64,000 bases of DNA, taken from positions 1-64,000 of IMG/VR virus record IMGVR_UViG_3300025536_000010; one strand, written 5' to 3'. Position 1 is the first letter of the stretch, and the number at the start of each line of letters is the position of its first letter. The notes under the pieces are model-generated. The model saw only the letters and a list, made by a program, of their open reading frames with translations. It did no database searches and was not told the DNA's origin. The position numbers and the translations under genes were made by a program. Shown here piece by piece: positions 1 to 64,000 of this stretch.

Positions 1-1200
1 TTCCCCCCCGACGCTCTGTTCCACATGAAGGAGCCGACGCTCTCCGGTATCATCTGTCGCGGCTGGGGCTTGCCGCGCATCCTCAGCAACTTCCGCCAGA
101 TCTGGTATGTCCAGGTGCTGCGGCGCTTCAACGAAGCTATCGCCCTCGACTACGTTGTGCCCTTCCGCATTCTTACGCCGGCACCGGCGCAAGGCAGCAC
201 GGGTCGGGGCGGCATGAGCATCGACCCGATGAGCATGTTCGCTGGGCACGACTTCCGCGGCCTGGCTCGCAAGATGATCCGTGACCGCCGCCGCGATCCG
301 GCGTCGATCCAGGTTTTCCCGTTCCCGGTCAACTTCCAGATGTTCGGGGCCGACGCGAACCAGCTAGCCCCGCGTGACCTCATGGATCAGGGTCTGGAAA
401 CGTTGCTCAACGACGCCGGCACGCCCATCGAACTGTACAATGGTAGTCTCCAGTTGCAGACGGCCCCTGTGGCCCTGCGTCTGTTTGAGTCGACCTGGCA
501 TCATCTGGTCCACGACGCTAATTCCTTCCTGGCCTGGCTTGTGCGGCAGGTTTCGCAGATCATGTCCTGGGAGGCCGTGGACGCGGAACTCAAGCGGGTC
601 ACCATCGCGGACAACCTCGAAAAGCAGATGATGGCTGCCCAGCTGATGATGTCGCAGCAGCTGTCTGGCTCGACCGTGCTGGGCGACCTGGGCTTCGTCT
701 GGAAGAAGGAGCAGAAGCAGATTGCCGAAGAGGCACGCTACCAGTCCGAACTCCAGTCGCGTGCGCAGGAGGAGATGGACCAGACGGGGTTCGCCCAGCA
801 GATCGCCAAGGGCCAGGCCGCCTCCGGCGGTGGCGATCCGACTGCCCAGGGAGGCGCTGCTGGAGGTGCCGGCGGCCAGGCTGCCGCAGGCGCACCTCCG
901 GGGCCGATGGGCGCAATGGGCGGTCAGGGGCCGGTGTCGGCTTACCTGGGCTCCATGACGCCCAACGTGCCGCAGACGCCAGAGGACATGATGGCAGTGG
1001 CCGACAGCCTGGCCAACGACCTCCTGGGTCTGCCAGAGTCGGTCAAGGACAGCGAGCTGCGCAAGCTCAAGCAGTACAACGAGGCGCTGCACTCGATGGT
1101 GAAGGCCCGCATGCAGCAAAAACGGAGCGACGCCAAGAGTTCGGCGGGGAACGCTGCTGTCGGCCAGATGCAGCAAGGTGGTGGCGCTCCCCCCATGTAA
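1..1200 (+). CDS. Putative phage portal protein, C-terminal part (5' truncated by window edge)
   Basis: Frame is open from base 1 (FPPDALFH-MKEP...). The helical segment GWGLPRILSNFRQIWYVQVLRRFNEAIALDYVVPFR and the Q/G/P-rich tail resemble large-phage portal proteins; recognition by eye. Confidence 0.5.
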   Translation, partial: FPPDALFHMKEPTLSGIICRGWGLPRILSNFRQIWYVQVLRRFNEAIALDYVVPFRILTPAPAQGSTGRGGMSIDPMSMFAGHDFRGLARKMIRDRRRDPASIQVFPFPVNFQMFGADANQLAPRDLMDQGLETLLNDAGTPIELYNGSLQLQTAPVALRLFESTWHHLVHDANSFLAWLVRQVSQIMSWEAVDAELKRVTIADNLEKQMMAAQLMMSQQLSGSTVLGDLGFVWKKEQKQIAEEARYQSELQSRAQEEMDQTGFAQQIAKGQAASGGGDPTAQGGAAGGAGGQAAAGAPPGPMGAMGGQGPVSAYLGSMTPNVPQTPEDMMAVADSLANDLLGLPESVKDSELRKLKQYNEALHSMVKARMQQKRSDAKSSAGNAAVGQMQQGGGAPPM

Positions 1201-1209
1201 GGGAGCACC

Positions 1210-2034
1210 ATGAGCATCGCAATCATCATCCCGACTTACGGACACTTCGAGTACGCCGAACGGGCGCTCCGTTCGGCGTACCAGAAAACGCGCGACGAGG
1301 CGTCTATCATCTTCGTGGATGACGCCAGCCCCGATTGGGACTCACCGCCGCCGGCAAACGTCAAGGGCAGCATGGACGGCCTCTGGCAGGCATACGGCGA
1401 GATCCCGGAGGGCCGCAAGAAATTCTTCCACTTCGCCAAGAACGCTGGGCTGACGTCCGCCTGGAACTTCGGCCTGCACGTTGCCCGCGACATGGGTTGC
1501 ACCTATACCTGTGTCACCAACAGCGACGTAATCTTTTCACAGGACTGGGACAAGCCGATCCTGGCCAACTTGGAAGGCTCTAAGCGCAAGCGCTGGGATC
1601 TTCTTGGTCCGGTCACCAACGGCCCTGGCAGCGAGCAGGATCAGCACGTCCGCGGCCATCACCCGCCGCCCGGTTACGTCCAGTCGGACGCGGAACACGA
1701 GATCGACTACACTAGCCGCATGCTCCAGTGGCATAACGAAGACCACGTCAGTCGCCACGCCATCAACGGCTTCTGCATGGTCGCCAAGACCGAAACATGG
1801 TGGCAGTACGCCTACACCAAAGATGCAGTCTTCAAACCAAAGAACGAGTTCAACTCGAAGATGCAGCGCAACCCGACGCCTGGTATGACGTTGCAGGAGT
1901 ATGAACTCCAGGCTCGTTGGCGCGAGGCGGGCTTGCGTATCGGGTACTGCCCCGGTAGCTTCGTGTTCCATTACCGCTCGGTGACACGCGGCGACCGCTA
2001 TAAAGGTGCCAACTGGTACAGGACAAAGGCATGA
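1210..2034 (+). CDS. Glycosyltransferase family 2 (GT-A)
   Basis: IIIPTYG, FVDDAS, AWNFGL, VTNSDV, FVFHYRS motifs; RBS GGGAG. Confidence 0.85.
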   Translation: MSIAIIIPTYGHFEYAERALRSAYQKTRDEASIIFVDDASPDWDSPPPANVKGSMDGLWQAYGEIPEGRKKFFHFAKNAGLTSAWNFGLHVARDMGCTYTCVTNSDVIFSQDWDKPILANLEGSKRKRWDLLGPVTNGPGSEQDQHVRGHHPPPGYVQSDAEHEIDYTSRMLQWHNEDHVSRHAINGFCMVAKTETWWQYAYTKDAVFKPKNEFNSKMQRNPTPGMTLQEYELQARWREAGLRIGYCPGSFVFHYRSVTRGDRYKGANWYRTKA

Positions 2035-3077
2035 TCTGCATACTCTCTCCTTACGGTCGCGGCGAGGTCACTACCGCCGCGATCCGTCTCGCGGACCTCG
2101 TGCTGTCTATCGGCACCGAGGTCCGTTTTGTGGCGTGCGGACGCATGGAAAAGAACGTCCACCCGTTTTGGGACAGCCGCGTGCTGACCGGGCGCGGCGA
2201 GGGCGTCTACAAGGCAGCGCGTGGTTGTGAGCGGGTCATTCACTTCCTTGTGGACCCCGCGCACGTTGAGCGCGTTAAGCTCGTGGCTGAGAAGGCTGAG
2301 CATATTCTGGTGCCCTCATGGCACGACCTGCGGCCGTGCGACGTGCGCCACTTGGCCTCCTACGGTTTGATCGTTGCTCCTACGCAAATGGCTGCCAGGC
2401 TGCTGCAACAGGAGTGCTTCGGCGGTACGCACCCGTCGTTGACCTGGTGTCGCTGGGACGCTGGACTACCGCCGACACGCCGCGACGGCGTGGTCGCGGA
2501 CAAAGTCATCCGGGCTTGTTTCTACTGCGACGCCTCGGCTATCGACTTCTGCGGCCCGTTGGTGCTGCACGTTGCGCACGAACTGCTGTCCCTGCTCGGG
2601 CGCCTGGAGATCACACTGCTGTCGACTAAATCGTGGTCGAAGCAGGACCGGCAGGAGATGAAACGGTTCATGACCCGCTGGCCTGGCCGCCTAAAACATA
2701 AGCGCGTCGGCAACACCATCGAGCAGGCCAAGGATTTCCACGCCCACGACTGGGTTGTTTTCCCTGGTGTGCGTGGCGATTTTGGCATCAACGTGGTGCG
2801 TGCTTTGGCGTGCGGCGCGCCCTGCGTCGTCTATGACGTGGAGCCGTTCAGCGAGCTTATCTCGGATGACAGGAATGGTGTCCTTGTGCCCTGCGAGGTC
2901 AGGGTTACGGCCATGAAGGCCCCGCTGGCTGTGCCGAGCGCGGATAAGCTGATTGCCGGTTGTGCGCGAGCGTTTGCCGATACGCAACTGCTCATTGCCA
3001 TGCAGCAGCGCGACTGGATGATTAAGGAACACCAAGGGGCGTTCAACGAGGCGTGGCTCAGAGCTATCGGTTATTGA
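2031..3077 (+). CDS. Glycosyltransferase, GT-B (GT4-like)
   Basis: C-terminal VVFPGVRGDFGINVVRALACGAPCVVYDVEPFSELISDDRNGVLVP matches the GT4 E-x7-E region; ATGA overlap with previous gene. Confidence 0.75.
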   Translation: MICILSPYGRGEVTTAAIRLADLVLSIGTEVRFVACGRMEKNVHPFWDSRVLTGRGEGVYKAARGCERVIHFLVDPAHVERVKLVAEKAEHILVPSWHDLRPCDVRHLASYGLIVAPTQMAARLLQQECFGGTHPSLTWCRWDAGLPPTRRDGVVADKVIRACFYCDASAIDFCGPLVLHVAHELLSLLGRLEITLLSTKSWSKQDRQEMKRFMTRWPGRLKHKRVGNTIEQAKDFHAHDWVVFPGVRGDFGINVVRALACGAPCVVYDVEPFSELISDDRNGVLVPCEVRVTAMKAPLAVPSADKLIAGCARAFADTQLLIAMQQRDWMIKEHQGAFNEAWLRAIGY

Positions 3078-3095
3078 CTAAAAGCCAGTTTTGAG
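3078..3095 (+). repeat. Dispersed AAAAGCC-nn-TTTT motif copy
   Basis: CTAAAAGCCAGTTTTGAG, intergenic. Confidence 0.7.
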
Positions 3096-3108
3096 AACCT
3101 GGCCGACT

Positions 3109-3117
3109 TGTTATACT
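3109..3117 (+). promoter_or_regulatory. Extended -10 promoter element upstream of the tubulin operon
   Basis: TG-T-TATACT about 30 nt before the RBS/ATG at 3148. Confidence 0.5.
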
Positions 3118-3147
3118 CTGGGAGTCCGAAAGGCGAAAGGAGTCGCT

Positions 3148-3324
3148 ATGAGGAATCCTGCACTGATCGCGTGGCTGGCCAAACAAGCAGCTGTTACGTC
3201 TCGTTCGCGGGTCGTACCGGCCAAGGACGCCGAGAGCGTCGCCAAGGCCCTCAAAGAGGAGCCACCCACAGCTTCGCAGGCGGCGACGCGCTACGGCCGT
3301 AAACCTTATCTACGGGGACCATGA
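3148..3324 (+). CDS. Small hypothetical protein (58 aa)
   Basis: Strong RBS AAAGGAG; MRNPALIAWLAKQAA...; stop 1 nt before tubulin start. Confidence 0.6.
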   Translation: MRNPALIAWLAKQAAVTSRSRVVPAKDAESVAKALKEEPPTASQAATRYGRKPYLRGP

Positions 3325-3325
3325 C

Positions 3326-4603
3326 ATGGCTGATGACAAAGACCTCAACAAGTCGCTCGAAGCTGCCCAGCAGCGCCCTGTTCGCGCTGGTAAGCTGACG
3401 CCGGCCAAGAAGGAGGCCAGTGCCCCAGCGCCAGGTGCCAAGGGGCCTGGCAACATCGCCGCCCGCCTCAACCCTGCGGCCCACCAGCAGGCCACCAAGC
3501 AGGTCGTAGTCAACGACGACTTCGATTACGACACGGCGATGCACATGGCTTTCATCGGCGCCGGCCAGGGTGGCTCGCGCATCGCCAACAGTTTCTGGAA
3601 GCTGGGTTACCGCCGCGTGGGCATCTTCAATACCACCGAAAGCGACTTCGAGGGCCTGGAGGCTGAGATCCCCAAACTCTCGCTCGATATTGGCGGGGCT
3701 GCCAAGGACATGAAGTTTGCTCGGCAGGCCCTCGACGGCCGCACCGAAGAGATCTGGGATCTCATGATTCGGTCCTGGGGTAACAACCCAGACTGTGCTC
3801 TGGTTTGCGTCGGCCTGGGCGGTGGTTCGGGCTCCGGTTGCGCTCTGCCCATCGTGCAGCTGGCCCGCAAGTACATGGAGGCCAAGAATCGGCCGCCGCG
3901 CGTCGGTGCCATCGTCAGCCTGCCCAGCGTGACAGAGGGCCAAATCGTGGCTCGCAACGCCGTCACGGCCTTTGGTGAGTTGCTCCAGGCCAAGGTGAGC
4001 CCGCTGCTCATCATCGACAACAGCCGCGTCCATAGTCTGTATCGGCCGTCCATGAGTCAGCTGTTGCCCAAGAGCAACGAACTGGTCAGCCAGATGCTGC
4101 ACCTGTTCAACCAGCTGGCGGCCATCCATAGTCCGCACATCACCTTCGACCGTAATGAGTTTGCCCAGCTGCTCGATGGTGGTATCTGCGTCATGGGCTG
4201 CGCCGACATCAACAAGCTGGACAGCCCGGCGGACATCTCGGCCGCGATCCGCGACGAACTGGCCCAGAGCATCCTGGCCGAGGTTGATCTGCGCCGTGGG
4301 CGTAAAGCCGCCTGCCTGTTTGTGGGTCATCAGGACATTCTGGACTCGCTCGACCTGGACTATTTTGATGCTGGGTTCACCACGCTCGACCGCATCGTGG
4401 GCTCGGCGTACCAGGACAAGGACAAAGACCCCACGGTCATTCATCGTGGCCTTTACCCGGGTGTGGACGCTGGGTTACAGTGCTATACGATGATTTCGGA
4501 ACTCGACCCGCCTCGGGGTCGCCTCCAGGAGCTTGCCAAGAAAGGCGGGCTCGCCGTGACGCAAGGGGCGTCGGTGGCGAAACACCTGGGCGTCGGGGAC
4601 TGA
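3326..4603 (+). CDS. Tubulin/FtsZ-family GTPase (PhuZ/TubZ-like)
   Basis: FIGAGQGGSRIA, NTTESD, GLGGGSGSG tubulin signature, LPSVTEG, IIDN, T7-like TFDRNEF. Confidence 0.92.
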   Translation: MADDKDLNKSLEAAQQRPVRAGKLTPAKKEASAPAPGAKGPGNIAARLNPAAHQQATKQVVVNDDFDYDTAMHMAFIGAGQGGSRIANSFWKLGYRRVGIFNTTESDFEGLEAEIPKLSLDIGGAAKDMKFARQALDGRTEEIWDLMIRSWGNNPDCALVCVGLGGGSGSGCALPIVQLARKYMEAKNRPPRVGAIVSLPSVTEGQIVARNAVTAFGELLQAKVSPLLIIDNSRVHSLYRPSMSQLLPKSNELVSQMLHLFNQLAAIHSPHITFDRNEFAQLLDGGICVMGCADINKLDSPADISAAIRDELAQSILAEVDLRRGRKAACLFVGHQDILDSLDLDYFDAGFTTLDRIVGSAYQDKDKDPTVIHRGLYPGVDAGLQCYTMISELDPPRGRLQELAKKGGLAVTQGASVAKHLGVGD

Positions 4604-4633
4604 ACTACATACACGGCGGCCCCAGGTGCCATC

Positions 4634-5014
4634 ATGGACCGAGCTTTCAATGTCGATCCCTATGCGTGCGGGTCGTTGCCGCCGCGACCCGGACGCCTGT
4701 GCAACCCGCGCTACGACGCAGGGACAAGGCAGCACACCTTGTCCTTGCCGCCTTGCCCGCCCGGCGTAAAACGCCGGGCCGTGTTTTTCGAGGTGCGCGG
4801 CCAGGGCACCAGCACGGTGCAGGTTCGTCCCGGCCTCGACACCGTGAGCATCGCCTTGCCGCCCAACGCTTCCGTGGTGGCCTTTGTTATGCACTACGGG
4901 CCACACGGCGAGGCTGTCGCCGGTCCCTTGTCAGCCTTCCGGGCGACGACCAAGGCCCCACCAAGGCCCAAGCGCCCCAAGGTCAATCGTACTGAGGAGA
5001 GGACGCCGGCATGA
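4634..5014 (+). CDS. Hypothetical protein
   Basis: ORF coupled by ATGA overlap to next gene; basic C-terminus. Confidence 0.55.
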   Translation: MDRAFNVDPYACGSLPPRPGRLCNPRYDAGTRQHTLSLPPCPPGVKRRAVFFEVRGQGTSTVQVRPGLDTVSIALPPNASVVAFVMHYGPHGEAVAGPLSAFRATTKAPPRPKRPKVNRTEERTPA

Positions 5015-5319
5015 ACCAACCACCCTGCGACATCTGCCCGCACAGCAACAACGTCCAGCCGTGCGACCAGCCTTGCGTGTTCCTCATGGCGGTACTGCAC
5101 CTACCAGGTGGGACGCCCAAGGTCGTCACCTCGCCGCGCTACACGGTGGAGATGTCTCGCCTGGGCGAACTGGTCGACAAGATCCCCGATTTCGGCAACG
5201 ACATCGCCAACGAACTGCGCAACCAGCTGCAACTTCCGCCTGTCGCCAGTACGCTCTACGGCAAGGTGGAAATGGCCGGAGACACCAATGTCGATCAAAC
5301 CAAGCCTGAGCCAAAATAA
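5011..5319 (+). CDS. Hypothetical protein
   Basis: RBS GAGGAG, N-terminal Cys cluster CDIC..CDQPC. Confidence 0.6.
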   Translation: MNQPPCDICPHSNNVQPCDQPCVFLMAVLHLPGGTPKVVTSPRYTVEMSRLGELVDKIPDFGNDIANELRNQLQLPPVASTLYGKVEMAGDTNVDQTKPEPK

Positions 5320-5908
5320 AGCGAACGTCGTCATCGTGGACGACTTTTTCGAGAACCCCAATGACGTGCGCAACTTCGCCACGGGCATGCCCTACGTCCG
5401 TGAGGACACGCGCTACAAGGTCCAGCGCTCGCAGGAGCGTTACCTCTTCTCCGGCGTCAAGGAACGCTTCGAGGCCCTGCTGGGCAAGAAGATCACGGTC
5501 TGGGAGGCCCACGGTTTCAACGGCGTCTTCCAGCTGTCGGTCAGCGGCGACAAAGTCGTCTACCACAGCGATCATCAGAGCTATGCGGGCGTGGTCTACT
5601 TGACGCCGGACGCGCCGCCACAAAGCGGCACGGTGCTGATCCGCTCGAAGGGTAACAAACTGCGCTGCCCCGAGGAGGCCGTGAAAGCGAACCTCTCGAC
5701 CGAGCTAGCTTCGCGGCAAATGTACGGGGACGGTAACCCGGGCAAGCTGCTCGACCCAACTGCTTGGGAGATCGTCGACGTCATCGGTAACCGCTACAAC
5801 CGCCTGGCCATCTGGAATGCCCGTCTGGCCCATGCGGGCATGAACTACTTCGGCAACAACATCAACGATGGAAGGCTAGTACAAATGTACTTCTTTGACT
5901 GTGGGTGA
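5288..5908 (+). CDS. 2OG-Fe(II) oxygenase (DUF6445-like)
   Basis: VVIVDDFFENP, HSD metal motif (VYHSDHQSYAGVVYLTP), distal His (NRLAIWNARLAH), RLVQMYFFD. Confidence 0.8.
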   Translation: MSIKPSLSQNKANVVIVDDFFENPNDVRNFATGMPYVREDTRYKVQRSQERYLFSGVKERFEALLGKKITVWEAHGFNGVFQLSVSGDKVVYHSDHQSYAGVVYLTPDAPPQSGTVLIRSKGNKLRCPEEAVKANLSTELASRQMYGDGNPGKLLDPTAWEIVDVIGNRYNRLAIWNARLAHAGMNYFGNNINDGRLVQMYFFDCG

Positions 5909-6378
5909 TTTTCATGCTGACTTTGTGGGATACGAAAACGTGTACGACGTGTAAGAAAGAGAAACTGTCGGACCAGTTTCGTGTGGGGAGGCGAGACTGC
6001 GTCGAGTGCTCCAAAGAAAACTGTCGTGATTGGTACGCCAACAACAAGGAGCACGCTCGTCGCTATCACGCAAGCGCCGACCGAAGGGCGCGCTGTAAAA
6101 CCACGCACCTGCTGCGCACCTATGGGCTCTCGTACGAAGACTACGAGGCCCTCGTCACGAAACAAAAAGGTCGCTGCGCTATCTGCCGCAAGAAGTGCGT
6201 TTCCATGTCAGCGTATCGCGGACTCCGTGGTGCGGACGGGTCTTCTTTCCGCGTCGATCATTGCCACAAAACTGGCAGGGTTCGTGGTCTGTTGTGCGTA
6301 GAGTGCAACATTGGACTTGGCAAGTTCAAGGACGACGCCGGTTTACTGAAAAAGGCGTACGAGTATCTGGAAAAGTAA
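5905..6378 (+). CDS. Endonuclease VII-family (HNH-like) nuclease
   Basis: CAIC...VDHCHKTGRVRGLLCVECNIGLGKFKDD...AYEYL. Confidence 0.9.
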   Translation: MIFMLTLWDTKTCTTCKKEKLSDQFRVGRRDCVECSKENCRDWYANNKEHARRYHASADRRARCKTTHLLRTYGLSYEDYEALVTKQKGRCAICRKKCVSMSAYRGLRGADGSSFRVDHCHKTGRVRGLLCVECNIGLGKFKDDAGLLKKAYEYLEK

Positions 6379-6384
6379 AACGAC

Positions 6385-6609
6385 ATGCCTGACGTTATCA
6401 AACTGCACGACCTGGCTGGCAACTTCCTCTGCGAGGCCAAATTGTCTCCCAAGAAGAACAGGTCGTTGCTGCCCCTGATTGCCTGGTTCGATGAGGGCAG
6501 CAAGCGTCGGTATTTCTTGCAGCACCCACTGGCAGTCGAGAACTACCACGAGGTCGACTGCGTCGAAGACATGCTGCCCGTGGAGCCGCAACCATGCCAA
6601 ACACCCTGA
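6385..6609 (+). CDS. Hypothetical protein
   Basis: ORF in operon context. Confidence 0.55.
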   Translation: MPDVIKLHDLAGNFLCEAKLSPKKNRSLLPLIAWFDEGSKRRYFLQHPLAVENYHEVDCVEDMLPVEPQPCQTP

Positions 6610-7166
6610 CCTTTCGGGCGCACTGCTACGAGGAGTCGTGCGACCTGGGCGGTGTCGAGTACACCTGCCCCGCGTGCGGCAAAGACGACACGGACTACGA
6701 CGATCTGTGGTGGAAGCGCGACGAGTATGTACAGCCGGGCGGCTGGATCGACTTCTGTTGTTCCAGTTGCGCGCGGCGTATCGTCGCTTTCTACGAGGAC
6801 GGCGACATGGTCCTTTACGACGCCGTGCAGGTGCGTAAAGACTGGTGGGAGGGCGCAGTGGATAGCGGCGCTGACTTGCGTTACCTGCTCAGAAAGATTC
6901 AAAAGACCACGCCGCCTGGCGCGGAGCTGCGAAAGGACAACATCGTGGAAGTACAACTGATAAGCCGGATTGGTACGCCGCTGGGCACTGCCGAAGTTCT
7001 CAAGGATGCAACCGAAGGCGGTTTGGCCAGGCGCGTCCTTATCGTCGAGAACGTCAAGGGCGAGGTGCATCGCTGTTTCGAGCCCACCGAGGATAAACTG
7101 GTCTACAAGGAAGTCGATTTCGAGGAGATCAAAATCACGCCGCGCGAAGCGCCGAAGAAGGTCTGA
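6594..7166 (+). CDS. Hypothetical protein with N-terminal Zn-ribbon
   Basis: CPAC...CSSC Cys pairs. Confidence 0.6.
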   Translation: MPNTLTFRAHCYEESCDLGGVEYTCPACGKDDTDYDDLWWKRDEYVQPGGWIDFCCSSCARRIVAFYEDGDMVLYDAVQVRKDWWEGAVDSGADLRYLLRKIQKTTPPGAELRKDNIVEVQLISRIGTPLGTAEVLKDATEGGLARRVLIVENVKGEVHRCFEPTEDKLVYKEVDFEEIKITPREAPKKV

Positions 7167-7215
7167 GGTCCGCGCGGTTGCAGGCCGGTCGGCCAGCGCA
7201 AACAAGGAGGTTATC

Positions 7216-7665
7216 ATGTCCGGTCAGAACCTGTACGGGTCGTTCGGCAACACGATCCAGGTCAACCAGGGCGGGTTGTTCGACGAGATCCAGCACACTC
7301 AGGGGGGTCACCCCCACATCATGCAGTACCTGTGGACCAAGTATTGCAAGTACCTCCAGGACCAGGTGCAGGCGCGCCAGGCGAAAGGTTTGCCGTGCCT
7401 GAGCCTGTCCGAAGCGCTCCGCAAGGCCCCGGCGCTTGGCTTCGTTACCTGGGCCGCCGAGTTCTTGAAGGACTGTCGGCCTGTGCAAGCCTTCTTCGTC
7501 GACGAAAATCAGGGGCTGATCCTGGAGAACAATGACTGCGTCTGTATCTCTCCAGGCGTTCCTGTCCAGGGCACCATGCAGGACAGTGGTGCGGTTCAGG
7601 TCACGGAAGGCAGAAGTCGTGAGGGCAGTGAAGGCGTCATTCAGACGCCAGCCCTCAGAATCTAA
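7216..7665 (+). CDS. Hypothetical protein
   Basis: RBS AAGGAGG before ATG 7216. Confidence 0.7.
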   Translation: MSGQNLYGSFGNTIQVNQGGLFDEIQHTQGGHPHIMQYLWTKYCKYLQDQVQARQAKGLPCLSLSEALRKAPALGFVTWAAEFLKDCRPVQAFFVDENQGLILENNDCVCISPGVPVQGTMQDSGAVQVTEGRSREGSEGVIQTPALRI

Positions 7666-7680
7666 AAGCCACTATTTGAG
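7662..7680 (+). repeat. Dispersed AAAAGCC-nn-TTTT motif copy
   Basis: CTAAAAGCCACTATTTGAG overlapping the TAA stop. Confidence 0.65.
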
Positions 7681-7686
7681 GAACAC

Positions 7687-8442
7687 ATGGCAGCCAAGCA
7701 ACCGCAGCAGGAGCTTCACGAAAACCTCGTGGTCCTTCTCCAACACCTGTTCCATCAGAAGTTCTGTCCAGCCGAGGAGATCGACGCGCAGAAACGTGCG
7801 CACATCATGCCAGTCTACTTCTACGGCTGGCTGGATAAGCACATGAACATGATGAACGCCGAAGAGGAGTGCGCCGCTGCCGGCGTCTCGCTCGACACCT
7901 GGCATGTGCTGGAGGAGATCGTCAACTCGGGCGTCGCCGTCGAGCGCACTTTTCAGGTGTGGTACACCGTCGTCCTGGCGCACCGCCCGCAGCCGAAGGT
8001 CGACCTCGAACGCTGCACGGTCACCATGCAGCTGCACTACGCGGACGGTACGATCACGCCGATCCAGGTCATGCTGGACCGGCGCTTGATCGAGGGGCCT
8101 GGGTTCACGGACGGCTTGATTGCGGCCCAGCTGACCAGGCACATGCAAGCCTTCATCAGCGAGATCTTGGAAAGCGGTCTGGACGGTCTGCGCAAGAAGG
8201 GCAAGAACTATCGCGGTGGGACGCCCGAAGACCCCTTCGAGGTCATGATGGGCCTCATGCTCAAGCACATGATCCCCAAACTCCAGCCCGAGTACCGGCA
8301 GCCCGTCGAAGACTATGTGCGCTACGCTCAGGCGATTCTGCGCCCGGTCGTGCCGCCCGAGATGATCGCGCACTTCGAGCGCGAGAAGGCCAAGTCGGAG
8401 CCCCAGCCCGAAGGTCCAGCTCGGGGCGGCTGGGACGTCTAG
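7687..8442 (+). CDS. Hypothetical protein
   Basis: RBS GAGGA; GC3-rich codon pattern. Confidence 0.7.
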   Translation: MAAKQPQQELHENLVVLLQHLFHQKFCPAEEIDAQKRAHIMPVYFYGWLDKHMNMMNAEEECAAAGVSLDTWHVLEEIVNSGVAVERTFQVWYTVVLAHRPQPKVDLERCTVTMQLHYADGTITPIQVMLDRRLIEGPGFTDGLIAAQLTRHMQAFISEILESGLDGLRKKGKNYRGGTPEDPFEVMMGLMLKHMIPKLQPEYRQPVEDYVRYAQAILRPVVPPEMIAHFEREKAKSEPQPEGPARGGWDV

Positions 8443-8504
8443 GGGTAGCGTAAGCCCTGGCGATTGACGATAATACGGGCATGGCTTATTCACGGAGGAA
8501 CGCC

Positions 8505-9056
8505 ATGCCCGTACTGCCTGCGAACTTCTTCACCCGGACGGAACTGCAACGGCTGCTCGTCCGCGCCGATGAATTGCTGCACGCGACCCAGGACGGCGAA
8601 CTGGCCTACTGCTTGCGTCAGCTGCTCACCGGCGCCGCGAACCTCGACGGCGTGCTGGCCGAATTGCCTGTCACGCCGCATCCCGTCAACAAGGCTCTGG
8701 AGAACCCGAACAACTGGGCTTCGGCCTGGGTGGGCGGGTCTTGCTCCGTTCACACGCACAAGGGCCGCTTCCGCATCGAGTACGGTCAGCAAGTCCTCAA
8801 GCGGCCCAATGGCGACGTTATCGGTACGAGTCGCTACCGCATTCGCATTGGCGATGGTGAGGATGCGGAAGAGTACACGTCCTGCGACCGCACCAACCTC
8901 CGCAACGTGGCCTTCTCTTACCTGAGCAAGTTCGAGGACACGCCGGCCGACAACGTCCGTGACGTACTGCTCAGGTTGTTCGGAGCGCACCCGCGCGACG
9001 ACGAGGGCATGGTGGACGCGCTCGCCGAACTACCCAAAACCAAGGAGGGTTCGTAG
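8505..9056 (+). CDS. Hypothetical protein
   Basis: RBS GGAGG before ATG 8505. Confidence 0.7.
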   Translation: MPVLPANFFTRTELQRLLVRADELLHATQDGELAYCLRQLLTGAANLDGVLAELPVTPHPVNKALENPNNWASAWVGGSCSVHTHKGRFRIEYGQQVLKRPNGDVIGTSRYRIRIGDGEDAEEYTSCDRTNLRNVAFSYLSKFEDTPADNVRDVLLRLFGAHPRDDEGMVDALAELPKTKEGS

Positions 9057-9058
9057 CC

Positions 9059-10576
9059 ATGCCGTTCAAGTCTAAGGCCCAGAAGGGCTGGATGTTTGCC
9101 AATCACCCCAAGATGGCTGAGCGCTGGGCTCACCACACGAAGGACATTAGCGCGCTGCCCGAACGTGTTGGCAGCAAGGAGAAGCAGTCGATGGACCAGA
9201 TCGCTGTCCTCGCCCGGCAGGCGGCCGAGTCTCGCTACGTCGAGAAGCTCGCCGCCGACACGGAAGTCACTCCGAGCCTGATTCGGCATTTTGCCGGCCA
9301 GGTCAAGTTGAGCCCGCTGGCCTTCTGCAAGCTGGCTTACGCGAACCCCGACCAGTACGTCACGTTTCTCAAGCTGGCGACCGGCGTCAAATTGACGCCG
9401 CAGCAGGTCAAGCACGCTGCCGGCGCGAACAAGCTGGTGGAGTTGCTGCTCAAGGCCAAAGGCGCTGTCGGCCAGGGTGCCAGCGCTGCTGGCGGTATGG
9501 CCAGTAAGGGCCTGGCCGCAGCTTCGCCCATCGCCAAGTCGACGCCCGGCAAGATCGGTGCGGGCGTGCTGGGCGCGGGTGGTATCGGTGCAGGCGCTTA
9601 TTCGCTGCTGGGCAGCGGTGGTGCGCCTGCTGGTCCCACGGAACAAGCGGCCAACCTGGGCTCGCAAATGTCGCAGCCGGCGGCGGCTCCCAAGGCCATG
9701 CCGCAAGCACCTTCGGGTAGCGCGCAAGGACCGAGCGCGGGCAGCGGTGGTGGCGTCGATCCCAAGCTGCTGGCCCTGGGCGGCGGCGCCGCTGCGCTGG
9801 GTCTGGGCGGTTACGCCCTGGCGCGGCGGCGCAAGCAGGAGAAGATGTCCAGGGACGAACTGGTCCGCGATGTCGTGCGGCGCGTGCTGGTGAAAAGAGC
9901 AGCGGCGACGATCAAGACGGGCGCGGCCAAAATCCTCAGTGCGCACCTGAACGAAGTGGCGGCGCTCATGCCGCTGGAGAAGAGTGCCGCGGTGCGCCAA
10001 CTCCAGAAAGCCGTCGCCGAGGGCAAACCGCTCAGCCAGGCTATCAAGCTGGCGTTCCCGCTGCTGAGCGGTGAACAGCGCGGCATCATGGCGGTGAAGC
10101 TGACCAAGGCAGCGACCGAGTGGTTCACGCGCAAGACTGCCAACGTGAACTGTGGCCCGAGCAGCGGGGCCATGCCGACGCAAACGATGCAGACGTTCAA
10201 CGGTCCCGCGGCCCAGGGCATGGACCAGCTGAGCAAGATGGCCGAAGTCGATCCGATGGCCACCGGGATTGGTGCGGGTGGCGGCGGTTTGCTCGGCGGC
10301 ATGGCCGGCAAAGGTGTGGGCAACTTCATGGCCAACAGCGGCCAGAGTATGCTGCGGCAGGGGATGCGCAGCAATGCGGGCAGCATGATGCGGGCTGGCC
10401 GGGCGCGCGTCAACGGAGCGGGTAAATGGGCTCCGATCCTGGCGTTGCTCGGCGCTGGTTTGGGTGGCGGGATCGGCGCTTCGGCGGGCGGGAAACCGTC
10501 GATTCAGCCGACGCCGCCTGGCATGGTCGGTAAAGGTTTCGGTGGTGCTGCTGGCGCCTTGCAGCAGCAGCCCTAG
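9059..10576 (+). CDS. Gly/Ala-rich putative virion (internal/ejected) protein
   Basis: N-terminal MPFKSKAQ..MFANHP..A..WA module seen in phage proteins; several glycine-zipper hydrophobic segments; many K-x-A motifs. Confidence 0.6.
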   Translation: MPFKSKAQKGWMFANHPKMAERWAHHTKDISALPERVGSKEKQSMDQIAVLARQAAESRYVEKLAADTEVTPSLIRHFAGQVKLSPLAFCKLAYANPDQYVTFLKLATGVKLTPQQVKHAAGANKLVELLLKAKGAVGQGASAAGGMASKGLAAASPIAKSTPGKIGAGVLGAGGIGAGAYSLLGSGGAPAGPTEQAANLGSQMSQPAAAPKAMPQAPSGSAQGPSAGSGGGVDPKLLALGGGAAALGLGGYALARRRKQEKMSRDELVRDVVRRVLVKRAAATIKTGAAKILSAHLNEVAALMPLEKSAAVRQLQKAVAEGKPLSQAIKLAFPLLSGEQRGIMAVKLTKAATEWFTRKTANVNCGPSSGAMPTQTMQTFNGPAAQGMDQLSKMAEVDPMATGIGAGGGGLLGGMAGKGVGNFMANSGQSMLRQGMRSNAGSMMRAGRARVNGAGKWAPILALLGAGLGGGIGASAGGKPSIQPTPPGMVGKGFGGAAGALQQQP

Positions 10577-10598
10577 ACGTCTTCCGTTTTGTCCCCCA

Positions 10599-10647
10599 AA
10601 CGGGTAAGGTCGTGACCGCGACCAAATCAGTCACGACCTTACCCGTT
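10599..10647. repeat. Perfect 18-bp inverted repeat (13-nt loop)
   Basis: AACGGGTAAGGTCGTGAC (10599-10616) / GTCACGACCTTACCCGTT (10630-10647). Confidence 0.9.
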
Positions 10648-10670
10648 CAGCCCAGCAAAGGAGAATCACC

Positions 10671-11288
10671 ATGATGAACCGTCGTGAAGCCTTGAAAGCC
10701 GGCCTGGCGAGTTTGCTGACGGCGCTGAGTCCGTTCAAGGCCGCTGCCGATCCTGTTGTGGAAGCGTATGTCGCCAATGGTTTCGTGAACGAGGAACGGG
10801 TAGGCGACGATCTGATCGAGACGTACGCTTTCACCCGTGGTGTGCTCTTGGTCGGCGACATGACTCCTGGCTTGCTGGTCGCCGATGGTTCGTTCAGCGT
10901 GACTGTGCGCAAGGTGCAGCCCCGTTGTGATGTCAGCGGCTTGTTCACGCATCTCCTGGGTCCGTATCCCATCATGCAGGCCACGCATGACATCTTTGGC
11001 GACTGGGAGCGCTCGAAGACGAGCTTCTGGCGTCTGGGCCTGCTCAAGACGGACAAGACCTCGGTGTGGTTCAAGATCTCAAAACCACTTTTTACCCAGA
11101 TCGGCGTGAGCGTGGTGGCCCGGGTCAACAAACCGGGACAAACAGACAACCGGGGCGACGAGTTCGTGCCCCAATTCCCTGGCGACGATGGCACGATGAT
11201 GGTGACGGAGTGGGCGAACTTCATGAGTTGCGAAGAACCCAAACTCTGTCCAGCACCCAAGGATTATCAAATCCCGGGAGCACGCTAA
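10671..11288 (+). CDS. Hypothetical exported protein with twin-arginine (Tat)-like signal
   Basis: MMNRREALKAGLASLLTALSPFKAAA; RBS AAAGGAG. Confidence 0.65.
   Translation: MMNRREALKAGLASLLTALSPFKAAADPVVEAYVANGFVNEERVGDDLIETYAFTRGVLLVGDMTPGLLVADGSFSVTVRKVQPRCDVSGLFTHLLGPYPIMQATHDIFGDWERSKTSFWRLGLLKTDKTSVWFKISKPLFTQIGVSVVARVNKPGQTDNRGDEFVPQFPGDDGTMMVTEWANFMSCEEPKLCPAPKDYQIPGAR
11078..11096 (+). repeat. Dispersed motif, weaker copy inside CDS
   Basis: CTCAAAACCACTTTTTACC. Confidence 0.4.
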
Positions 11289-11342
11289 CGTCGCAGCCGG
11301 TGCAAGAGCGCCCGCTAACTCAAGAAAGTCACGGAGGACGCT

Positions 11343-14300
11343 ATGAACCCAGCAGCCGCTCCAGGCCCCGTTATCAACAACATCAACGGCGGTATGGCCC
11401 AGCAGGGTCGGTTCTCGGGCATGTTCGGCATGCACCCGGGTTTCAACTTCATGGCGGCGACGCAGCACGCCCAGCGGAACCCAAATGCAGCGGCTCACCC
11501 GACGATTCCGCAGCAGGGTATGGCCACAGCGGGTGGAGTGCAGCAGGCCCTGCAAAAGGCGAGTTTCGCGGCGCGGGGAGATTACCTGGACGACGTGCTT
11601 TTCGAGCTTTGGGAGGGGCAGAAGCGGGCGGAAGCACAGACAGCGGGGTCGATGGCGGCCGGAGCGAGCGCAACTGCGCCTGCGGGTGGCCAAAATGGTG
11701 GGCAGCAGCCGAACAGGTCGACGCGGGGCATGATGGGTGGCGGTTATCGCGGTGCGCGCGGTGGTGGCGGGCAAAACCACGGAGTCGTGGGACAAACCAG
11801 CGGGCCGCAACCGCTCGTGGGGAACGTGAACCCACTCGGGCAAATGGGCAATCCGATGGCTACCGCCGCCCGACAAGGCATGGCGAGCCTCGCCCCCCGC
11901 CCCTTTGGGGGGACAATGGCCCCACAGCCGCTAAAAATGGCGATGATGGTGCCCGGTCCTGGCGGCATGGCTCCGAACCCAGGCGCCACGGCCCCCATGC
12001 CGCCGCCTCCGGGGCCTCCGGGCATGGCTGCGCCTGGTGGCGGTGGGCCGCTGCCGCCGCCTCCTCCGAATGGCGGCGCACCGATCCCCGGACAGCCTCC
12101 GGTCGACCCCATGACAGGCCAACCGATGGACCCTGCTGCGATGGGCGGCGGTGCGCCTCCGGGGCCTATCGACCCCATGACGGGACAACCTGTGCAGGCT
12201 CCAATGGCCTCGCCGCCGGCTCCGCCGTTGCCTGCTAACCCGCGGCCTGCGCAAGCCTCGCCCAAGGACAGCCAACAGGCCCAGCGGGAGGCAAACATGC
12301 TGCGCATGCTGGAGCAAAAACAGCAGTCGGAGGCATCTGCGACCCCGCAGGACGCCAACGATGACATCCAGGCGCAGAGCATGGCTTTGGCCAAGACGGC
12401 TGAGTCGCCTGGTATGCGGATGATGCGTGAGAACCACAACCGCATCACGCTGGGCGTGCTGGGCGAAGACCTCCGCCGCAAGTACGGTATGGGGCCGTTC
12501 TCCAAGCGTGCCTCCGAGAGTGATTCGTTCTCCGACATGAACGAGGACGATACGTTGGGCAGCCCCAAGGCCATGAGCAAAGGCTGGCAGTGGCGCTACA
12601 TGAACAAGGACGTCGACGAGGGCCTCAGTCAGTGGTTGCCCAGGCTGTTCAAGAGCCAGCACACGCCTGTCAGTGAACTGCTGGCCTCGCCGGGCAAGCA
12701 GGGGCTGCTCGGCGGCCTGGGCGGGCTCGCGTTGGGTGGCGCCGGCGGTGCGCTGGGCGCCCAACATCTCGGTGCAAACCCGGTGCTCGGTGGTTTAGGT
12801 GGCGCCGGGCTTGGGGCGATCCTGGGCGGCCTCAGCGGCTATGGCTCGCGCCGCAAGAAGAATGACAAGCTGATCGACGCCATGCGTTTCATGCCGCCGG
12901 GAGCCACACTGGGCGAGATGGACCAGCTGGAGGCAGCCAAGAAAGCACCCAAGCCAGACCCCATCGCCGGCTCGGCGGTCCAAAAACTGGCTTTTGAGAA
13001 ATTCGCCCAGGCGCTCAAGCAGAGCATGGAGGTCGAGCAGGCTGTCCCGCTCGGTCTGGCGGGCGTGGGCGCTGGTGTTGGTATGTTCGCTGGCGGTGCC
13101 CAGGGACGCGACCTGGCCCAACGGAACATGCAGGCCCAACTGCCCGGTCAGATCGAGGCCGCACGGCTCCAGCACCGCAACTCGATGAACCAGGGCCTCG
13201 ACAAGATGTACGGCCGTGGCCTCGACAACTGGGCGAAGCGGCGGGCGGGTATCCTCCAGGAACGCATGGCCATCGGCCCGGACGGCAATTTCAAGGTGCC
13301 GCGTCCGGCGGGGAATGAGGGCTGGGAGCGGATGCGCGATCAGCATGGGCAACTCGCGGCTTCGGGGCCACAGCTGCGCCAGGGTTTCAATCCGCAGCAG
13401 GCCGCAGCCGCCAAGCAGAAGTTCCTGGCTTCGGGGCAGGCTCAGCAGTTCATCCAGCAGCAACGTGGGGCCTGGCAGAACCAGCTGGGACGCATGCAGA
13501 GTCAGGCACCTGGACAGGTTGCCGCGGCCGGGCGTCGGGGCATGCTGCGCGGTGGTTTGGCGGGCGGTTTGGGCGGCCTGGCTGTGGCGAGCGCCCCCAT
13601 GCTCATGGGCATGTTCGGTGGTAAGCAGGCCGAGGATGGCAGCATCTATCTGGAGAAGCAGGCCAAGGAGGTCACCTACACGGACCCCAAAACGGGCAAG
13701 CAGGTGACGACGGACCATGAGGCCCTTGGTAAGAAATGCGCGGAGATGCTCTACAAGACCGTCGACGACGGGGACACGCAGCTTATCCACGCCGCCATGC
13801 TCGATCACCTGCTGCGTCTCAATAAGCGCTCGGCTGATGCCGAGCGTGACACAAACTGCCCGCTCTGCGGCATGCTGCACGAGTTCGGGCTGGCGTGCAG
13901 CACCAAAAAGGCCGAGCAAGAGGATACCAGTCTCAAGTCGCCCAACCGCAGCGCCTCGGGCGAGAGCAAGGGCCTGACCTTCGCGCACCGTGCGGACGAT
14001 CACGCCACGGGTCCAGCGGCCTGGCAGAGCATCGACCGTTTCCTCTCGAAAGACGTCACCGTGAAGACGGACCCCTACAAGGGCAAGCACGGCGGCACCA
14101 AGAAGGACACGGTCAACTACAAGCTCGCCGCCCTCAGTGGTGTCGAGTCGGGCTTGCTGGGCCTCAAGGGGCGCCTGATGCAGCCAGGCGGTTGGCTGGA
14201 TGAACTCATGGATGCCCAACGCAGCCCCGTTCAAGCGGGCGGTTCGACCTTTGGTACGCTGCCCAAACTCAAGCCACCCGATCTCAAGGGTTTGCTGGGC

Positions 14301-16139
14301 AAGCTCACGGGTGCTGCTCCCGCTGCGCCCACGGACGCGCCTGCGGATGCGCACCTGGCGCCGTTGCCGGTCGCGCTAGCCGGTGCGGGTATTGGTTTGG
14401 GCGGTGCCGGTCTGGGCTATGGCCTGGGCAAGCTGATGGGTAAGAAAAAGGAGGAACCCGAGAAGAGTGGGGCGGACGCTTTGCGGGAACTATCGCTGAG
14501 CCCGGCAGCCGTGGGCTTCTTCGACTACTGCGACCGTTTGGGCCTCGACGCGACCCAGGTCAAACAGGCTGTCGACGTGGCGTGTGCCAAGTTCCCCGAA
14601 GCGGAAGGAGAACTGCGTCATGGCCTCGCCAAGCGAGCCCAGGCGCAGGTGCCCTTTTGCCTGGAGAAACAGGCGAACAAGTTGCGTGGGATGCTGAACG
14701 CCGGCAAGAGCGCCTGGGGCTGGATGCGCGGGGCCAAGCCCGTCATGGCGCAGGGCCTCCAGACCGCTCCGGTGACCAGGGCGACAGCTTCACCATTGGT
14801 GCAGCAGGCGGCGCAACTGCGGCAGGCGACGCCTGGCCTGGGCGTACAGCAGGCGATGGCGCAGGCGCGCTCGCAGCAGCCTGGCATGCAGGGCGTCTTC
14901 AATAACTACATGCGCGGTGCCACGCCCTACTCGGTGGCTTCGTCGGTCGGCCAAACGGCGATGGGTGGCCTCGGCGGTGCTTTCGCTGGCGAAGAACTGG
15001 GCCTACCTGGCGGTGGTTGGACTGGGGCCGCAGCTGGTGCGTTGGCCATGAACCCGATGGCCCGGCGCTTCATGGCCAGGAACCCCAGGAGCCTGGCTCA
15101 GCCCTTCATGCGGGGCGGGCAAGGAGCCATCGGCGGCGGTTTCGCCGGCAGCGCGATCGACCAGACAGCGGGTGCTCTGGGTTACGACACCAACGGGCGT
15201 TTCGCTCAGGCCGGTGCCGGGTTCGGTTTGCTTGCTGGCGGCGGACGCGGCCTCGCAGCCATGCGTGTCGCTCGCCACGGTGCGTTCTTGCCGGGCGTGA
15301 TGGCGCAGGCGTCCAAGATGTCGGGACCAGCGCGTGCGGACTTCTTGGCCAAGAACATGAGCATGGCGGGCCAGGTCAACTCGCTGGGCGCCAAGGCTAC
15401 GCAGGGCCTGGAGCAGTTCGCGCGTGGTTCAATGGCTCCCCTCACGGGCGTCGGCAAGACGGGCTGGAACCTGATGACGGGGGCCAAGAACCCGTTCAGC
15501 AGTGCCTGGAAGGGTGCGGTTCCGGGCACTCGTCTGGGACGCATTGGCGCTACCGTGGGCGGCGTTGGCATGGGCGCCACGGCGCTGGGCATGGGCTCGG
15601 AGTACCTCCATAACCGATTCAGCAACGCGGTCGATGAAAAGCTGGGCGACGTCTACAACCAGGCCATGCCGCAATTCCAGGATGATGCGGCGGGCTTCCT
15701 CGACCAGTACATGCAGAGTCGGGGTCTGATGAACGAGCAGGGCCAGTTCGATCCCATGCAGACGGTCAACCGCAACGGCGGCATCATGGGCAGCATGATG
15801 CAGGGCAGCGACAAGATCTTCCAGGGCCTGGGCATGGACCCGAGTCGCATGAGCCCCATGCAGAAGATGATGATTATGGGCGGCGCACTCGGCCTGGGCG
15901 GCGGGGCAATGGGCGGTTCGCCGGGCGTGGCAGGCGCAGGCGGCCTTGCCATGATGGGCGGGCTTCTGCCTACACTGATGCAGGGTCAGGGGCAGGGCGG
16001 ACAACGCTATTCGGGCTACAACCCGATGCAGCAGCAGTCGGCCCCTGGTTACGAAGGCCAGGCGCCTGGACAGAACCCGAACTCCCCACAGGCCCGCAAC
16101 GAATGGCTGCACCAGCAACAACTCCAGCAGGGAGGTTAA
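11343..16139 (+). CDS. Giant (1598 aa) Gly/Pro/Met/Gln-rich putative virion/ejection polyprotein
   Basis: RBS GGAGG; Pro-rich region with DPMTGQP x2; repeated glycine-zipper segments; K-x-A motifs between blocks. Confidence 0.65.
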   Translation: MNPAAAPGPVINNINGGMAQQGRFSGMFGMHPGFNFMAATQHAQRNPNAAAHPTIPQQGMATAGGVQQALQKASFAARGDYLDDVLFELWEGQKRAEAQTAGSMAAGASATAPAGGQNGGQQPNRSTRGMMGGGYRGARGGGGQNHGVVGQTSGPQPLVGNVNPLGQMGNPMATAARQGMASLAPRPFGGTMAPQPLKMAMMVPGPGGMAPNPGATAPMPPPPGPPGMAAPGGGGPLPPPPPNGGAPIPGQPPVDPMTGQPMDPAAMGGGAPPGPIDPMTGQPVQAPMASPPAPPLPANPRPAQASPKDSQQAQREANMLRMLEQKQQSEASATPQDANDDIQAQSMALAKTAESPGMRMMRENHNRITLGVLGEDLRRKYGMGPFSKRASESDSFSDMNEDDTLGSPKAMSKGWQWRYMNKDVDEGLSQWLPRLFKSQHTPVSELLASPGKQGLLGGLGGLALGGAGGALGAQHLGANPVLGGLGGAGLGAILGGLSGYGSRRKKNDKLIDAMRFMPPGATLGEMDQLEAAKKAPKPDPIAGSAVQKLAFEKFAQALKQSMEVEQAVPLGLAGVGAGVGMFAGGAQGRDLAQRNMQAQLPGQIEAARLQHRNSMNQGLDKMYGRGLDNWAKRRAGILQERMAIGPDGNFKVPRPAGNEGWERMRDQHGQLAASGPQLRQGFNPQQAAAAKQKFLASGQAQQFIQQQRGAWQNQLGRMQSQAPGQVAAAGRRGMLRGGLAGGLGGLAVASAPMLMGMFGGKQAEDGSIYLEKQAKEVTYTDPKTGKQVTTDHEALGKKCAEMLYKTVDDGDTQLIHAAMLDHLLRLNKRSADAERDTNCPLCGMLHEFGLACSTKKAEQEDTSLKSPNRSASGESKGLTFAHRADDHATGPAAWQSIDRFLSKDVTVKTDPYKGKHGGTKKDTVNYKLAALSGVESGLLGLKGRLMQPGGWLDELMDAQRSPVQAGGSTFGTLPKLKPPDLKGLLGKLTGAAPAAPTDAPADAHLAPLPVALAGAGIGLGGAGLGYGLGKLMGKKKEEPEKSGADALRELSLSPAAVGFFDYCDRLGLDATQVKQAVDVACAKFPEAEGELRHGLAKRAQAQVPFCLEKQANKLRGMLNAGKSAWGWMRGAKPVMAQGLQTAPVTRATASPLVQQAAQLRQATPGLGVQQAMAQARSQQPGMQGVFNNYMRGATPYSVASSVGQTAMGGLGGAFAGEELGLPGGGWTGAAAGALAMNPMARRFMARNPRSLAQPFMRGGQGAIGGGFAGSAIDQTAGALGYDTNGRFAQAGAGFGLLAGGGRGLAAMRVARHGAFLPGVMAQASKMSGPARADFLAKNMSMAGQVNSLGAKATQGLEQFARGSMAPLTGVGKTGWNLMTGAKNPFSSAWKGAVPGTRLGRIGATVGGVGMGATALGMGSEYLHNRFSNAVDEKLGDVYNQAMPQFQDDAAGFLDQYMQSRGLMNEQGQFDPMQTVNRNGGIMGSMMQGSDKIFQGLGMDPSRMSPMQKMMIMGGALGLGGGAMGGSPGVAGAGGLAMMGGLLPTLMQGQGQGGQRYSGYNPMQQQSAPGYEGQAPGQNPNSPQARNEWLHQQQLQQGG
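12980..12998 (-). repeat. Dispersed motif copy inside CDS (reverse orientation)
   Basis: Reverse complement CTCAAAAGCCAGTTTTTGG. Confidence 0.6.
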
Positions 16140-16140
16140 G

Positions 16141-16299
16141 ATGGCAAGCACTGGCGATCTGGCGCGTCGACTCTTCCGCCTGCGCACCAAGCGGGCCAGG
16201 CTCGAATGCCAGATCAGCCAGTTGGCTGCCCGCATAGCCAAGAAGCGTCAGCCGGGCGAACCGCGTCCGCGCTGGGGGAACTGTGCCAAGGCGAAATAG
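16141..16299 (+). CDS. Small basic hypothetical protein (52 aa)
   Basis: RBS GGAGG; MASTGDLARRLFRLRTKRARLECQ...; below ORF-track cutoff, translated by hand. Confidence 0.5.
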   Translation: MASTGDLARRLFRLRTKRARLECQISQLAARIAKKRQPGEPRPRWGNCAKAK

Positions 16300-16300
16300 C

Positions 16301-16498
16301 ATGGCCGCTTTCTACCTGGCTTGTGTCCTGGCCTGTGCCGACGAACGCGAAGGGGTTCGGCACCAGGCCAGCTATTGCCTCCAGCGAGGCGGATGGCATA
16401 GTCTGGGCCTTGTATTGTGGGGCACGCAGCACCCGGACCCGGAGGTTCGGCAACGCTGCCACGCGATCCTCGATCCGTATCTCTCACCGAAGAAGTAA
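16301..16498 (+). CDS. Small hypothetical protein (HEAT-like)
   Basis: HPDPEVRQRCHAIL resembles a HEAT repeat. Confidence 0.45.
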   Translation: MAAFYLACVLACADEREGVRHQASYCLQRGGWHSLGLVLWGTQHPDPEVRQRCHAILDPYLSPKK

Positions 16499-16508
16499 GG
16501 AGACACCG

Positions 16509-17015
16509 ATGCGCAACCCGACCTGGATCGTCACTCTCACCTTCGCCCTGGTCATCGCGGGTTATCTGGGCCTGGTCATCCTCGCGGAGGACGCGGCCAA
16601 AGGGGTCTATGCGGCCGGCATCGACAAGACAGCGGTGCAGGAGCCCGAGAAGATCGGCCCGCCCAAGGCGTATCAGCCCGAGCCAGGCTACTACATCTGC
16701 ACGGGCGGTCAGGAGCACAAGCTCTACGAGATGGTGCTGACGATCAAAGAGAGCCCGGCCAAGCGTGGTGTCTACATCGTGCAGTGGTCGAACACCTACA
16801 CGGGCGTCGGCCGCATGGAGGGAGACACGTTCATCGTGGGCTGGAGCGGCAACGGTTGTACCGGCTTTACCACCTACAAGGGCGTCTGGGATACCGAAAC
16901 CAAGAGGCACCGCTGGGAGGGCAAGCAGCTGTTCATCCCCTCGGATGGTGAACTCTACCCGGAGAAGTTGGAGTACCTACGGCCCTTCAAGGTCTTGAAG
17001 AAGGAGCGGGAATAG
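16509..17015 (+). CDS. Membrane-anchored/secreted hypothetical protein
   Basis: RBS AAGGAG; N-terminal hydrophobic helix WIVTLTFALVIAGYLGLVILA. Confidence 0.7.
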   Translation: MRNPTWIVTLTFALVIAGYLGLVILAEDAAKGVYAAGIDKTAVQEPEKIGPPKAYQPEPGYYICTGGQEHKLYEMVLTIKESPAKRGVYIVQWSNTYTGVGRMEGDTFIVGWSGNGCTGFTTYKGVWDTETKRHRWEGKQLFIPSDGELYPEKLEYLRPFKVLKKERE

Positions 17016-17060
17016 GCCACCGCCTGGGTAGACTGCTGCTGTGGCGATCCCTACGAGTTC

Positions 17061-17279
17061 GTGGACCGCGACCCCTATACGCAGTGCCTGGTCGTCAAGC
17101 ATAACCTGAGCCGCGTGGCCTGGCTGCCGGCTAAGCTGAGCACGGTCGGCCAGGCCCTGCGGTTCAAGCGGGACGACGGCAGCTGGGATGATGGCTGGAA
17201 GGTACTGGCCGCTTACCAGACGCTGCCTGAGTATCAGATCCCAGAGGGCCGGTTGACCAAGGCATGCAAGCGGAGATGA
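17061..17279 (+). CDS. Hypothetical protein
   Basis: QCLVVK..VAWLP..W..GWKV pattern; GTG start. Confidence 0.55.
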   Translation: MDRDPYTQCLVVKHNLSRVAWLPAKLSTVGQALRFKRDDGSWDDGWKVLAAYQTLPEYQIPEGRLTKACKRR

Positions 17280-18361
17280 CCATGCAGAACGACAACCGCA
17301 ACCCGTACATCACAGGGCCACGCTACCGCTGCATGCACGACACGCCCGCCCCCAGGCGCTCTCGCTTTTTCCACCCCGAGGCGGATGGTACGCCGCGCTG
17401 TTTCCCCTGGCGCTGGCTACTCTGGGCGCTGCTGGCCCTGCTCGTCGTCGTGCTGCTGAGCCTGGGCAAGGCGCACGGTCAGGAGCCGCCGGCCGATCCC
17501 GACGTACCGAAGATCAAGATCGCCCAAGAACACCGCGTCGCCAACCGCACGGACCACGGCATCTGCTGGTTCTGCTCGGCGGAGATGCTGGGCAAGCACC
17601 TGGGCATCATGCCGCTGCATACGCTCACCGAGCGGGTCGTGCAGACAGGCGTGGGCCTGCGTGGTGGGGCTACCGTGGAAGCGGTCGATCACTGGGTCAA
17701 GACCCTGGGCGTCAAGCCGCGCGTCAACCCGCACGGACGTAGCCAGGAAGGCGTGCGCTGGTTGCAAGCACAGCTGGATGCGGGCTTGCCCGTGGTTGTG
17801 AGCTACTACGATGGTCGCTACAAGGACGGCAGTCGAGCGACTCATGCCGTGCTGCTGACGCACATCACGCGCCAAAAAGTGGCTTTTGGAACTGGCCAGG
17901 ACTACTCGGTCCATTACGTCGATCCCAACGGCATGAAAGACCAGCGCTACAACTGGGCCTGGTTCTGGGACGCCTGGACGGGCAGGGCCTACACCTTCGA
18001 CCCCCGCGAGCAGCCGCCGCAGTTCGTGCAGGCTCCGCCTATGGGCGATCCGCGGCGACCTCTGGTGGCCACGCATTGCGTCAAGAAGATCGTCCACCCC
18101 GACGTGCAAGCGCGTATTCAGCGCTACGTCAATCCGCCTCTGGAGATCCGCCAGCAGCAGGTGCCAGGCACGCCGACGCACCAGCTGCCCTACAAGACGG
18201 ACCAGTACGTCAACGCGGTATTCAACGTCAAGCTGGCGAGCAACCAGGACATCAAGGACGGCGTTATGCGGCCTGACGATCAGTTCCGCTTTGGCTGCTA
18301 CACCTACCACGGGCACGACTACTTCTCCGAGTACAGGCAGGCGACTGGAGCGAAGAAGTAA
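17276..18361 (+). CDS. Membrane-anchored papain-fold cysteine peptidase (C39-like)
   Basis: TM helix, then GICWFCSAEML (Cys), THAVLL (His), YVDPN (Asp). Confidence 0.65.
   Translation: MTMQNDNRNPYITGPRYRCMHDTPAPRRSRFFHPEADGTPRCFPWRWLLWALLALLVVVLLSLGKAHGQEPPADPDVPKIKIAQEHRVANRTDHGICWFCSAEMLGKHLGIMPLHTLTERVVQTGVGLRGGATVEAVDHWVKTLGVKPRVNPHGRSQEGVRWLQAQLDAGLPVVVSYYDGRYKDGSRATHAVLLTHITRQKVAFGTGQDYSVHYVDPNGMKDQRYNWAWFWDAWTGRAYTFDPREQPPQFVQAPPMGDPRRPLVATHCVKKIVHPDVQARIQRYVNPPLEIRQQQVPGTPTHQLPYKTDQYVNAVFNVKLASNQDIKDGVMRPDDQFRFGCYTYHGHDYFSEYRQATGAKK
17872..17889 (-). repeat. Dispersed motif copy inside CDS (reverse orientation)
   Basis: Reverse complement CCAAAAGCCACTTTTTGG. Confidence 0.6.
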
Positions 18362-18492
18362 TGGACCAGCTGCTAATGACCCTCGGTATCGTTCTCTACG
18401 GGGCGCCGGCTGCGACCTTGTGGGCTGCTGTGCTGGCCTTCGTGCTGCTACCACCCGGCCTGGGTTGGCTGCTTGCAAAGGTGTTGCCATGA
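18361..18492 (+). CDS. Small hydrophobic membrane peptide (43 aa)
   Basis: MDQLLMTLGIVLYGAPAATLWAAVLAFVLLPPGLGWLLAKVLP; overlaps both neighbours. Confidence 0.45.
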   Translation: MDQLLMTLGIVLYGAPAATLWAAVLAFVLLPPGLGWLLAKVLP

Positions 18493-18578
18493 AGCGTTGG
18501 TTACTCGGCCTGGCGATCCGGGCGACGTTGCTGTACCGTTTTGTTCTGGAGGCGATCAAGGGTTGGTTCGGGAGGTGA
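18489..18578 (+). CDS. Small amphipathic peptide (29 aa)
   Basis: MKRWLLGLAIRATLLYRFVLEAIKGWFGR; ATGA overlap. Confidence 0.35.
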   Translation: MKRWLLGLAIRATLLYRFVLEAIKGWFGR

Positions 18579-18581
18579 GCC

Positions 18582-19169
18582 GTGGCAGAGACAAACGGGC
18601 ATCTGAATGGGCACCAGAACAACGGTTTCCCCGCTCGGCCAGTGCCGACCGAGGAACTGAACTTCACGGCTTTCCCGAAAGATCATCGTCGGCTTATCCC
18701 TGGCGAGCACCTGGAGGCTGGTGACCTGGTGCGCGACTGCACCAAGCGGAAGACGCCCTGGCGCCCTGTCGGGGCGCATCGGCTCGGCCGCGAGGTCACC
18801 TACACCCGTTTCACCTACGCCCGCCCACTGACCGGCTCGAAGCCGCCCATGTGGCTGATCCACAACTACATGTTCGGCCTGGTGGCCTTCGTGATTGAGG
18901 AGTCGTGGTTGGTCGAGTCGCTGGCCACGGACCAGTTCACCCGCAAGCGTTGCCAGGCGTGCGGCGGCAGGGGCACGATCAACGAGCAAGTCCTCGCCGA
19001 CATGGAAGAGGACGGTGTCGAGATCGTTAAGCCGCCACGCGACTATGTCCACTGCGAGGACTGCCCGGTCCAGGCGTTCTCGTGTTCGCTGATGATGTTC
19101 GAGGATGCGTTCGACACTTACCTGCGGACCTACGGGGTCAAGTTCCACGAGGAGCCGCAGAGCACCTGA
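18582..19169 (+). CDS. Hypothetical protein with Zn-finger
   Basis: RBS GGAGG, GTG start; CQACGGRG...HCEDC. Confidence 0.65.
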   Translation: MAETNGHLNGHQNNGFPARPVPTEELNFTAFPKDHRRLIPGEHLEAGDLVRDCTKRKTPWRPVGAHRLGREVTYTRFTYARPLTGSKPPMWLIHNYMFGLVAFVIEESWLVESLATDQFTRKRCQACGGRGTINEQVLADMEEDGVEIVKPPRDYVHCEDCPVQAFSCSLMMFEDAFDTYLRTYGVKFHEEPQST

Positions 19170-19188
19170 TCCGCGAAGGGAGTTACCC

Positions 19189-19911
19189 ATGCTTATCAAT
19201 CGTCGTGAGAGCCTGGTCGGCATGCTAGCCGGCATCGTGGGCCTGCTCTTTGGTAAGGTGGCACAGGCCACCGTGGGGCGCTGGCGGGAGCGGGAGTCCG
19301 GCGGCTTCGTTAGCGCCAGCGGCTGGGGTATCAACTACAATCAGCGCTTCTTCGACCGTCAGGTTGGTACCCAGAAGGAGTACAAGAGCGACTGGCCGGT
19401 CCTCAGCGTCTGCCACGACGGCTTCCTCTGGGGTCAGTGGTCTACGGATCATTTCCCGGTGAAGACGTGGTACGACTTCAACCAGGGCAAGTACGACAGC
19501 CCGCTCGTGCGCAAGCTGGCCGACCAGGTGGGCTACTGCCTGGCCCTGGACAAGGAGTTCATTTTCAACAGGCCGCGCCGGAAGTACCTGCGGCACATGT
19601 ACAACACCGACCCGTTCGCCCGCATGGTCCTGGAGGCCGCTGCTGCGCATGACGAGGCATTCGCCGTGTGGCACGATATGACCCCGCAGGAGATGATGGA
19701 GCGCGCCGAGGCCGTTGCTTGGGAGATCATTCGCCTGCCGGCCGAAGCCCGCGAGCAGGCTATGCTGGCGCTCAAGCACCAGGTTTCCCCCGAGATGGTC
19801 TGCCTGGTGAAGTACAAGATGCGGAAGCTGTGGTACGACTCCGCGCTGTTCCGCTACCAGGAAGCCCTGACTCACGACTACCTCGTCCCGTTCAAAGTTA
19901 TCTCGGCCTGA
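19189..19911 (+). CDS. Hypothetical protein with Tat-like signal
   Basis: MLINRRESLVGMLAGIVGLLFGKVAQA; RBS AAGGGAG. Confidence 0.65.
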   Translation: MLINRRESLVGMLAGIVGLLFGKVAQATVGRWRERESGGFVSASGWGINYNQRFFDRQVGTQKEYKSDWPVLSVCHDGFLWGQWSTDHFPVKTWYDFNQGKYDSPLVRKLADQVGYCLALDKEFIFNRPRRKYLRHMYNTDPFARMVLEAAAAHDEAFAVWHDMTPQEMMERAEAVAWEIIRLPAEAREQAMLALKHQVSPEMVCLVKYKMRKLWYDSALFRYQEALTHDYLVPFKVISA

Positions 19912-19942
19912 CGGAGCGCTCGCTTCTGTGAGGATGGGCATC

Positions 19943-20305
19943 ATGAAAGTGCTGTGCGTGTGCGAGCGGGGCAACAGTCGCTCCGTGTGCATGACCTGGC
20001 TGCTCAAGGATCACTACGGCGTGGAGGCGCTCGCCTGCGGTATCACGGCCATCACCGCGGACACCTGGCGATTGCTGTACAGTTGGGCGGACAAGGTCAT
20101 CCTCATGCACGCTCCGCTCCGCAGGCACATTCCAGGCGGCGACCCGGAGTTGAAAATGGTCGTCTGCGATGTCGGGGCCGACGTGTACTGGGAGCCGCCG
20201 CACGCCGATCTAACCGATCAGTGTCGAAGTTTCATTGAGAGCCGCCTGGGCCTGGCCCGCGGCCGGTTTCTGGGGGGTAAAGCGCCGTGTGGCAGAACTT
20301 CCTGA
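19943..20305 (+). CDS. Low-molecular-weight protein tyrosine phosphatase-like protein
   Basis: KVLCVCERGNSRS (C-x5-R P-loop), WADKVILM. Confidence 0.75.
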   Translation: MKVLCVCERGNSRSVCMTWLLKDHYGVEALACGITAITADTWRLLYSWADKVILMHAPLRRHIPGGDPELKMVVCDVGADVYWEPPHADLTDQCRSFIESRLGLARGRFLGGKAPCGRTS

Positions 20306-20859
20306 ACAACCTGTGGGCCTGGTTGGGCGCTGGCAAACCTGCACCGCCGCCGCCCAGGCCGCCAACCACGCCGGAACCGCCACCGCTCAATCCTGGCCAG
20401 GGCTTCGACGTGGAATTGCTGGACGCGCACAACCAGGCACGCAAGACCGCTGGGTTGCAGGCCCTGACTCTGCATGTGCAGCTGGACGCCGCCGCCCAGG
20501 CCCACGCGGACTGGATGGCCCGCAACCGCGACATGGATCACAATGAGACGCCGGGCACGCCGAGCTACTACGGCGTCGAGTTCGACGACCGCATTCGCAA
20601 AGCGGGCTACAACCCGCGCTCGGGCGGCGAGAACATTGCAGCCGGGCAACGCTCCGCGCAGCAGGTGTTCACCGCCTGGATGAACTCCTCGGGGCACCGC
20701 CGGAACATCCTCAACACGGTGTACTGGCACTGCGGCTTCGGGGCAGCCCGGGACCAGTACGGGAATCTCTACTGGTGCGCTGTTTTTGCCTCGCCTGTGC
20801 ATCGTGCCAGGGTGCAAGCAACCTACCACCTGCCGCGGGCGTTGGTCCGGCGGGGGTAA
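20287..20859 (+). CDS. CAP/SCP domain protein
   Basis: LLDAHNQAR..AGL, AAAQAHA, GENIAAGQ, AWMNSSGHRRNILN, YWCAVFA. Confidence 0.9.
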   Translation: MWQNFLNNLWAWLGAGKPAPPPPRPPTTPEPPPLNPGQGFDVELLDAHNQARKTAGLQALTLHVQLDAAAQAHADWMARNRDMDHNETPGTPSYYGVEFDDRIRKAGYNPRSGGENIAAGQRSAQQVFTAWMNSSGHRRNILNTVYWHCGFGAARDQYGNLYWCAVFASPVHRARVQATYHLPRALVRRG

Positions 20860-21008
20860 GCGGGAGGACGCGCCGATGCGTCTACCAAGCCACGGAGGGC
20901 AGAGCCCGGTACGAGGCCGGTGCTCATGTGGTACGGAGATCGTCAACCTGGGCAGCAGGCGGGGCTGGTGTCCCACCTGCTGCCGGGTCCATACAGGGGA
21001 TGGAACCC

Positions 21009-21461
21009 ATGACTCGCGTGATGACACCGATAGTGAAGGAGAAGTTGTGGGGGGTGACGAGGCCGGTTGACATCAGCCCCACGCACGAACTGCACCATGC
21101 CACGATCAAGGCGGGCGGGTTCAGCAGCCAGCACTGTCACCACCGGAAGTTTAACGGCTTCTATGTCGTTTCCGGCACGTTGCTGGTACACTTCTATCGA
21201 CGTAAGGGCGACGCAACCCCTTACGACACTGGACGGGCAGAAGCTGGCAGCAGCGTCATTGCCGTCTGGGACGAATGGCACCGCTTCGAGGCGGTGACCG
21301 ACGTAGAGTTGATTGAGTGGTATTTCAACGACCACGTCGACCCCACCGACATCGAGCGTTACGACGAGGGGGGTCTGACGCCGCCCTCAGAGGACGCAAC
21401 ACAGCCATGTCCAACCTCTTCGACGTCACCGAGCAAACCAAGCAAATCGCCGAGTTCGTGA
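21009..21461 (+). CDS. Cupin-domain protein (sugar isomerase-like)
   Basis: KLWG, SSQHCHHRKFNGFYVVSGTL, EWHRFEA. Confidence 0.7.
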   Translation: MTRVMTPIVKEKLWGVTRPVDISPTHELHHATIKAGGFSSQHCHHRKFNGFYVVSGTLLVHFYRRKGDATPYDTGRAEAGSSVIAVWDEWHRFEAVTDVELIEWYFNDHVDPTDIERYDEGGLTPPSEDATQPCPTSSTSPSKPSKSPSS

Positions 21462-22027
21462 AGGCGTTGCCGCCCAGGCTGCTCACGCACGATCCCAAGA
21501 GCAGGCCCGTGCATGTGCCGCAGGCCGTGGCCTACTACGTCAAACCCACGGACGAGGTCCGGGCCATCCCTTGCCCGCCGTGGTTGGAGGAGATGGCCGC
21601 GGCCATCCGACGTAACGACGTGGAGGTCGCCGCTGCCCTGGTGCCGCTGACCAAGCCGGTGTTCAGCCGGCTCGCCGCGCACGTCATGGGTGATAACCCA
21701 CCCGGCGAGTTCCATGAGTCTACCGACTTGCTCGCTCACATCCGGTCGGTCAACCCGAAGTTGCGTATCAGTCCCGTCAGCGGCGTGAAGCTCGACATCG
21801 ACAAGGACGAAATGGACGGGCACGCTCTGGGCATGTTTTTCCTGCCGATCTTACGGCTGGCCCAGACCCTCGACAGGACAGCCCGCGACGTGGCCGACAA
21901 GGCAGCTAAAGCCGGCGGCAAGGGCCGCTACAAGATGTACTACTCGGGCATCGAATACTTCGTGACCCGCGAGGCGTTCCTGGTGACCGCCTATCCCTGG
22001 ACGCATATTGTCGGTTGGGGGGAATAA
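21407..22027 (+). CDS. Hypothetical protein
   Basis: RBS GAGGA; GC3-rich. Confidence 0.65.
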   Translation: MSNLFDVTEQTKQIAEFVKALPPRLLTHDPKSRPVHVPQAVAYYVKPTDEVRAIPCPPWLEEMAAAIRRNDVEVAAALVPLTKPVFSRLAAHVMGDNPPGEFHESTDLLAHIRSVNPKLRISPVSGVKLDIDKDEMDGHALGMFFLPILRLAQTLDRTARDVADKAAKAGGKGRYKMYYSGIEYFVTREAFLVTAYPWTHIVGWGE

Positions 22028-22449
22028 TGGCCGAGCACCTGCCAGCCACGTTGCAGGAAGCCTTTCAAAGCACGAAGGATCGTATCGCCGACCGCATCAA
22101 GTCCTCGTTTGTGGAGTTGATGCCAGACGAACTCTGGAAGTCGATGGTGCAGAAAGAACTCCAGTGGTTCACCACGGAGCCACCGCGCAACTACTACGAC
22201 AAGGAAACGGTGGCACCGCTGCGGGGCATGATCCGCGAGGCCATCCGCGCCAAGATCAAAGAGGACATCGTCGCGGAGATCGGCAAGCCTGAGTACGAGG
22301 CCATTTTCGGGGGGACTGCGCTGCGCCCCGGCGAGGCCGTGCGGGACATCATCAAGGAGTTGTTGCCGGAGATGGTGGTGGCCATGTTCCAGGGCGTCGT
22401 CCACGCATCCGTCGACAAGCTGCGGCAGGAACTGACCAGGCACGACTAA
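22027..22449 (+). CDS. Hypothetical phage protein
   Basis: TAATG coupling to previous gene. Confidence 0.65.
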   Translation: MAEHLPATLQEAFQSTKDRIADRIKSSFVELMPDELWKSMVQKELQWFTTEPPRNYYDKETVAPLRGMIREAIRAKIKEDIVAEIGKPEYEAIFGGTALRPGEAVRDIIKELLPEMVVAMFQGVVHASVDKLRQELTRHD

Positions 22450-22476
22450 GTATCGCCTCAACGCGGAGGGACCACC

Positions 22477-22821
22477 ATGACGGTCACGCAACCCAGAAAG
22501 AAGTACATCGGCTACGCGGTACTGTACCGCAACGCGCCCAGGCACAAGGGCATCGACATCTTCCTGCGGGTGATGAACGAACGCGAGGGCCTGGCCGAGC
22601 AGCGCACGGCCAACTTGTGGGAGGCTACTACGTTCTCCGAGGAGGAGGCCGCACGCTGGTTGGAGAGGTATCCGCGTGCCAGCGACGCGCACCTGCCTGG
22701 CGAGATCGTGCCGGTCTTCGAGGAGACGACCAGGACGCTTACGCCGCCGGATGGTCCGAAGCGCCCAATTGCCATGCAAGTGGATACTGTGTTCGCGGCG
22801 TCGGGAAAGAAAGCGAGTTGA
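22477..22821 (+). CDS. Hypothetical protein
   Basis: RBS GGAGGG. Confidence 0.65.
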   Translation: MTVTQPRKKYIGYAVLYRNAPRHKGIDIFLRVMNEREGLAEQRTANLWEATTFSEEEAARWLERYPRASDAHLPGEIVPVFEETTRTLTPPDGPKRPIAMQVDTVFAASGKKAS

Positions 22822-22854
22822 CCGAACGGCCGGGCAGAGCCCACGGAGGGGCCA

Positions 22855-23505
22855 ATGATCCGGGACGTTGTGGAGAAAGTGAGCGAGCTTCGAGACAAGC
22901 CGTGGTTGATCCTGGGCAAAGGTCCAAGCCTGGATCTCCGCGGCTGTTTCGACCTCGACGATTACCATGTCTTCACGCTCAATCACGCCTGCAAGGTCCA
23001 CCGGGCTACAGCAGCCCATTTCACGGACCTGGAGGCCCTCCACGATTGCTGGGACGACTTGATCGTGGTGCAGGGAGTGTCGCTTCCCTATGTACCGAGC
23101 CTGGTGATGCCGTGGGTGCCACACCGGGACATGGGACCAGGACACTTCAACCTTTCGGAACTTATCCAGGAAGGGGTGGAACCACGCCTGCGGTTGCTCT
23201 CGGATATTGATCGGCTGTGGTCGTATAACTCGACCCGGGTGCCCACTAGCCGGTGGCATAAGAGCCTGACGCCGGTGCGGGTCCGCTACTTTTCGGCGGT
23301 GGCAGCTTTCAATATCCTGGGCCTGGCTGGCTGTAAGCGCGTGTACAGCTTGGGCGTCGACGGCGGCGTCAAGTACGCCAAGGGTTTCGACCCGCGCCAC
23401 TGTCTGGCGAACGGACGGACGAGCTTCGACATACAGTTCAAAGAGATCACGGCGACGCTGGAGCGCCATCGCATGACTTGGACCAACCTGGCTGACAAAG
23501 TGTGA
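22855..23505 (+). CDS. MptE-like / GT42-GT29-like Rossmann transferase
   Basis: WLILGKGPSL, FTLNHA, AGCKRVYSLGVDG. Confidence 0.7.
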   Translation: MIRDVVEKVSELRDKPWLILGKGPSLDLRGCFDLDDYHVFTLNHACKVHRATAAHFTDLEALHDCWDDLIVVQGVSLPYVPSLVMPWVPHRDMGPGHFNLSELIQEGVEPRLRLLSDIDRLWSYNSTRVPTSRWHKSLTPVRVRYFSAVAAFNILGLAGCKRVYSLGVDGGVKYAKGFDPRHCLANGRTSFDIQFKEITATLERHRMTWTNLADKV

Positions 23506-23513
23506 GGTGCTGT

Positions 23514-23738
23514 ATGAAGCTGCGTGCGAATGTCACCGTGGCTAACGGTAACACGATTACGACCGACTCTGTGGAGTCGGTGAGCGACCTGGCGGAGAAA
23601 CTGCGAGGCCAACCTGCCGAGGACGTGACGCTGGTGCTCACGTTCGATAAACTGAGCGAGGCCCTGGTCCTAGCCCGCGAACTGGCGAGCGGTTTGCCGG
23701 TGATCGCGGAGTGTTTTGCGCATAAACCGCCCGAATAA
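23514..23738 (+). CDS. Small hypothetical protein, paralog A
   Basis: MKLRANVTVANGNTITT..S..LAEKLRG..VTL...LPVIAECF. Confidence 0.65.
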   Translation: MKLRANVTVANGNTITTDSVESVSDLAEKLRGQPAEDVTLVLTFDKLSEALVLARELASGLPVIAECFAHKPPE

Positions 23739-23755
23739 CGAGGAGGCGTTCAAGG

Positions 23756-23968
23756 ATGAACATTCGCGCTGCTATAACCTTGCCCAACGGCAATGTCGTG
23801 CAGACTGGCAACTGCCAGTCCTGTGCGACCCTGGCGGAGCGCCTGCGCGGCTACGCAGCCGTCAAGGTCACGCTCCAGGTCGAGTTCGAGAGCCAGGAAG
23901 ACACTAAACAACTCCAGCACGCTATGCCCGTGCTGGCTGACTGTTTCGGCCCGCCCAAGGATCGCTAA
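23756..23968 (+). CDS. Small hypothetical protein, paralog B
   Basis: MNIRAAITLPNGNVVQT..S..LAERLRG..VTL...MPVLADCF. Confidence 0.65.
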   Translation: MNIRAAITLPNGNVVQTGNCQSCATLAERLRGYAAVKVTLQVEFESQEDTKQLQHAMPVLADCFGPPKDR

Positions 23969-23969
23969 C

Positions 23970-24263
23970 ATGCCACTGGAGATGATCCCGCGCACCGTGG
24001 AATACTACTACCTGCTACGGCACTTGGTCGCAGGCAGCGTGGTCAAAGCCAGGGATCGGCTCTGGACTGTCGAGCGCTTCGACTGGTCCAAGGGCCGGTT
24101 CTCTGCGCCTGTCTGGGTGGCCGGCTACACGCCACAGGGTAAGCTGGAACGCTTGGTCGTCCGCCTGCCGGAGATCACCGATGTCATGGTGCCGGTCGAC
24201 CACCAGATCCCCGGCGGCCAGATTGACCCCTGCTTTATTGACCAGGTGCCTCCGCATGGCTAA
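23970..24263 (+). CDS. Hypothetical protein
   Basis: Starts 1 nt after previous stop. Confidence 0.55.
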   Translation: MPLEMIPRTVEYYYLLRHLVAGSVVKARDRLWTVERFDWSKGRFSAPVWVAGYTPQGKLERLVVRLPEITDVMVPVDHQIPGGQIDPCFIDQVPPHG

Positions 24264-24306
24264 GATCGCCCGGCGATGTTACCATAGCGATATGGAGGCA
24301 AGGACC

Positions 24307-24744
24307 ATGACTGAGCAAGAACAAGAGATCGCGCGACTGCGGCAGTGGGTGGCCGATTTGCAGAGCGGCATGTACGTCAACTGCGTCTATTGTGGGCACA
24401 ACTACGGCCCCAAGGACAAGGTGCCCTGCACGATGGCGGATGCGCTCAAGCAGCACGTCGAGCAGTGCCCCGAACACCCCCTGAGCAAGCTGCGGGCGGC
24501 GACCATGCAGGTGCTGCGCGACGTGGGCGGCTTCATTGCAGCAGCTGATAAGCTCTACCTGTGGGACAAGAAGTTCCCGCGCGGCTTGATGTTGCAGATG
24601 GGGGAGTCCGGGCGCAAGTGCCGTGAGTTCTTGGGTCCGCACCACCTGGCGGACCTGACCAACGACCCGACCGTAGCCGCGGTTATCCGCAAGGCCCTGG
24701 CCCCGGTCGACAACGCTGCCGAGATCGAGGAACTGCTGCGGTAG
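24307..24744 (+). CDS. Phage protein with Cys/His Zn-binding motif
   Basis: LQSGMYVNCVYCGHNYGP...HVEQCPEHP; RBS GGAGG; upstream TG-T-TACCAT at 24277-24285. Confidence 0.7.
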   Translation: MTEQEQEIARLRQWVADLQSGMYVNCVYCGHNYGPKDKVPCTMADALKQHVEQCPEHPLSKLRAATMQVLRDVGGFIAAADKLYLWDKKFPRGLMLQMGESGRKCREFLGPHHLADLTNDPTVAAVIRKALAPVDNAAEIEELLR

Positions 24745-24745
24745 C

Positions 24746-24763
24746 CTAAAAGCCACTTTTGAG
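24746..24763 (+). repeat. Dispersed AAAAGCC-nn-TTTT motif copy
   Basis: CTAAAAGCCACTTTTGAG, intergenic. Confidence 0.7.
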
Positions 24764-24782
24764 AAGCTCCAGGGAGGGAACG

Positions 24783-25652
24783 ATGGCTGTACGGAACACC
24801 GCCGAGAAGATCAGGGTTTTCATCGGCACGGAGCCCAAGACCGAGATCGCTCGCCGGGTGCTGGAGTGCAGCATCATCCGCCGCACGGAGATGAAGGTGG
24901 ACTTCGTCCCCATGATCGGCAAGGACTGGGAGTACAGCACTCAGGGCATCCAGGTAGGGACCGGGTTTAGTCTGCGGCGCTGGATGATTCCGGCCTACTG
25001 CAACTGGACTGGCCGGGCGATCTACCTGGATGCCGACCAACTGGTGTTCGGGGACATCTGGGACTTGTGGACCAAACCAGAACAACTGGGCAAGCCGCAC
25101 CAGTCGACGTACTGCACCTACCAACCCGACAAGTTCAGCAAGGAGCCGTGGCCCCAGACGTCGGTCATGGTTATCAACTGTGACGCGGCCAAGCAGGAGT
25201 GGGGCTGGCAGCTTACCCAGGTGCTGGACTACCTGCGGAAGTCGCCCAGCCGGGAGGTCTACACCAACTTCATGCACTTGATCGCCGACAAGAAGTGGTG
25301 GACGACGCAACCGCCTGGGCAGATCGAGACGCCGTGGAATCATCTGTGCGCCTTCCAGCCCGGTAAGACGAAGCTCCTGCACTACACCAAGGAACCCGAA
25401 CAGCCCTGGTACAAACCCGACCATCCGCTGGCCGCTCAATGGAAACTCGAACTCTCTGTCGCCATCAGTGCTGGGTACGTCACGGAAGACATGCTCAATG
25501 CCGCCCTGGCCAGGTGGGACGTCAAGGAAGACTGGCGACCGACCAACGGCTTGCACCCCGACTACGACCGCTTCCGCCCCAGCGTCAGCGCAAGCAAGAA
25601 CGGTAACATCCTGGCCAAACGTAAGAAGCCAGCAACTCAGGAGAAAGCATGA
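24783..25652 (+). CDS. Glycosyltransferase, GT-A (GT8-like)
   Basis: RVFIG..SI, TGFSLRRWMIP, AIYLDADQL (DxD), TSVMVINC, LLHYT. Confidence 0.8.
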   Translation: MAVRNTAEKIRVFIGTEPKTEIARRVLECSIIRRTEMKVDFVPMIGKDWEYSTQGIQVGTGFSLRRWMIPAYCNWTGRAIYLDADQLVFGDIWDLWTKPEQLGKPHQSTYCTYQPDKFSKEPWPQTSVMVINCDAAKQEWGWQLTQVLDYLRKSPSREVYTNFMHLIADKKWWTTQPPGQIETPWNHLCAFQPGKTKLLHYTKEPEQPWYKPDHPLAAQWKLELSVAISAGYVTEDMLNAALARWDVKEDWRPTNGLHPDYDRFRPSVSASKNGNILAKRKKPATQEKA

Positions 25653-26101
25653 GCAACAAGGACGACATCATCAGTCCGGTAACGGTTGGCGCGCCGGGCA
25701 TGACACCAGCCGAGATCCAGGAGGCCATGCGGCAGGCGATGGCTGGACCCGCAGACCAGGTTTGCTGTGTCATCGAACCCGGGCGCCTCGGGGCTGAGGG
25801 CAGCGACGGCAAGCCGCTCGAACGCCCTGGCCTGATGCTGGACGACCGGGCGTACGTCACGCCCATCGACCAGTCCAAGGGTGCGTACCTTGACGGCCGC
25901 TATCACCCGGAGCCGCAGTTCCTGCACACGGCACCGGCCACGTCGGCCATGACCAGGCTGGTCCGCCAGGCTCAGGTCGGCCTGTTCTTGGCACACCTGA
26001 AACTCGCGCGCTCGCACAGCAAGGCAGCCGTCGTCGAGTTGTGGCGGGCGGCGTGCAATACTGTGACCTTGTGGAAACTCTGGTTCAAAGGCCGACCATG
26101 A
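25649..26101 (+). CDS. Hypothetical protein
   Basis: ATGA overlap, RBS AGGAG. Confidence 0.6.
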   Translation: MSNKDDIISPVTVGAPGMTPAEIQEAMRQAMAGPADQVCCVIEPGRLGAEGSDGKPLERPGLMLDDRAYVTPIDQSKGAYLDGRYHPEPQFLHTAPATSAMTRLVRQAQVGLFLAHLKLARSHSKAAVVELWRAACNTVTLWKLWFKGRP

Positions 26102-26619
26102 TTATCTGCCCCCAAGAACATCACCTGCATGGCCCCGACACCCACTGCGGGGAGATCGGCTGCACCTGCACCTGCCTGCTGTGTGTCCGCCGCCGGGCCT
26201 TCTGGGACGAGGCGGCCAAAGACCACTACAAGGTCGTCGGTGGACCGTGCGACGGCGTCCACACCTGGAAGTCCACGTTCCCTGGCCTCCAGGAGGGTGG
26301 TGTGGTCTGCTGTACCGTGCCTGGGTCCAGCACCAAGCGCCCGGGGCGCTATCGCCGCGAGGGGAACAAGCTGATCTACGTCGGCTCCGAGAACGTGGTG
26401 CTGTTCGAGGGTGGGCCGCTGCATGGCAGCAACTACCCGGTCAAGCACCTGACGATCCCGGAGAACGGCTTGCTGCTGGTGCCGGCTGACCGGGGTACGG
26501 TGATGCGTTACCGTCTGGAGGCTGGCAAGCTGCACTACGTCGACACCGTGCCGGAGGCCGTGACGACTGAGCCGGAGATGCCTTTCCTGGGCGAGGGGCC
26601 TGGCCTGGAGATCCGCTAA
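26098..26619 (+). CDS. Hypothetical Cys-rich protein
   Basis: ATGA overlap; internal repeat VVGGPCDG / FEGGPLHG. Confidence 0.6.
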   Translation: MIICPQEHHLHGPDTHCGEIGCTCTCLLCVRRRAFWDEAAKDHYKVVGGPCDGVHTWKSTFPGLQEGGVVCCTVPGSSTKRPGRYRREGNKLIYVGSENVVLFEGGPLHGSNYPVKHLTIPENGLLLVPADRGTVMRYRLEAGKLHYVDTVPEAVTTEPEMPFLGEGPGLEIR

Positions 26620-26630
26620 GGAGGCGCACG

Positions 26631-27665
26631 GTGAAGGTCGGCATATTCAACACGAAAGAGACGCCGCGTGCCCGCTATATCATGGACTGCCTAGCCGAGG
26701 GTATGCGGGCCAACGGGGACGAGTGCGTCTGGATCGAGAACCGCAAACACCTGGGGACGCTCCAGCACGTCGACGTCACCGCCCAGATGTGCATGGTCAA
26801 CCAGCACCGCAGCGGCGACCCTATCAACCTCTTCCGCGTGGAGGCATGGCAGGAGGCTCGGCGTTTGGGTCTGCGGACCCTAGTGCTGGATACCGGCTTC
26901 GTCAGCAACCAGTACGACTACATCGCCAAGCAGAAACGCAACCCGGTCGTGCCGCGCTTTGACCTGGGCGACGTCAAGACATTCTCGGTGGCCGAGCGCA
27001 CCGTCTACTACGAGATAGCGTACGACGGTATCAAGGGTTTCGGCGATCACTGCACGGCTGGGGCTTTGCCGCTCGACCGCTGGAAGCTGCTCAACCGTAG
27101 CGTCAAACCCTGGCGGTTACGCGGTAGTAAGATCCTGTTTATGACGCAGCCTCTGCATGGCCAATCGAGCCAGGGTACGGACGTCTTCGCCTGGTACGGC
27201 AAGAAGTTCCGCGAGATCCGCGCGTTCACCCAGATGCCGGTCGTGGTACGCATCCACCCGCGCGTCGACAAGTTCCAGACCTCGAAGCGGCACACCGACA
27301 AGTACCGTGCGCGTATCAAAGAAGTCATCAACCATAAGGACGTGCGCTGGTCTGAAAAAATCTGTCTGGAGGAAGACCTGCTCGTCGCCCGTTTCGCTGT
27401 GGCCTACTCGACCAGCGCCGCCGTGGCTGCCGTGCTGGAGGGTGTGCCCGTTTGCGTCGGCAGCCCGGGCTGCATGGCCTGGCCGATGGCTCAGCCAGAC
27501 CTGAAAACGGCGTCCACCAGGCTCTGCACGATCCAGCGCAGCCCGTGGTTGGCTGCCCTGGCGTACAGCCAGTGGAACTGTGCGGAACTGCGGAACGGAT
27601 CGGCGTGGTCCCACTACCGCAGTCACGCGACATCCCCAAGGAAGGAGAGCGTTCATGTCGTCTGA
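26631..27665 (+). CDS. GT-B capsule-synthesis (KpsS/KpsC-like) glycosyltransferase, paralog 1
   Basis: VVRIHP, AVAYSTSAAVAAVLEGVPV, WLAALAYSQWNCAELRNG. Confidence 0.65.
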   Translation: MKVGIFNTKETPRARYIMDCLAEGMRANGDECVWIENRKHLGTLQHVDVTAQMCMVNQHRSGDPINLFRVEAWQEARRLGLRTLVLDTGFVSNQYDYIAKQKRNPVVPRFDLGDVKTFSVAERTVYYEIAYDGIKGFGDHCTAGALPLDRWKLLNRSVKPWRLRGSKILFMTQPLHGQSSQGTDVFAWYGKKFREIRAFTQMPVVVRIHPRVDKFQTSKRHTDKYRARIKEVINHKDVRWSEKICLEEDLLVARFAVAYSTSAAVAAVLEGVPVCVGSPGCMAWPMAQPDLKTASTRLCTIQRSPWLAALAYSQWNCAELRNGSAWSHYRSHATSPRKESVHVV

Positions 27666-28473
27666 GATCCTGTTCGTGACGTCCTACACCAAGGAACTGT
27701 ACGCGGCCTCGGGTCGCCGGCTCCTGGAGTCGTTCCGCGTGGTCAAGCAGCCCGGCGCCATGCTGGCTTGCACCGAGGGCTTTAAGCGCCCTGAGAAAGC
27801 GTTCGAGGGCAAGCCCTACATCTACCACAACCTGGACGACGATCCCTTTTTGGGTCGCTGGCTGATGGAAAACAAGGACGTCATCCCCGATCACCTGGGC
27901 GGCGACACGAAAATGTGCGACTGCCCGGGGGCCAACGAGCGGCACGGCCGCGAGCACAAGACGGGCTGCCACTGGCACTGGATGAACCGTAACGCCAGCC
28001 GCTGGTTTCGCAAAGTGGCCTCGCTGCGCCAGGGTGTGAGGGTGGCCGACGCCCTGGGCACGCCTTGGATGGTCTGGCTGGACGCCGACGACCACTTCAT
28101 CCGGCCGCTGCCTCTGGACTATCTCAAGGAGAAGCTCAGGGACGTGGCCCTGTTCCACTTCCGCGGCCACCGCGAGGCCACCGAGTCTGGCATCCTGGGC
28201 ATCCAGCTGGCTCAGGGCGGTCGGGAGTTCGTCGCGGCTCTGTGCGAGCGCTACACCAGCAAGGACTACCGCAAATACGAGCGCTGGGACGACGGCTACC
28301 AGATCAGCCGCCTGGTGCTGGAAGGCAAGGTCAAGGCCCGCGACCTAGTCCACCCCACGAAGTACAAGAGCGGCGACCTCCGCACGGAGGACGTCATCCC
28401 GACCACGGACATCAAGAAGTTCCTGGTTCACGACAAAGGTCGCCACGGTCAGTACCTGGGTCTGATGAAGTAA
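27655..28473 (+). CDS. Nucleotide-diphospho-sugar transferase (GT-A)
   Basis: FVTSY, RWFRKVASL, VWLDAD (DxD), ESGILG, HDKG. Confidence 0.7.
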   Translation: MSSEILFVTSYTKELYAASGRRLLESFRVVKQPGAMLACTEGFKRPEKAFEGKPYIYHNLDDDPFLGRWLMENKDVIPDHLGGDTKMCDCPGANERHGREHKTGCHWHWMNRNASRWFRKVASLRQGVRVADALGTPWMVWLDADDHFIRPLPLDYLKEKLRDVALFHFRGHREATESGILGIQLAQGGREFVAALCERYTSKDYRKYERWDDGYQISRLVLEGKVKARDLVHPTKYKSGDLRTEDVIPTTDIKKFLVHDKGRHGQYLGLMK

Positions 28474-28486
28474 CAAGGAGGTTTCA

Positions 28487-29707
28487 ATGCAGCAGCTGCA
28501 AACGCTCAAGGACGGCGACCGTAAGGCCCTCGTCCCGCTCAACGACAAACACTTTGGCGGCAAGGACAAGAAGGGTCGACCGCTCTGGAAGGACTATCAG
28601 TACGACCGGCTGGTGGCCGCTTACCACCACATCACCGACTACTCGGTGGCCGTAGACGTGGGCGCCCACGTCGGCCTGATCTCGCAGCGCCTGGCCGAGC
28701 GCTTCGGCACCGTCTACGCTTTTGAGCCCGACCCGCAGAACTTCTTGTGTCTGTGGCACAACACCCGGTTTCTAACGCCGGTGCTGCGCGTGCCGATGGC
28801 CCTGGGCGACAAGACGGCAACCGGCGGCATCGACCGCGGCAAGGGCGAGAACAGCGGCGACGTGTGTATCGACCCCAAAGGCACCGGCGTCGACATCATG
28901 GCCCTGGACGATTACGACCTGCCAGACCTGGGCCTGCTCAAGATCGACGTGCAGGGCTACGAACACCTGGTCCTGGAAGGTGCCCGTAAGCTCATCCAGG
29001 CGTTCGCCCCGGTGGTCATCGTGGAGTGCGAGGAGCCTGGCAAGCTGCGCCGGGACTACTCCAAAGGCAAAGACCTGGTCGGGGCTTTCTTCGCCCAGGA
29101 GCACTGGGATTACCGCCTGGTTGCCAAGGTCGGCCACGACCGCATCTACGCCCCCGGCCCTAACGGTGCGCGGCCCTACACCAAGTACGCCATCCGGGGC
29201 GACTACCACTGGCAGCAGAACATCCCTGGCAAGGTGATGGGGAAGTGCATCAAAGAAGTCACCGACTACATCAACGCCCAAAAGCACGAGGCCGTGCTGG
29301 ACGTCGGCTGCGGTGACGGGCACTGCACCAGCATGCTCAAAAACGCTTTCGGCACCGACGACAACGGCACGGCCCTGGCCCTGGCCCGTCGTCATGGTAT
29401 CCCTTGTGCGCAGCTGTCGGCGTACCGCTTGCAGTATCTGGGTCGCCAGTTCGGCGGCGTCTGCATGCTCGACGTCCTCGAACACCTGCCGCGGCAGGAG
29501 CAAGCCCTGCGGATCGCCGCCCAGGTCGGCGACAACCTCTACATTCTGAACCCGGACCCGGTCGGCACGCACTGGCACGCCAGCGAGTTTACCGACGAGG
29601 CCCTGCTCAAGTTCGTCACCGCCAACGGCTGGCAGGTGAAGTACCACAAGCGCTACGAGATGTCCGACGACAACAAAAAGACCTTCGTTCATCTGGTCAA
29701 GCCATGA
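28487..29707 (+). CDS. Tandem methyltransferase: FkbM-family plus class I SAM domain
   Basis: VDVGAHVG..AFEPDP..LKIDVQGYE (FkbM); second domain LDVGCGDG..DVLEHL. Confidence 0.85.
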   Translation: MQQLQTLKDGDRKALVPLNDKHFGGKDKKGRPLWKDYQYDRLVAAYHHITDYSVAVDVGAHVGLISQRLAERFGTVYAFEPDPQNFLCLWHNTRFLTPVLRVPMALGDKTATGGIDRGKGENSGDVCIDPKGTGVDIMALDDYDLPDLGLLKIDVQGYEHLVLEGARKLIQAFAPVVIVECEEPGKLRRDYSKGKDLVGAFFAQEHWDYRLVAKVGHDRIYAPGPNGARPYTKYAIRGDYHWQQNIPGKVMGKCIKEVTDYINAQKHEAVLDVGCGDGHCTSMLKNAFGTDDNGTALALARRHGIPCAQLSAYRLQYLGRQFGGVCMLDVLEHLPRQEQALRIAAQVGDNLYILNPDPVGTHWHASEFTDEALLKFVTANGWQVKYHKRYEMSDDNKKTFVHLVKP

Positions 29708-30615
29708 AACTGCGTGTTGCTTTCTACGCCCTCACGGGGCACAGGTTCGACAAGGGCATCTCCGGGGCGTTTGCCTCGGGGGTGCTGGCTTGCGGGGACG
29801 ACTACATCCAGCCTCGGCTGGAGGAGTACACAGGCACGCCCGACCCGAACGTGGACGTCGCGGTGTTCCTGGGCGTCAAGAACAACACCAGGGACGTGTT
29901 TCGCAGTTACCTGGCGGCGGGTAAGGCGGCAGTGATCTGGGACAAGGGTTACACCCGCATCCGTGGCGGGCCGCTCAAGACGCTCTACTGGCGGGTGTCG
30001 GTCAACGCCTTCCAGCCGCACCACTACCTGTTCAACACGCCGCACGACTCGGAGCGCTGGGAGCGCCTGGGCTTGAAAATCAAGCCGATGAAGCCCGAGC
30101 GGAAGACGGGCCAGGGGCGCATCCTCTACTGCGGCGGCTCGCAGAAGTATTGCGACTGGCACGATCTGGGAGACGCCACCAAGTACGCCGAGTGGGTGCT
30201 GCGTAAGGCTCGCAAGTACACAACGCGGCCTTTGGCCTACCGCCCCAAGCCAGGCTGGGAGGAGGCCACGCCGATCCCCGGTGTCACCTACGCCACTGGC
30301 TTGTTCGGCACTTTCGGCAAGGAGCTACCTGGCACCTACCAGGTGGTCGTCTTCGGCTCGAACGCCGCGTTCGAGGCGCTCATCAACGGCGTACCCGCTA
30401 CGGTGCTTGGTGACGGTATCGCCCGCTCGTTGGCCAACACCAGTCTGCGCGACCTGGAACGGCCGCGGCTGCCAAGCCAAGACGAGGTTTACAAGCTGGC
30501 CAGCGCGGCGGCATACTGTCAGTGGACGATGGAGGAGATGGCCTCGGGGGTTGCCTGGGAGCACGTCAGGACGACGGTGCTACAGCACAAGGAGGGAGCG
30601 TATGGGCCAGGTTAA
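29704..30615 (+). CDS. GT-B capsule-synthesis-like glycosyltransferase, paralog 2
   Basis: LAYRPKP, VVVFGSNAAFEALINGVP, AAYCQWTMEEMASG; similar to the 26631 protein. Confidence 0.65.
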   Translation: MKLRVAFYALTGHRFDKGISGAFASGVLACGDDYIQPRLEEYTGTPDPNVDVAVFLGVKNNTRDVFRSYLAAGKAAVIWDKGYTRIRGGPLKTLYWRVSVNAFQPHHYLFNTPHDSERWERLGLKIKPMKPERKTGQGRILYCGGSQKYCDWHDLGDATKYAEWVLRKARKYTTRPLAYRPKPGWEEATPIPGVTYATGLFGTFGKELPGTYQVVVFGSNAAFEALINGVPATVLGDGIARSLANTSLRDLERPRLPSQDEVYKLASAAAYCQWTMEEMASGVAWEHVRTTVLQHKEGAYGPG

Positions 30616-31156
30616 ACGGTTTTTGTTCGTGGCCGCTGGTCCGACGGCGCAGGAGGCCAAACGCTTCCTGCGCTATGGCCCGCTGGTCACCATGAACTGG
30701 GCGCTGGAGTTGTTCGACAAGGTCGACATCGCCTGTTTCGGCTCGCCGAATAAGGCACGCACGACCCGCGAGCACTGGCACCGAGCCAAGCTGCTCGTAC
30801 CGCTGTTCCCCCAAGGCAAAGCCGACAAACTCGGCATGCCGGCCGAGAAAACAACCTGCTTCCATATTCCCGAGCCGCCGCGGGAACCGGAGAAGAACTT
30901 CCGTTTTCTCCGCGAGTACATTCGGGCCGGTAACGTCCTGGGCCGCGCGACCAAGGTGCTGCACTTCATGAGGAAGGCTGGCTACGGCGAGGTCTGGTTG
31001 TTCGGCCACGACGGCGGCACGTTCTACCACCCGGCGTTAGGCCAGGAGCGCCTGACGCGCCGGCACGACAAAGACCGTTTTGTCGTCGAAGAGACGCTCA
31101 AGCATCTGGGGTTCGCTTACAAGTTCTGGCCCTCGATACCTGACGGCTGGCTCTAG
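30602..31156 (+). CDS. MptE-like / GT42-like transferase, paralog 2
   Basis: LFVAAGPT, VTMNWA, GYGEVWLFGHDG. Confidence 0.55.
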   Translation: MGQVKRFLFVAAGPTAQEAKRFLRYGPLVTMNWALELFDKVDIACFGSPNKARTTREHWHRAKLLVPLFPQGKADKLGMPAEKTTCFHIPEPPREPEKNFRFLREYIRAGNVLGRATKVLHFMRKAGYGEVWLFGHDGGTFYHPALGQERLTRRHDKDRFVVEETLKHLGFAYKFWPSIPDGWL

Positions 31157-31168
31157 CACGGAGGACAA

Positions 31169-31864
31169 ATGAGCAACCGCATCTTTATCGGGTGGGACAG
31201 CCGGTTCCCCGAGCCGGCTTTGGTGCTGGAGTACAGCCTGCGGCGGCGCTCCAGCATACCGCTCGACATCCGCTTCTTGGATGCCCGGCACTTGGCGGAC
31301 TGCCACGGCTTCCGCCTGCCGGCGGACAAGTTAGCCAGCACCGAGTTCACCTACAGCCGCTTCCTGGTGCCCTGGCTGTGCGGTTATGAGGGCAAGGCCC
31401 TGTTCCTGGACAACGACATGGTCTGCCTGGGCGACGTCGCCGAGTTGTTCGCCCTGCCCATGACCGTGCCGGATGGTGTCAGTTCGCGGCTGCTGGCCCT
31501 CCGCGTGGTCAAGCACGACCACCAGCCGGTCGACGGTTCGGTGAAGATGTACGGGGCCGTGCAGACGGCCTACCCGCGCAAAAACTGGTCCAGTCTGATG
31601 CTCATGGACTGCGACCAGCTGCGCTGCTGGACCAAGGAGGTTGTCGAGGCTGGCAACGGCGCCCGGCTGCACCGCTTTGCCGACCTGGCTGACTCCCAGA
31701 TCGGCGACGTCCACCCGTCCTGGAACTCCCTGGACACGCTGGACGCCGGCACCAAACTCATCCACTGGACCAGCGGCGGCCCCTGGTACGAGCAGTATCG
31801 GGACTGCCCGCACGCTGACCTCTGGTTCAAGACCCGCGAGCTTATGCAACGAGAGCGTCGATGA
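31169..31864 (+). CDS. Glycosyltransferase, GT-A (GT8-like, phage type)
   Basis: RIFIGWDSR, STEFTYSRFLVP, ALFLDNDM, YPRKNWSSLML, LIHWTSGGPW. Confidence 0.85.
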   Translation: MSNRIFIGWDSRFPEPALVLEYSLRRRSSIPLDIRFLDARHLADCHGFRLPADKLASTEFTYSRFLVPWLCGYEGKALFLDNDMVCLGDVAELFALPMTVPDGVSSRLLALRVVKHDHQPVDGSVKMYGAVQTAYPRKNWSSLMLMDCDQLRCWTKEVVEAGNGARLHRFADLADSQIGDVHPSWNSLDTLDAGTKLIHWTSGGPWYEQYRDCPHADLWFKTRELMQRERR

Positions 31865-32502
31865 AGCGCTTCATCAACCTGTTCCACGCCCTGGACAAGC
31901 TCGGCGGTCAGGGCGGCACGCACCTGGGCCTCCTGGAAGTCGGCACTGGCGAGGGCGTCCGGGCAGCCCAGCTGCTGAACTACTGGCTGGCTGCTGGTCA
32001 GCGTTCGGCCAGCTACCGTGGTTTCGATCTCTGGGAACAGCTGACGCCGGACGTAGCCAGGGAAGACGGTGTCAAGATGCCGGAGCGGTTGCCGCAGCGC
32101 CAGGAAGTCCTGCGGCGACTGTCGCGCACTGGAGCAGGCGTGACCCTCTACCAAGGCAACACCCGCGAAACCCTGCCGGCTTTCGCGGCCGAGTGCCAGA
32201 AGTCTGGCATGCTGTTCAACCTGATCTTCATCGACGGCGGCGCCAGCTTTGACACTATCACCTCGGACTGGAAAGCAGTCAGCAAACTGGTGCGCCCCGA
32301 CACCATCGTTCTCTTCGACGGCTACTACGACAACCGGGACGACCTTGGCTGCTGGTCGGTGATCCAGTACCTTGCCCTGGGTAAGGCGTTCCGCGTATTC
32401 AAGCTGGACCCGGTCGACTACATCCACGACTCGGGTTTGGAGGTCCGCATGGTCTGGGTGGAGAGGGCGGCCCATGCGCTTCTGGAAACCAAAAACCGTT
32501 GA
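31861..32502 (+). CDS. Class I SAM-dependent methyltransferase
   Basis: LEVGTGEG, GFDLWE, LIFIDGG, VLFDGY. Confidence 0.8.
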   Translation: MKRFINLFHALDKLGGQGGTHLGLLEVGTGEGVRAAQLLNYWLAAGQRSASYRGFDLWEQLTPDVAREDGVKMPERLPQRQEVLRRLSRTGAGVTLYQGNTRETLPAFAAECQKSGMLFNLIFIDGGASFDTITSDWKAVSKLVRPDTIVLFDGYYDNRDDLGCWSVIQYLALGKAFRVFKLDPVDYIHDSGLEVRMVWVERAAHALLETKNR

Positions 32503-33103
32503 AGGTGCCCCGCGCGTCGGTATCGGCGTGGCTTCGTTCCTGAACGGGGACACCCGCCGCCAGGCGGCTTTGCGCTCGCTGGTGGCGTCCTTCCAGGCCC
32601 AGACCTGGGACAACTGGAAGATGCTCATTTACCACGATGGACCGCTCGACCGGAACATCCGCCTGGAGTGGGACCAGCAGGTCAAAGACAACCGCGTCGA
32701 CCTGATCGAGACGGCCGAGCGCAAACAGAAGTTTGGCCACCCCCACCGGCAGAAAGCCGTCGATACCCTCTGCGCGACCTGCCAGTGGGTCATGCTCACC
32801 AACGACGACAACTGGTACGCCCCGGTCTTCCTGGAGTGGTTACTGGCCGCCGGCACCAAGAAGGGCGCCAAGTTCGTCTACTGCGACATGGTTCACTCGC
32901 ACAAGCTGTGGAAATACCTGCCGACGCAGCCGCGCTACCGGCATCTGGACCTGGGTGGTTTCCTGGTCCATTCCTCTCTTGCGAAAAAGCACCCCTTCGA
33001 CAAAACTGCTTTCAACGCGGACGGCGACTGGATCAACCGTTTAGCGGTTGCTGCCGGCAGCCGTATCGAGAAGGTGCCACATGTGCTTTTCGTTCACAAC
33101 TAG
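32474..33103 (+). CDS. Glycosyltransferase family 2
   Basis: QAQTWDNWKMLIYHDG, LTNDDNWY (DxD-like), FVYCD, DGDW. Confidence 0.8.
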   Translation: MRFWKPKTVEGAPRVGIGVASFLNGDTRRQAALRSLVASFQAQTWDNWKMLIYHDGPLDRNIRLEWDQQVKDNRVDLIETAERKQKFGHPHRQKAVDTLCATCQWVMLTNDDNWYAPVFLEWLLAAGTKKGAKFVYCDMVHSHKLWKYLPTQPRYRHLDLGGFLVHSSLAKKHPFDKTAFNADGDWINRLAVAAGSRIEKVPHVLFVHN

Positions 33104-33111
33104 GAGCTACC

Positions 33112-33834
33112 ATGCGTGAAGTGACCCTGCACCGCTGCGGCGCTGGCATTGACGAACTGTTGAGCGTCGGGGCCAGTGAAGAGAACACCAATCACTACGT
33201 CATCGGCGTCAACCTCCGACCTTTGGGCACCATTCAGGAGATGCCGCAGACCTGGCTCTTGCGGTTCCAACAAGGCCCGCTGGGCGACGATAAGACCAAC
33301 GTCAACGGCCTCACCCTGGAGGCGGTCATCGCGGTCTGCATCGACCGGCTCACTCGTTTGAACGGCGAAGTACCTTGCCCGGAGAACATCGTTGCCCTGT
33401 GTCGTCTGGAAGACGCCATGCGGGCACTGCACGCACGCACCCGCGCCCGTAACAACCAAGGAGTTGAAGGCACCATGAGCAAGCACGCGAGCGGAGCCCC
33501 CAGTGAAGTCGGCGCGAAGGCGACACCGGGCGACACCGGCCCCCAGGGCCACCAAGGGGAACAGGGCGAGCCTGGCCTGCGGGTCAGCGTTCGGCGCAGT
33601 ACCACGGCAACCCAGCTGGTCCTGCGGCATAAGGACAGCGAGCGCGTCCTGGGCGTCGACTACGTCAAAGACAACTGGAAAGCCTGGGGCGAGATCGAGA
33701 GCGTCGTGCGGCACTATCACCCACGGCTCACCAGCGACGAGTGGGCGGTGCTGGAGGGTCTGGCGACAAAGGTGCCGTCGAAGAACGGCCTGGCCGAACT
33801 CAAGTCGGCCCTGTTGCAGGCCGGCAAGCTCTAA
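33112..33834 (+). CDS. tad1: Tad1-like anti-defence signal sponge with collagen-like linker and C-terminal extension
   Basis: FQQGP...VNGLTLEAVIAVCIDRL...CPENIVALCRLEDAMRALHARTRARNNQGVEGT matches the Tad1 family pattern; followed by G-X-Y run GDTGPQGHQGEQGEPG. Confidence 0.75.
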   Translation: MREVTLHRCGAGIDELLSVGASEENTNHYVIGVNLRPLGTIQEMPQTWLLRFQQGPLGDDKTNVNGLTLEAVIAVCIDRLTRLNGEVPCPENIVALCRLEDAMRALHARTRARNNQGVEGTMSKHASGAPSEVGAKATPGDTGPQGHQGEQGEPGLRVSVRRSTTATQLVLRHKDSERVLGVDYVKDNWKAWGEIESVVRHYHPRLTSDEWAVLEGLATKVPSKNGLAELKSALLQAGKL

Positions 33835-33835
33835 C

Positions 33836-33853
33836 CCAAAAACCAGTTTTTGC
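33836..33853 (+). repeat. Dispersed motif copy
   Basis: CCAAAAACCAGTTTTTGC, intergenic. Confidence 0.55.
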
Positions 33854-33868
33854 AGCCCGGAGGCAGTC

Positions 33869-34807
33869 ATGTGGGAAACCGTCAAGAAGAAGTGGTGGAT
33901 CGCCCTCGCGGCCGTCTTCGTGATCCCGTACTTCGCGTACCAGAACATGAACGAGCGGCTGGGCGAGCAGACCGTGATCCTGGACGACAAAATCCCGGAT
34001 CTCCAGCTGACGGTGAACGTCAACGGCGCCTGGGTGATCTACCAGGACGGCAAGAAGCTGCCGGCTGAGGGCCTCGGCCTGGTGACCGTGACGCTCGAAG
34101 ACCACAAGACGAATCCCGACAAGCTCAAGCGCCAGGGCCTGGATCTCAAGGAGGCAGACTTCCCGGTCGTGGTCTTCTTCAACCAGTCTGGTTTCGATGC
34201 CACGGGCGACCCCGTGCTTGTGCGGCGCGCCAGGGACGGCGAACTCTTGTTTTCCGTCAAGACGACGGTGCCACGCCTGACGCTCCTCCAGGCCGTGCGT
34301 TCAGGCGGGTTCCGGGCATGGACGCCCGGCGACAAGGGTAAAGCCAGAACGATCACCGACGACGAGTTCTACAAGGATTACATGGGAGTCGAGCCGCCGC
34401 AGCAGCTGCCGCCGGCTGACCAACTCGACAAGATGTCGGACGAGGAACTCAAGAAGCTGGGCGTCACCCGCCGACCTAACGCCGAGCAGTCTAAGACCGG
34501 CATCCGCGGTAGCGTCTTCAAGGTCGGCGGTAACCCGGCGGTCGCGCCGCTCAAGGTGCCCGTCCATGCCTACAAGGGGAAGATTAAACCCTTCGAGAAG
34601 TTCGACGACAAGGACGACCGCCGCGCTCTTTCGGGCATGAGCGAGCCAGACGGCTACTTCTCTTTGGCGCTGCCGCCAGGCGTCTATACCATCGTTGTCG
34701 AGGTCGACGGTAAATGTCGTGGCAACGCCCTCAGCAGTACGGACTGGCCCACCGTCGAGGTCAAAGATCAATGGCTCGATTACGAGTTTCGCGTGCCGGC
34801 GAGGTGA
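33869..34807 (+). CDS. Membrane-anchored protein with C-terminal carboxypeptidase-regulatory-like domain
   Basis: N-terminal TM; DGYFSLALPPGVYTIVVE. Confidence 0.65.
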   Translation: MWETVKKKWWIALAAVFVIPYFAYQNMNERLGEQTVILDDKIPDLQLTVNVNGAWVIYQDGKKLPAEGLGLVTVTLEDHKTNPDKLKRQGLDLKEADFPVVVFFNQSGFDATGDPVLVRRARDGELLFSVKTTVPRLTLLQAVRSGGFRAWTPGDKGKARTITDDEFYKDYMGVEPPQQLPPADQLDKMSDEELKKLGVTRRPNAEQSKTGIRGSVFKVGGNPAVAPLKVPVHAYKGKIKPFEKFDDKDDRRALSGMSEPDGYFSLALPPGVYTIVVEVDGKCRGNALSSTDWPTVEVKDQWLDYEFRVPAR

Positions 34808-35064
34808 TGATGCGTCGTAGCGCTGCTTCGGGTTTGATGTTGGAAGCGAACTGTTTCCCCTATAAAGGGCGCCTGCTGCTGCCTGTCGTTCACCCGGAAT
34901 CGGCCGAGACGTTGCGTGCGCGGTTCGAGCGCATGATCGAAGATCTGCCCGACGCAATCAAAGCAGAAGCCAGGGTCGAACTAGAGCGGCGGTTGCCGTG
35001 CTACCTTGCCGAGGGTGAGGCTGCCCTGGATAGGCAGATCGCGGACGTTTACTGGGACGAATAG
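34807..35064 (+). CDS. Hypothetical protein
   Basis: TGATG coupling. Confidence 0.5.
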   Translation: MMRRSAASGLMLEANCFPYKGRLLLPVVHPESAETLRARFERMIEDLPDAIKAEARVELERRLPCYLAEGEAALDRQIADVYWDE

Positions 35065-35074
35065 GGGACACGAG

Positions 35075-35416
35075 ATGGACAAATGGCTCGACGCTTACGG
35101 CACCTGGCCGGCGAACTATCAGATGACCTTCTCGATCATCTTCATGATTCTCGGGCTGATCTGGTTCTTCCTGCTGGGGCTTTGGCTCCTCCAGATGTCG
35201 GGCCACGCCAGCGTCTGGTTCCGCGGTTGGCCGACGCAGCGGGTAGAGAGCGCTGCTAAGCCGCCGCTCAACTGCCCGATCCCTGGCATACTCGACTGGC
35301 GTGCCGAGCGGATGAAGGTTCAGGAAGAGATGGAGTACCAGGCCAAGCTCCAGCGTGAAACAGAAACCGGCCAGCTGGCGATGACGCCAGAAAAACCACC
35401 TGAAAAAGTTGCCTAA
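35075..35416 (+). CDS. Membrane protein
   Basis: TM segment FSIIFMILGLIWFFLLGLWLL. Confidence 0.6.
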   Translation: MDKWLDAYGTWPANYQMTFSIIFMILGLIWFFLLGLWLLQMSGHASVWFRGWPTQRVESAAKPPLNCPIPGILDWRAERMKVQEEMEYQAKLQRETETGQLAMTPEKPPEKVA

Positions 35417-35535
35417 ACGCGGCACAATAAGTGACGTCTACGGACATACCTATGAGGGGCCTGGTGCTCGCACCAAGGCTCCTCGTGGCGTATAATAGGC
35501 ACTATGTAACCGTCGCACCCCAAAGGAGCCGCACC

Positions 35536-36576
35536 ATGCCAAAGATTCGCTACCGGACCTTCAAGTTCAAGCCGGAGACGCTGGAACGCATCGACAAGGT
35601 CAACCAGATCGTCCAGCAGTACGCTGCCCAGGGCATCTATCTAACCCTGCGTGGTATCTACTACCAGTTCGTCAGCCGTGACTGGTTCCCCGAGTCCTGG
35701 AAAGACCCCAAGACTGGCAGCACTAACAACGAAAAGTCGTACGACAAGCTGGGCAACATCATTGCCGATGGACGCCTGGCGGGCCTGATCGACTGGGACG
35801 GCGTCGTCGACCGCACCAGGCAGGTCCGGGAGTTGAACAGCTGGCGTAACCCGCAGACCATCGTCAAGGCTTGCTCCGAGCAGTTTCGCCTGGACAAGTG
35901 GGCCAACCAGGACCACTACATCGAAGTCTGGGTCGAGAAGGATGCTGCTTTGGGCAGCATCGAGACGGTCTGTAACGAGAACTTCGTGCCCTACATGTCG
36001 TGCCGCGGGTATGCGTCGGCTTCCGAGATTTGGACGGCCGGGCATAACCGTTTCAAGCCGCGCGTCCACAAGAAGAAGTGCCACGTTCTCTACCTGGGCG
36101 ACCACGACCCCTCCGGGTTGGACATGCCACGCGACCTCCAGGAGCGCCTGGACATGTTCACCCGCGCCCCGGGCGGCGTCAGCCTGGAACGCCTGGCCCT
36201 TAACATGGACCAGGTCGACCAGTACAACCCGCCGCCCAATCCCACGAAGATGACGGACAGCCGCGCGGCCAAGTACGTCGAGGAGTACGGGGAGACGTGC
36301 TGGGAACTGGACGCGCTGGACCCGGTTGTCATCCGCGATTTGATTCAGAATGCCATCGACCAGTATAAGGACGTGGACCGCTGGCAGGAGGCGCTAGACG
36401 AAGAGAAGGAGGCCCGAGGCCACCTTGCAAGCATTGCCAGGAACTGGGAAGATGTCGTCGACAACTTGCCCGTCGAGACACCGGACGACGATGACGTCGA
36501 GGAGCCCCAAGAAGAGGCGGAAACGGATGCCGCCGAGAAACCCAAGGACGACGAGGAAGAAGACTATTTTGCTTAG
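35536..36576 (+). CDS. Topoisomerase VI subunit A / Spo11-like winged-helix plus TOPRIM protein
   Basis: TLRGIYYQ (candidate catalytic Tyr), VWVEKD, LYLGDHDPSG, ELDAL; acidic tail; TATAAT at 35491; RBS AAAGGAG. Confidence 0.8.
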   Translation: MPKIRYRTFKFKPETLERIDKVNQIVQQYAAQGIYLTLRGIYYQFVSRDWFPESWKDPKTGSTNNEKSYDKLGNIIADGRLAGLIDWDGVVDRTRQVRELNSWRNPQTIVKACSEQFRLDKWANQDHYIEVWVEKDAALGSIETVCNENFVPYMSCRGYASASEIWTAGHNRFKPRVHKKKCHVLYLGDHDPSGLDMPRDLQERLDMFTRAPGGVSLERLALNMDQVDQYNPPPNPTKMTDSRAAKYVEEYGETCWELDALDPVVIRDLIQNAIDQYKDVDRWQEALDEEKEARGHLASIARNWEDVVDNLPVETPDDDDVEEPQEEAETDAAEKPKDDEEEDYFA

Positions 36577-36584
36577 GAGTATCC

Positions 36585-37124
36585 ATGCACCCAATGAGCG
36601 AAGACCGCGAGCCCGATCTGTTCGACAGCGCCGTGAGCCGTATCGTCAGGGCCGCTCAGAAGTTCAAAGAAGTGGCTGGCGACGACGTCGACAAATTCAT
36701 GGCCGAGGAGAATAACACCTTCATCCGTATTCCCCTCAGCGGTTTCTGCCTCCAGCTGGCGCACCAAGTTTGGCTGGAGGCCCTCGCACAGCAGCGCTAC
36801 GCCGAAGAGTTGCGGCGGCAGCCGGCAGGGCCGGCGATGGGCTATGTCCCGTTCGGCATGCTGGGCGCCAGCATGCTGCATCCCGGCATGATGGCAGCGC
36901 AGCAGCAATACGTCCCGCCGGACGGCGGCGGCCCGCCCGGTTACATGCCGCACCCCAAAGCACAACCGAGTAGCGAGCCGCCGCTGAGCCGGCGCCGCCG
37001 GGCACCACAGAACGAGAATTCTTCGGTCGACCAGCTGGTCAACCTGGCCGCCCAGCACATGACGCCCGAACAACGCTTGGAGGTCATCCGCGGCCTTCAA
37101 GCAGTCGATGCGGAGAAGCAGTAA
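36585..37124 (+). CDS. Hypothetical protein
   Basis: RBS AGGAG. Confidence 0.65.
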   Translation: MHPMSEDREPDLFDSAVSRIVRAAQKFKEVAGDDVDKFMAEENNTFIRIPLSGFCLQLAHQVWLEALAQQRYAEELRRQPAGPAMGYVPFGMLGASMLHPGMMAAQQQYVPPDGGGPPGYMPHPKAQPSSEPPLSRRRRAPQNENSSVDQLVNLAAQHMTPEQRLEVIRGLQAVDAEKQ

Positions 37125-37360
37125 TGCCGGACGACACCACCTGGATTGTGAGCAAGGAACAAAAGGAAGAAGCCGACCGGAGGACTGCGGAGTTCAACGA
37201 CCTGACCAACGCGATCTTCGCGGACCTGGCGGACCAGGAGCGCAGTAAGAAAGCCGTAGAAGCCGTAAACGAGTACACGCGCTCCCTCGTACAGCAAGAA
37301 GATCCTGAGCGGGTAAGTGGTGTCGGCCGTGAGGTAGGCCAGCCAGGGCCTGACAAGTAG
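37124..37360 (+). CDS. Hypothetical protein
   Basis: TAATG coupling. Confidence 0.6.
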   Translation: MPDDTTWIVSKEQKEEADRRTAEFNDLTNAIFADLADQERSKKAVEAVNEYTRSLVQQEDPERVSGVGREVGQPGPDK

Positions 37361-37373
37361 CTGACACGTTCCA

Positions 37374-37625
37374 CGGTCGCCGGAGAGCATACGGAGACCG
37401 CGGGTGCCGCCAGACGAAAGTGCCTCACACTCGGCACCCGGGCAACGGGAGGGGCGGATAAACGCGGTTCCTGCGGTCTGGGCTCCTTCTGCCGTGCCGC
37501 ATCCAGAACCAACCCCGCTCCCGGACAGAGGACAGGAAGTCCGGTGAAGGGTCACGGAGGACGAGAGTCACCTACACCAAACCGGGTGAACCATGCACCC
37601 GGGGGCGGCTCAGAGCCTTGGTGCT
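37374..37625 (+). ncRNA. Candidate structured RNA rich in GGA motifs (CsrB/RsmZ-like sponge?)
   Basis: Nine GGA in 37382-37561; stems GGGTGCCG/CGGCACCC, CCGGAC/GTCCGG (loop AGAGGACAGGAA), GTC-ACGGAG-GAC, CCGGGTG/CACCCGG. Confidence 0.45.
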
Positions 37626-37626
37626 G

Positions 37627-37655
37627 TTGCCTAGCCCGCTTCAATACAGTATCGT
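37627..37655 (+). promoter_or_regulatory. Sigma70-like promoter upstream of groES
   Basis: TTGCCT-N17-TATCGT. Confidence 0.5.
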
Positions 37656-37678
37656 TCGCCCATGACGATCTACTTACC

Positions 37679-37710
37679 TTCGGTGAACCCGTACAACCGG
37701 GTTCACCGAA
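37679..37710. promoter_or_regulatory. Perfect 13-bp inverted repeat in groES leader
   Basis: TTCGGTGAACCCG-TACAAC-CGGGTTCACCGAA. Confidence 0.7.
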
Positions 37711-37739
37711 TTCATCCACACACCCTGGAGGCGATGCAC

Positions 37740-38141
37740 ATGGCGAAGACGGCTACGACCACGAAAAAGACCGAGGCCCCAACCAAGGCTCCCAAGAATG
37801 CCAAGGCCCTGGCCGAGGCCCTCAACAGCGAACACCCGCTGGCCCGCTGCCACCCGCGCGGCGACCGCGTGGTCATCCGCCGCGACCTGCCCAAGAAGCA
37901 GACCGAAGGCGGCATCCTGCTGCCGGACACAGTCGCCAACGCCAAACAGCAGACCGGCCTGGTCGTCCGCGTCGGCCCCGGCCCGCTAGTCAACGGCGCG
38001 CGTGTGCCGTTGGACTTGGAACCCGGCGACCGCGTCATCATCACCGGCTACGCCGGCCTGGAACTGCGTGACCAGAACACCCGCGAAGGCGACGAGTTCT
38101 GCATGCTCCGCGAAGAGGACGTGCTGGCCAAGCTGTCCTGA
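37740..38141 (+). CDS. groES: Co-chaperonin GroES with N-terminal extension
   Basis: HPRGDRVVI, TEGGILLPD, VVRVGPG, GDRVIITGYAG, LREEDVLAKL. Confidence 0.93.
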   Translation: MAKTATTTKKTEAPTKAPKNAKALAEALNSEHPLARCHPRGDRVVIRRDLPKKQTEGGILLPDTVANAKQQTGLVVRVGPGPLVNGARVPLDLEPGDRVIITGYAGLELRDQNTREGDEFCMLREEDVLAKLS

Positions 38142-38176
38142 TTTTCGGTTCGCCCATTTCACCACGGACTCGCAAC

Positions 38177-38521
38177 ATGGACGAAGTCATTCCTATCCGC
38201 GTGCGCGCCACCAAGCAGATCGACTACTGGTGCGGTGGCCAGTGGCACAGCAGCGGGGTCATGATCCCCGAACATACCATCGGCACGCTCCTCGGTAACT
38301 CCGGGAGTCACCCGTCTACCGGCACGCCGCTCATGGCCGTCCGCTGGGACTACGCCCTGGTGAACGGCGAGCCGAAAAACGGGCACGTCGAGCGCTGTGC
38401 GACTAACGAGATCGCTATCGCTAACGACGCCTCCCCTTTTCTCATCATCGAACAGCGGAAGACGAACGCGCTATTGGAGCGCCTCGTCAATGCTATCGAA
38501 GGATACACGAGCCAACGATGA
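38177..38521 (+). CDS. Hypothetical protein
   Basis: ORF in operon context. Confidence 0.6.
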   Translation: MDEVIPIRVRATKQIDYWCGGQWHSSGVMIPEHTIGTLLGNSGSHPSTGTPLMAVRWDYALVNGEPKNGHVERCATNEIAIANDASPFLIIEQRKTNALLERLVNAIEGYTSQR

Positions 38522-39396
38522 CCATACCAATCGACACGAAACCACGCCCGCCGGACCTGGAGAAGGATCGGTTCCTGCTCGTCCAGGGCGGCGCGCTACC
38601 AGGCCCGGTCAGCCCCTGTCGGCTTGTCTGGCCGTTTATGAACAACGCGATCATCGTTCACACGCTCAGTGTGAGCGGGCTAGCGAAACTCCAGGAAGCC
38701 AAAACGGAAGGGCAGCCGCTCTACCCCAGGGGCAGCATGTTCCGGGTCATGGGCGACATCAACGTCGGCACCATCGACGAGTTGTGCGCCAAGTACCGAA
38801 CGGGTTTAACGAACGCGCTGCGCCAAAGTCTGCTGATCGACGCCGACCCGCAGTACGAGGAGCTTCGCCAGCAGGCTTGGGCAGGCCACCAGCGCTGGCA
38901 GCAGATGTTCGCGGACGCTGGCATCCTGGCCGAGGACGGCAAAAAACCGCGGAACACGGTTCTGGGCAGCGACCTGGTCATGTGCTACGGCACGCCGGAG
39001 TACAACGAGAAATTCGGCGATCTGCGCCGCGAGATGGAGAAAGACAACCCTTGCCCGCTATCCGACGCCCACCGCGATCTGGTCGAGGGTCTGGTGCTGC
39101 TTGGCCTGGGCCGTGAGGGCACCAACGGCATGGACGCCCGCCAAGTCGGGGAGATGTTCATCAAGTACGCCGACTGGAAAGAGGGCTTTAGCCGCGACTA
39201 TTTGTGCGAGCGCGTCAAAGCGTTTTACCGGCAGCACAACCGCGAGCCGACGCGCGTGTACCTTACCGAGAAACAGACGGATCTGGTGCTCAGCTGGTGC
39301 CCCAGACAGGAGGGCGACGAGAAACCGGCGCGAAACGGCTTGACGGTTTTAGGCATCCCGATCACGCCCGACGCGCCCGCTTTCAAACTGGAGTAA
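38518..39396 (+). CDS. Hypothetical protein
   Basis: ATGA overlap; GC3-rich. Confidence 0.7.
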   Translation: MTIPIDTKPRPPDLEKDRFLLVQGGALPGPVSPCRLVWPFMNNAIIVHTLSVSGLAKLQEAKTEGQPLYPRGSMFRVMGDINVGTIDELCAKYRTGLTNALRQSLLIDADPQYEELRQQAWAGHQRWQQMFADAGILAEDGKKPRNTVLGSDLVMCYGTPEYNEKFGDLRREMEKDNPCPLSDAHRDLVEGLVLLGLGREGTNGMDARQVGEMFIKYADWKEGFSRDYLCERVKAFYRQHNREPTRVYLTEKQTDLVLSWCPRQEGDEKPARNGLTVLGIPITPDAPAFKLE

Positions 39397-39400
39397 TACC

Positions 39401-39970
39401 TTGATCGAAGACCTGCTCAAGACCTACGCCTACAAGACGGGCGAGTTCACCCTCGCTTCGGGACAGACGTCCGACGAGTACCTGGACGTCAAGGAAGCCA
39501 TGCACCACCCCTACGCCGCGCGCCGGCTGGTACAGTGCGTGCTGGATGAGTTCGTCGGCACCGAGATCGCCCTGGCCGGCGTGGCGGACGGCAGCATCGC
39601 CATCGCCGCCGTTGCCGTCTACGTTCGCAACTTGTACTCGCCGCAATCGTGTCACCTGCTGACAATCCTCAAGGAGCGCAAGCAACACGGCACCAAACAG
39701 CAGATCGTGGGCCTGGACAACCTCAAGGATTTCAAGAACGACTACAGGTTCGTTGGGATCATTGAGGATGTCTGGACCACGGGCGAGTCGACGGCCAAGG
39801 CGATCCGCGCAGCTCAGGCGGAAGGATTGAACGTACGCCAGTGCGTGGCCGTCGTCGACCGCGAGGCGGGCGCTGTGGCGCGGCTGACGAAAGAGTTCCC
39901 CAAGATTGTCTTCTCCGGCGTTACGACGCTCAAGGCCGTCCGCGACGGCAAGCGCTGGCATGAGGGCTAA
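39401..39970 (+). CDS. pyrE: Orotate phosphoribosyltransferase
   Basis: GEFTLASGQTSDEYLD, RKQHGTKQ, PRPP-binding IEDVWTTGES, AVVDRE; TTG start. Confidence 0.88.
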   Translation: MIEDLLKTYAYKTGEFTLASGQTSDEYLDVKEAMHHPYAARRLVQCVLDEFVGTEIALAGVADGSIAIAAVAVYVRNLYSPQSCHLLTILKERKQHGTKQQIVGLDNLKDFKNDYRFVGIIEDVWTTGESTAKAIRAAQAEGLNVRQCVAVVDREAGAVARLTKEFPKIVFSGVTTLKAVRDGKRWHEG

Positions 39971-39984
39971 AAGCCGTTTTTGAG
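39967..39984 (+). repeat. Dispersed AAAAGCC-nn-TTTT motif copy
   Basis: CTAAAAGCCGTTTTTGAG overlapping the pyrE stop. Confidence 0.7.
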
Positions 39985-39999
39985 AACACCGCTTCACAG

Positions 40000-40035
40000 A
40001 AAACCACCCTCCCTACGGAGAGGCGTGGTTTTTTT
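40000..40035 (+). terminator. Intrinsic terminator
   Basis: AAAACCAC..CTCC-CTAC-GGAG..GTGGTTTT followed by a T run. Confidence 0.7.
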
Positions 40036-40097
40036 CTTAGCTATTAGGTAGACTCGCATTTGATTCAGAGATGTCTCAAAGGCCAGGGAGGGCTACC

Positions 40098-40895
40098 ATG
40101 CCACGGCAGGCACTGTGCGTCGGCGTCAACTACGCCAACACCGAGTTCGAGCTGCGCGGCTGCGTCAACGACGCGAACGACTGGGCGCAGTTTTTCGACA
40201 AGCGCGGCTTCTCCACGTCCGTCCTGACCGAGAACCAGGCGACCCGCCAGAACATGCTCGCGGCGATGGAGAGCCTGGTGCGGCAACTGCAACCGGGTGA
40301 GATCGGGGCGATCCAGTTCAGCGGCCACGGCACCTGGCTGCCCGACCGAGACGGGGACGAACCGGATGGCCGAGACGAGGCCCTGGTGCCGCACGACGTC
40401 ACCGACGACGGCCGCGGCCTCATCATCGACGACGAGTTGCGTGTTATCTTCGGCCGGCTCCGCGAGGGCGCACGGCTCCTGTGGATCTCGGACTGCTGCC
40501 ACTCGGGTACGGCTTTCCGCTTCTTCGGCAACGGTGCCTCCAAACGCCGCGTACGCTTCTTGCCGCCGTCTCACTTCCTGGTCGATACCGGCCTGGTGCG
40601 TCGCATGGAGCGGGCCTACGGTCAACCGCCCAAGCGGACCAACGCAGCTCTACCTGGCGTTCTCCACCTTTCGGGCTGCCGCGATCACGAGTACAGCGCC
40701 GACGCCGAGATCGACGGCCGGTTCAGCGGGGCGTTATCCTACTACGCTTTGCTGGCGTTCAAGCAGGTAGTCCAGCAGAAGGGCACCTACCAGGACGTCC
40801 ACAAACTCGTCCGCCAGTACCTGCCCAGTTGGGACTTCCAGCAGACCCCGCAGCTGAATGGCGCGACGGCCTTGAAACGGACGCCGCTGTTCTAG
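40098..40895 (+). CDS. Metacaspase (peptidase C14)
   Basis: ALCVGVNY, LRGCVNDA, FSGHG (His), DGRDEALVP, SDCCHSG (Cys). Confidence 0.92.
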   Translation: MPRQALCVGVNYANTEFELRGCVNDANDWAQFFDKRGFSTSVLTENQATRQNMLAAMESLVRQLQPGEIGAIQFSGHGTWLPDRDGDEPDGRDEALVPHDVTDDGRGLIIDDELRVIFGRLREGARLLWISDCCHSGTAFRFFGNGASKRRVRFLPPSHFLVDTGLVRRMERAYGQPPKRTNAALPGVLHLSGCRDHEYSADAEIDGRFSGALSYYALLAFKQVVQQKGTYQDVHKLVRQYLPSWDFQQTPQLNGATALKRTPLF

Positions 40896-40928
40896 TACAC
40901 TCAGACCGTCTTGCCTCCTCTGTTCCAG

Positions 40929-40969
40929 CCTCGTCAGTGGGTCCGCCCCGCTGGCGAGGTTTTTCTTTG
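40929..40969 (+). terminator. Intrinsic terminator
   Basis: 13-bp stem CCTCGTCAGTGGG/CCCGCTGGCGAGG followed by TTTTTTCTTT. Confidence 0.8.
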
Positions 40970-41047
40970 CGCCGGGCTAAATAAGCGGTAGGGTTGTGTC
41001 ACAATAAATGATGGGAATCCCTACCCTTTTATCCTGGAGAGCGCTAC

Positions 41048-41296
41048 ATGCCCGGCATCCTACTCTTCGTGGCCAGCAACGATGCCCCCAAGCCTAACAG
41101 GCGCTGCAAGCGCTGCTGCTGTCAGATCGACAAGGGGCTGTTCCTGTGCCTGTCTTGTGAGGAGGTCGTGGCCTACTGGAGTCAGCTGGGCGAGTGTCCT
41201 AACTGCACAGGTCACATCAACCAGGCACGCAAAAGTAAGTTTTGCCCGCACTGCGGCGTGCCTCTGCGTAACCCCAAACCGCGGAAGAAGCAGTAA
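41048..41296 (+). CDS. Zn-ribbon protein
   Basis: Multiple CxxC pairs. Confidence 0.6.
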   Translation: MPGILLFVASNDAPKPNRRCKRCCCQIDKGLFLCLSCEEVVAYWSQLGECPNCTGHINQARKSKFCPHCGVPLRNPKPRKKQ

Positions 41297-41332
41297 CTTT
41301 TCCCTGTTCCGTGTTCCCGAAAGGAGCGGTCG

Positions 41333-42340
41333 ATGTTTGACAACATGAGGCGCGTTCTGTGCGCGACCCACGACGGCATCTTCCACGCAGATGACGTTGT
41401 GTCTTTTGCCTTGTTGACGCTGCTGCACAGGTTTCTGCCGGGCTTCCCCACGCCGCAGCTAACCCGCACCCGCGACCCGAAAGTGCTGGGCGAGCAGCAC
41501 ATCGTTTTCGACGTCGGCGGGGAATATGAAGTCGTCCGCGCGCACAACGTCTACCGTCTCGATCATCATCAGCGCGGCGGCGCCGGGTTGCGGCCTAACG
41601 GCGTACCCTACGCCGCAGCGGGGCTGATGTGGAAGACGTTCGGCCTCGAACTCTGTGGGGCAATGGCTGCGGAGCACGCCCTGTCCGTGCTGCACGACAA
41701 CGCCGTGTTCGAGAAGTTCGATCAGCAGTTCATTCAGCCGATTGACGCGAACGACTGCGGCTTCGAGATGGCCAGGGACTGGGAAGTACCGACGCTGCGC
41801 CCGCTTACGCTCAGCAGCATCATCTCTGGGTTCAACCCACGTTGGGATGAGGACATGTCGGCCGCCGAATCGCTGCGCAGGTTTGGCGCGGCAGCACAGG
41901 TGGCGCGTACGAGCATCGAACACGCGCTGGGCGGCATGCTGGCGGCGAAGAAGGCTGCGGACATCGTCCGCGACAGCGACCGCGTTTTCGCTGACAAGGT
42001 ACTGGCGCTTGGGCGTTTTTGTCCGTGGACCGAAGCCGTCCTGGAGAACGTAACCATGACCGACATCTTGTACGTCGTCTACAAACAGCCGGGCGAGGGG
42101 CAGCCGACCTGGATGGTTCAGTGCGTGCCGTGCTCGCTGGGCTCGTTCAGCAAGCGGAAGGCCCTGCCCGAGCCGTGGGCTGGGCTCCGCAGCAAGGAGG
42201 AGACGAAGGGCGACGGCCCGACCATCGAGGCCGTCAGCGGTGTCGCGGACGCCGTTTTCTGTCATCCAGGCCGCTTTATCTGCGGTGCGAAGTCCAAGGC
42301 CGGCGCTCTCAAGCTCGCTGAGATCGCGGTTATGACGTAA
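41333..42340 (+). CDS. MYG1-family (DHH-like) exonuclease
   Basis: THDGIFHADD, FDVGG, DHHQ, AAGLMWK, IDANDCG, FCHPGRF. Confidence 0.9.
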   Translation: MFDNMRRVLCATHDGIFHADDVVSFALLTLLHRFLPGFPTPQLTRTRDPKVLGEQHIVFDVGGEYEVVRAHNVYRLDHHQRGGAGLRPNGVPYAAAGLMWKTFGLELCGAMAAEHALSVLHDNAVFEKFDQQFIQPIDANDCGFEMARDWEVPTLRPLTLSSIISGFNPRWDEDMSAAESLRRFGAAAQVARTSIEHALGGMLAAKKAADIVRDSDRVFADKVLALGRFCPWTEAVLENVTMTDILYVVYKQPGEGQPTWMVQCVPCSLGSFSKRKALPEPWAGLRSKEETKGDGPTIEAVSGVADAVFCHPGRFICGAKSKAGALKLAEIAVMT

Positions 42341-42379
42341 CCTGCACGAGCCACCCCACCTGCTACGGGGACCGGCTCG

Positions 42380-42434
42380 GCAGGCAGACAACGAGGCGCT
42401 TCATGCGCCCTTAGTTGTCTGCCTGCTTTTCTTT
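42380..42434 (+). terminator. Intrinsic terminator
   Basis: GCAGGCAGACAAC/GTTGTCTGCCTGC perfect 13 bp plus inner stem, followed by TTTTCTTT. Confidence 0.8.
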
Positions 42435-42497
42435 ACCCATCACCCGGATTTGAGTACCATCGAAGTAGTGACCACCCCACTTCCTATGGAGATCCCG

Positions 42498-43124
42498 ATG
42501 GTCATGGAACGACCGCTACGGGAGTTTTTGGCGGCAGTCGACAGTCGGAAGCCATTCGCACTGAGCCGCTGGGGGGAGCACGAATGGCACTGCATCTTCG
42601 GCGAGCGAAACGGCTTCATTCCGCCAGACGGGCACGGGTATTTCCCGGCCCTCTGCCGCGACCTGACGGCCGTGCTGCATAGTCGACCAGATTACCGCCT
42701 GGGTATCCCTGCCGAAGCCTACAGCGACCGGGTGCGCAGCTATATCGACGGCTGCGCTCTGGACGATCTGGATTGGCAAGTCGACGTCCTCAAACTCACA
42801 CACGTCGATCAACTGTTAGGGCTGGTCGGGGCCGTATCGCGCGTGCCCCTGTTGGTGGTCGGCCCGCCGCGCCTGCGTAAGTCAAAAGCGCTCCTGCGCT
42901 GGCGGGCCTTCGTAGACGTGCCGCCGCGGAACTCGTACTTGTGCCGCGACGACATAGTTCGTAACGTGTTGGCTGCTTTGGAGGACTTCAAGGTGCCCGC
43001 TCTGGTATCGGTATCGGCCGGTGTCACGGCACCGCTAATCATCAACGACCTCGCCCGTCGTCCCGGAGGCTGCCGGCATCAGCTGGTCGACTTCGGCTCG
43101 CTCTGGGAGTCCTTCGGCGGCTAA
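42498..43124 (+). CDS. GT-D fold (DUF1792-like) glycosyltransferase-like protein
   Basis: KPFALSRWGEHE, LLVVGP, VSAG..A..II, LVDFGS. Confidence 0.55.
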   Translation: MVMERPLREFLAAVDSRKPFALSRWGEHEWHCIFGERNGFIPPDGHGYFPALCRDLTAVLHSRPDYRLGIPAEAYSDRVRSYIDGCALDDLDWQVDVLKLTHVDQLLGLVGAVSRVPLLVVGPPRLRKSKALLRWRAFVDVPPRNSYLCRDDIVRNVLAALEDFKVPALVSVSAGVTAPLIINDLARRPGGCRHQLVDFGSLWESFGG

Positions 43125-43141
43125 GCAAGGAGGTGTGCGTA

Positions 43142-43324
43142 ATGACCGATCAAGTCCCGCTGGCGGACGTGATTAACCTACTCTGGCGACAGGGACAGAA
43201 ACGGGTCGAGAACAACCAAGCGAAGACCAAGGACGGGGCGGCCGAGCCGACGTGGCCCACGCCCGCCGACCCACCAACCGTTATCACCCGGCCGGAGCAT
43301 CGCCCAAAGGTGCAAGGCACATGA
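43142..43324 (+). CDS. Small hypothetical protein
   Basis: RBS AAGGAGG. Confidence 0.55.
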   Translation: MTDQVPLADVINLLWRQGQKRVENNQAKTKDGAAEPTWPTPADPPTVITRPEHRPKVQGT

Positions 43325-43632
43325 ACGACAGGAAGTTCAAAAAGTCGCTGGCCAACCCGAACTCTTACGGGAACCGGAAGGCCGCGAAGAAGGCCGCCAA
43401 GCAGGACGCGAAACGGGAGAAGAAGGAGCTTCGCAAAACCTACCCCGGGTGGTTCAAGGTAACCGGCCAGGCCATCTGCGGGTGTTGCGAGGCCGTCCTC
43501 TACTACGAAACCCGCGCTCGGGCCGAGGCCGCGTGCAAGAAAGTCACCAACAAGCACGCGCTCATGGTAGACGACGCCGGGAACGAAGAGATGGTGGACG
43601 GCTTTTACGGTTTCACAGTGGAGCAAGTATGA
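43321..43632 (+). CDS. Basic hypothetical protein
   Basis: ATGA overlap; Lys-rich; CGCC motif. Confidence 0.6.
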   Translation: MNDRKFKKSLANPNSYGNRKAAKKAAKQDAKREKKELRKTYPGWFKVTGQAICGCCEAVLYYETRARAEAACKKVTNKHALMVDDAGNEEMVDGFYGFTVEQV

Positions 43633-44279
43633 GCAAGATTATCGTCGCCCTGGACGGCATGACCTGGAGCAAGAGCCTGCACATGGCCATGCAACTCAAG
43701 GAGTGCGTCTGGGGGTTCAAGCTGAACGACCTCCTGCTGGAGTATGGCGTCAGCGCCGTCCGGGAGTTCAAAAAAGTCGGGCCGGTCATGGCCGACCCCA
43801 AACTCCACGATATTCCCAACACGGTCGGTAACGGCGTCCGCCGGCTGCACGCGGCCGGTGCCGACCTCATCACGGTCCATGCCTCCGGCGGCCTGGACAT
43901 GCTCACCAACGCGGTTGCCCTGGCCGGCGAGGCGAAGATCCTGGCGGTCACCGTACTGACCAGCCTGAACGACCACGGCTGCGAGTACAGCTACGGCGGC
44001 AACGTCCGCAACACGGTTCGCCGGTTTATGGACCTGGCCAACCGCGCCGGCGTCGCAGGCGTAGTCTGCTCGCCGCAGGAGGAAGACCTGGCCGCCGAGG
44101 TGCCGAATCTCATCAAGGTAGTCCCCGGCATCCGCCTACCCGATCAGCGCGTCGACGACCAGGCACGCACCGGGCTGCCGAAGTGGGCCAACTACGTCGT
44201 GGTTGGTCGACCCATCACGCAGGCCGCGGACCCCATCGCCGCGGCGCACGAGATCAACAAGGCCCTGGAGGCAGCATGA
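43629..44279 (+). CDS. pyrF: Orotidine-5'-phosphate decarboxylase
   Basis: IVALD, DPKLHDIPNT signature, TVHASGG, AVTVLTS, VVCS, VPGIR, VVGRPIT. Confidence 0.95.
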   Translation: MSKIIVALDGMTWSKSLHMAMQLKECVWGFKLNDLLLEYGVSAVREFKKVGPVMADPKLHDIPNTVGNGVRRLHAAGADLITVHASGGLDMLTNAVALAGEAKILAVTVLTSLNDHGCEYSYGGNVRNTVRRFMDLANRAGVAGVVCSPQEEDLAAEVPNLIKVVPGIRLPDQRVDDQARTGLPKWANYVVVGRPITQAADPIAAAHEINKALEAA

Positions 44280-45460
44280 AGAAGCTCGACCCAGACACCC
44301 TGCCGGAGACGTTCGAGATCCCGGCCATGTTCGATGCCCACGTTCACTTCCGCGAACGCGAGGCGCTTTACGTCCTGGTCCCGCAAACCGCCCGGGTGTG
44401 CGACCGCGCGCTGGTGATGCCCAACACCAGCACGCCCATTACCGATGGCAGGCTCGCCAAGACCTACCGCGAGTGCATCGTGCAGGTTGCCGAGGAGGCC
44501 GGCTTCCCGGACTTCAACCCGCTGATGACGCTCTACCTGGAACCGGACACGCCTTACCGAACGATCCAGGAGGCCGTCCGGCTGTGCGGTAAGCACCTGG
44601 CCGGCGTGAAAATCTACCCCAAGGGCGGCACGACCAACAGCGACAAGGGCATCCCTATCGACTGGCTGTACAAGCCTGGCGTGCAGGACCACGTCAACTC
44701 GATGCCGCCCTGGCTCCGCGATACCTTGAAAGCCATCGCGGGCGAGGGCCTGGTACTCAACGTCCACGGCGAAGACCCCGAACAGGAACTGCTCGAACGC
44801 GAAGGTAAGTTCATGTGGTCGGGGTTCGCCGAGTGGTATCTGGAGACGCACAAGGGAGCCCGCCTGGTCCTGGAGCATGTATCAACCGACTCGGGCTTGG
44901 ACCTGGTTGACCGTCTGGCCAAGAAAGGGCACCAGATCGCGGCGTCTCTAACGCTGCACCACTGCTACGACACTGTCGACAACGCTTATCGACAGTGCCA
45001 CAACTGCTGCTGGCCGCCGCCGAACTACCGCCGACATCGGGACGCGGTGCGGGCCAAGGCCCAGTGCGCCTTTACGGTCAACCCCACAGACGCGCTCGTG
45101 TTCCTGGGGAGCGATACGGCCGCGCACACGGTCGCGTCCAAAGAGCGAGCCGTTTGTGCCTGCGGCGACTATACGGCGCCGCTGCTGGCCGAGAAGTTGG
45201 CTGAGATGTTCGCCGAGCCGTCGTGGATCGACATGGGCCGGACGCTGCCGTCGCATGAGCGGCGGATGACCGTGTTCACCAGCACCAATGCCGCGGCGTT
45301 CTACAACGTCGAGGGCTCAGGACGGAAAATCCACCTGGTCAAGCGCCCGTGGACCGTACCACAACGGATGCACGGCGTCGTGCCGTGGCAAGCAGGCAAG
45401 GAAGTGCTGTATCGCGTGGAAGGAGAACCGCGATGGCTCAAGACGGGGGACTGGTTATGA
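44276..45460 (+). CDS. pyrC: Dihydroorotase (type II)
   Basis: DAHVHFR, VMPN, VKIYPKGGTTNS, VHGE, EHVST, GSDTAAH. Confidence 0.92.
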   Translation: MKKLDPDTLPETFEIPAMFDAHVHFREREALYVLVPQTARVCDRALVMPNTSTPITDGRLAKTYRECIVQVAEEAGFPDFNPLMTLYLEPDTPYRTIQEAVRLCGKHLAGVKIYPKGGTTNSDKGIPIDWLYKPGVQDHVNSMPPWLRDTLKAIAGEGLVLNVHGEDPEQELLEREGKFMWSGFAEWYLETHKGARLVLEHVSTDSGLDLVDRLAKKGHQIAASLTLHHCYDTVDNAYRQCHNCCWPPPNYRRHRDAVRAKAQCAFTVNPTDALVFLGSDTAAHTVASKERAVCACGDYTAPLLAEKLAEMFAEPSWIDMGRTLPSHERRMTVFTSTNAAAFYNVEGSGRKIHLVKRPWTVPQRMHGVVPWQAGKEVLYRVEGEPRWLKTGDWL

Positions 45461-45804
45461 AAGCCGTCCAGGACGAACTCGACAAGGGCATGGCGCGTCT
45501 GTTGAGTGATGCCGGCATCGACCCGGAAGACCGCGACATGGTCAGTGAGGCCGCTGCGGCTTTGCGGGAGTACGAGCGGCGGGAGGCGTACTGGGGGCAG
45601 TTCGCTGGGCGGGCGCAGCCAATGCCGGACATCACCAAGCTAACGACGGACATAAAACAGCTGTGCCAGCGCCTGTCTGCGGTGCTCGGTGTCACCCTAC
45701 CGCGGAACCCGTTTTTCGACACGCAACTGGGCGAGTCCCACGTTCCAAAAAACGGCTTTGAGGAGTGCGATACCCCCGTTGTTGTGACCGTGGAAAAATC
45801 TTGA
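45457..45804 (+). CDS. Hypothetical protein
   Basis: ATGA overlap. Confidence 0.6.
   Translation: MKAVQDELDKGMARLLSDAGIDPEDRDMVSEAAAALREYERREAYWGQFAGRAQPMPDITKLTTDIKQLCQRLSAVLGVTLPRNPFFDTQLGESHVPKNGFEECDTPVVVTVEKS
45745..45762 (-). repeat. Dispersed motif copy inside CDS (reverse orientation)
   Basis: Reverse complement CTCAAAGCCGTTTTTTGG. Confidence 0.5.
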
Positions 45805-45823
45805 AAATCTTTGAACCCGGTGC

Positions 45824-45852
45824 TTGACAGGGGTCAAACCCTGGCATAACCT
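45824..45852 (+). promoter_or_regulatory. Sigma70 promoter
   Basis: TTGACA-N17-TAACCT with AT-rich upstream tract. Confidence 0.75.
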
Positions 45853-45891
45853 ATCATCTGGTGCGACTGACTGGGCGACGGTTGCGCCGGA

Positions 45892-46050
45892 CAGGCCGGC
45901 AGCGACTGGCACCGGGAAAGATAGCTCAACCTGACGGTAGCGGCCACCGTGCCGTGGGGCGACCTCAAAAATCGAACCACGAACGCGGAGGACGCCGCCG
46001 GTAGGCTGGGCCTTCTGGAACGGTGTCCGTCGCTGCCGGCCTGCTCTTTT
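45892..46050 (+). ncRNA. Candidate rod-shaped RNA (6S-like architecture)
   Basis: Perfect 15-bp closing stem 45892-45906/46029-46043, extended by nested imperfect stems to an apical loop near 45960-45972; followed by CTCTTTT. Confidence 0.5.
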
Positions 46051-46065
46051 GCGCCCGGAGCAAAC

Positions 46066-46992
46066 ATGGAAGACTTCCTCAAGCATCTCGCCTGGGTTGG
46101 ACCCCTGGCGGTCATGGCCCTTGTGGGCCTCCTGGCGGCTCTACGCCGCGTCATTGAGCGGAAGAAGGCCCAGAAGCCTACCTTGCCGCCCGAGAGGCTT
46201 AGGCAGCCTCCCAGAGCCATTTCCAAGCAGCCTGTCGATTACGACGCCCCGCCTTTCCCGCCGGCCGAACTGAGGACCGAGGAACGGCCCGGGGAGCGCC
46301 GCCGCCTGACCAAGGAAGAGGCTGCGATCCACGACGCCATGACAGTAGCAACCAAGGCCGCTGACGCTGGCGAGCCGGCTGAGCGCTTTATGGTTCCGAT
46401 CACCGGCCCCCAGGCCGGCAGCGTCGTCCAGCTGGGCAAGACCGAGTACATCGAGAAGCCTGTGGAGGGTGAGCGAGACGCCAGGGCAGACGTGCAGATG
46501 CCTGGCGATCTCGAACAGAAGCCCATCGACGACGGCAGCAGTTCGGCGATGCGGTACGCTCGCCGTCAGGGGCGCATCGGTGAGGACGGCAGTGTCGACC
46601 ACGGTGGCGGCGTCACGTCACACCCGCTGCGGCCTGGCGAGGTGACGGAGCGCATCGACGGCTACCAGCAGTACCTGGCCAAGCTGAACACCAAGGCCGA
46701 TGCAGCCTTCGCGGAAGAGTTGGTCATGATTAAACGGGACGCCGAGTGCCTGGCCCGCCACAAGTTCCTGACGCCCGAACGCAAAGCGCAGCTGCTTGCC
46801 CAGGAGCGGATCGAAGCGCCAGAGGAACACCGCGACCCCAGGCCCGACGACGAGGTTATCGAAGCGTTCGTGGCTCACTGTGTCCAGGCAGCCGTCGACC
46901 AGGCCAAAGGCATCTATGCTTCGCCCAACCCCGACCTCTTGAAGAAAGTCACGCCTGAGCGGATCAGGTCTGGGCAGTTTTTCTCGCACTGA
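46066..46992 (+). CDS. Membrane-anchored hypothetical protein
   Basis: RBS GGAG; TM helix LAWVGPLAVMALVGLLAAL followed by basic residues. Confidence 0.7.
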   Translation: MEDFLKHLAWVGPLAVMALVGLLAALRRVIERKKAQKPTLPPERLRQPPRAISKQPVDYDAPPFPPAELRTEERPGERRRLTKEEAAIHDAMTVATKAADAGEPAERFMVPITGPQAGSVVQLGKTEYIEKPVEGERDARADVQMPGDLEQKPIDDGSSSAMRYARRQGRIGEDGSVDHGGGVTSHPLRPGEVTERIDGYQQYLAKLNTKADAAFAEELVMIKRDAECLARHKFLTPERKAQLLAQERIEAPEEHRDPRPDDEVIEAFVAHCVQAAVDQAKGIYASPNPDLLKKVTPERIRSGQFFSH

Positions 46993-46998
46993 TCTCCC

Positions 46999-47042
46999 AA
47001 GCCGTCGACCCGGTATGCTGGGCGGCGGCTTACTCATTTCTT
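46999..47042 (+). terminator. Probable terminator hairpin
   Basis: AAGCCGTCG/CGGCGGCTT stem followed by ACTCATTTCTT. Confidence 0.45.
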
Positions 47043-47057
47043 CGCAATCGGGTTTGC

Positions 47058-47284
47058 GTTTTGTCCCCCATTCGAGTATATTTGGCCGCAGTCCAATATC
47101 TCGACACACGCGGTACGGAAGCCTCGGTCGAGCCGCATGGCAATGAGGCTGTGCGTCGGTTGGAGCCGCTAACGAAGTCCTTTTCGGACTCAGGCCCGTT
47201 CCCGACGCTCTCTACTTCCAATGCTGCGCCTACACGGTCGCCGTGCAGGCTTTGCTCGGCTTCCGCCGCATGGGAGGACAAAGC
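47058..47284 (+). promoter_or_regulatory. Multi-stem structured leader that pairs with the RBS of the downstream GT2 gene
   Basis: GTTTTGTCCCCCA (47058-70) pairs with TGGGAGGACAAAGC (47271-84); inner stems CGGAAGCC/GGCTTCCG and GCGTCGG/CCGACGC. Confidence 0.5.
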
Positions 47285-47285
47285 A

Positions 47286-48353
47286 ATGGCTGACGGGCAG
47301 CGTATCGCTGGTACAGCGCGCATCCCCGTTGCAGAGATGGCCAAAGACAATCTGCAACACATTTTCCCCCACCTTACGCCCGAACAGATCGAGGCGATGA
47401 AAGCCGGCAAGCCGGTCCCGCCGTCGCCGGATTGGCAAGGCAGTACGACAGCGCCAGTCTCCAGCGGTGCAGCGTGCGAGATCCCGCGTCGGCAAGAGCC
47501 AGAAGCCGCTCAGGTCGACCTGACGGGCTTGCCGGCTCCGGTTATCGCGGAGAACGAGCACCTGCCGCTGGTGACCTGCATTCTCGTTTTTGGCATCCGC
47601 GAGCGGTTGCGGATGGCGCGCAAGGCGGTCAACCAGTTCGTCCGTCAGCATTACCCGCGCAAGCAGTTGGTGATCGTCAACACCACCGACCTCGACGTCA
47701 CCAACCGGCCGCACCCGGCGATCAAGGAGCGCAAGGTCTTCACCGGGCAAAAGCTGCCGACCGGACAGATGCGCAACCAGGGCATGGACCTGGCGGACGG
47801 CGACTGGATCGTGCCTTGCTGGGACGATGACGACTACTACGATCCCTGGCGGCTCGTCTACCAGATGTGTCTCCGGCGTCCCGGGCACGCGGTCCTGCTG
47901 ACGAACCAGATCCGCGTCCACATCGACAGCACTACGGCGTTCATGCACCACCAGGCCGAGGGCATCCCGAACACGATGCTCGTCCCGAACCTGCCCGAGA
48001 CGCGCTTCGACGAGGAGGCGCAGATCGGCGAAGACCTGGCGTTCTGGATGAAGCACTACGGCGTCAAAACGGTCATCGCCAACAACGTCGAGTTCCCGCT
48101 CAATCATCTCTCGATGGCCGCCTACCACGGCCACAACATTACGCCGGTCGGCGAGTTCATGCGCGGCTATCACGGACCCGAGCACCAGGGGCACATTTAT
48201 CTGCCCCCGGAAGAGATCGACAACCTGCGCACTATCCTCAGCGACTTTGGCGTGCAACTGTCTACGACGCCTCCGGGGGAGGCGTCTGGCGACCAAGGTC
48301 CGGCAGGCTCGCCAGAGCCCGCTGAGACGAGCGAGGTCGCCATTCTCTCCTAG
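47286..48353 (+). CDS. Glycosyltransferase family 2 with N-terminal extension
   Basis: PLVTCIL, QHYPRKQLVIVN, RNQG..LADGDWI..WDDDDY. Confidence 0.8.
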   Translation: MADGQRIAGTARIPVAEMAKDNLQHIFPHLTPEQIEAMKAGKPVPPSPDWQGSTTAPVSSGAACEIPRRQEPEAAQVDLTGLPAPVIAENEHLPLVTCILVFGIRERLRMARKAVNQFVRQHYPRKQLVIVNTTDLDVTNRPHPAIKERKVFTGQKLPTGQMRNQGMDLADGDWIVPCWDDDDYYDPWRLVYQMCLRRPGHAVLLTNQIRVHIDSTTAFMHHQAEGIPNTMLVPNLPETRFDEEAQIGEDLAFWMKHYGVKTVIANNVEFPLNHLSMAAYHGHNITPVGEFMRGYHGPEHQGHIYLPPEEIDNLRTILSDFGVQLSTTPPGEASGDQGPAGSPEPAETSEVAILS

Positions 48354-48380
48354 TCCGTCCCAGTGGCAGAAAGGGCAGGT

Positions 48381-49178
48381 ATGAGCATCGTGGCGCAAAG
48401 CCAGGGCGTCCTGAACTTCGTCGTTACGGGTGAGATCAGGAGCGGCGCCTCCGTCGTGCAATCGAGTATCGACGGACGAGCCGACTGTGTCTGCCATGCA
48501 GACCTGTTCCACCCGGACGACGCCGTGCGGCGAGAAGCCCATGAGGGCTACTTCGGCCCCAGCAAAGACCCGGAACGGATGCCCGAGTGGTTCAAGGATG
48601 GCGAGACGGTGCCTTTCCAGTACATCAACCACGCGGTACTGGACAACCCCATGCAAGGAGAATGCGCAGTCGGTTTCAAAGTTTTGTACCCGGCTGTGCG
48701 CAGGTGGGAACTGTTTGAGTTGTTTGAAGAACGGTGCCGAGAAGGTGATTTCTGTTTGGTGCATGTCGCTCGAAACCCGGTGGCCTGTTTCGTAAGTCTC
48801 AAGCAGGCCGAGCAGTCTGGTGTGTGGGCGCGGGGCTGGAACAGCTTGCGGCAAACAAGCTGCCCCAGCGCCGTCACCGTGGATGCAGGCGAGTTGATAG
48901 CGTTCTGTCGCAACCACGCCTCTCTCTACGGCAAAATCCGTGCCGCATGTAAGGACTCCTTGGAAATCTCCTACCGGGACGTACTGCTCGACTACCAGGA
49001 CACCATGCGGAAGGTGTTTAAGTTCCTGGAACTCCCCGAGTCCGACGAGCCAGCCGTGCCCGGCTGCCGCCGGCTCAAGAACCGGGACATATTGGCAAGG
49101 ATCGCTAACCTGAACCGGCTGCGCAGCGAGGTGCCTTCGGACATCCGCGCGCTGCTGGACGACGAGGAGTTACTCTGA
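48381..49178 (+). CDS. Sulfotransferase (Stf0-like)
   Basis: FVVTGEIRSGAS (5'-PSB loop), VGFKVLY, HVARNPVACFVS (3'-PB), ISYRD. Confidence 0.75.
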   Translation: MSIVAQSQGVLNFVVTGEIRSGASVVQSSIDGRADCVCHADLFHPDDAVRREAHEGYFGPSKDPERMPEWFKDGETVPFQYINHAVLDNPMQGECAVGFKVLYPAVRRWELFELFEERCREGDFCLVHVARNPVACFVSLKQAEQSGVWARGWNSLRQTSCPSAVTVDAGELIAFCRNHASLYGKIRAACKDSLEISYRDVLLDYQDTMRKVFKFLELPESDEPAVPGCRRLKNRDILARIANLNRLRSEVPSDIRALLDDEELL

Positions 49179-49705
49179 TGCGCCGCAACCGCGCGCTGTG
49201 GTGGTCTATCGTTTCCCTGGTCGCCGGCATCGCCACCAGCATTGCGCTAGTGGCGGTGGTGACGCACCCGGAACCCAGACCACCGGCCGCGGCGCAGCGC
49301 AGCGAACTGCCGCACGTCGAACAGGGCACAGAACCGGCCGCAGCCGGTCCCCGGCGTATGCCGGTGGCCGGGGCGCCGGGATACTGGGTCGTGGTCAACA
49401 CGGACGGTTCGAGCTATCTGGAAGGACCGGACGGTCAGCGCACAGCGCTGGCCGCTGCCGGCCCTTCGGTCCCGGAGCAGCGCGTCGCCGACGCCATCGC
49501 TAAACGACTTGCCAAGACCCCCGAGAAACGTAAGGGCCTGGGCCAGTTGGTGGTGTGCGATAGTGGCGTGGTGGATGTGCCGAAAGACGCCATCATCACG
49601 TTCGTCGGTGTCGACAAAGTCGTCACCCTCGATCCGAACGATGGTTCTTCGACGGCCCACTACGTCGATGGTCGCGTGCAGCGCCGGGAGCGTGTGGAGC
49701 GTTAG
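49178..49705 (+). CDS. Membrane-anchored hypothetical protein
   Basis: N-terminal TM helix; TGATG coupling. Confidence 0.65.
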   Translation: MRRNRALWWSIVSLVAGIATSIALVAVVTHPEPRPPAAAQRSELPHVEQGTEPAAAGPRRMPVAGAPGYWVVVNTDGSSYLEGPDGQRTALAAAGPSVPEQRVADAIAKRLAKTPEKRKGLGQLVVCDSGVVDVPKDAIITFVGVDKVVTLDPNDGSSTAHYVDGRVQRRERVER

Positions 49706-49762
49706 GTCACGGTGGCCTAATGCTGCGCGATGCAAGGAATATCCCTGGAAGGAGTGCTCTCC

Positions 49763-50317
49763 ATGTCCCTTAGCACGGTTGCTGCGATCATCGTCCAGAC
49801 CCCGAAGGTGTTCAGCTGGCTGGGTCACATGCCCGTCATGACCTGGTCCCTCAACCAACTGCTCGAAGTCCGCGGCGTCGACCGGATCGTCTGCGTCGCG
49901 GTCCCCGATCTTGCTGCCCGCGCCGGGCGGATACTGGTCAAGGACGAGATCGAGGTGACCACCATCCCCGACAACGTGAAAGACCAGACCACGCTGCACA
50001 AATGGTTGTGCGCTGCCAACGGTCCCGCGGCCACGGCTGACGTCCTGGTTGCCATCAAGCCGACCGCGCCGTTTTTGCCCTCCGCCAAGATCGAGGCGTG
50101 CCTGCACAAGGTCAAGCGCTGCAAGAACTGCGATCATTGCACGCTGCACCGCTACGCCACTGTTGACAGCCTCCAAGTCTTTAAGGTACAGGCAGTGATC
50201 GAATCCGTGGCGCTCCAGCGGGCCGCGGTGCCGGTGAGTCTGATCGAGTCGCTCGACGTCACCGACCCCGAAGGGCTCCGCGTGGCCACCGCCCTGGTCG
50301 TTAGCGGCACGGCTTGA
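49763..50317 (+). CDS. Cytidylyltransferase-like (NeuA/KdsB fold), degenerate
   Basis: LGHMPVMTWS, VDRIV, KPTAPFL..IEAC, ESLDVTDPEG; the canonical N-terminal ARxGSK loop is absent. Confidence 0.6.
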   Translation: MSLSTVAAIIVQTPKVFSWLGHMPVMTWSLNQLLEVRGVDRIVCVAVPDLAARAGRILVKDEIEVTTIPDNVKDQTTLHKWLCAANGPAATADVLVAIKPTAPFLPSAKIEACLHKVKRCKNCDHCTLHRYATVDSLQVFKVQAVIESVALQRAAVPVSLIESLDVTDPEGLRVATALVVSGTA

Positions 50318-50356
50318 CCGTTTCCCCGGAAGCCAGCATTCAGGAAGGATAGCTCA

Positions 50357-51277
50357 ATGGCCGAACTACCGCTCGTCTCTTGCCTGTGCGCCAGCAGCCC
50401 CAAACGGTGGGCGCAGTTGCAGCGGGCCATCCTGGACTTCACCAGGCAGACCTACCCGAACAAGGAACTCATCATCGGCGTTGACCTGCGCACAGACTTC
50501 GCCGGCATGATCGAATTGTTCGTGGAAGACGCGCTGGCCAGCGTGCCGCCGACGCGCGTGCATGATGGCGAGCGGATCATCCGCGACCTGCCCTACCGGA
50601 TCAAAGTGTTCGGCCGCCCCAACAGTAACTCGCCGATGGACTGCCTGATCCAGGCGCTCTGTCACGCCCGCGGCGACATCGTTGCCCTTTGGGACGACGA
50701 TAACCTCAACCTGCCGAGCCGCTTGACGGATCAGGTGGTTCGGCAGCAACGGCACCAGGATACACTCACGGCGCTCTCGGAATGCCTGTACTACTTCCAC
50801 GAGAGCAAAGAGTTGTTCGTGGTGAACCACGAAAACCCGGAGGCCGAGGTCAGCGAGCGCATCGCTATCTCGTCGCTCATGAGCCCGCGCGACGCGCTGC
50901 CAGCGTTGGAGCCGCACTATCGAACCAACCCAGCGTTGCACTTGGTCAACGGCCTCCAGGCGCGCAACCGCAAACTGCTGGGCATCACCGGCAAGCCGTT
51001 TCACCACCTAGTCGGCGTGTCGGGCGACAACCTGCGCGGCTACAGCGACCATCGTAAAATCGCGCAGGGTCACTCGCGTTCGGCGGACTGGATCAATGAG
51101 CGCGCGGATGCGCTTGTTGAAGCGCTGAACCAGTATTACTGGGACGCGGACAAAGTGAACGTCGTGGGCGCGGATGCCCTGGCGTTTGAGTACACCCCCA
51201 AGCTACGACATTCCAAAGACCTCTACGAAATCGCTATCAAGGACGCCGAAGCCGAAGAGGTCGTCAGAGAGGATTGA
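50357..51277 (+). CDS. Glycosyltransferase family 2
   Basis: PLVSCL, QTYPNKELII, ARGDIVALWDDD...RL..Q. Confidence 0.8.
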   Translation: MAELPLVSCLCASSPKRWAQLQRAILDFTRQTYPNKELIIGVDLRTDFAGMIELFVEDALASVPPTRVHDGERIIRDLPYRIKVFGRPNSNSPMDCLIQALCHARGDIVALWDDDNLNLPSRLTDQVVRQQRHQDTLTALSECLYYFHESKELFVVNHENPEAEVSERIAISSLMSPRDALPALEPHYRTNPALHLVNGLQARNRKLLGITGKPFHHLVGVSGDNLRGYSDHRKIAQGHSRSADWINERADALVEALNQYYWDADKVNVVGADALAFEYTPKLRHSKDLYEIAIKDAEAEEVVRED

Positions 51278-51312
51278 CCATGCCAATGATCGCTGTCCAA
51301 GGAGGGACACGA

Positions 51313-51525
51313 ATGAGCGCTCCCACCAATCTGAGCGAGCGCGAGCGGGACGTCCTGCACGGTATCGTGGAGGACAAAACCTACCGAGAGATCGCGGCCG
51401 GCATGGGCGTCTCTACCGAGACGGTGAAAACCTATGCCAACCGCCTCCGGCGCAAGCTCGGCATCAACAGCAAGACGGGGCTGGCTTTGTGGGCCGCCTC
51501 ACACCTAGACGCCTATGGGTTTTGA
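51313..51525 (+). CDS. Stand-alone LuxR-type HTH regulator
   Basis: LSERERDVL..TYREIA..MGVSTETVKTY..RLRRKLG. Confidence 0.9.
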   Translation: MSAPTNLSERERDVLHGIVEDKTYREIAAGMGVSTETVKTYANRLRRKLGINSKTGLALWAASHLDAYGF

Positions 51526-51528
51526 ACC

Positions 51529-52026
51529 ATGTGGACCATTTTGAAAAATATCACGGACTGGACGCAGTACCAGGGGACCGCTGCTCGGCAGCTGCATCTG
51601 GTCGGCGTGCAGATCGAGTGGGGCAAAGGTCCGAAAGAGTTCCCCTGCCTGGTCACCACTTATTGCCCCGACCCGGCCCCTGGTAAGCAGCCGACTCTCA
51701 TCTCCGCGTACGTCTATCAGTCGGACGCAGAGGCCCTGCTCAAGGCCGCTGGCGTGACCACGGCACCGCCCAGCACAGAGCGTGCAGCACTCCCGCCCGG
51801 CGTCGTCGACGCCAAGCAGGCTCAGTTCAACCGCTGGGTGTCGGCCCACCTGCTGGCGCTGGTGCAGCAGCTGGTCGACCGTAAAGAAGTGTTCAGCCGC
51901 AAGGACTATGAAGAGAGCCTGGATGAGGGGCTCGACGCCGTGCGGCACTGGGGTAACGCGGCGGCGCGCAAGATCCTCTCCGAAGACCAACGTACTCTGC
52001 TGGATCGGCTCGAACCGCCTGGGTAA
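51529..52026 (+). CDS. Hypothetical protein
   Basis: ORF in operon context. Confidence 0.65.
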   Translation: MWTILKNITDWTQYQGTAARQLHLVGVQIEWGKGPKEFPCLVTTYCPDPAPGKQPTLISAYVYQSDAEALLKAAGVTTAPPSTERAALPPGVVDAKQAQFNRWVSAHLLALVQQLVDRKEVFSRKDYEESLDEGLDAVRHWGNAAARKILSEDQRTLLDRLEPPG

Positions 52027-52050
52027 AATACCTTCAACACAGAGCCCGTC

Positions 52051-52069
52051 CTAAAAGCCGGTTTTTGGA
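52051..52069 (+). repeat. Dispersed AAAAGCC-nn-TTTT motif copy
   Basis: CTAAAAGCCGGTTTTTGGA, intergenic. Confidence 0.7.
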
Positions 52070-52080
52070 GGCTGAGCGCA

Positions 52081-53985
52081 ATGCGGGACGGTTTCTGGAG
52101 GAGGTTACTCATGCCCTGGCAATCGGAAGCGGACTTCGTCAAAACTGCTGGGCAGTCTGGCCACGCCGGGCTGCCCAACAAACACATCCACGTCGACACG
52201 GCCAAACAGCCCTCCGTCTCCGAACAGACGGAGGGTCAGCTGTACTCCGACATCGTCGCCAAGTTAATCGACGTCGAGCCGCGCATGTGCTGCCCTAACT
52301 GCGGCGCACGCGCACACGACATCAAAGACGGTGGCCAGGTTTACACCCGCGACATCTTGGAGTCGGGCGGGAAAACACACAAGGGCGACATCCCCAAGTG
52401 TCCGATCCCCGGCCTGGACATCCCGACGATGGCATACACGGTTAGTCCGTGCGGCTGCCGCGTAAGCGTGGAATGGGCCGGGGCGTTCGCGGCCGAACTC
52501 CAGAGCCGCCTGGGTGGCAGTAAACCGGCCCCCATCATCGGCGTCACGCCCAAACAGCGTGAGTTCAAACTGAACAAGCTGGAGGCGGACCTGGCGAGGC
52601 TCTACGCTCTCCAAGACAAAGCAACCGGCGCGCAGAAAGAGGCCGTCGACTACTGGATCGTGGTCGTCGCTGACCAGATCCAGCGGCTCTGTCCCGGCAA
52701 ACACAACCAGCAACCGTTGCCGAAGAAACTGGAGCCCGAAGTGATCCAGTGGGCCGTCAAAAACGCGCACAGTCAGCCGACCGCGCAGGTCACGACGACG
52801 CCCTACTACCCGTTGTTGGCAAGCCAGGGCGGTGCGCTACCGGCGGGTACGCCGCTTTACCAGAGCGCGAGCGGAGCCATGAGCACCGTACCTGTTTACA
52901 GCGGACAAAAACCAGCCGGACACTACGCAGTGCCCGGCCACCCGAACCCTACGGAGCAAACCGACGAGCATCCGAACTGGTCGGCTTGGGGTTACCCGCC
53001 AGGCTACAAGATGCCCAAGAACCTTGGGGTCGCCGCGCGCGTGGCGCAGGACAAGCTGGCAAACACCACGGCGAATCAGGCGGACGCACTGGCCCTGGCG
53101 ATACAGATGACGCAAGCTGGCATAATGAGTGCCACCAGCGTCGGCAAACTGGTCGGCGTCGACCTCGGCAAGGAGAAAACACAGTTCGTGAAGGGTAACG
53201 TCGGCAAAGTCCACAGCGTCAACGTCTACGTTATCCACGGTGAGTACGTCGTGCGGATCGAGACGGAGGCGTTCGAGCCCGTCGAGCGCAAGTTTGGCTC
53301 CCTGGCTGCGTGCATTGCCTACGCCAAACAGCTGAACGACAACCGACACACCAATCCTATCCTGGGTGCGGTGGCTGAGTTGCTATCGCGGCGTTTGAGC
53401 GAGATCCAAAACGCCCAGAAGGCGGCCAACCTGACGAACACGTCGGGTGTACCGCCGTTCAAGACGACCAAATTCACGCCGTCGCCGAACAAGGTCGTCC
53501 TGCACGGAGCCAACGCCGAAGAAACGTCGGTCTATGCGAAAGCAGCGTCGTCGCTGGACGAGATGCTCGGTGCGCTGGGCGTCCCGACCATCGTGCCGGG
53601 ACAGCCGGCGGCGACTCAATACACACCGGCCGACGTCAAGAAGATCCTGAGCTACTTCACCACGCACCAGGGCACCATCTACGGCGTCGTTAGTCAGTAC
53701 CTGCTACCGGCCGGCAGCGCTACGCCGACACTCACGTTGCTGGAGACGGTCGACGAGATCGCTAACAACTTGCGGCAGCACACCGAGAAAGGTATGTCCC
53801 TATCGGCGCTGTCCAAGCAGTTCCTTACGGCCTGGCGGCAGGCAATCGAGATCGGGAAGAAACTCCTCCCCGACGTCCAGGAGGTTGATGCGCCCGCGCC
53901 TACCACAACGCCGGCCCCGCAGCGGGTCGACGTCCGCGGGAAGCGGAAGCGGCGGACTATCCGCCAGATCGAGGATAACGAATGA
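52081..53985 (+). CDS. Large hypothetical protein with N-terminal Cys cluster
   Basis: RBS GGAGG; CCPNC..SPCGC. Confidence 0.7.
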   Translation: MRDGFWRRLLMPWQSEADFVKTAGQSGHAGLPNKHIHVDTAKQPSVSEQTEGQLYSDIVAKLIDVEPRMCCPNCGARAHDIKDGGQVYTRDILESGGKTHKGDIPKCPIPGLDIPTMAYTVSPCGCRVSVEWAGAFAAELQSRLGGSKPAPIIGVTPKQREFKLNKLEADLARLYALQDKATGAQKEAVDYWIVVVADQIQRLCPGKHNQQPLPKKLEPEVIQWAVKNAHSQPTAQVTTTPYYPLLASQGGALPAGTPLYQSASGAMSTVPVYSGQKPAGHYAVPGHPNPTEQTDEHPNWSAWGYPPGYKMPKNLGVAARVAQDKLANTTANQADALALAIQMTQAGIMSATSVGKLVGVDLGKEKTQFVKGNVGKVHSVNVYVIHGEYVVRIETEAFEPVERKFGSLAACIAYAKQLNDNRHTNPILGAVAELLSRRLSEIQNAQKAANLTNTSGVPPFKTTKFTPSPNKVVLHGANAEETSVYAKAASSLDEMLGALGVPTIVPGQPAATQYTPADVKKILSYFTTHQGTIYGVVSQYLLPAGSATPTLTLLETVDEIANNLRQHTEKGMSLSALSKQFLTAWRQAIEIGKKLLPDVQEVDAPAPTTTPAPQRVDVRGKRKRRTIRQIEDNE

Positions 53986-54854
53986 TCGAGAAACTCATTA
54001 TCGGAGCCCCGTTCGGGAACTATCTGCACTTCGCCTACACCACGCCGACCCTGGGCACTTACACCAGTTACTACCGGGGCGGCTTCTGGAAGCGCGTGTG
54101 GCGCGTGCTGACGACGGTGCGCTACTATCCAGGCATCCAAGCCTGGAAAAACAAACTGGGCCTGCCTAACCCCAGCATCCGGCGGCTGACCGAACTGTGT
54201 GGGCCGCCGGCGCACAGCCATATCAGGGCGACCACGCCGCCCAAGCTGATCGTCAAGGACAAGATCGTTTCGGTCACCGGACACAACGACGTACAGTGGG
54301 AGACAGTGATCGTCACGGCGGCTGACGCCAAACCAGCCATGATTGAGATGAACGTGGGCTGCCCCAACTGCCCAGGCGACGACGCTACGCAGGATTATCC
54401 CAAGGTGTTCGCCTGGGCGTCGGAATACTGTTTTCGCAAACAGGTGCCGCTCTGTCTCAAACTGCCGCCGGTCAGCTTCATGCGGATCGTCCGGCAGGCC
54501 GTCGACGGCGGCATTTGCCGCTTCCACTGCTGCAACACGTTACCCACGCCTGGCGGTGGGATGTCGGGCAAGCCGCTCAAGCCCCTGGCCCTCCAGGCGA
54601 GCGAGTATGTACGGAACTACTGCTACGCCCGCAGCTACGCCCTGGACATGCTGATTGGCGGCGGCGGGGTCACACACGCCCAGGACGCGCAGGACTTCCT
54701 CGGCGTGGGCTGTACCAACGTGGCCGTGGCCTCCGTTTTGTTCAACCCGCTCAACTGGCCGCGGGTCCGCCGGATCGCTCACGACCTCTACCTGCGAGAC
54801 GCCCCGCCGCCGCAACCGGCACCGGCGGTCAAGGACGTCGAGCAGCTGCTTTGA
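53982..54854 (+). CDS. pyrD: Dihydroorotate dehydrogenase (class 1-like)
   Basis: NKLGLPNP, EMNVGCPN (catalytic Cys loop), LKLPP, NTL, GGMSG, IGGGGV. Confidence 0.85.
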   Translation: MIEKLIIGAPFGNYLHFAYTTPTLGTYTSYYRGGFWKRVWRVLTTVRYYPGIQAWKNKLGLPNPSIRRLTELCGPPAHSHIRATTPPKLIVKDKIVSVTGHNDVQWETVIVTAADAKPAMIEMNVGCPNCPGDDATQDYPKVFAWASEYCFRKQVPLCLKLPPVSFMRIVRQAVDGGICRFHCCNTLPTPGGGMSGKPLKPLALQASEYVRNYCYARSYALDMLIGGGGVTHAQDAQDFLGVGCTNVAVASVLFNPLNWPRVRRIAHDLYLRDAPPPQPAPAVKDVEQLL

Positions 54855-54889
54855 CTTTGTGAATCTTTCAGGAAACACTCGACGGCGGC

Positions 54890-54918
54890 TAGGCAAAGCC
54901 GCGTTGCGGTGCTACAGT
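54890..54918 (+). promoter_or_regulatory. Extended -10 promoter
   Basis: TAGGCA-N17-TACAGT with TG at the extended position. Confidence 0.5.
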
Positions 54919-54935
54919 GTTAGTAGACCACCGCG

Positions 54936-55005
54936 CATCCTCCGGGGATGGAGGAGCACCGTCGAGGCCGGGCTGCACCAGGACGCAGCCCGGCTTCGTT
55001 CTTTT
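54936..55005 (+). promoter_or_regulatory. Leader/sRNA with two GGA-loop hairpins; the second is terminator-like
   Basis: TCCTCC-GGGGAT-GGAGGA; GAGGCCGGGCTGC-ACCAGGAC-GCAGCCCGGCTTC then GTTCTTTT. Confidence 0.55.
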
Positions 55006-55014
55006 GAGGGGGCC

Positions 55015-55284
55015 ATGCCGCCACTACGAAAACGGAAGTCGAAGATCACAGCCCCGGCAGTGGTCTACTTCACCCAGGCCAAGAACGAGGCGGGCAAGAA
55101 ACAGCTATGCTGCTTCGCTGAGTGCGTCTACGGCGGCACCCGCGTCGGCCCCATCTGGTCCCACACCTCTGCTTCTGTGCGCCGTGCCCTGGCCACGCTC
55201 ACACAGCGCTGCGACTGCGGGCGCAAGTTTCACAAGCACCGTTTCACAGAAGGTCGGCGCGTATTGCGCGACGACGGTTCGTGA
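55015..55284 (+). CDS. Basic Cys/His hypothetical protein
   Basis: RBS GAGGGG; CDCGRKFHKH. Confidence 0.65.
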   Translation: MPPLRKRKSKITAPAVVYFTQAKNEAGKKQLCCFAECVYGGTRVGPIWSHTSASVRRALATLTQRCDCGRKFHKHRFTEGRRVLRDDGS

Positions 55285-55290
55285 TCCGTA

Positions 55291-55320
55291 TAGACCCCCA
55301 GTTCGTAGCCCAGGTACAAT
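55291..55320 (+). promoter_or_regulatory. Sigma70-like promoter directly before structured RNA
   Basis: TAGACC-N18-TACAAT. Confidence 0.45.
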
Positions 55321-55326
55321 GCCGCT

Positions 55327-55549
55327 GTTGACTAACCGGGGCCTGCCGCTGGCGTCGGCCGGTAACGGACAGCAGCTGTTGGTCGCAAGATGTGACTGGC
55401 AGCTGGGAACGGCCCCGTGGCGAAAAGCCGGGGGCCAGGAGGAAATACCAGGCGGCACGCCACCTAGCCGCCCGGTGCCCAAACCCGCAACGGGAGAGGA
55501 TCGGTGCCCCGGCACAATGGGGAAGCTGGGGAGGCCGCGGTTAGTCGAC
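55327..55549 (+). ncRNA. Candidate multibranch structured ncRNA (about 223 nt)
   Basis: 17-nt closing stem 55327-43/55533-49; 14-bp hairpin 55373-86/55392-405 with several G-U pairs; GGCCCC/GGGGCC; GGCGGC/GCCGCC. Confidence 0.65.
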
Positions 55550-55574
55550 CCTTTCAACCACCACGGAGGGTGTC

Positions 55575-55898
55575 ATGCCTGCAATCCTCATCGACCGCTT
55601 CATTCGGCACCTGGGCTACGTCCCGAAATCTGAGATGGACGACGCCCTGGTCGGCCGAGACAAGATCGAGCGAGAACTGCGCCACAGCAAGCGCGACCTC
55701 CAAAACCAACTGTACCTGCGGGACCGACTGGAAAAAGAGGTCGGGTTCTTGCGCGAACTCGAACTGGCCAGGGTGCGCAACAACACGGCGACCCAGCAGG
55801 CCGTGGCGCGCTTGGACGCGGCGACGGACAAACTCGAAGAACTGATGGAGAATACCTGGCCGGCGGCGAACCTCGCCGCGCTTCCCGAACTCGGGTGA
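55575..55898 (+). CDS. Coiled-coil hypothetical protein
   Basis: RBS GGAGGG. Confidence 0.65.
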   Translation: MPAILIDRFIRHLGYVPKSEMDDALVGRDKIERELRHSKRDLQNQLYLRDRLEKEVGFLRELELARVRNNTATQQAVARLDAATDKLEELMENTWPAANLAALPELG

Positions 55899-55944
55899 TC
55901 GCCCGCGTCGAACGAACAACCATCGACGGCTCACGGAGGAGCGC

Positions 55945-56397
55945 ATGACGACCAAGAAAGGGGAGTCCCCTGAAAATCTGCTCATGATTGTCGGGCAACT
56001 GCTGGAGGCCACCAAAGCAGCATCGGACGGCTTGAAAAGTCTTAGCCTTGAAGTGCGCAACAACGCCAGCGCTATCATCAGCGCCGCAAAGACTTTGGAG
56101 TTTGTCGAAAAGACGATCAGCGAACTGAACGCCGTGGTGCGGGCTAACGCGGATTCGTTGGTGTCCCAAACGGCCGAGAACGCTGCGGCTATCGAGGACT
56201 TGCAGACGGGTAAAGCGGAACTCGACAAGGCGGTTGACGAGCTACAACAGATGGTCGACACCTTGGGCGTCGACCGCGTAAAAGCGGACCACTCCCGCGA
56301 CCTCGTCTGGAAGATCATCTACGGCGCCGCCTGGGCCATCACCACCGGCATTGCCGTCTACGCCGCCCTGGGACAGTGGGCGGCCATCAAGCCGTGA
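55945..56397 (+). CDS. Coiled-coil protein with C-terminal TM helix
   Basis: Heptad pattern followed by IIYGAAWAITTGIAVYAALG. Confidence 0.7.
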   Translation: MTTKKGESPENLLMIVGQLLEATKAASDGLKSLSLEVRNNASAIISAAKTLEFVEKTISELNAVVRANADSLVSQTAENAAAIEDLQTGKAELDKAVDELQQMVDTLGVDRVKADHSRDLVWKIIYGAAWAITTGIAVYAALGQWAAIKP

Positions 56398-56404
56398 GGT
56401 AATC

Positions 56405-56959
56405 ATGTCGATCCTGGCCACACACGATGGCCCTCCCCCGTGGGCGAGGGCCATGTTCACCTTGGGGCAAGAGAAAGCCGCGGCAGTCGCGGACCCGCCC
56501 CAGGTGTCTTACGACCTTGCCGGCCAGTTGTTCCTGGCGGCCAACGGTTGGCTGCTCCTGTCCGTGCCGAACGCTTTCGTTCACGGCCTCTATGCTACCA
56601 TCGACGAGCGCGGCGTAGAGTTACCGCCAGGCAAAGACGGCGGGCCGATGAACGCGCACATCAGTGTGATGAAACCGAAAGAGATTGAGCTACTCGGCGG
56701 GGCCGACAAGATCAGCGAGCGCGGCAAGCAGTTCCACTATACGATCAGCCGCCTGTACACAGTCGAGCCGTCAGGCTGGCCGGAGATGAGCAAAGTCTGG
56801 TTTGTGCGCGTTCACTCGCCAGAGTTGCAGGAGTTGCGGAGGAGTTACGGGTTGTCGTCCCTACCCAACGACGGGAAGCATGACTTCCATATTAGCGTCG
56901 CCGTCAGAAGGAGGGGCGTCTTGGGTAGGAACGACAACCGTAAAGGCGAGGCAGCTTAG
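56405..56959 (+). CDS. 2H phosphoesterase-family protein
   Basis: Two HxS motifs (AHISV, FHISV) about 76 aa apart. Confidence 0.7.
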   Translation: MSILATHDGPPPWARAMFTLGQEKAAAVADPPQVSYDLAGQLFLAANGWLLLSVPNAFVHGLYATIDERGVELPPGKDGGPMNAHISVMKPKEIELLGGADKISERGKQFHYTISRLYTVEPSGWPEMSKVWFVRVHSPELQELRRSYGLSSLPNDGKHDFHISVAVRRRGVLGRNDNRKGEAA

Positions 56960-57159
56960 GTTAGTTGTGCAGCAGGGGTGGTTGGCGCGGTTGGTTGGTT
57001 CGCCTGGAGCTTCGCCAGGACTTCCTCCCGGTGAACGGGCACCTTCCGGGGGGCTTCGATGCCGAGGCGGACTTTGCCGCCGTCGATGTCGACAACCGTG
57101 AGGGTGATGTCGTCTCCGATGACGATCTTTTCACCTAACTTGCGAGAGAGTACCAACAT
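56956..57159 (-). CDS. csrA: Carbon storage regulator CsrA/RsmA
   Basis: MLVLSRKLGEKIVIGDDITLTVVDIDGGKVRLGIEAPRKVPVHREE; RBS AAAGGAG on minus strand. Confidence 0.96.
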   Translation of the reverse strand: MLVLSRKLGEKIVIGDDITLTVVDIDGGKVRLGIEAPRKVPVHREEVLAKLQANQPTAPTTPAAQLT

Positions 57160-57210
57160 GTTAGACTCCTTTCACGTCGAAGTGAGCCCTCCAATGACCA
57201 GCAACGCATA

Positions 57211-57226
57211 AGGGTAAGGATACCCT
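57211..57226 (+). promoter_or_regulatory. AGGA-loop hairpin (CsrA-site-like) in leader of the 57260 gene
   Basis: AGGGTA-AGGA-TACCCT, then SD AAGGAG at 57244. Confidence 0.6.
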
Positions 57227-57259
57227 CTTTTGGGGGACAAAGCAAGGAGATTTAGAAAC

Positions 57260-58453
57260 ATGCTAGACTTCGCTGTCCCCACCCTGACCCGCTACGACAC
57301 CATCGTCGCAGCGCTAGCCGGGCTTGAGAAGCTGGCGCTCACCGCCTCACAGCTTACCCGCGAAGCCGCCAAAGTCGACCCCAATCCGACTGACGCCCAG
57401 AAGGAGAGCGGCAACTACCGCAAAGGCCACGTCGCCTGGAAGGGTCTGAACATCACTATCGAGACGGCGGCTGGTCAGGTCCGCCGCGGGGTGGGCAAGG
57501 ATGGCAAGCCGTGGCAGACCAAGATGAGGGACCACTATGGCTATGTTAAAGGTACTGTCTCCGACGCAGACGGAGATCATGTCGACGTGTTCATTAGTTG
57601 CGACCAGCAGCCCGATACCAGGGGGCCGCAGCGAGCCCAACCGGGGTGGGGATGGCTTCGCTCGGAACTCGTCCACGTTATCAACCAGGTCGACCCCGAT
57701 ACCGGCAAGTTCGACGAGCACAAGGTTGTGCTGGGCTGCCTGGATGAAGAGTCTGCGCGCCAATCTTACCTGCGCAACTATGAACCGGGGTGGCAAGGAC
57801 TTGGGTCGGTCACTGCCCTCACCCTGCCGCAGTTCAAATGGTGGCTCGACCGCGCCGACACGTCTAAGGAAATCAAAGAAGGGTTTTTTGCAGCACCGGC
57901 GAATCGTAAGAAATCAGCGACCGACCTGATCCAAAAAACGGCTTTTGACGCCACTGCCACACACATCCTGGTCGTCAAGCGCGCCGAGGACCGCGAAACG
58001 CCTTTCACCGTCGCTGTTGATCTGGACGGCACCCTGGCCGAAAAAGAGGAACCGTTCGACCCAACCTCTATCGGTACGCCGCGCCAGAAAGCCATTGACT
58101 ACGTTCGTCTCTTCCGCGAAGCGGGGGCACGGATTATCATCTTCACGGTTCGCGGCGACAAAGAGTTGGTGGAGGCGTGGCTGGAGGAACACGACGTTCC
58201 CTACGATTACGTCAACGAGAACCCGGACCAGCCCGAAGACGCTTCGGGTAAGGTCATCGCCGACGCTTACTGGGACGACAAGGCGTTCAACGCCGAAGAC
58301 CCGGATGAGTTCGGACCCACGATCCTGCGGAAGGTCATGGGAGGCAAGGACGAGGCGCACGCTGCGCCTGCGCTCCACATCACAGTGGTCAAGAACACGA
58401 CGTTCGTGTTCTCGGCCCCGGAGTTACTGGATGCCATGAAGGAGGCCGCATGA
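57260..58453 (+). CDS. Phage inorganic-pyrophosphatase-like (InPase) domain fused to HAD phosphatase
   Basis: PTDAQKESGNYRKGH..HYGY..DGDHVDVF..FDEHKVVLG; then VDLDGTLA, IFTVR, KVIADAYWDDKA. Confidence 0.8.
   Translation: MLDFAVPTLTRYDTIVAALAGLEKLALTASQLTREAAKVDPNPTDAQKESGNYRKGHVAWKGLNITIETAAGQVRRGVGKDGKPWQTKMRDHYGYVKGTVSDADGDHVDVFISCDQQPDTRGPQRAQPGWGWLRSELVHVINQVDPDTGKFDEHKVVLGCLDEESARQSYLRNYEPGWQGLGSVTALTLPQFKWWLDRADTSKEIKEGFFAAPANRKKSATDLIQKTAFDATATHILVVKRAEDRETPFTVAVDLDGTLAEKEEPFDPTSIGTPRQKAIDYVRLFREAGARIIIFTVRGDKELVEAWLEEHDVPYDYVNENPDQPEDASGKVIADAYWDDKAFNAEDPDEFGPTILRKVMGGKDEAHAAPALHITVVKNTTFVFSAPELLDAMKEAA
57931..57949 (-). repeat. Dispersed motif copy inside CDS (reverse orientation)
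   Basis: Reverse complement GTCAAAAGCCGTTTTTTGG. Confidence 0.6.
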
Positions 58454-58878
58454 GCGACAAAAACGAACTGGTGCCGGCCGTGGTCGAGGAGGGCGGTGGT
58501 CGGCTGGTCAAGTTCCTCGACAAGCTCAACGAGAAAGATCTTACGGCGCTGCGGGAGACGATCCAGGCGACGGAGAACAAACTCAAGGGCATGCGGATGT
58601 TGGAGAAGGTCGTGGCGGCCACGCTCGGCAAGGGCGAGATCAAGGAGAAAAAGTACAAGCCCAAAGCCAAGGAGCCGGTCGACCTCGAAATCACGCTCAA
58701 GGAGAAACGGAAAATCGTCGTGCAGTTTCTAGCGTCGGGCGCCAAGAACGGCCGCGACATCATTACCGAGTGCCGCGTCCAACCAGCCCAGCTGGCGACG
58801 ATTATGAACTGCGACTATTTCCGGCATGACGGCAACATGTACCACATTACAACGGCGGCTCGGAGAGAGTTTCTCTAA
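58450..58878 (+). CDS. Hypothetical protein, possible C-terminal winged helix
   Basis: ATGA overlap, RBS GGAGG. Confidence 0.65.
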   Translation: MSDKNELVPAVVEEGGGRLVKFLDKLNEKDLTALRETIQATENKLKGMRMLEKVVAATLGKGEIKEKKYKPKAKEPVDLEITLKEKRKIVVQFLASGAKNGRDIITECRVQPAQLATIMNCDYFRHDGNMYHITTAARREFL

Positions 58879-58898
58879 CGGGCAAGGACGTGGCAAGG

Positions 58899-59363
58899 AT
58901 GGCACTGGAAGTTCATACGATCCAGGAGCCTCTGTGGATCAGAGCCCTGGTTGAGGAGGTCGTCAAGGAGGCGATGTGGCCGTTGGGCTTCATTGGGCCG
59001 CTCGGTTTTCGTTACTGGGAGCCCGAGGCCCCAACCAATACGTTCGCGGGTTGGCAGGTGGTGGTCTACCCCACCCTGAACGAGGCGGCTGGTCCTCACA
59101 AGCACGACGGCAACAAGTTCGTGAGTGGGTTTCGCCTGAACGTGGGCCACATCGTCACGGCGATGGGTGGCTCGGTGGAGAGTATAGTTTGGAACTCTCC
59201 AGTAGGTTATAATGGAGACTTGGATGGCCCGGAGATCAGCGTGCAGGGACACTTTTGCGGAAAGCACGTCTGGCTTCGTGTCTTCCACTTACCGCCGCCA
59301 GATGAGCCGGTGGCGTGCTACGTTGACCTGCAAACAGGTCGCGCGTGGGCGCACTCGGCTTAA
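58899..59363 (+). CDS. Hypothetical protein
   Basis: GPLGFRY, WQVVVYPT, DG..GF.L pattern. Confidence 0.65.
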   Translation: MALEVHTIQEPLWIRALVEEVVKEAMWPLGFIGPLGFRYWEPEAPTNTFAGWQVVVYPTLNEAAGPHKHDGNKFVSGFRLNVGHIVTAMGGSVESIVWNSPVGYNGDLDGPEISVQGHFCGKHVWLRVFHLPPPDEPVACYVDLQTGRAWAHSA

Positions 59364-59444
59364 TGATGCTGGTGGTCCTGTAACCGCGGGGCATGGTCGC
59401 ATCCGCGGCGTTAGACGGTGTTCTACATCCCAATGGAGGTTGCC

Positions 59445-61811
59445 ATGCAAGATGGCGCTTCGACGGTAACTGCTGCGCGCGCAGCGAATCAGACGTTCTC
59501 TCGTAACGGCTCCAAGCCGTACACACCCGAGGAGTTGTCGGGCGAGTGGACGTGCAAGAAGAGGGACGGCAAGGTCGTCCCGTTCGACCCCAGGAAGATC
59601 CGCCAAGCACTGCGGAAGTGCTTTGCGTCCCTGGGTGAGGCGGTCGAACAGCACACTGACAAGCACGACGAAGTCATCGAGAAGATTACGACGTCGGTCT
59701 GTAACATCCTCGCGGCCCAGAAGAAAAACTGCCCCGATGTCGAGGCAGTGCAGCAGCTGGTGATTCAGCAGCTGTGGGTCGAGGGCATGTTCCAGTACGC
59801 CGAGCATTATCAGAACTACCGCGAGGAGCGGCGCAAGGCTCGGCTGCACAAGCCCATCCCGGAAGAAGTCGTCCAGCGCGTGCTGGCCGACCAGAAGCAT
59901 TTCCCCACCGACCTCCAGTATTACCAGTTCATGGGGAAGTTCTCGCGTTGGCGCGAGGCCGAAAAGCGCCGCGAGACGTGGCACGAGACGGTTCACGAGC
60001 GCGTCATGCCCTGGTTCCAGCGGCTGCCGCTGGTGCAGGGTAAGCTGACCGCAGCCGAGTGGGCCGAACTCACAGACGCCATGTATAAGCTGGAGGCGTC
60101 GCCCGCGATGCGGGTGGTGCAGATGGCCGGGCCGGCGCTGGACCGCTGTCATGTCGGGGTCTACAACTGCGCCTACCAGCCGATTGAAGACCTTTTCTCT
60201 TTCCCGGAACTGCTCTACATCCTCATGCAGGGCACCGGGGCTGGCTTCTCGGTCGAGTCCGACTATGTCGGCGAACTACCGCGCATCAAAAAGCAGCGCG
60301 GCAAACCGGCGGAAACCATCGTCGTACCCGACAGCACCGAGGGCTGGTGCAACTCCTACTTCAAAGGCATCGAACGCTGGTGGGACGGCTACGACGTCCA
60401 CTACGATGTCAGCGGTGTGCGCAGGCAGGGTAGCCGGCTCAAAACCAAAGGCGGGCGTGCCAGCGGACCAGGGCCGTTTCTGGAACTGATGGCGTTCACA
60501 CGCAACATCGTCATGGCACGCCAGGGACGCTACCTGGAAGACACGGACGCGCACCGTCTGGCCTGTTTCACCGGCCGCATTGTTCAGGTTGGCGGCGTGC
60601 GGCGGGCCGCTACCATCTCCATCTCCGACCTGCTGTCGCTGGGCATGCGCCACATCAAAGGCGGCAACTGGTACAACGACACGACCTACTGGACGGACGG
60701 CAAGTACCTCACGATGGCCAACAACTCGGCCTGCTACGAGGCACGCCCGCCCATCGACGTGTTCATGCGCGAGTTCCTGGCCCTGGTCGAATCCAAATCG
60801 GGCGAGCGCGGCATCTTCAACCGACAGGCCATCATCGAGACGCGACCGGCGCGGCGGAAGAAAGCCAAGTTCGGCATGAACCCGTGCGCCGAGATCGTGT
60901 TGCGGCCGTACGAGTTCTGCAACTTGACCATCGTCATCGCCCGCGCGGACGACACGGTCGAGAGCTTGAAGCGGAAGGTGCGCATCGCCACGATCTTCGG
61001 CCTCATGCAGTCGACCTGCACCGACTTCAAATACATCCGCCCGAAATGGAAGGAGAACTGCGAGGACGAGCGGCTGCTCGGCGTCGACATTACCGGCCAC
61101 GCCGACTGCCCGCTGCTGCGCTACGGCGCGGCAGGGCGAGCCGACCTGTTGCGCTTGCTCAAGAAAGTCGTCCACGACACGAAAGCCGAGTACGCCCCAC
61201 GGTTCGGGATCAACCTGTCGGCGGCTGACACCTGCGTCAAGCCTGGCGGCGACTCGGGCGTGTTTTTCGACTGCGCCTCGGGTATCAGCGCACGGTTCTC
61301 GGACTTCCAGCTGCGCTGGGTGCGCGAGTCTAAGGACAGCCCGATCGCGCATTTCCTAATGGACTCGGGCGTGCCTTGGGCACCGGCGCCGGAAGCCCCG
61401 AACGAACTGCTCGTTTTCGGTTTCCCCAAGAAGTCGCCGTTCGGGTCGACAACGCGGAACCAGCTGAACGCCATCGAGCAGCTGGAGAACTGGTTTGAGT
61501 GGAAGCGCGAGTGGGCTGAGCACTCGGTCAGCTGCACCATTTACGTCGAGGACCATGAGTGGCTCCAGGTCGGGGCCTGGTTGTACGACATCGAGCACTG
61601 GAAGTACCTCAGCGGCCTCAGTTTCCTGCCCAAGGACAATGGCGTGTACACTTACGCGCCCAACGAGGAGTTGACCAGCGAGCGGTACGAGGAGGCCAAG
61701 GCGGCCTTTCCCGAATTGAACTGGTCAAAACTCCAGCACTACGAAGAGGAGGACAACACAGGGGCGGCGCAGACATTTGCCTGCACCGGCGATCTGTGTG
61801 AGCGTGTCTGA
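59445..61811 (+). CDS. nrdJ: Class II ribonucleotide reductase with N-terminal ATP-cone
   Basis: KKRDGKVVPFD..KI (ATP-cone), YNCAY, VGGVRRAA, NPCAE catalytic motif, FCNL, TCVKP, C-terminal CTGDLC. Confidence 0.92.
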   Translation: MQDGASTVTAARAANQTFSRNGSKPYTPEELSGEWTCKKRDGKVVPFDPRKIRQALRKCFASLGEAVEQHTDKHDEVIEKITTSVCNILAAQKKNCPDVEAVQQLVIQQLWVEGMFQYAEHYQNYREERRKARLHKPIPEEVVQRVLADQKHFPTDLQYYQFMGKFSRWREAEKRRETWHETVHERVMPWFQRLPLVQGKLTAAEWAELTDAMYKLEASPAMRVVQMAGPALDRCHVGVYNCAYQPIEDLFSFPELLYILMQGTGAGFSVESDYVGELPRIKKQRGKPAETIVVPDSTEGWCNSYFKGIERWWDGYDVHYDVSGVRRQGSRLKTKGGRASGPGPFLELMAFTRNIVMARQGRYLEDTDAHRLACFTGRIVQVGGVRRAATISISDLLSLGMRHIKGGNWYNDTTYWTDGKYLTMANNSACYEARPPIDVFMREFLALVESKSGERGIFNRQAIIETRPARRKKAKFGMNPCAEIVLRPYEFCNLTIVIARADDTVESLKRKVRIATIFGLMQSTCTDFKYIRPKWKENCEDERLLGVDITGHADCPLLRYGAAGRADLLRLLKKVVHDTKAEYAPRFGINLSAADTCVKPGGDSGVFFDCASGISARFSDFQLRWVRESKDSPIAHFLMDSGVPWAPAPEAPNELLVFGFPKKSPFGSTTRNQLNAIEQLENWFEWKREWAEHSVSCTIYVEDHEWLQVGAWLYDIEHWKYLSGLSFLPKDNGVYTYAPNEELTSERYEEAKAAFPELNWSKLQHYEEEDNTGAAQTFACTGDLCERV

Positions 61812-61856
61812 CGGCATCAAGGAGGGGCCGGGCGAACAGCCTGGCCCCGCCTCGTT

Positions 61857-62342
61857 ATGAGCGATTTCCTTGAGGACGACATGAACGAGATCACGGACGA
61901 GTTGCGTGCGGCGTACGGACGCCGACCGCGGGTGCAACGGTGGCAACTCCAGGGTGCCTCGGAGGAACTGCTGGAGTTTCTGGCCCACGTTTTCGACGAG
62001 GCGACGTTGCGCCTGATGGTGTTTTGTGAATCTCCCGCCACGGGGACGCAATATCTGATCCCCGCCGACCGTTGGGGCGGCAAGACGCCGAAGTTCAACC
62101 TCAACGTCGACAGTACCTGGTGGGACTGCAAACCGCAGCCAGGCACAACCTGGCAGCACTACAAAGGCGGGCGTTACCGCGTCGTGCAGAACGCCCACCA
62201 CGTCCTGACAGGCCGGCACTTCGTCATCTACCGTTCCGAGACGGATGGGACGCGCTGGGCCAGGGACGCGGAGTCGTGGTTCAGCCTGGTCAATAACGGC
62301 CAGGACAGGAAAACCTACCGCTTCAACCCGGCCAACAAGTAG
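61857..62342 (+). CDS. DUF1653-domain protein
   Basis: WQHYKGGRYRV...VIYRS...WARD..W. Confidence 0.75.
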   Translation: MSDFLEDDMNEITDELRAAYGRRPRVQRWQLQGASEELLEFLAHVFDEATLRLMVFCESPATGTQYLIPADRWGGKTPKFNLNVDSTWWDCKPQPGTTWQHYKGGRYRVVQNAHHVLTGRHFVIYRSETDGTRWARDAESWFSLVNNGQDRKTYRFNPANK

Positions 62343-62368
62343 CTCGGGGAGCGGCGGCAAGGTATACT
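62340..62368 (+). promoter_or_regulatory. Sigma70-like promoter
   Basis: TAGCTC-N17-TATACT. Confidence 0.45.
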
Positions 62369-62383
62369 CTGTACGGAGGCACT

Positions 62384-62983
62384 ATGGTTGCCGCGAAAAG
62401 GCGAACGGCAAAGAGCGACGATCTGCGTAAGAAGAAATACGGCAAGCTGAGAGTTCTCTCGCTGCTCCGCACCGAGTCGAACGTAGGTCGAATCTGGCAG
62501 TGTCGCTGCAAGTGTGGCAAATTGACAGAGGCGTCCACCGGCAAGCTCGTTTGCGGGCACAAAACCAGTTGCGGCTGTGGACGCAAAGCGAGGGCGGCGG
62601 CGCTCGTTCGGAAGGGTACGCGGCACCCGAAGTGGAAAGGTTACGAGGGGATTACCGGATCGCTGTGGCACCGAATCCGAGCCAGTGCCGCAGCGAGAGG
62701 TATCTCGTTCGAGATCACGATTGAGGAAGCCTGGGAACTGTACCAGGCGCAGGAAGGCCGCTGTAAGTTGTCCGGCGTGCCGCTTTATATGGTCAAGAAC
62801 TCGTTCGCGCTGGCCAACGGCGCAAACACGGCATCGCTCGACCGTATCGACAACGAGAAAGGTTACGTTGTCGGGAACGTGCAGTGGGTGCATACGGTCA
62901 TCAATTACATGAAAGGCACGTTACCGCAGCTTGAGTTTCTTAGTTGGTGCCGTATGGTCGCGGAACGCGACCTACCACAGTAG
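62384..62983 (+). CDS. Free-standing HNH-type homing endonuclease-like protein
   Basis: YGKLRVL..WQCRCKCG..GHKTSCGC; ASLDRIDNEKGYVVGNVQWVH..IN.MK. Confidence 0.8.
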   Translation: MVAAKRRTAKSDDLRKKKYGKLRVLSLLRTESNVGRIWQCRCKCGKLTEASTGKLVCGHKTSCGCGRKARAAALVRKGTRHPKWKGYEGITGSLWHRIRASAAARGISFEITIEEAWELYQAQEGRCKLSGVPLYMVKNSFALANGANTASLDRIDNEKGYVVGNVQWVHTVINYMKGTLPQLEFLSWCRMVAERDLPQ

Positions 62984-63000
62984 CTCGTTAGGAGGCAAGG

Positions 63001-64000
63001 ATGCGCTGGGAAGAGATCCCGCTGGTCACGGATGACTGGGCCGTCAAAGTCGCTGCCCCGGCGTACGACATCCGTTGTGCCGTGGCCGGTGTCTACACGG
63101 CAGTTCCTATCGGTGTCTACTACCACCCGGGCCTGGAAAAAGCCGCGCTGTTCCCGCAAGGGACCGACGCTGCCGACCAGGCCCGGGTGCTCGCTGCGAC
63201 TGAGCGCGCGGTTGGACCCTCCGGGGTCCGACCGCTTTTTCTTACCTATCAGGAGGTGGGGGCTCCCGAAACCCAGTGGGTCAAGGTCGCCTACTCGCCC
63301 ACGCTGCGACGTCTCGGCGAGGCCACAAACTTCTTCCCCGGGCAGTACCCAGGCGGGCTGCCCAACCACCCGTCGCCGGTCGCGGCCATGCTGACGTCCG
63401 GCCTGGTCGGGGCGGGCCTCGGCTGGGGCGGCGGCAAGCTCCTCAACAAGTTGCTGCCCGAGCGCTTCGGGGACAACCTGGGGCGGACGGGCCTGATCCT
63501 CGGCGGCTTGCTGGGGGCTGCCCCCGGCGCCGCGTGGGGCGGTGTCAACACGCTGACCGGCAACCGCTTTAACGACTCCTCCCTCACGCAGGGCGACCCA
63601 CTCCAGGCAGACCTGCTGTTTCCGCGAGCGATGGACGGCTCCAACGCCGTACCGCCGGCGCAGGGGGCCGCGCCGCTTGAAGGGATCAAGGACTTCGTCA
63701 CCACGCAGCGCAGCGTGAACCCCAAGAAGCTGCTCAAATTCTCCGAGGATCTGGAGGCCGTACCGTTGGGCAAACGCTACCAGGCGGCCGTCGACCTGGT
63801 CAAAGAAGCCTTCGGGGACTCTTTCGGCGCGGAACCGGACGACCTGGGACCGACGCCGCTGGACGTCAACGTGAACAGCCTGGGGCAGACGCTTTGGCAG
63901 GCTGGAGCTACGCCGCGTCTGGCAGCCTCCACGATGGGCGCCATGTTCGCCGCTCAGCAGTTCCCCGACGCGCGGGCGCAGCCTGGTCTAGTGACGGCTC
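63001..64000 (+). CDS. Putative virion protein, 3' truncated by window edge
   Basis: RBS AGGAGG; hand translation MRWEEIPLVTDDWAVKVAA... is open to base 64000; glycine-zipper segments and K-x-A motifs. Absent from the ORF track because it has no stop. Confidence 0.75.
   Translation, partial: MRWEEIPLVTDDWAVKVAAPAYDIRCAVAGVYTAVPIGVYYHPGLEKAALFPQGTDAADQARVLAATERAVGPSGVRPLFLTYQEVGAPETQWVKVAYSPTLRRLGEATNFFPGQYPGGLPNHPSPVAAMLTSGLVGAGLGWGGGKLLNKLLPERFGDNLGRTGLILGGLLGAAPGAAWGGVNTLTGNRFNDSSLTQGDPLQADLLFPRAMDGSNAVPPAQGAAPLEGIKDFVTTQRSVNPKKLLKFSEDLEAVPLGKRYQAAVDLVKEAFGDSFGAEPDDLGPTPLDVNVNSLGQTLWQAGATPRLAASTMGAMFAAQQFPDARAQPGLVTA

What the first reader, a model, noticed from the sequence alone, without database searches (positions are those of the whole stretch)
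56956..57260. Phage-encoded Csr circuit: csrA, a cognate-looking target next door, and candidate sponge RNAs
Seen: csrA is the only minus-strand gene in 64 kb and keeps the RNA-binding N-terminal strand and HRE motif. The divergent gene's leader carries a perfect AGGGTA-AGGA-TACCCT hairpin 17 nt upstream of an AAGGAG SD. GGA-loop RNAs occur at 37374, 54936 and 55327. Established: CsrA dimers repress translation by bridging a loop GGA and an SD GGA, and are released by GGA-rich sRNAs. Phage csrA genes are known, but I know of no described phage-encoded regulator-target-sponge set. Inference: a post-transcriptional timer for late or virion-cargo genes.
Basis: partly seen in the sequence, partly recalled or inferred. 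Interest (0 to 1): 0.8.

Follow-up and report, generated by a model that had tools for sequence, protein, structure and literature searches.

The report
Jumbo-phage csrA with GGA-motif RNAs
A giant phage carries its own copy of the bacterial RNA-binding regulator CsrA; the "target hairpin" next to it is best read as part of the csrA promoter, but two conserved RNAs about 2 kb upstream display the GGA motif that CsrA recognises and are plausible partners, still untested.

Summary
csrA (56956-57159, minus strand) is real: Pfam scores 90 bits, the RNA-binding residues are intact, and it is the only supported minus-strand gene.

The flagged hairpin (57211-57226) exists as described, but three results argue against it as a CsrA target:
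- GGA-loop hairpins occur at shuffle frequency in the window (8 against 7.2±2.7).
- Its 5' arm is absent from all 12 syntenic relatives.
- Its AGGA loop is the complement of the -10 box (TATCCT) of a sigma70-type csrA promoter. That promoter is conserved in 13/13 loci and positioned relative to csrA, not to the InPase-HAD gene.

So the "cognate target next door" is not supported.

The three "sponge" candidates differ:
- **37374:** no support.
- **54938-54998:** a GGA-loop hairpin followed by a terminator hairpin whose loop also holds GGA. About 12/15 and 11/15 relatives keep these GGAs while stems and flanks vary.
- **55327-55549:** a structured leader RNA of about 225 nt with 17 members, strong covariation and no Rfam match. 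It has 4-5 positionally conserved unpaired GGAs, though the window's copy lacks the apical one.

The structured RNA falls short of sponge-like GGA density and the hairpin pair has only two loop sites.

Best reading: a conserved jumbo-phage module with an independently transcribed csrA and GGA-presenting RNAs that may bind CsrA. Binding is untested.

The parts
56956..57159 (-). csrA, 67 aa. It converges on the 2H-SAK gene and overlaps its 3' end by 4 nt.
   Evidence: Pfam CsrA 90.4 bits. PHROG 9500 'CsrA-like regulator'. PDB RsmE/CsrA E 2e-16. 12 syntenic orthologues keep M1 L2 V3 L4 R6 K7 and V42 R44 E46.
57217..57245 (-). Sigma70-type csrA promoter. The -35 TTGCTT is the complement of 57240-57245, the spacer is 17 nt, and the -10 TATCCT is the complement of 57217-57222. 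The inferred transcription start is about 57208-57210.
   Evidence: The homologous -35 TTGnnn / 17-18 nt / -10 TAnnnT pair is the best-scoring promoter-like site upstream of csrA in 12 of 13 loci and second best in the window. It ends 48-60 nt before the csrA ATG (32 in L136). The block keeps its distance to csrA, not to the InPase start. It falls below the consensus scanner's threshold, so the support is comparative only.
57160..57210 (-). Inferred csrA 5' leader, with GGA in the SD (57169-57167) and a second GGA 23 nt upstream (57192-57190).
   Evidence: 10 of 13 csrA leaders hold >=2 GGA. 7 of 13 have one 13-28 nt upstream of the SD GGA, within a similar UGGAnGGCUC context in the window, L130 and L137. 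Autoregulation is an inference.
57211..57226 (+). The flagged perfect hairpin AGGGTA-AGGA-TACCCT. It is palindromic, so it is present on both strands.
   Evidence: Sequence. -6.4 kcal/mol, pair probability about 0.77 in the intergenic context. The 5' arm is absent in all relatives. The loop is the complement of the csrA -10 box.
57223..57239 (+). Conserved GC hairpin (CCCTC-TTTT-GGGGG) plus ACA, lying in the spacer of the csrA promoter. Its function is unexplained.
   Evidence: CCC(n)-loop-GGG(G)ACA is present in 13/13 loci. There is no other good copy in the window.
57260..58453 (+). InPase (PF18823) plus a HAD/PNKP-like phosphatase gene, with SD AAGGAG at 57244-57249.
   Evidence: Pfam. PHROG hits fall on segments of polyvalent/DarB-like proteins. 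Orthologues lie next to csrA in 12 loci.
56405..56959 (+). 2H-SAK phosphoesterase gene (the ORF is open from 56351; the start is placed by alignment with relatives).
   Evidence: Pfam PF22547. It sits tail to tail with csrA in every relative, including the distant L154, L158 and L206.
54938..54955 (+). Hairpin A: TCCTCCG-GGGA-TGGAGGA, with the loop GGA at 54946-54948.
   Evidence: The equivalent hairpin has GGA in, or abutting, its loop in about 12 of 15 relatives, with differing stems and loop flanks.
54963..55007 (+). Hairpin B: a 14-bp intrinsic-terminator stem with loop ACCAGGAC (GGA at 54981-54983), followed by a U tract.
   Evidence: Terminator scan. Fold z = -2.9. Covariation in 11 of 12 stem pairs, and GGA in the loop in 11 of 15 relatives. 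It is the only tandem GGA-loop hairpin pair with a U tail on the window's plus strand.
55015..55284 (+). Conserved small basic Cys-rich protein (89 aa), directly after the terminator.
   Evidence: Orthologues in 15 loci. No Pfam or PHROG hit.
55291..55320 (+). Promoter-like site TAGACC-18-TACAAT for the structured RNA.
   Evidence: A -10-like hexamer (TAGAAT, TATACT or TACAAT) sits at the same place in the relatives.
55327..55549 (+). Structured leader RNA with its core at 55344-55536.
- Closing stem P1.
- Invariant P2.
- Variable P3 (loop AAGAU here).
- P4 with a GAAAA loop.
- P5 with an ACGCC loop.
- P7 with a UGGGGAA loop.

Unpaired GGAs lie at 55438-55443, 55493-55500, 55521-55523 and 55530-55532.
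   Evidence: Alignments. Model R1 scores 152.7 bits. 95% of cells are paired and 23/30 pairs show compensatory change. P1 is supported against shuffles. GGA positional conservation. No Rfam match.
55575..56397 (+). Two genes downstream of the leader: a 107-aa protein (55575-55898) and a 150-aa coiled-coil/membrane protein (55945-56397).
   Evidence: ORFs and synteny. No informative family hit.
37361..37661 (+). It is not supported as part of the system.
   Evidence: Fold z = -0.53. GGA at 3.0 per 100 nt. No relatives recovered.

Best explanation
The window is the first 64 kb of a 235-kb jumbo-phage contig.

**The module.** csrA belongs to a conserved module, in this order:
1. A GGA-loop hairpin followed by a GGA-loop terminator.
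2. A small Cys-rich protein gene.
3. A promoter and a structured leader RNA of about 225 nt.
4. Two small genes.
5. The 2H-SAK phosphoesterase gene.
6. csrA on the opposite strand.
7. The InPase-HAD phosphatase gene.

**Shown.**
- csrA keeps the residues that bind RNA.
- It has a conserved sigma70-type promoter of its own on the minus strand, so it is an independent transcription unit that converges on the plus-strand operon.
- The flagged AGGA hairpin is a lineage-specific palindrome lying over the -10 box and start region of that promoter. It is not a conserved RNA operator of the InPase-HAD gene.
- The two upstream RNA elements are conserved across relatives with 40-60% protein identity. 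They keep GGA at fixed unpaired positions while the surrounding bases and the stems change.

**Inferred.**
- Phage CsrA (and/or host CsrA) binds these GGA sites and its own leader.
- This controls translation or termination of the small-protein gene and of the leader-driven operon, and limits csrA's own synthesis. E. coli CsrA works this way on multi-site leaders such as pgaA and on csrA itself.
- Phage CsrA very probably also acts on host mRNAs and on host Csr/Rsm sRNAs.
- The direction and timing of the regulation are unknown.
For: - **Identity of csrA:**
- **Contig and synteny:**
- **Promoter:** TTG at -35 in 13/13, TA at -10 in 13/13, 17-18 nt spacer, constant distance to the csrA ATG.
- **Hairpin not conserved and at chance frequency:**
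- **Tandem hairpin element:**
- **Structured RNA:** 17 members, strong covariation.
- **GGA enrichment in that RNA:** GGA is the top one of 64 trinucleotides for positional conservation in otherwise variable columns (4 clusters against <=2 for any other). There are 129 GGA against 82.7 expected from dinucleotide shuffles. P3 has an apical GGA in 16/17 members.
- **Second GGA in csrA leaders:**
- **Linkage:** the RNA was found only in loci that carry the 2H-SAK/csrA module, among about 160 csrA-bearing viral loci.
Against: - No binding or transcript data exist. No RNA run holding this DNA was listed, so transcription starts, termination and read-through are inferred.
- The window's own P3 loop is AAGAU, without GGA.
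- L141 keeps the RNA and the terminator GGA but has no csrA in the module; there 2H-SAK is fused to HAD.
- GGA density (4.1 per 100 nt in the RNA core; 4 in about 80 nt for the hairpin pair, only 2 of them in loops) is below that of the classical sponges as recalled (about 5-6 per 100 nt).
- Most invariant nucleotides of the structured RNA are not GGA, which points to another ligand or partner.
- GGA-rich stretches are also SD-like (AGGAGG), so ribosome binding or another protein could explain them.
- The promoter hexamers are weak in the window itself (8 of 12) and fell below the scanner's threshold.
- The relatives share ancestry, so the counts are not independent.
Confidence: 0.55

Rival explanations
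1. The AGGA hairpin at 57211-57226 and the AAGGAG SD form a two-site CsrA operator that represses the InPase-HAD gene. GGA-rich sRNAs at 37374, 54936 and 55327 titrate CsrA away, giving a post-transcriptional timer.
For: - The hairpin is perfect and presents A-AGGA-U, close to the known A(N)GGA loop motif.
- It lies 17 nt from a GGA-containing SD.
- Its ensemble pair probability is about 0.77.
- A second GGA (GGGGGACA, 57235-57237) upstream of the SD is conserved in most relatives.
Against: - The 5' arm is missing in all 12 relatives.
- The frequency of such hairpins equals the shuffles.
- 40% of leaders have as many GGAs.
- The loop coincides with the csrA -10 box, and the conserved block tracks csrA rather than the InPase start.
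- The hairpin is in an mRNA only if plus-strand transcription reads through antisense csrA.
- The candidate sRNAs are not GGA-dense.
- 37374 has no support.
Confidence: 0.1
2. There is no phage-internal circuit.
- csrA is a moron-like host-takeover gene that acts only on host mRNAs and host Csr/Rsm sRNAs, for example to dampen CRISPR-Cas or other defences or to reprogram metabolism.
- The conserved GGAs in the phage RNAs serve something else: SD-like ribosome standby sites, tertiary contacts, or binding of another factor such as the adjacent small basic Cys-rich protein.
For: - Phage CsrA/RsmA homologues are widespread: 83 INPHARED records and >=451 IMG/VR stretches.
- They are proposed to manipulate host regulation, including CRISPR-Cas (PMC8450108). 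The plasmid homologue RsmQ does so (PMC9928087).
- csrA has its own promoter and the opposite orientation.
- The RNA persists in L141 without a neighbouring csrA.
- The invariant RNA modules are not GGA.
- The window's P3 lacks GGA.
Against: - GGA, and no other trinucleotide, is repeatedly kept at unpaired positions in three separate RNAs of the same module.
- The loop flanks vary while GGA stays.
- The RNA family was found only with this csrA-containing module.
Confidence: 0.3
3. The elements are ordinary. Hairpin B is just the terminator of the upstream operon, hairpin A is a stabilising 3'-UTR stem, and the 55327 RNA is a riboswitch-like or protein-binding leader unrelated to CsrA. GGA conservation would then reflect G-rich composition and shared descent.
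For: - The RNAs are 37-44% G.
- In L139 the upstream gene ends 2 nt before hairpin A, which is compatible with a 3'-UTR element.
- The relatives are not independent.
Against: - Dinucleotide shuffles of each member give fewer GGAs in 16 of 17 members and as many in L139.
- GGA stands out among all 64 trinucleotides.
- 11 of 15 terminator loops hold GGA, although by my estimate from the base composition a 5-8 nt loop would hold it in roughly 10% of cases.
Confidence: 0.05

Closest known systems
Phage-, plasmid- and ICE-encoded CsrA/RsmA homologues (PHROG 9500/8397; Pseudomonas F116-like phage RsmM; plasmid pQBR103 RsmQ; Legionella ICE CsrT)
   Same: - It is a small CsrA-family protein with intact RNA-binding residues, carried by a mobile element.
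- It is about 53% identical to CsrA of F116-like phages over residues 1-51.
- The literature already records many phage csrA genes (PMC8450108, PMC7366521) and a fitness effect of knocking one down (PMC11879866).
   Different: - Here csrA sits in a fixed module of a jumbo-phage clade: tail to tail with a 2H-SAK gene, with a conserved promoter of its own, and linked to conserved GGA-presenting RNAs.
- The searched library turned up no description of a phage-encoded CsrA together with phage-encoded cognate RNAs.
Csr/Rsm sponge sRNAs (CsrB, CsrC, RsmX/Y/Z)
   Same: - GGA sits in hairpin loops and single-stranded linkers.
- The 54938-55007 element ends in an intrinsic terminator, as these sRNAs do.
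- The two loop GGAs lie 35 nt apart, within the spacing I recall for one CsrA dimer bridging two sites.
   Different: - No Rfam match.
- There are only two loop sites in the hairpin pair.
- The 55327 RNA has about 4 GGA per 100 nt, against about 5-6 recalled for the classical sponges.
- It has no terminator and runs into an ORF.
- It is dominated by conserved non-GGA helices and loops.
CsrA-controlled multi-site mRNA leaders (E. coli pgaA, glgC, cstA; csrA autoregulation), recalled from the literature and not tested here
   Same: - A long 5' leader (about 230 nt) carries several GGA sites, one of them at the SD of the first gene (CACGGAGG).
- The csrA leader has an SD GGA plus an upstream GGA.
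   Different: - The phage leader is a compact multi-helix RNA closed by a 17-20 bp stem and has invariant loops. The known CsrA leaders are not like this.
- The target genes are phage genes of unknown function.
Morons: independently transcribed accessory genes in phage genomes
   Same: The gene has its own promoter, lies opposite to the surrounding operon, and is an accessory regulator of bacterial origin.
   Different: - It is conserved at the same site across a diverged clade rather than scattered.
- No terminator of its own was identified; its transcript must end inside the antisense of the 2H-SAK gene.

Membership tests
CsrA/RsmA protein family (PF02599) | Profile match above the curated cut-off over the whole domain | tested here: met
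   90.4 bits against a cut-off of 27, residues 1-52 of 53. PHROG 9500 E 5e-22.
CsrA/RsmA protein family (PF02599) | RNA-binding residues of strand beta1 (L2, L4, R6, R/K7) and beta5 (V42, H43, R44, E46) | tested here: met
   The alignment to RsmE 2jpp and CsrA 1y00 shows MLVLSRK and VHREE. These are invariant in 12 orthologues, except H43D in L131 and L135.
CsrA/RsmA protein family (PF02599) | Homodimer that binds GGA-containing RNA | not testable with these tools
CsrA-repressed mRNA leader (claimed for the InPase-HAD gene) | A GGA overlapping the SD plus a second GGA in a hairpin loop about 10-60 nt upstream | tested here: met
   The window sequence has the AGGA loop at 57217-57220 and the SD GGA at 57246-57248. 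But 40% of leaders have >=3 GGA, and such hairpins occur at chance frequency.
CsrA-repressed mRNA leader (claimed for the InPase-HAD gene) | Conservation of the operator in orthologous leaders | tested here: not met
   The 5' arm and the loop GGA are absent in the relatives. The conserved block is positioned relative to csrA.
Csr/Rsm sponge sRNA | Match to a known family (CsrB, CsrC, RsmX, RsmY, RsmZ and others) | tested here: not met
   No Rfam hit at gathering score in the window, and none at E <= 5 in 54800-57300.
Csr/Rsm sponge sRNA | High density of unpaired GGA motifs (about 5-6 per 100 nt, many sites per molecule) | tested here: inconclusive
   The hairpin pair has 4 GGA in about 80 nt, but only 2 are in loops. 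The structured RNA core has 4.1 per 100 nt in the window and 2.1-5.5 among members, against a genome mean of 1.9. The enrichment over shuffles is 1.56-fold.
Csr/Rsm sponge sRNA | Stand-alone transcript with its own promoter and an intrinsic terminator | tested here: inconclusive
   54963-55007 is a strong terminator. The upstream promoter is weak in the window (8 of 12, my reading) but is TATAAT in L131 and L135. The 55327 RNA has a promoter-like site but no terminator.
Csr/Rsm sponge sRNA | Positional conservation of GGA while flanks vary | tested here: met
Sigma70-type promoter (for csrA) | -35 TTGACA-like and -10 TATAAT-like hexamers 16-18 nt apart, conserved at one place upstream of the gene | tested here: met
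   13/13 loci have TTGnnn, a 17-18 nt spacer and TAnnn(T/C); L133 has TTGACA-17-TATCCT. The window's copy scores 8 of 12, below the scanner's threshold. The transcription start is not mapped.
Structured non-coding RNA family (new, unnamed) | Conserved secondary structure supported by compensatory changes | tested here: met
   95.2% of cells are paired against 77.2% in shuffles. 23/30 pairs change on both sides. Slid controls give 25-49% (the alignment was fitted to the model). RNAalifold on plain MAFFT alignments gives 19/29 pairs.

The most novel reading that the evidence does not exclude
A clade of jumbo phages encodes a self-contained Csr-like module: its own CsrA plus two dedicated phage RNAs that present GGA. 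One is a terminated tandem-hairpin RNA or attenuator in front of a small Zn-ribbon-like protein gene. The other is a 225-nt structured leader of a previously undescribed RNA family.

Because csrA converges on the operon that this leader drives, CsrA repression of the leader and transcriptional interference with csrA could form a double-negative switch that times expression of the phosphoesterase/phosphatase genes.

This would be the first virus-encoded set of a regulator with its cognate RNAs.
Probability: 0.3. Interest if true: 0.8.

Novelty: new variant of a known kind. Interest (0 to 1): 0.6.

Why it matters
Phage csrA genes are known, but their targets are not; only one knock-down phenotype was found in the papers read (PMC11879866). 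This clade offers concrete, conserved, testable RNA partners next to the gene. It also offers a clear negative: the obvious-looking hairpin beside csrA is promoter DNA. If CsrA binds these RNAs, phages do more than borrow a host global regulator; they bring their own RNA wiring for it. Separately, the 225-nt RNA is a well-supported structured RNA family with no Rfam counterpart, found in uncultured jumbo phages.

Tried and rejected
- **Megablast against phage records:** 54000-60000 gave no match.
- **tRNA/tmRNA and Rfam scans:** nothing found.
- **RNA-seq evidence:** no RNA run was listed, only the probable source DNA run, whose contig is identical. Transcription starts therefore could not be mapped.
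- **Conserved block as a repeated phage promoter motif:** no other good copy in the window, so this was rejected.
- **Flagged hairpin as an intrinsic terminator:** the stem is weak, the T run is only 4, and the scanner does not call it, so this was rejected.
- **Sponge idea by GGA density:** the densest 120-nt windows are all in coding sequence.
- **A 17-mer of the RNA in IMG/VR:** it gave mostly chance hits. A two-block pattern found two more viral members and one contig binned in a Nannocystaceae MAG.
- **Model R1 over about 160 csrA-bearing viral loci:** it hit only loci carrying the 2H-SAK/csrA module, so the RNA is not a general companion of phage csrA.
- **csrA elsewhere on the L141 contig:** the search was inconclusive. 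The contig was not among the rows shown, and only 11 kb of it was read.
- **Relatives of the 37361-37661 region:** none recovered through the Cpn10-like gene.
- **Protein families:** Pfam and PHROGs gave nothing for the small Cys-rich protein or the 107-aa protein. An earlier Pfam query of the small protein used the wrong frame; the correct start is 55015.
Full report
**What the window is.**
- The InPase-HAD protein matches IMGVR_UViG_3300025536_000010 at 100% identity. This is a 234,886-bp contig, and the window's coordinates equal the contig's, so the window is its first 64 kb.
- G+C is about 62%.
- GC3-based ORF filtering shows plus-strand genes tiling the window. The only minus-strand ORF that is not a shadow of a plus-strand gene is 56956-57159. 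Ten other long minus-strand ORFs have no Pfam hit.
- The DNA is held by a subsurface-metagenome run. An independent assembly of that run is identical over 54800-57400 at about 25x depth.

**The gene.**
- 56956-57159 (-) encodes a 67-aa CsrA: Pfam 90.4 bits, PHROG 'CsrA-like regulator', and solved RsmE/CsrA structures at E 1e-16.
- The N-terminal MLVLSRK and the VHREE segment are kept.
- Phage csrA is not new. 83 phage records carry a homologue, at least 451 IMG/VR stretches do, and the literature describes them (PMC8450108, PMC7366521). One knock-down gave smaller plaques (PMC11879866).

**Synteny.**
- The order 2H-SAK phosphoesterase, then csrA on the opposite strand, then InPase-HAD recurs in L002, L033 and L130-L139. 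InPase-HAD identity in these loci is 38-59% and G+C is 50-70%.
- The tail-to-tail pairing of 2H-SAK and csrA also recurs in the more distant L154, L158 and L206.
- The 30 other InPase-containing viral loci and 78 metagenome loci have no csrA nearby.

**The flagged hairpin.**
- AGGGTA-AGGA-TACCCT is at 57211-57226, 17 nt from AAGGAG, with the ATG at 57260.
- It folds at -6.4 kcal/mol and overlaps a second hairpin, CCCTC-TTTT-GGGGG at 57223-57236, which folds at -6.7 kcal/mol. The minimum-energy fold of the leader uses the second hairpin, while the ensemble favours the first.
- As a class, such hairpins are not enriched: 8 against 7.2±2.7 shuffled.
- The InPase leader's three GGAs are matched or exceeded by 40% of leaders.
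- In the relatives the 5' arm is missing. What is conserved is the block ATACCC(n)-loop-GGGGGACA-nnn-CAAG.

**The conserved block is a csrA promoter.**
- Read on the minus strand, the block is -35 TTGnnn, a 17-18 nt spacer, and -10 TAnnnT.
- It is the best promoter-like pair upstream of csrA in 12 of 13 loci and the second best in the window.
- It ends 48-60 nt before the csrA ATG.
- In L131, L135 and L138 the InPase start is 60-75 nt further away, yet the block keeps its distance to csrA.
- I therefore read the hairpin as a lineage-specific palindrome over the csrA -10 and start region.
- The GC hairpin in the promoter spacer is conserved in 13/13 loci and remains unexplained. It may be an operator, or an element of a read-through plus-strand RNA.

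**The 'sponges'.** GGA density does not single out any of the three. The densest 120-nt windows are in coding sequence, and the candidates have about 3 per 100 nt against a mean of 1.9.

*37374.* It lies in a 300-nt gap before a Cpn10-like gene. It has no significant fold, and no relatives were recovered.

*54936.*
- It is a 7-bp hairpin with a GGGA loop (54938-54955). Eight nucleotides later comes a 14-bp terminator hairpin (54963-54998, loop ACCAGGAC) with a U tract. The start of a conserved 89-aa basic Cys-rich protein follows at 55015.
- The same layout stands before the orthologous gene in the relatives.
- GGA lies in, or abuts, the loop of the first hairpin in about 12 of 15 relatives. 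It lies in the terminator loop in 11 of 15. The loop flanks differ (CAGGAC, CUGGAC, CCGGAG, CAGGAA, UUGGAC, ACGGAC and others), and the stems covary at 11 of 12 pairs.
- A strict descriptor (two GGA-loop hairpins, a long second stem and a U tail) finds this one site on the window's plus strand and finds its homologues in the relatives.
- A promoter-like TAGGCA-17-TACAGT (54890-54918) is my own reading and is weak. L131 and L135 have TATAAT at the same place. In L139 the upstream gene ends 2 nt before the hairpin, so the element may also be a 3'-UTR end.

*55327.*
- It is the start of a conserved RNA that follows a -10-like hexamer (TACAAT here, TAGAAT or TATACT elsewhere).
- It has the following parts:
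  - a 17-20 bp closing stem that differs in sequence between members yet beats shuffles;
  - an invariant hairpin GCCGCnGGCGUCGGyCGGUAA;
  - a variable hairpin P3;
  - GUGGCGAAAAGCC;
  - a hairpin with an ACGCC loop;
  - a hairpin with an AUGGGGAAG loop.
- A covariance model finds 17 members, including weak ones at 24-66 bits.
- 95% of cells pair, 23 of 30 pairs show changes on both sides, and slid controls collapse.
- Rfam has no match.
- The RNA runs straight into the SD (CACGGAGG) of the gene at 55575, so it is a leader, not a terminated sRNA.
- GGA is the trinucleotide most often kept at fixed places in otherwise variable columns:

| Position | Members with GGA |
|---|---|
| P3 apex | 16/17 |
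| Linker after P4 | 15/17 |
| Linker before P7 | 13/17 |
| P7 loop | 15/17 |
| 3' side of P7 | 12/17 |

- GGA occurs 129 times against 82.7 expected from dinucleotide shuffles.
- Many P3 loops read CAGGAUG or UAGGAUG, close to the CsrA SELEX consensus as I recall it.
- The window's own P3 loop is AAGAU, without GGA.
- L141 keeps the RNA although its 2H-SAK is fused to HAD and there is no csrA there.
- Among about 160 csrA-bearing viral loci, the RNA occurs only with this module.

**The csrA leader.** From the inferred transcription start, 10 of 13 leaders have at least two GGAs. Seven of 13 have one 13-28 nt upstream of the SD GGA. This is compatible with autoregulation as known for E. coli csrA (from memory).

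**Conclusion.**
- The circuit idea survives in altered form. The conserved GGA-presenting RNAs are the hairpin-terminator pair at 54938-55007 and the structured leader at 55327-55549, plus the csrA leader itself. The InPase leader is not one of them.
- Binding, direction and timing remain inferences.
- The rival reading is that csrA serves only host takeover and the GGAs have another role. It stays substantial because of L141, the window's P3 loop and the many non-GGA invariants.

Noticed in passing
window 55327-55549 (core 55344-55536); also L002, L033, L130-L139, L141, L143, L154, L158, L206: A structured RNA family of about 225 nt with strong covariation and no Rfam match. So far it is confined to one clade of uncultured jumbo phages. 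Its invariant modules (GCCGCnGGCGUCGGyCGGUAA, GUGGCGAAAAGCC, an ACGCC loop, a UGGGGAA loop) suggest a ligand or partner beyond CsrA.
   Followed up: yes
window 57223-57239: A GC hairpin (CCCnC-loop-GGGGG) followed by ACA is conserved in 13/13 loci inside the spacer of the csrA promoter. A promoter spacer needs no such conservation. It may be an operator for a DNA-binding protein or an element of a read-through plus-strand RNA.
   Followed up: partly
L141 1408-3468 (minus strand): In a more distant relative (IMGVR_UViG_3300036768_001490) the 2H-SAK domain is fused directly to the HAD phosphatase, with no InPase domain and no csrA between them. So the csrA plus InPase insertion, or its loss, marks a domain-shuffling point.
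   Followed up: partly
window 55015-55284: A conserved 89-aa basic protein with a Cys pattern (CC...C...CxC) sits directly after the GGA-loop terminator. It has no Pfam or PHROG family and is a candidate nucleic-acid-binding partner of the neighbouring RNAs.
   Followed up: partly
window 51274-51525: An 83-aa LuxR/GerE-type HTH protein (like sigma70 region 4). Orthologues sit a few genes upstream of the module in L033, L133, L135, L136 and L138. It may regulate the module's promoters.
   Followed up: no
window 37361-38141: A Cpn10 (GroES)-like gene with an N-terminal extension of about 60 aa (37662-38141), preceded by a 300-nt non-coding gap. Only one weak viral relative was recovered.
   Followed up: partly
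window 59418-61811 and 53982-54854: A class II (B12-dependent-type) ribonucleotide reductase with an ATP cone, and a gene like dihydroorotate dehydrogenase, flank the module. These are auxiliary nucleotide-metabolism genes.
   Followed up: no
L143 (CAZVEM010000028.1): A 29-kb contig carrying the whole module (RNA, csrA) is binned in a MAG labelled uncultured Nannocystaceae, with 72% G+C. This is a weak hint that the clade's hosts are Myxococcota, but binning of a phage contig is not proof.
   Followed up: no
window 11343-16139: A 1598-aa ORF with no Pfam or PHROG hit. Most large ORFs tested in the window have none either.
   Followed up: no
window 56956-56959: The csrA and 2H-SAK genes overlap by 4 nt at their stop codons. 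The csrA transcript must therefore end inside the antisense of 2H-SAK, and any plus-strand read-through is antisense to csrA, giving scope for transcriptional interference.
   Followed up: no
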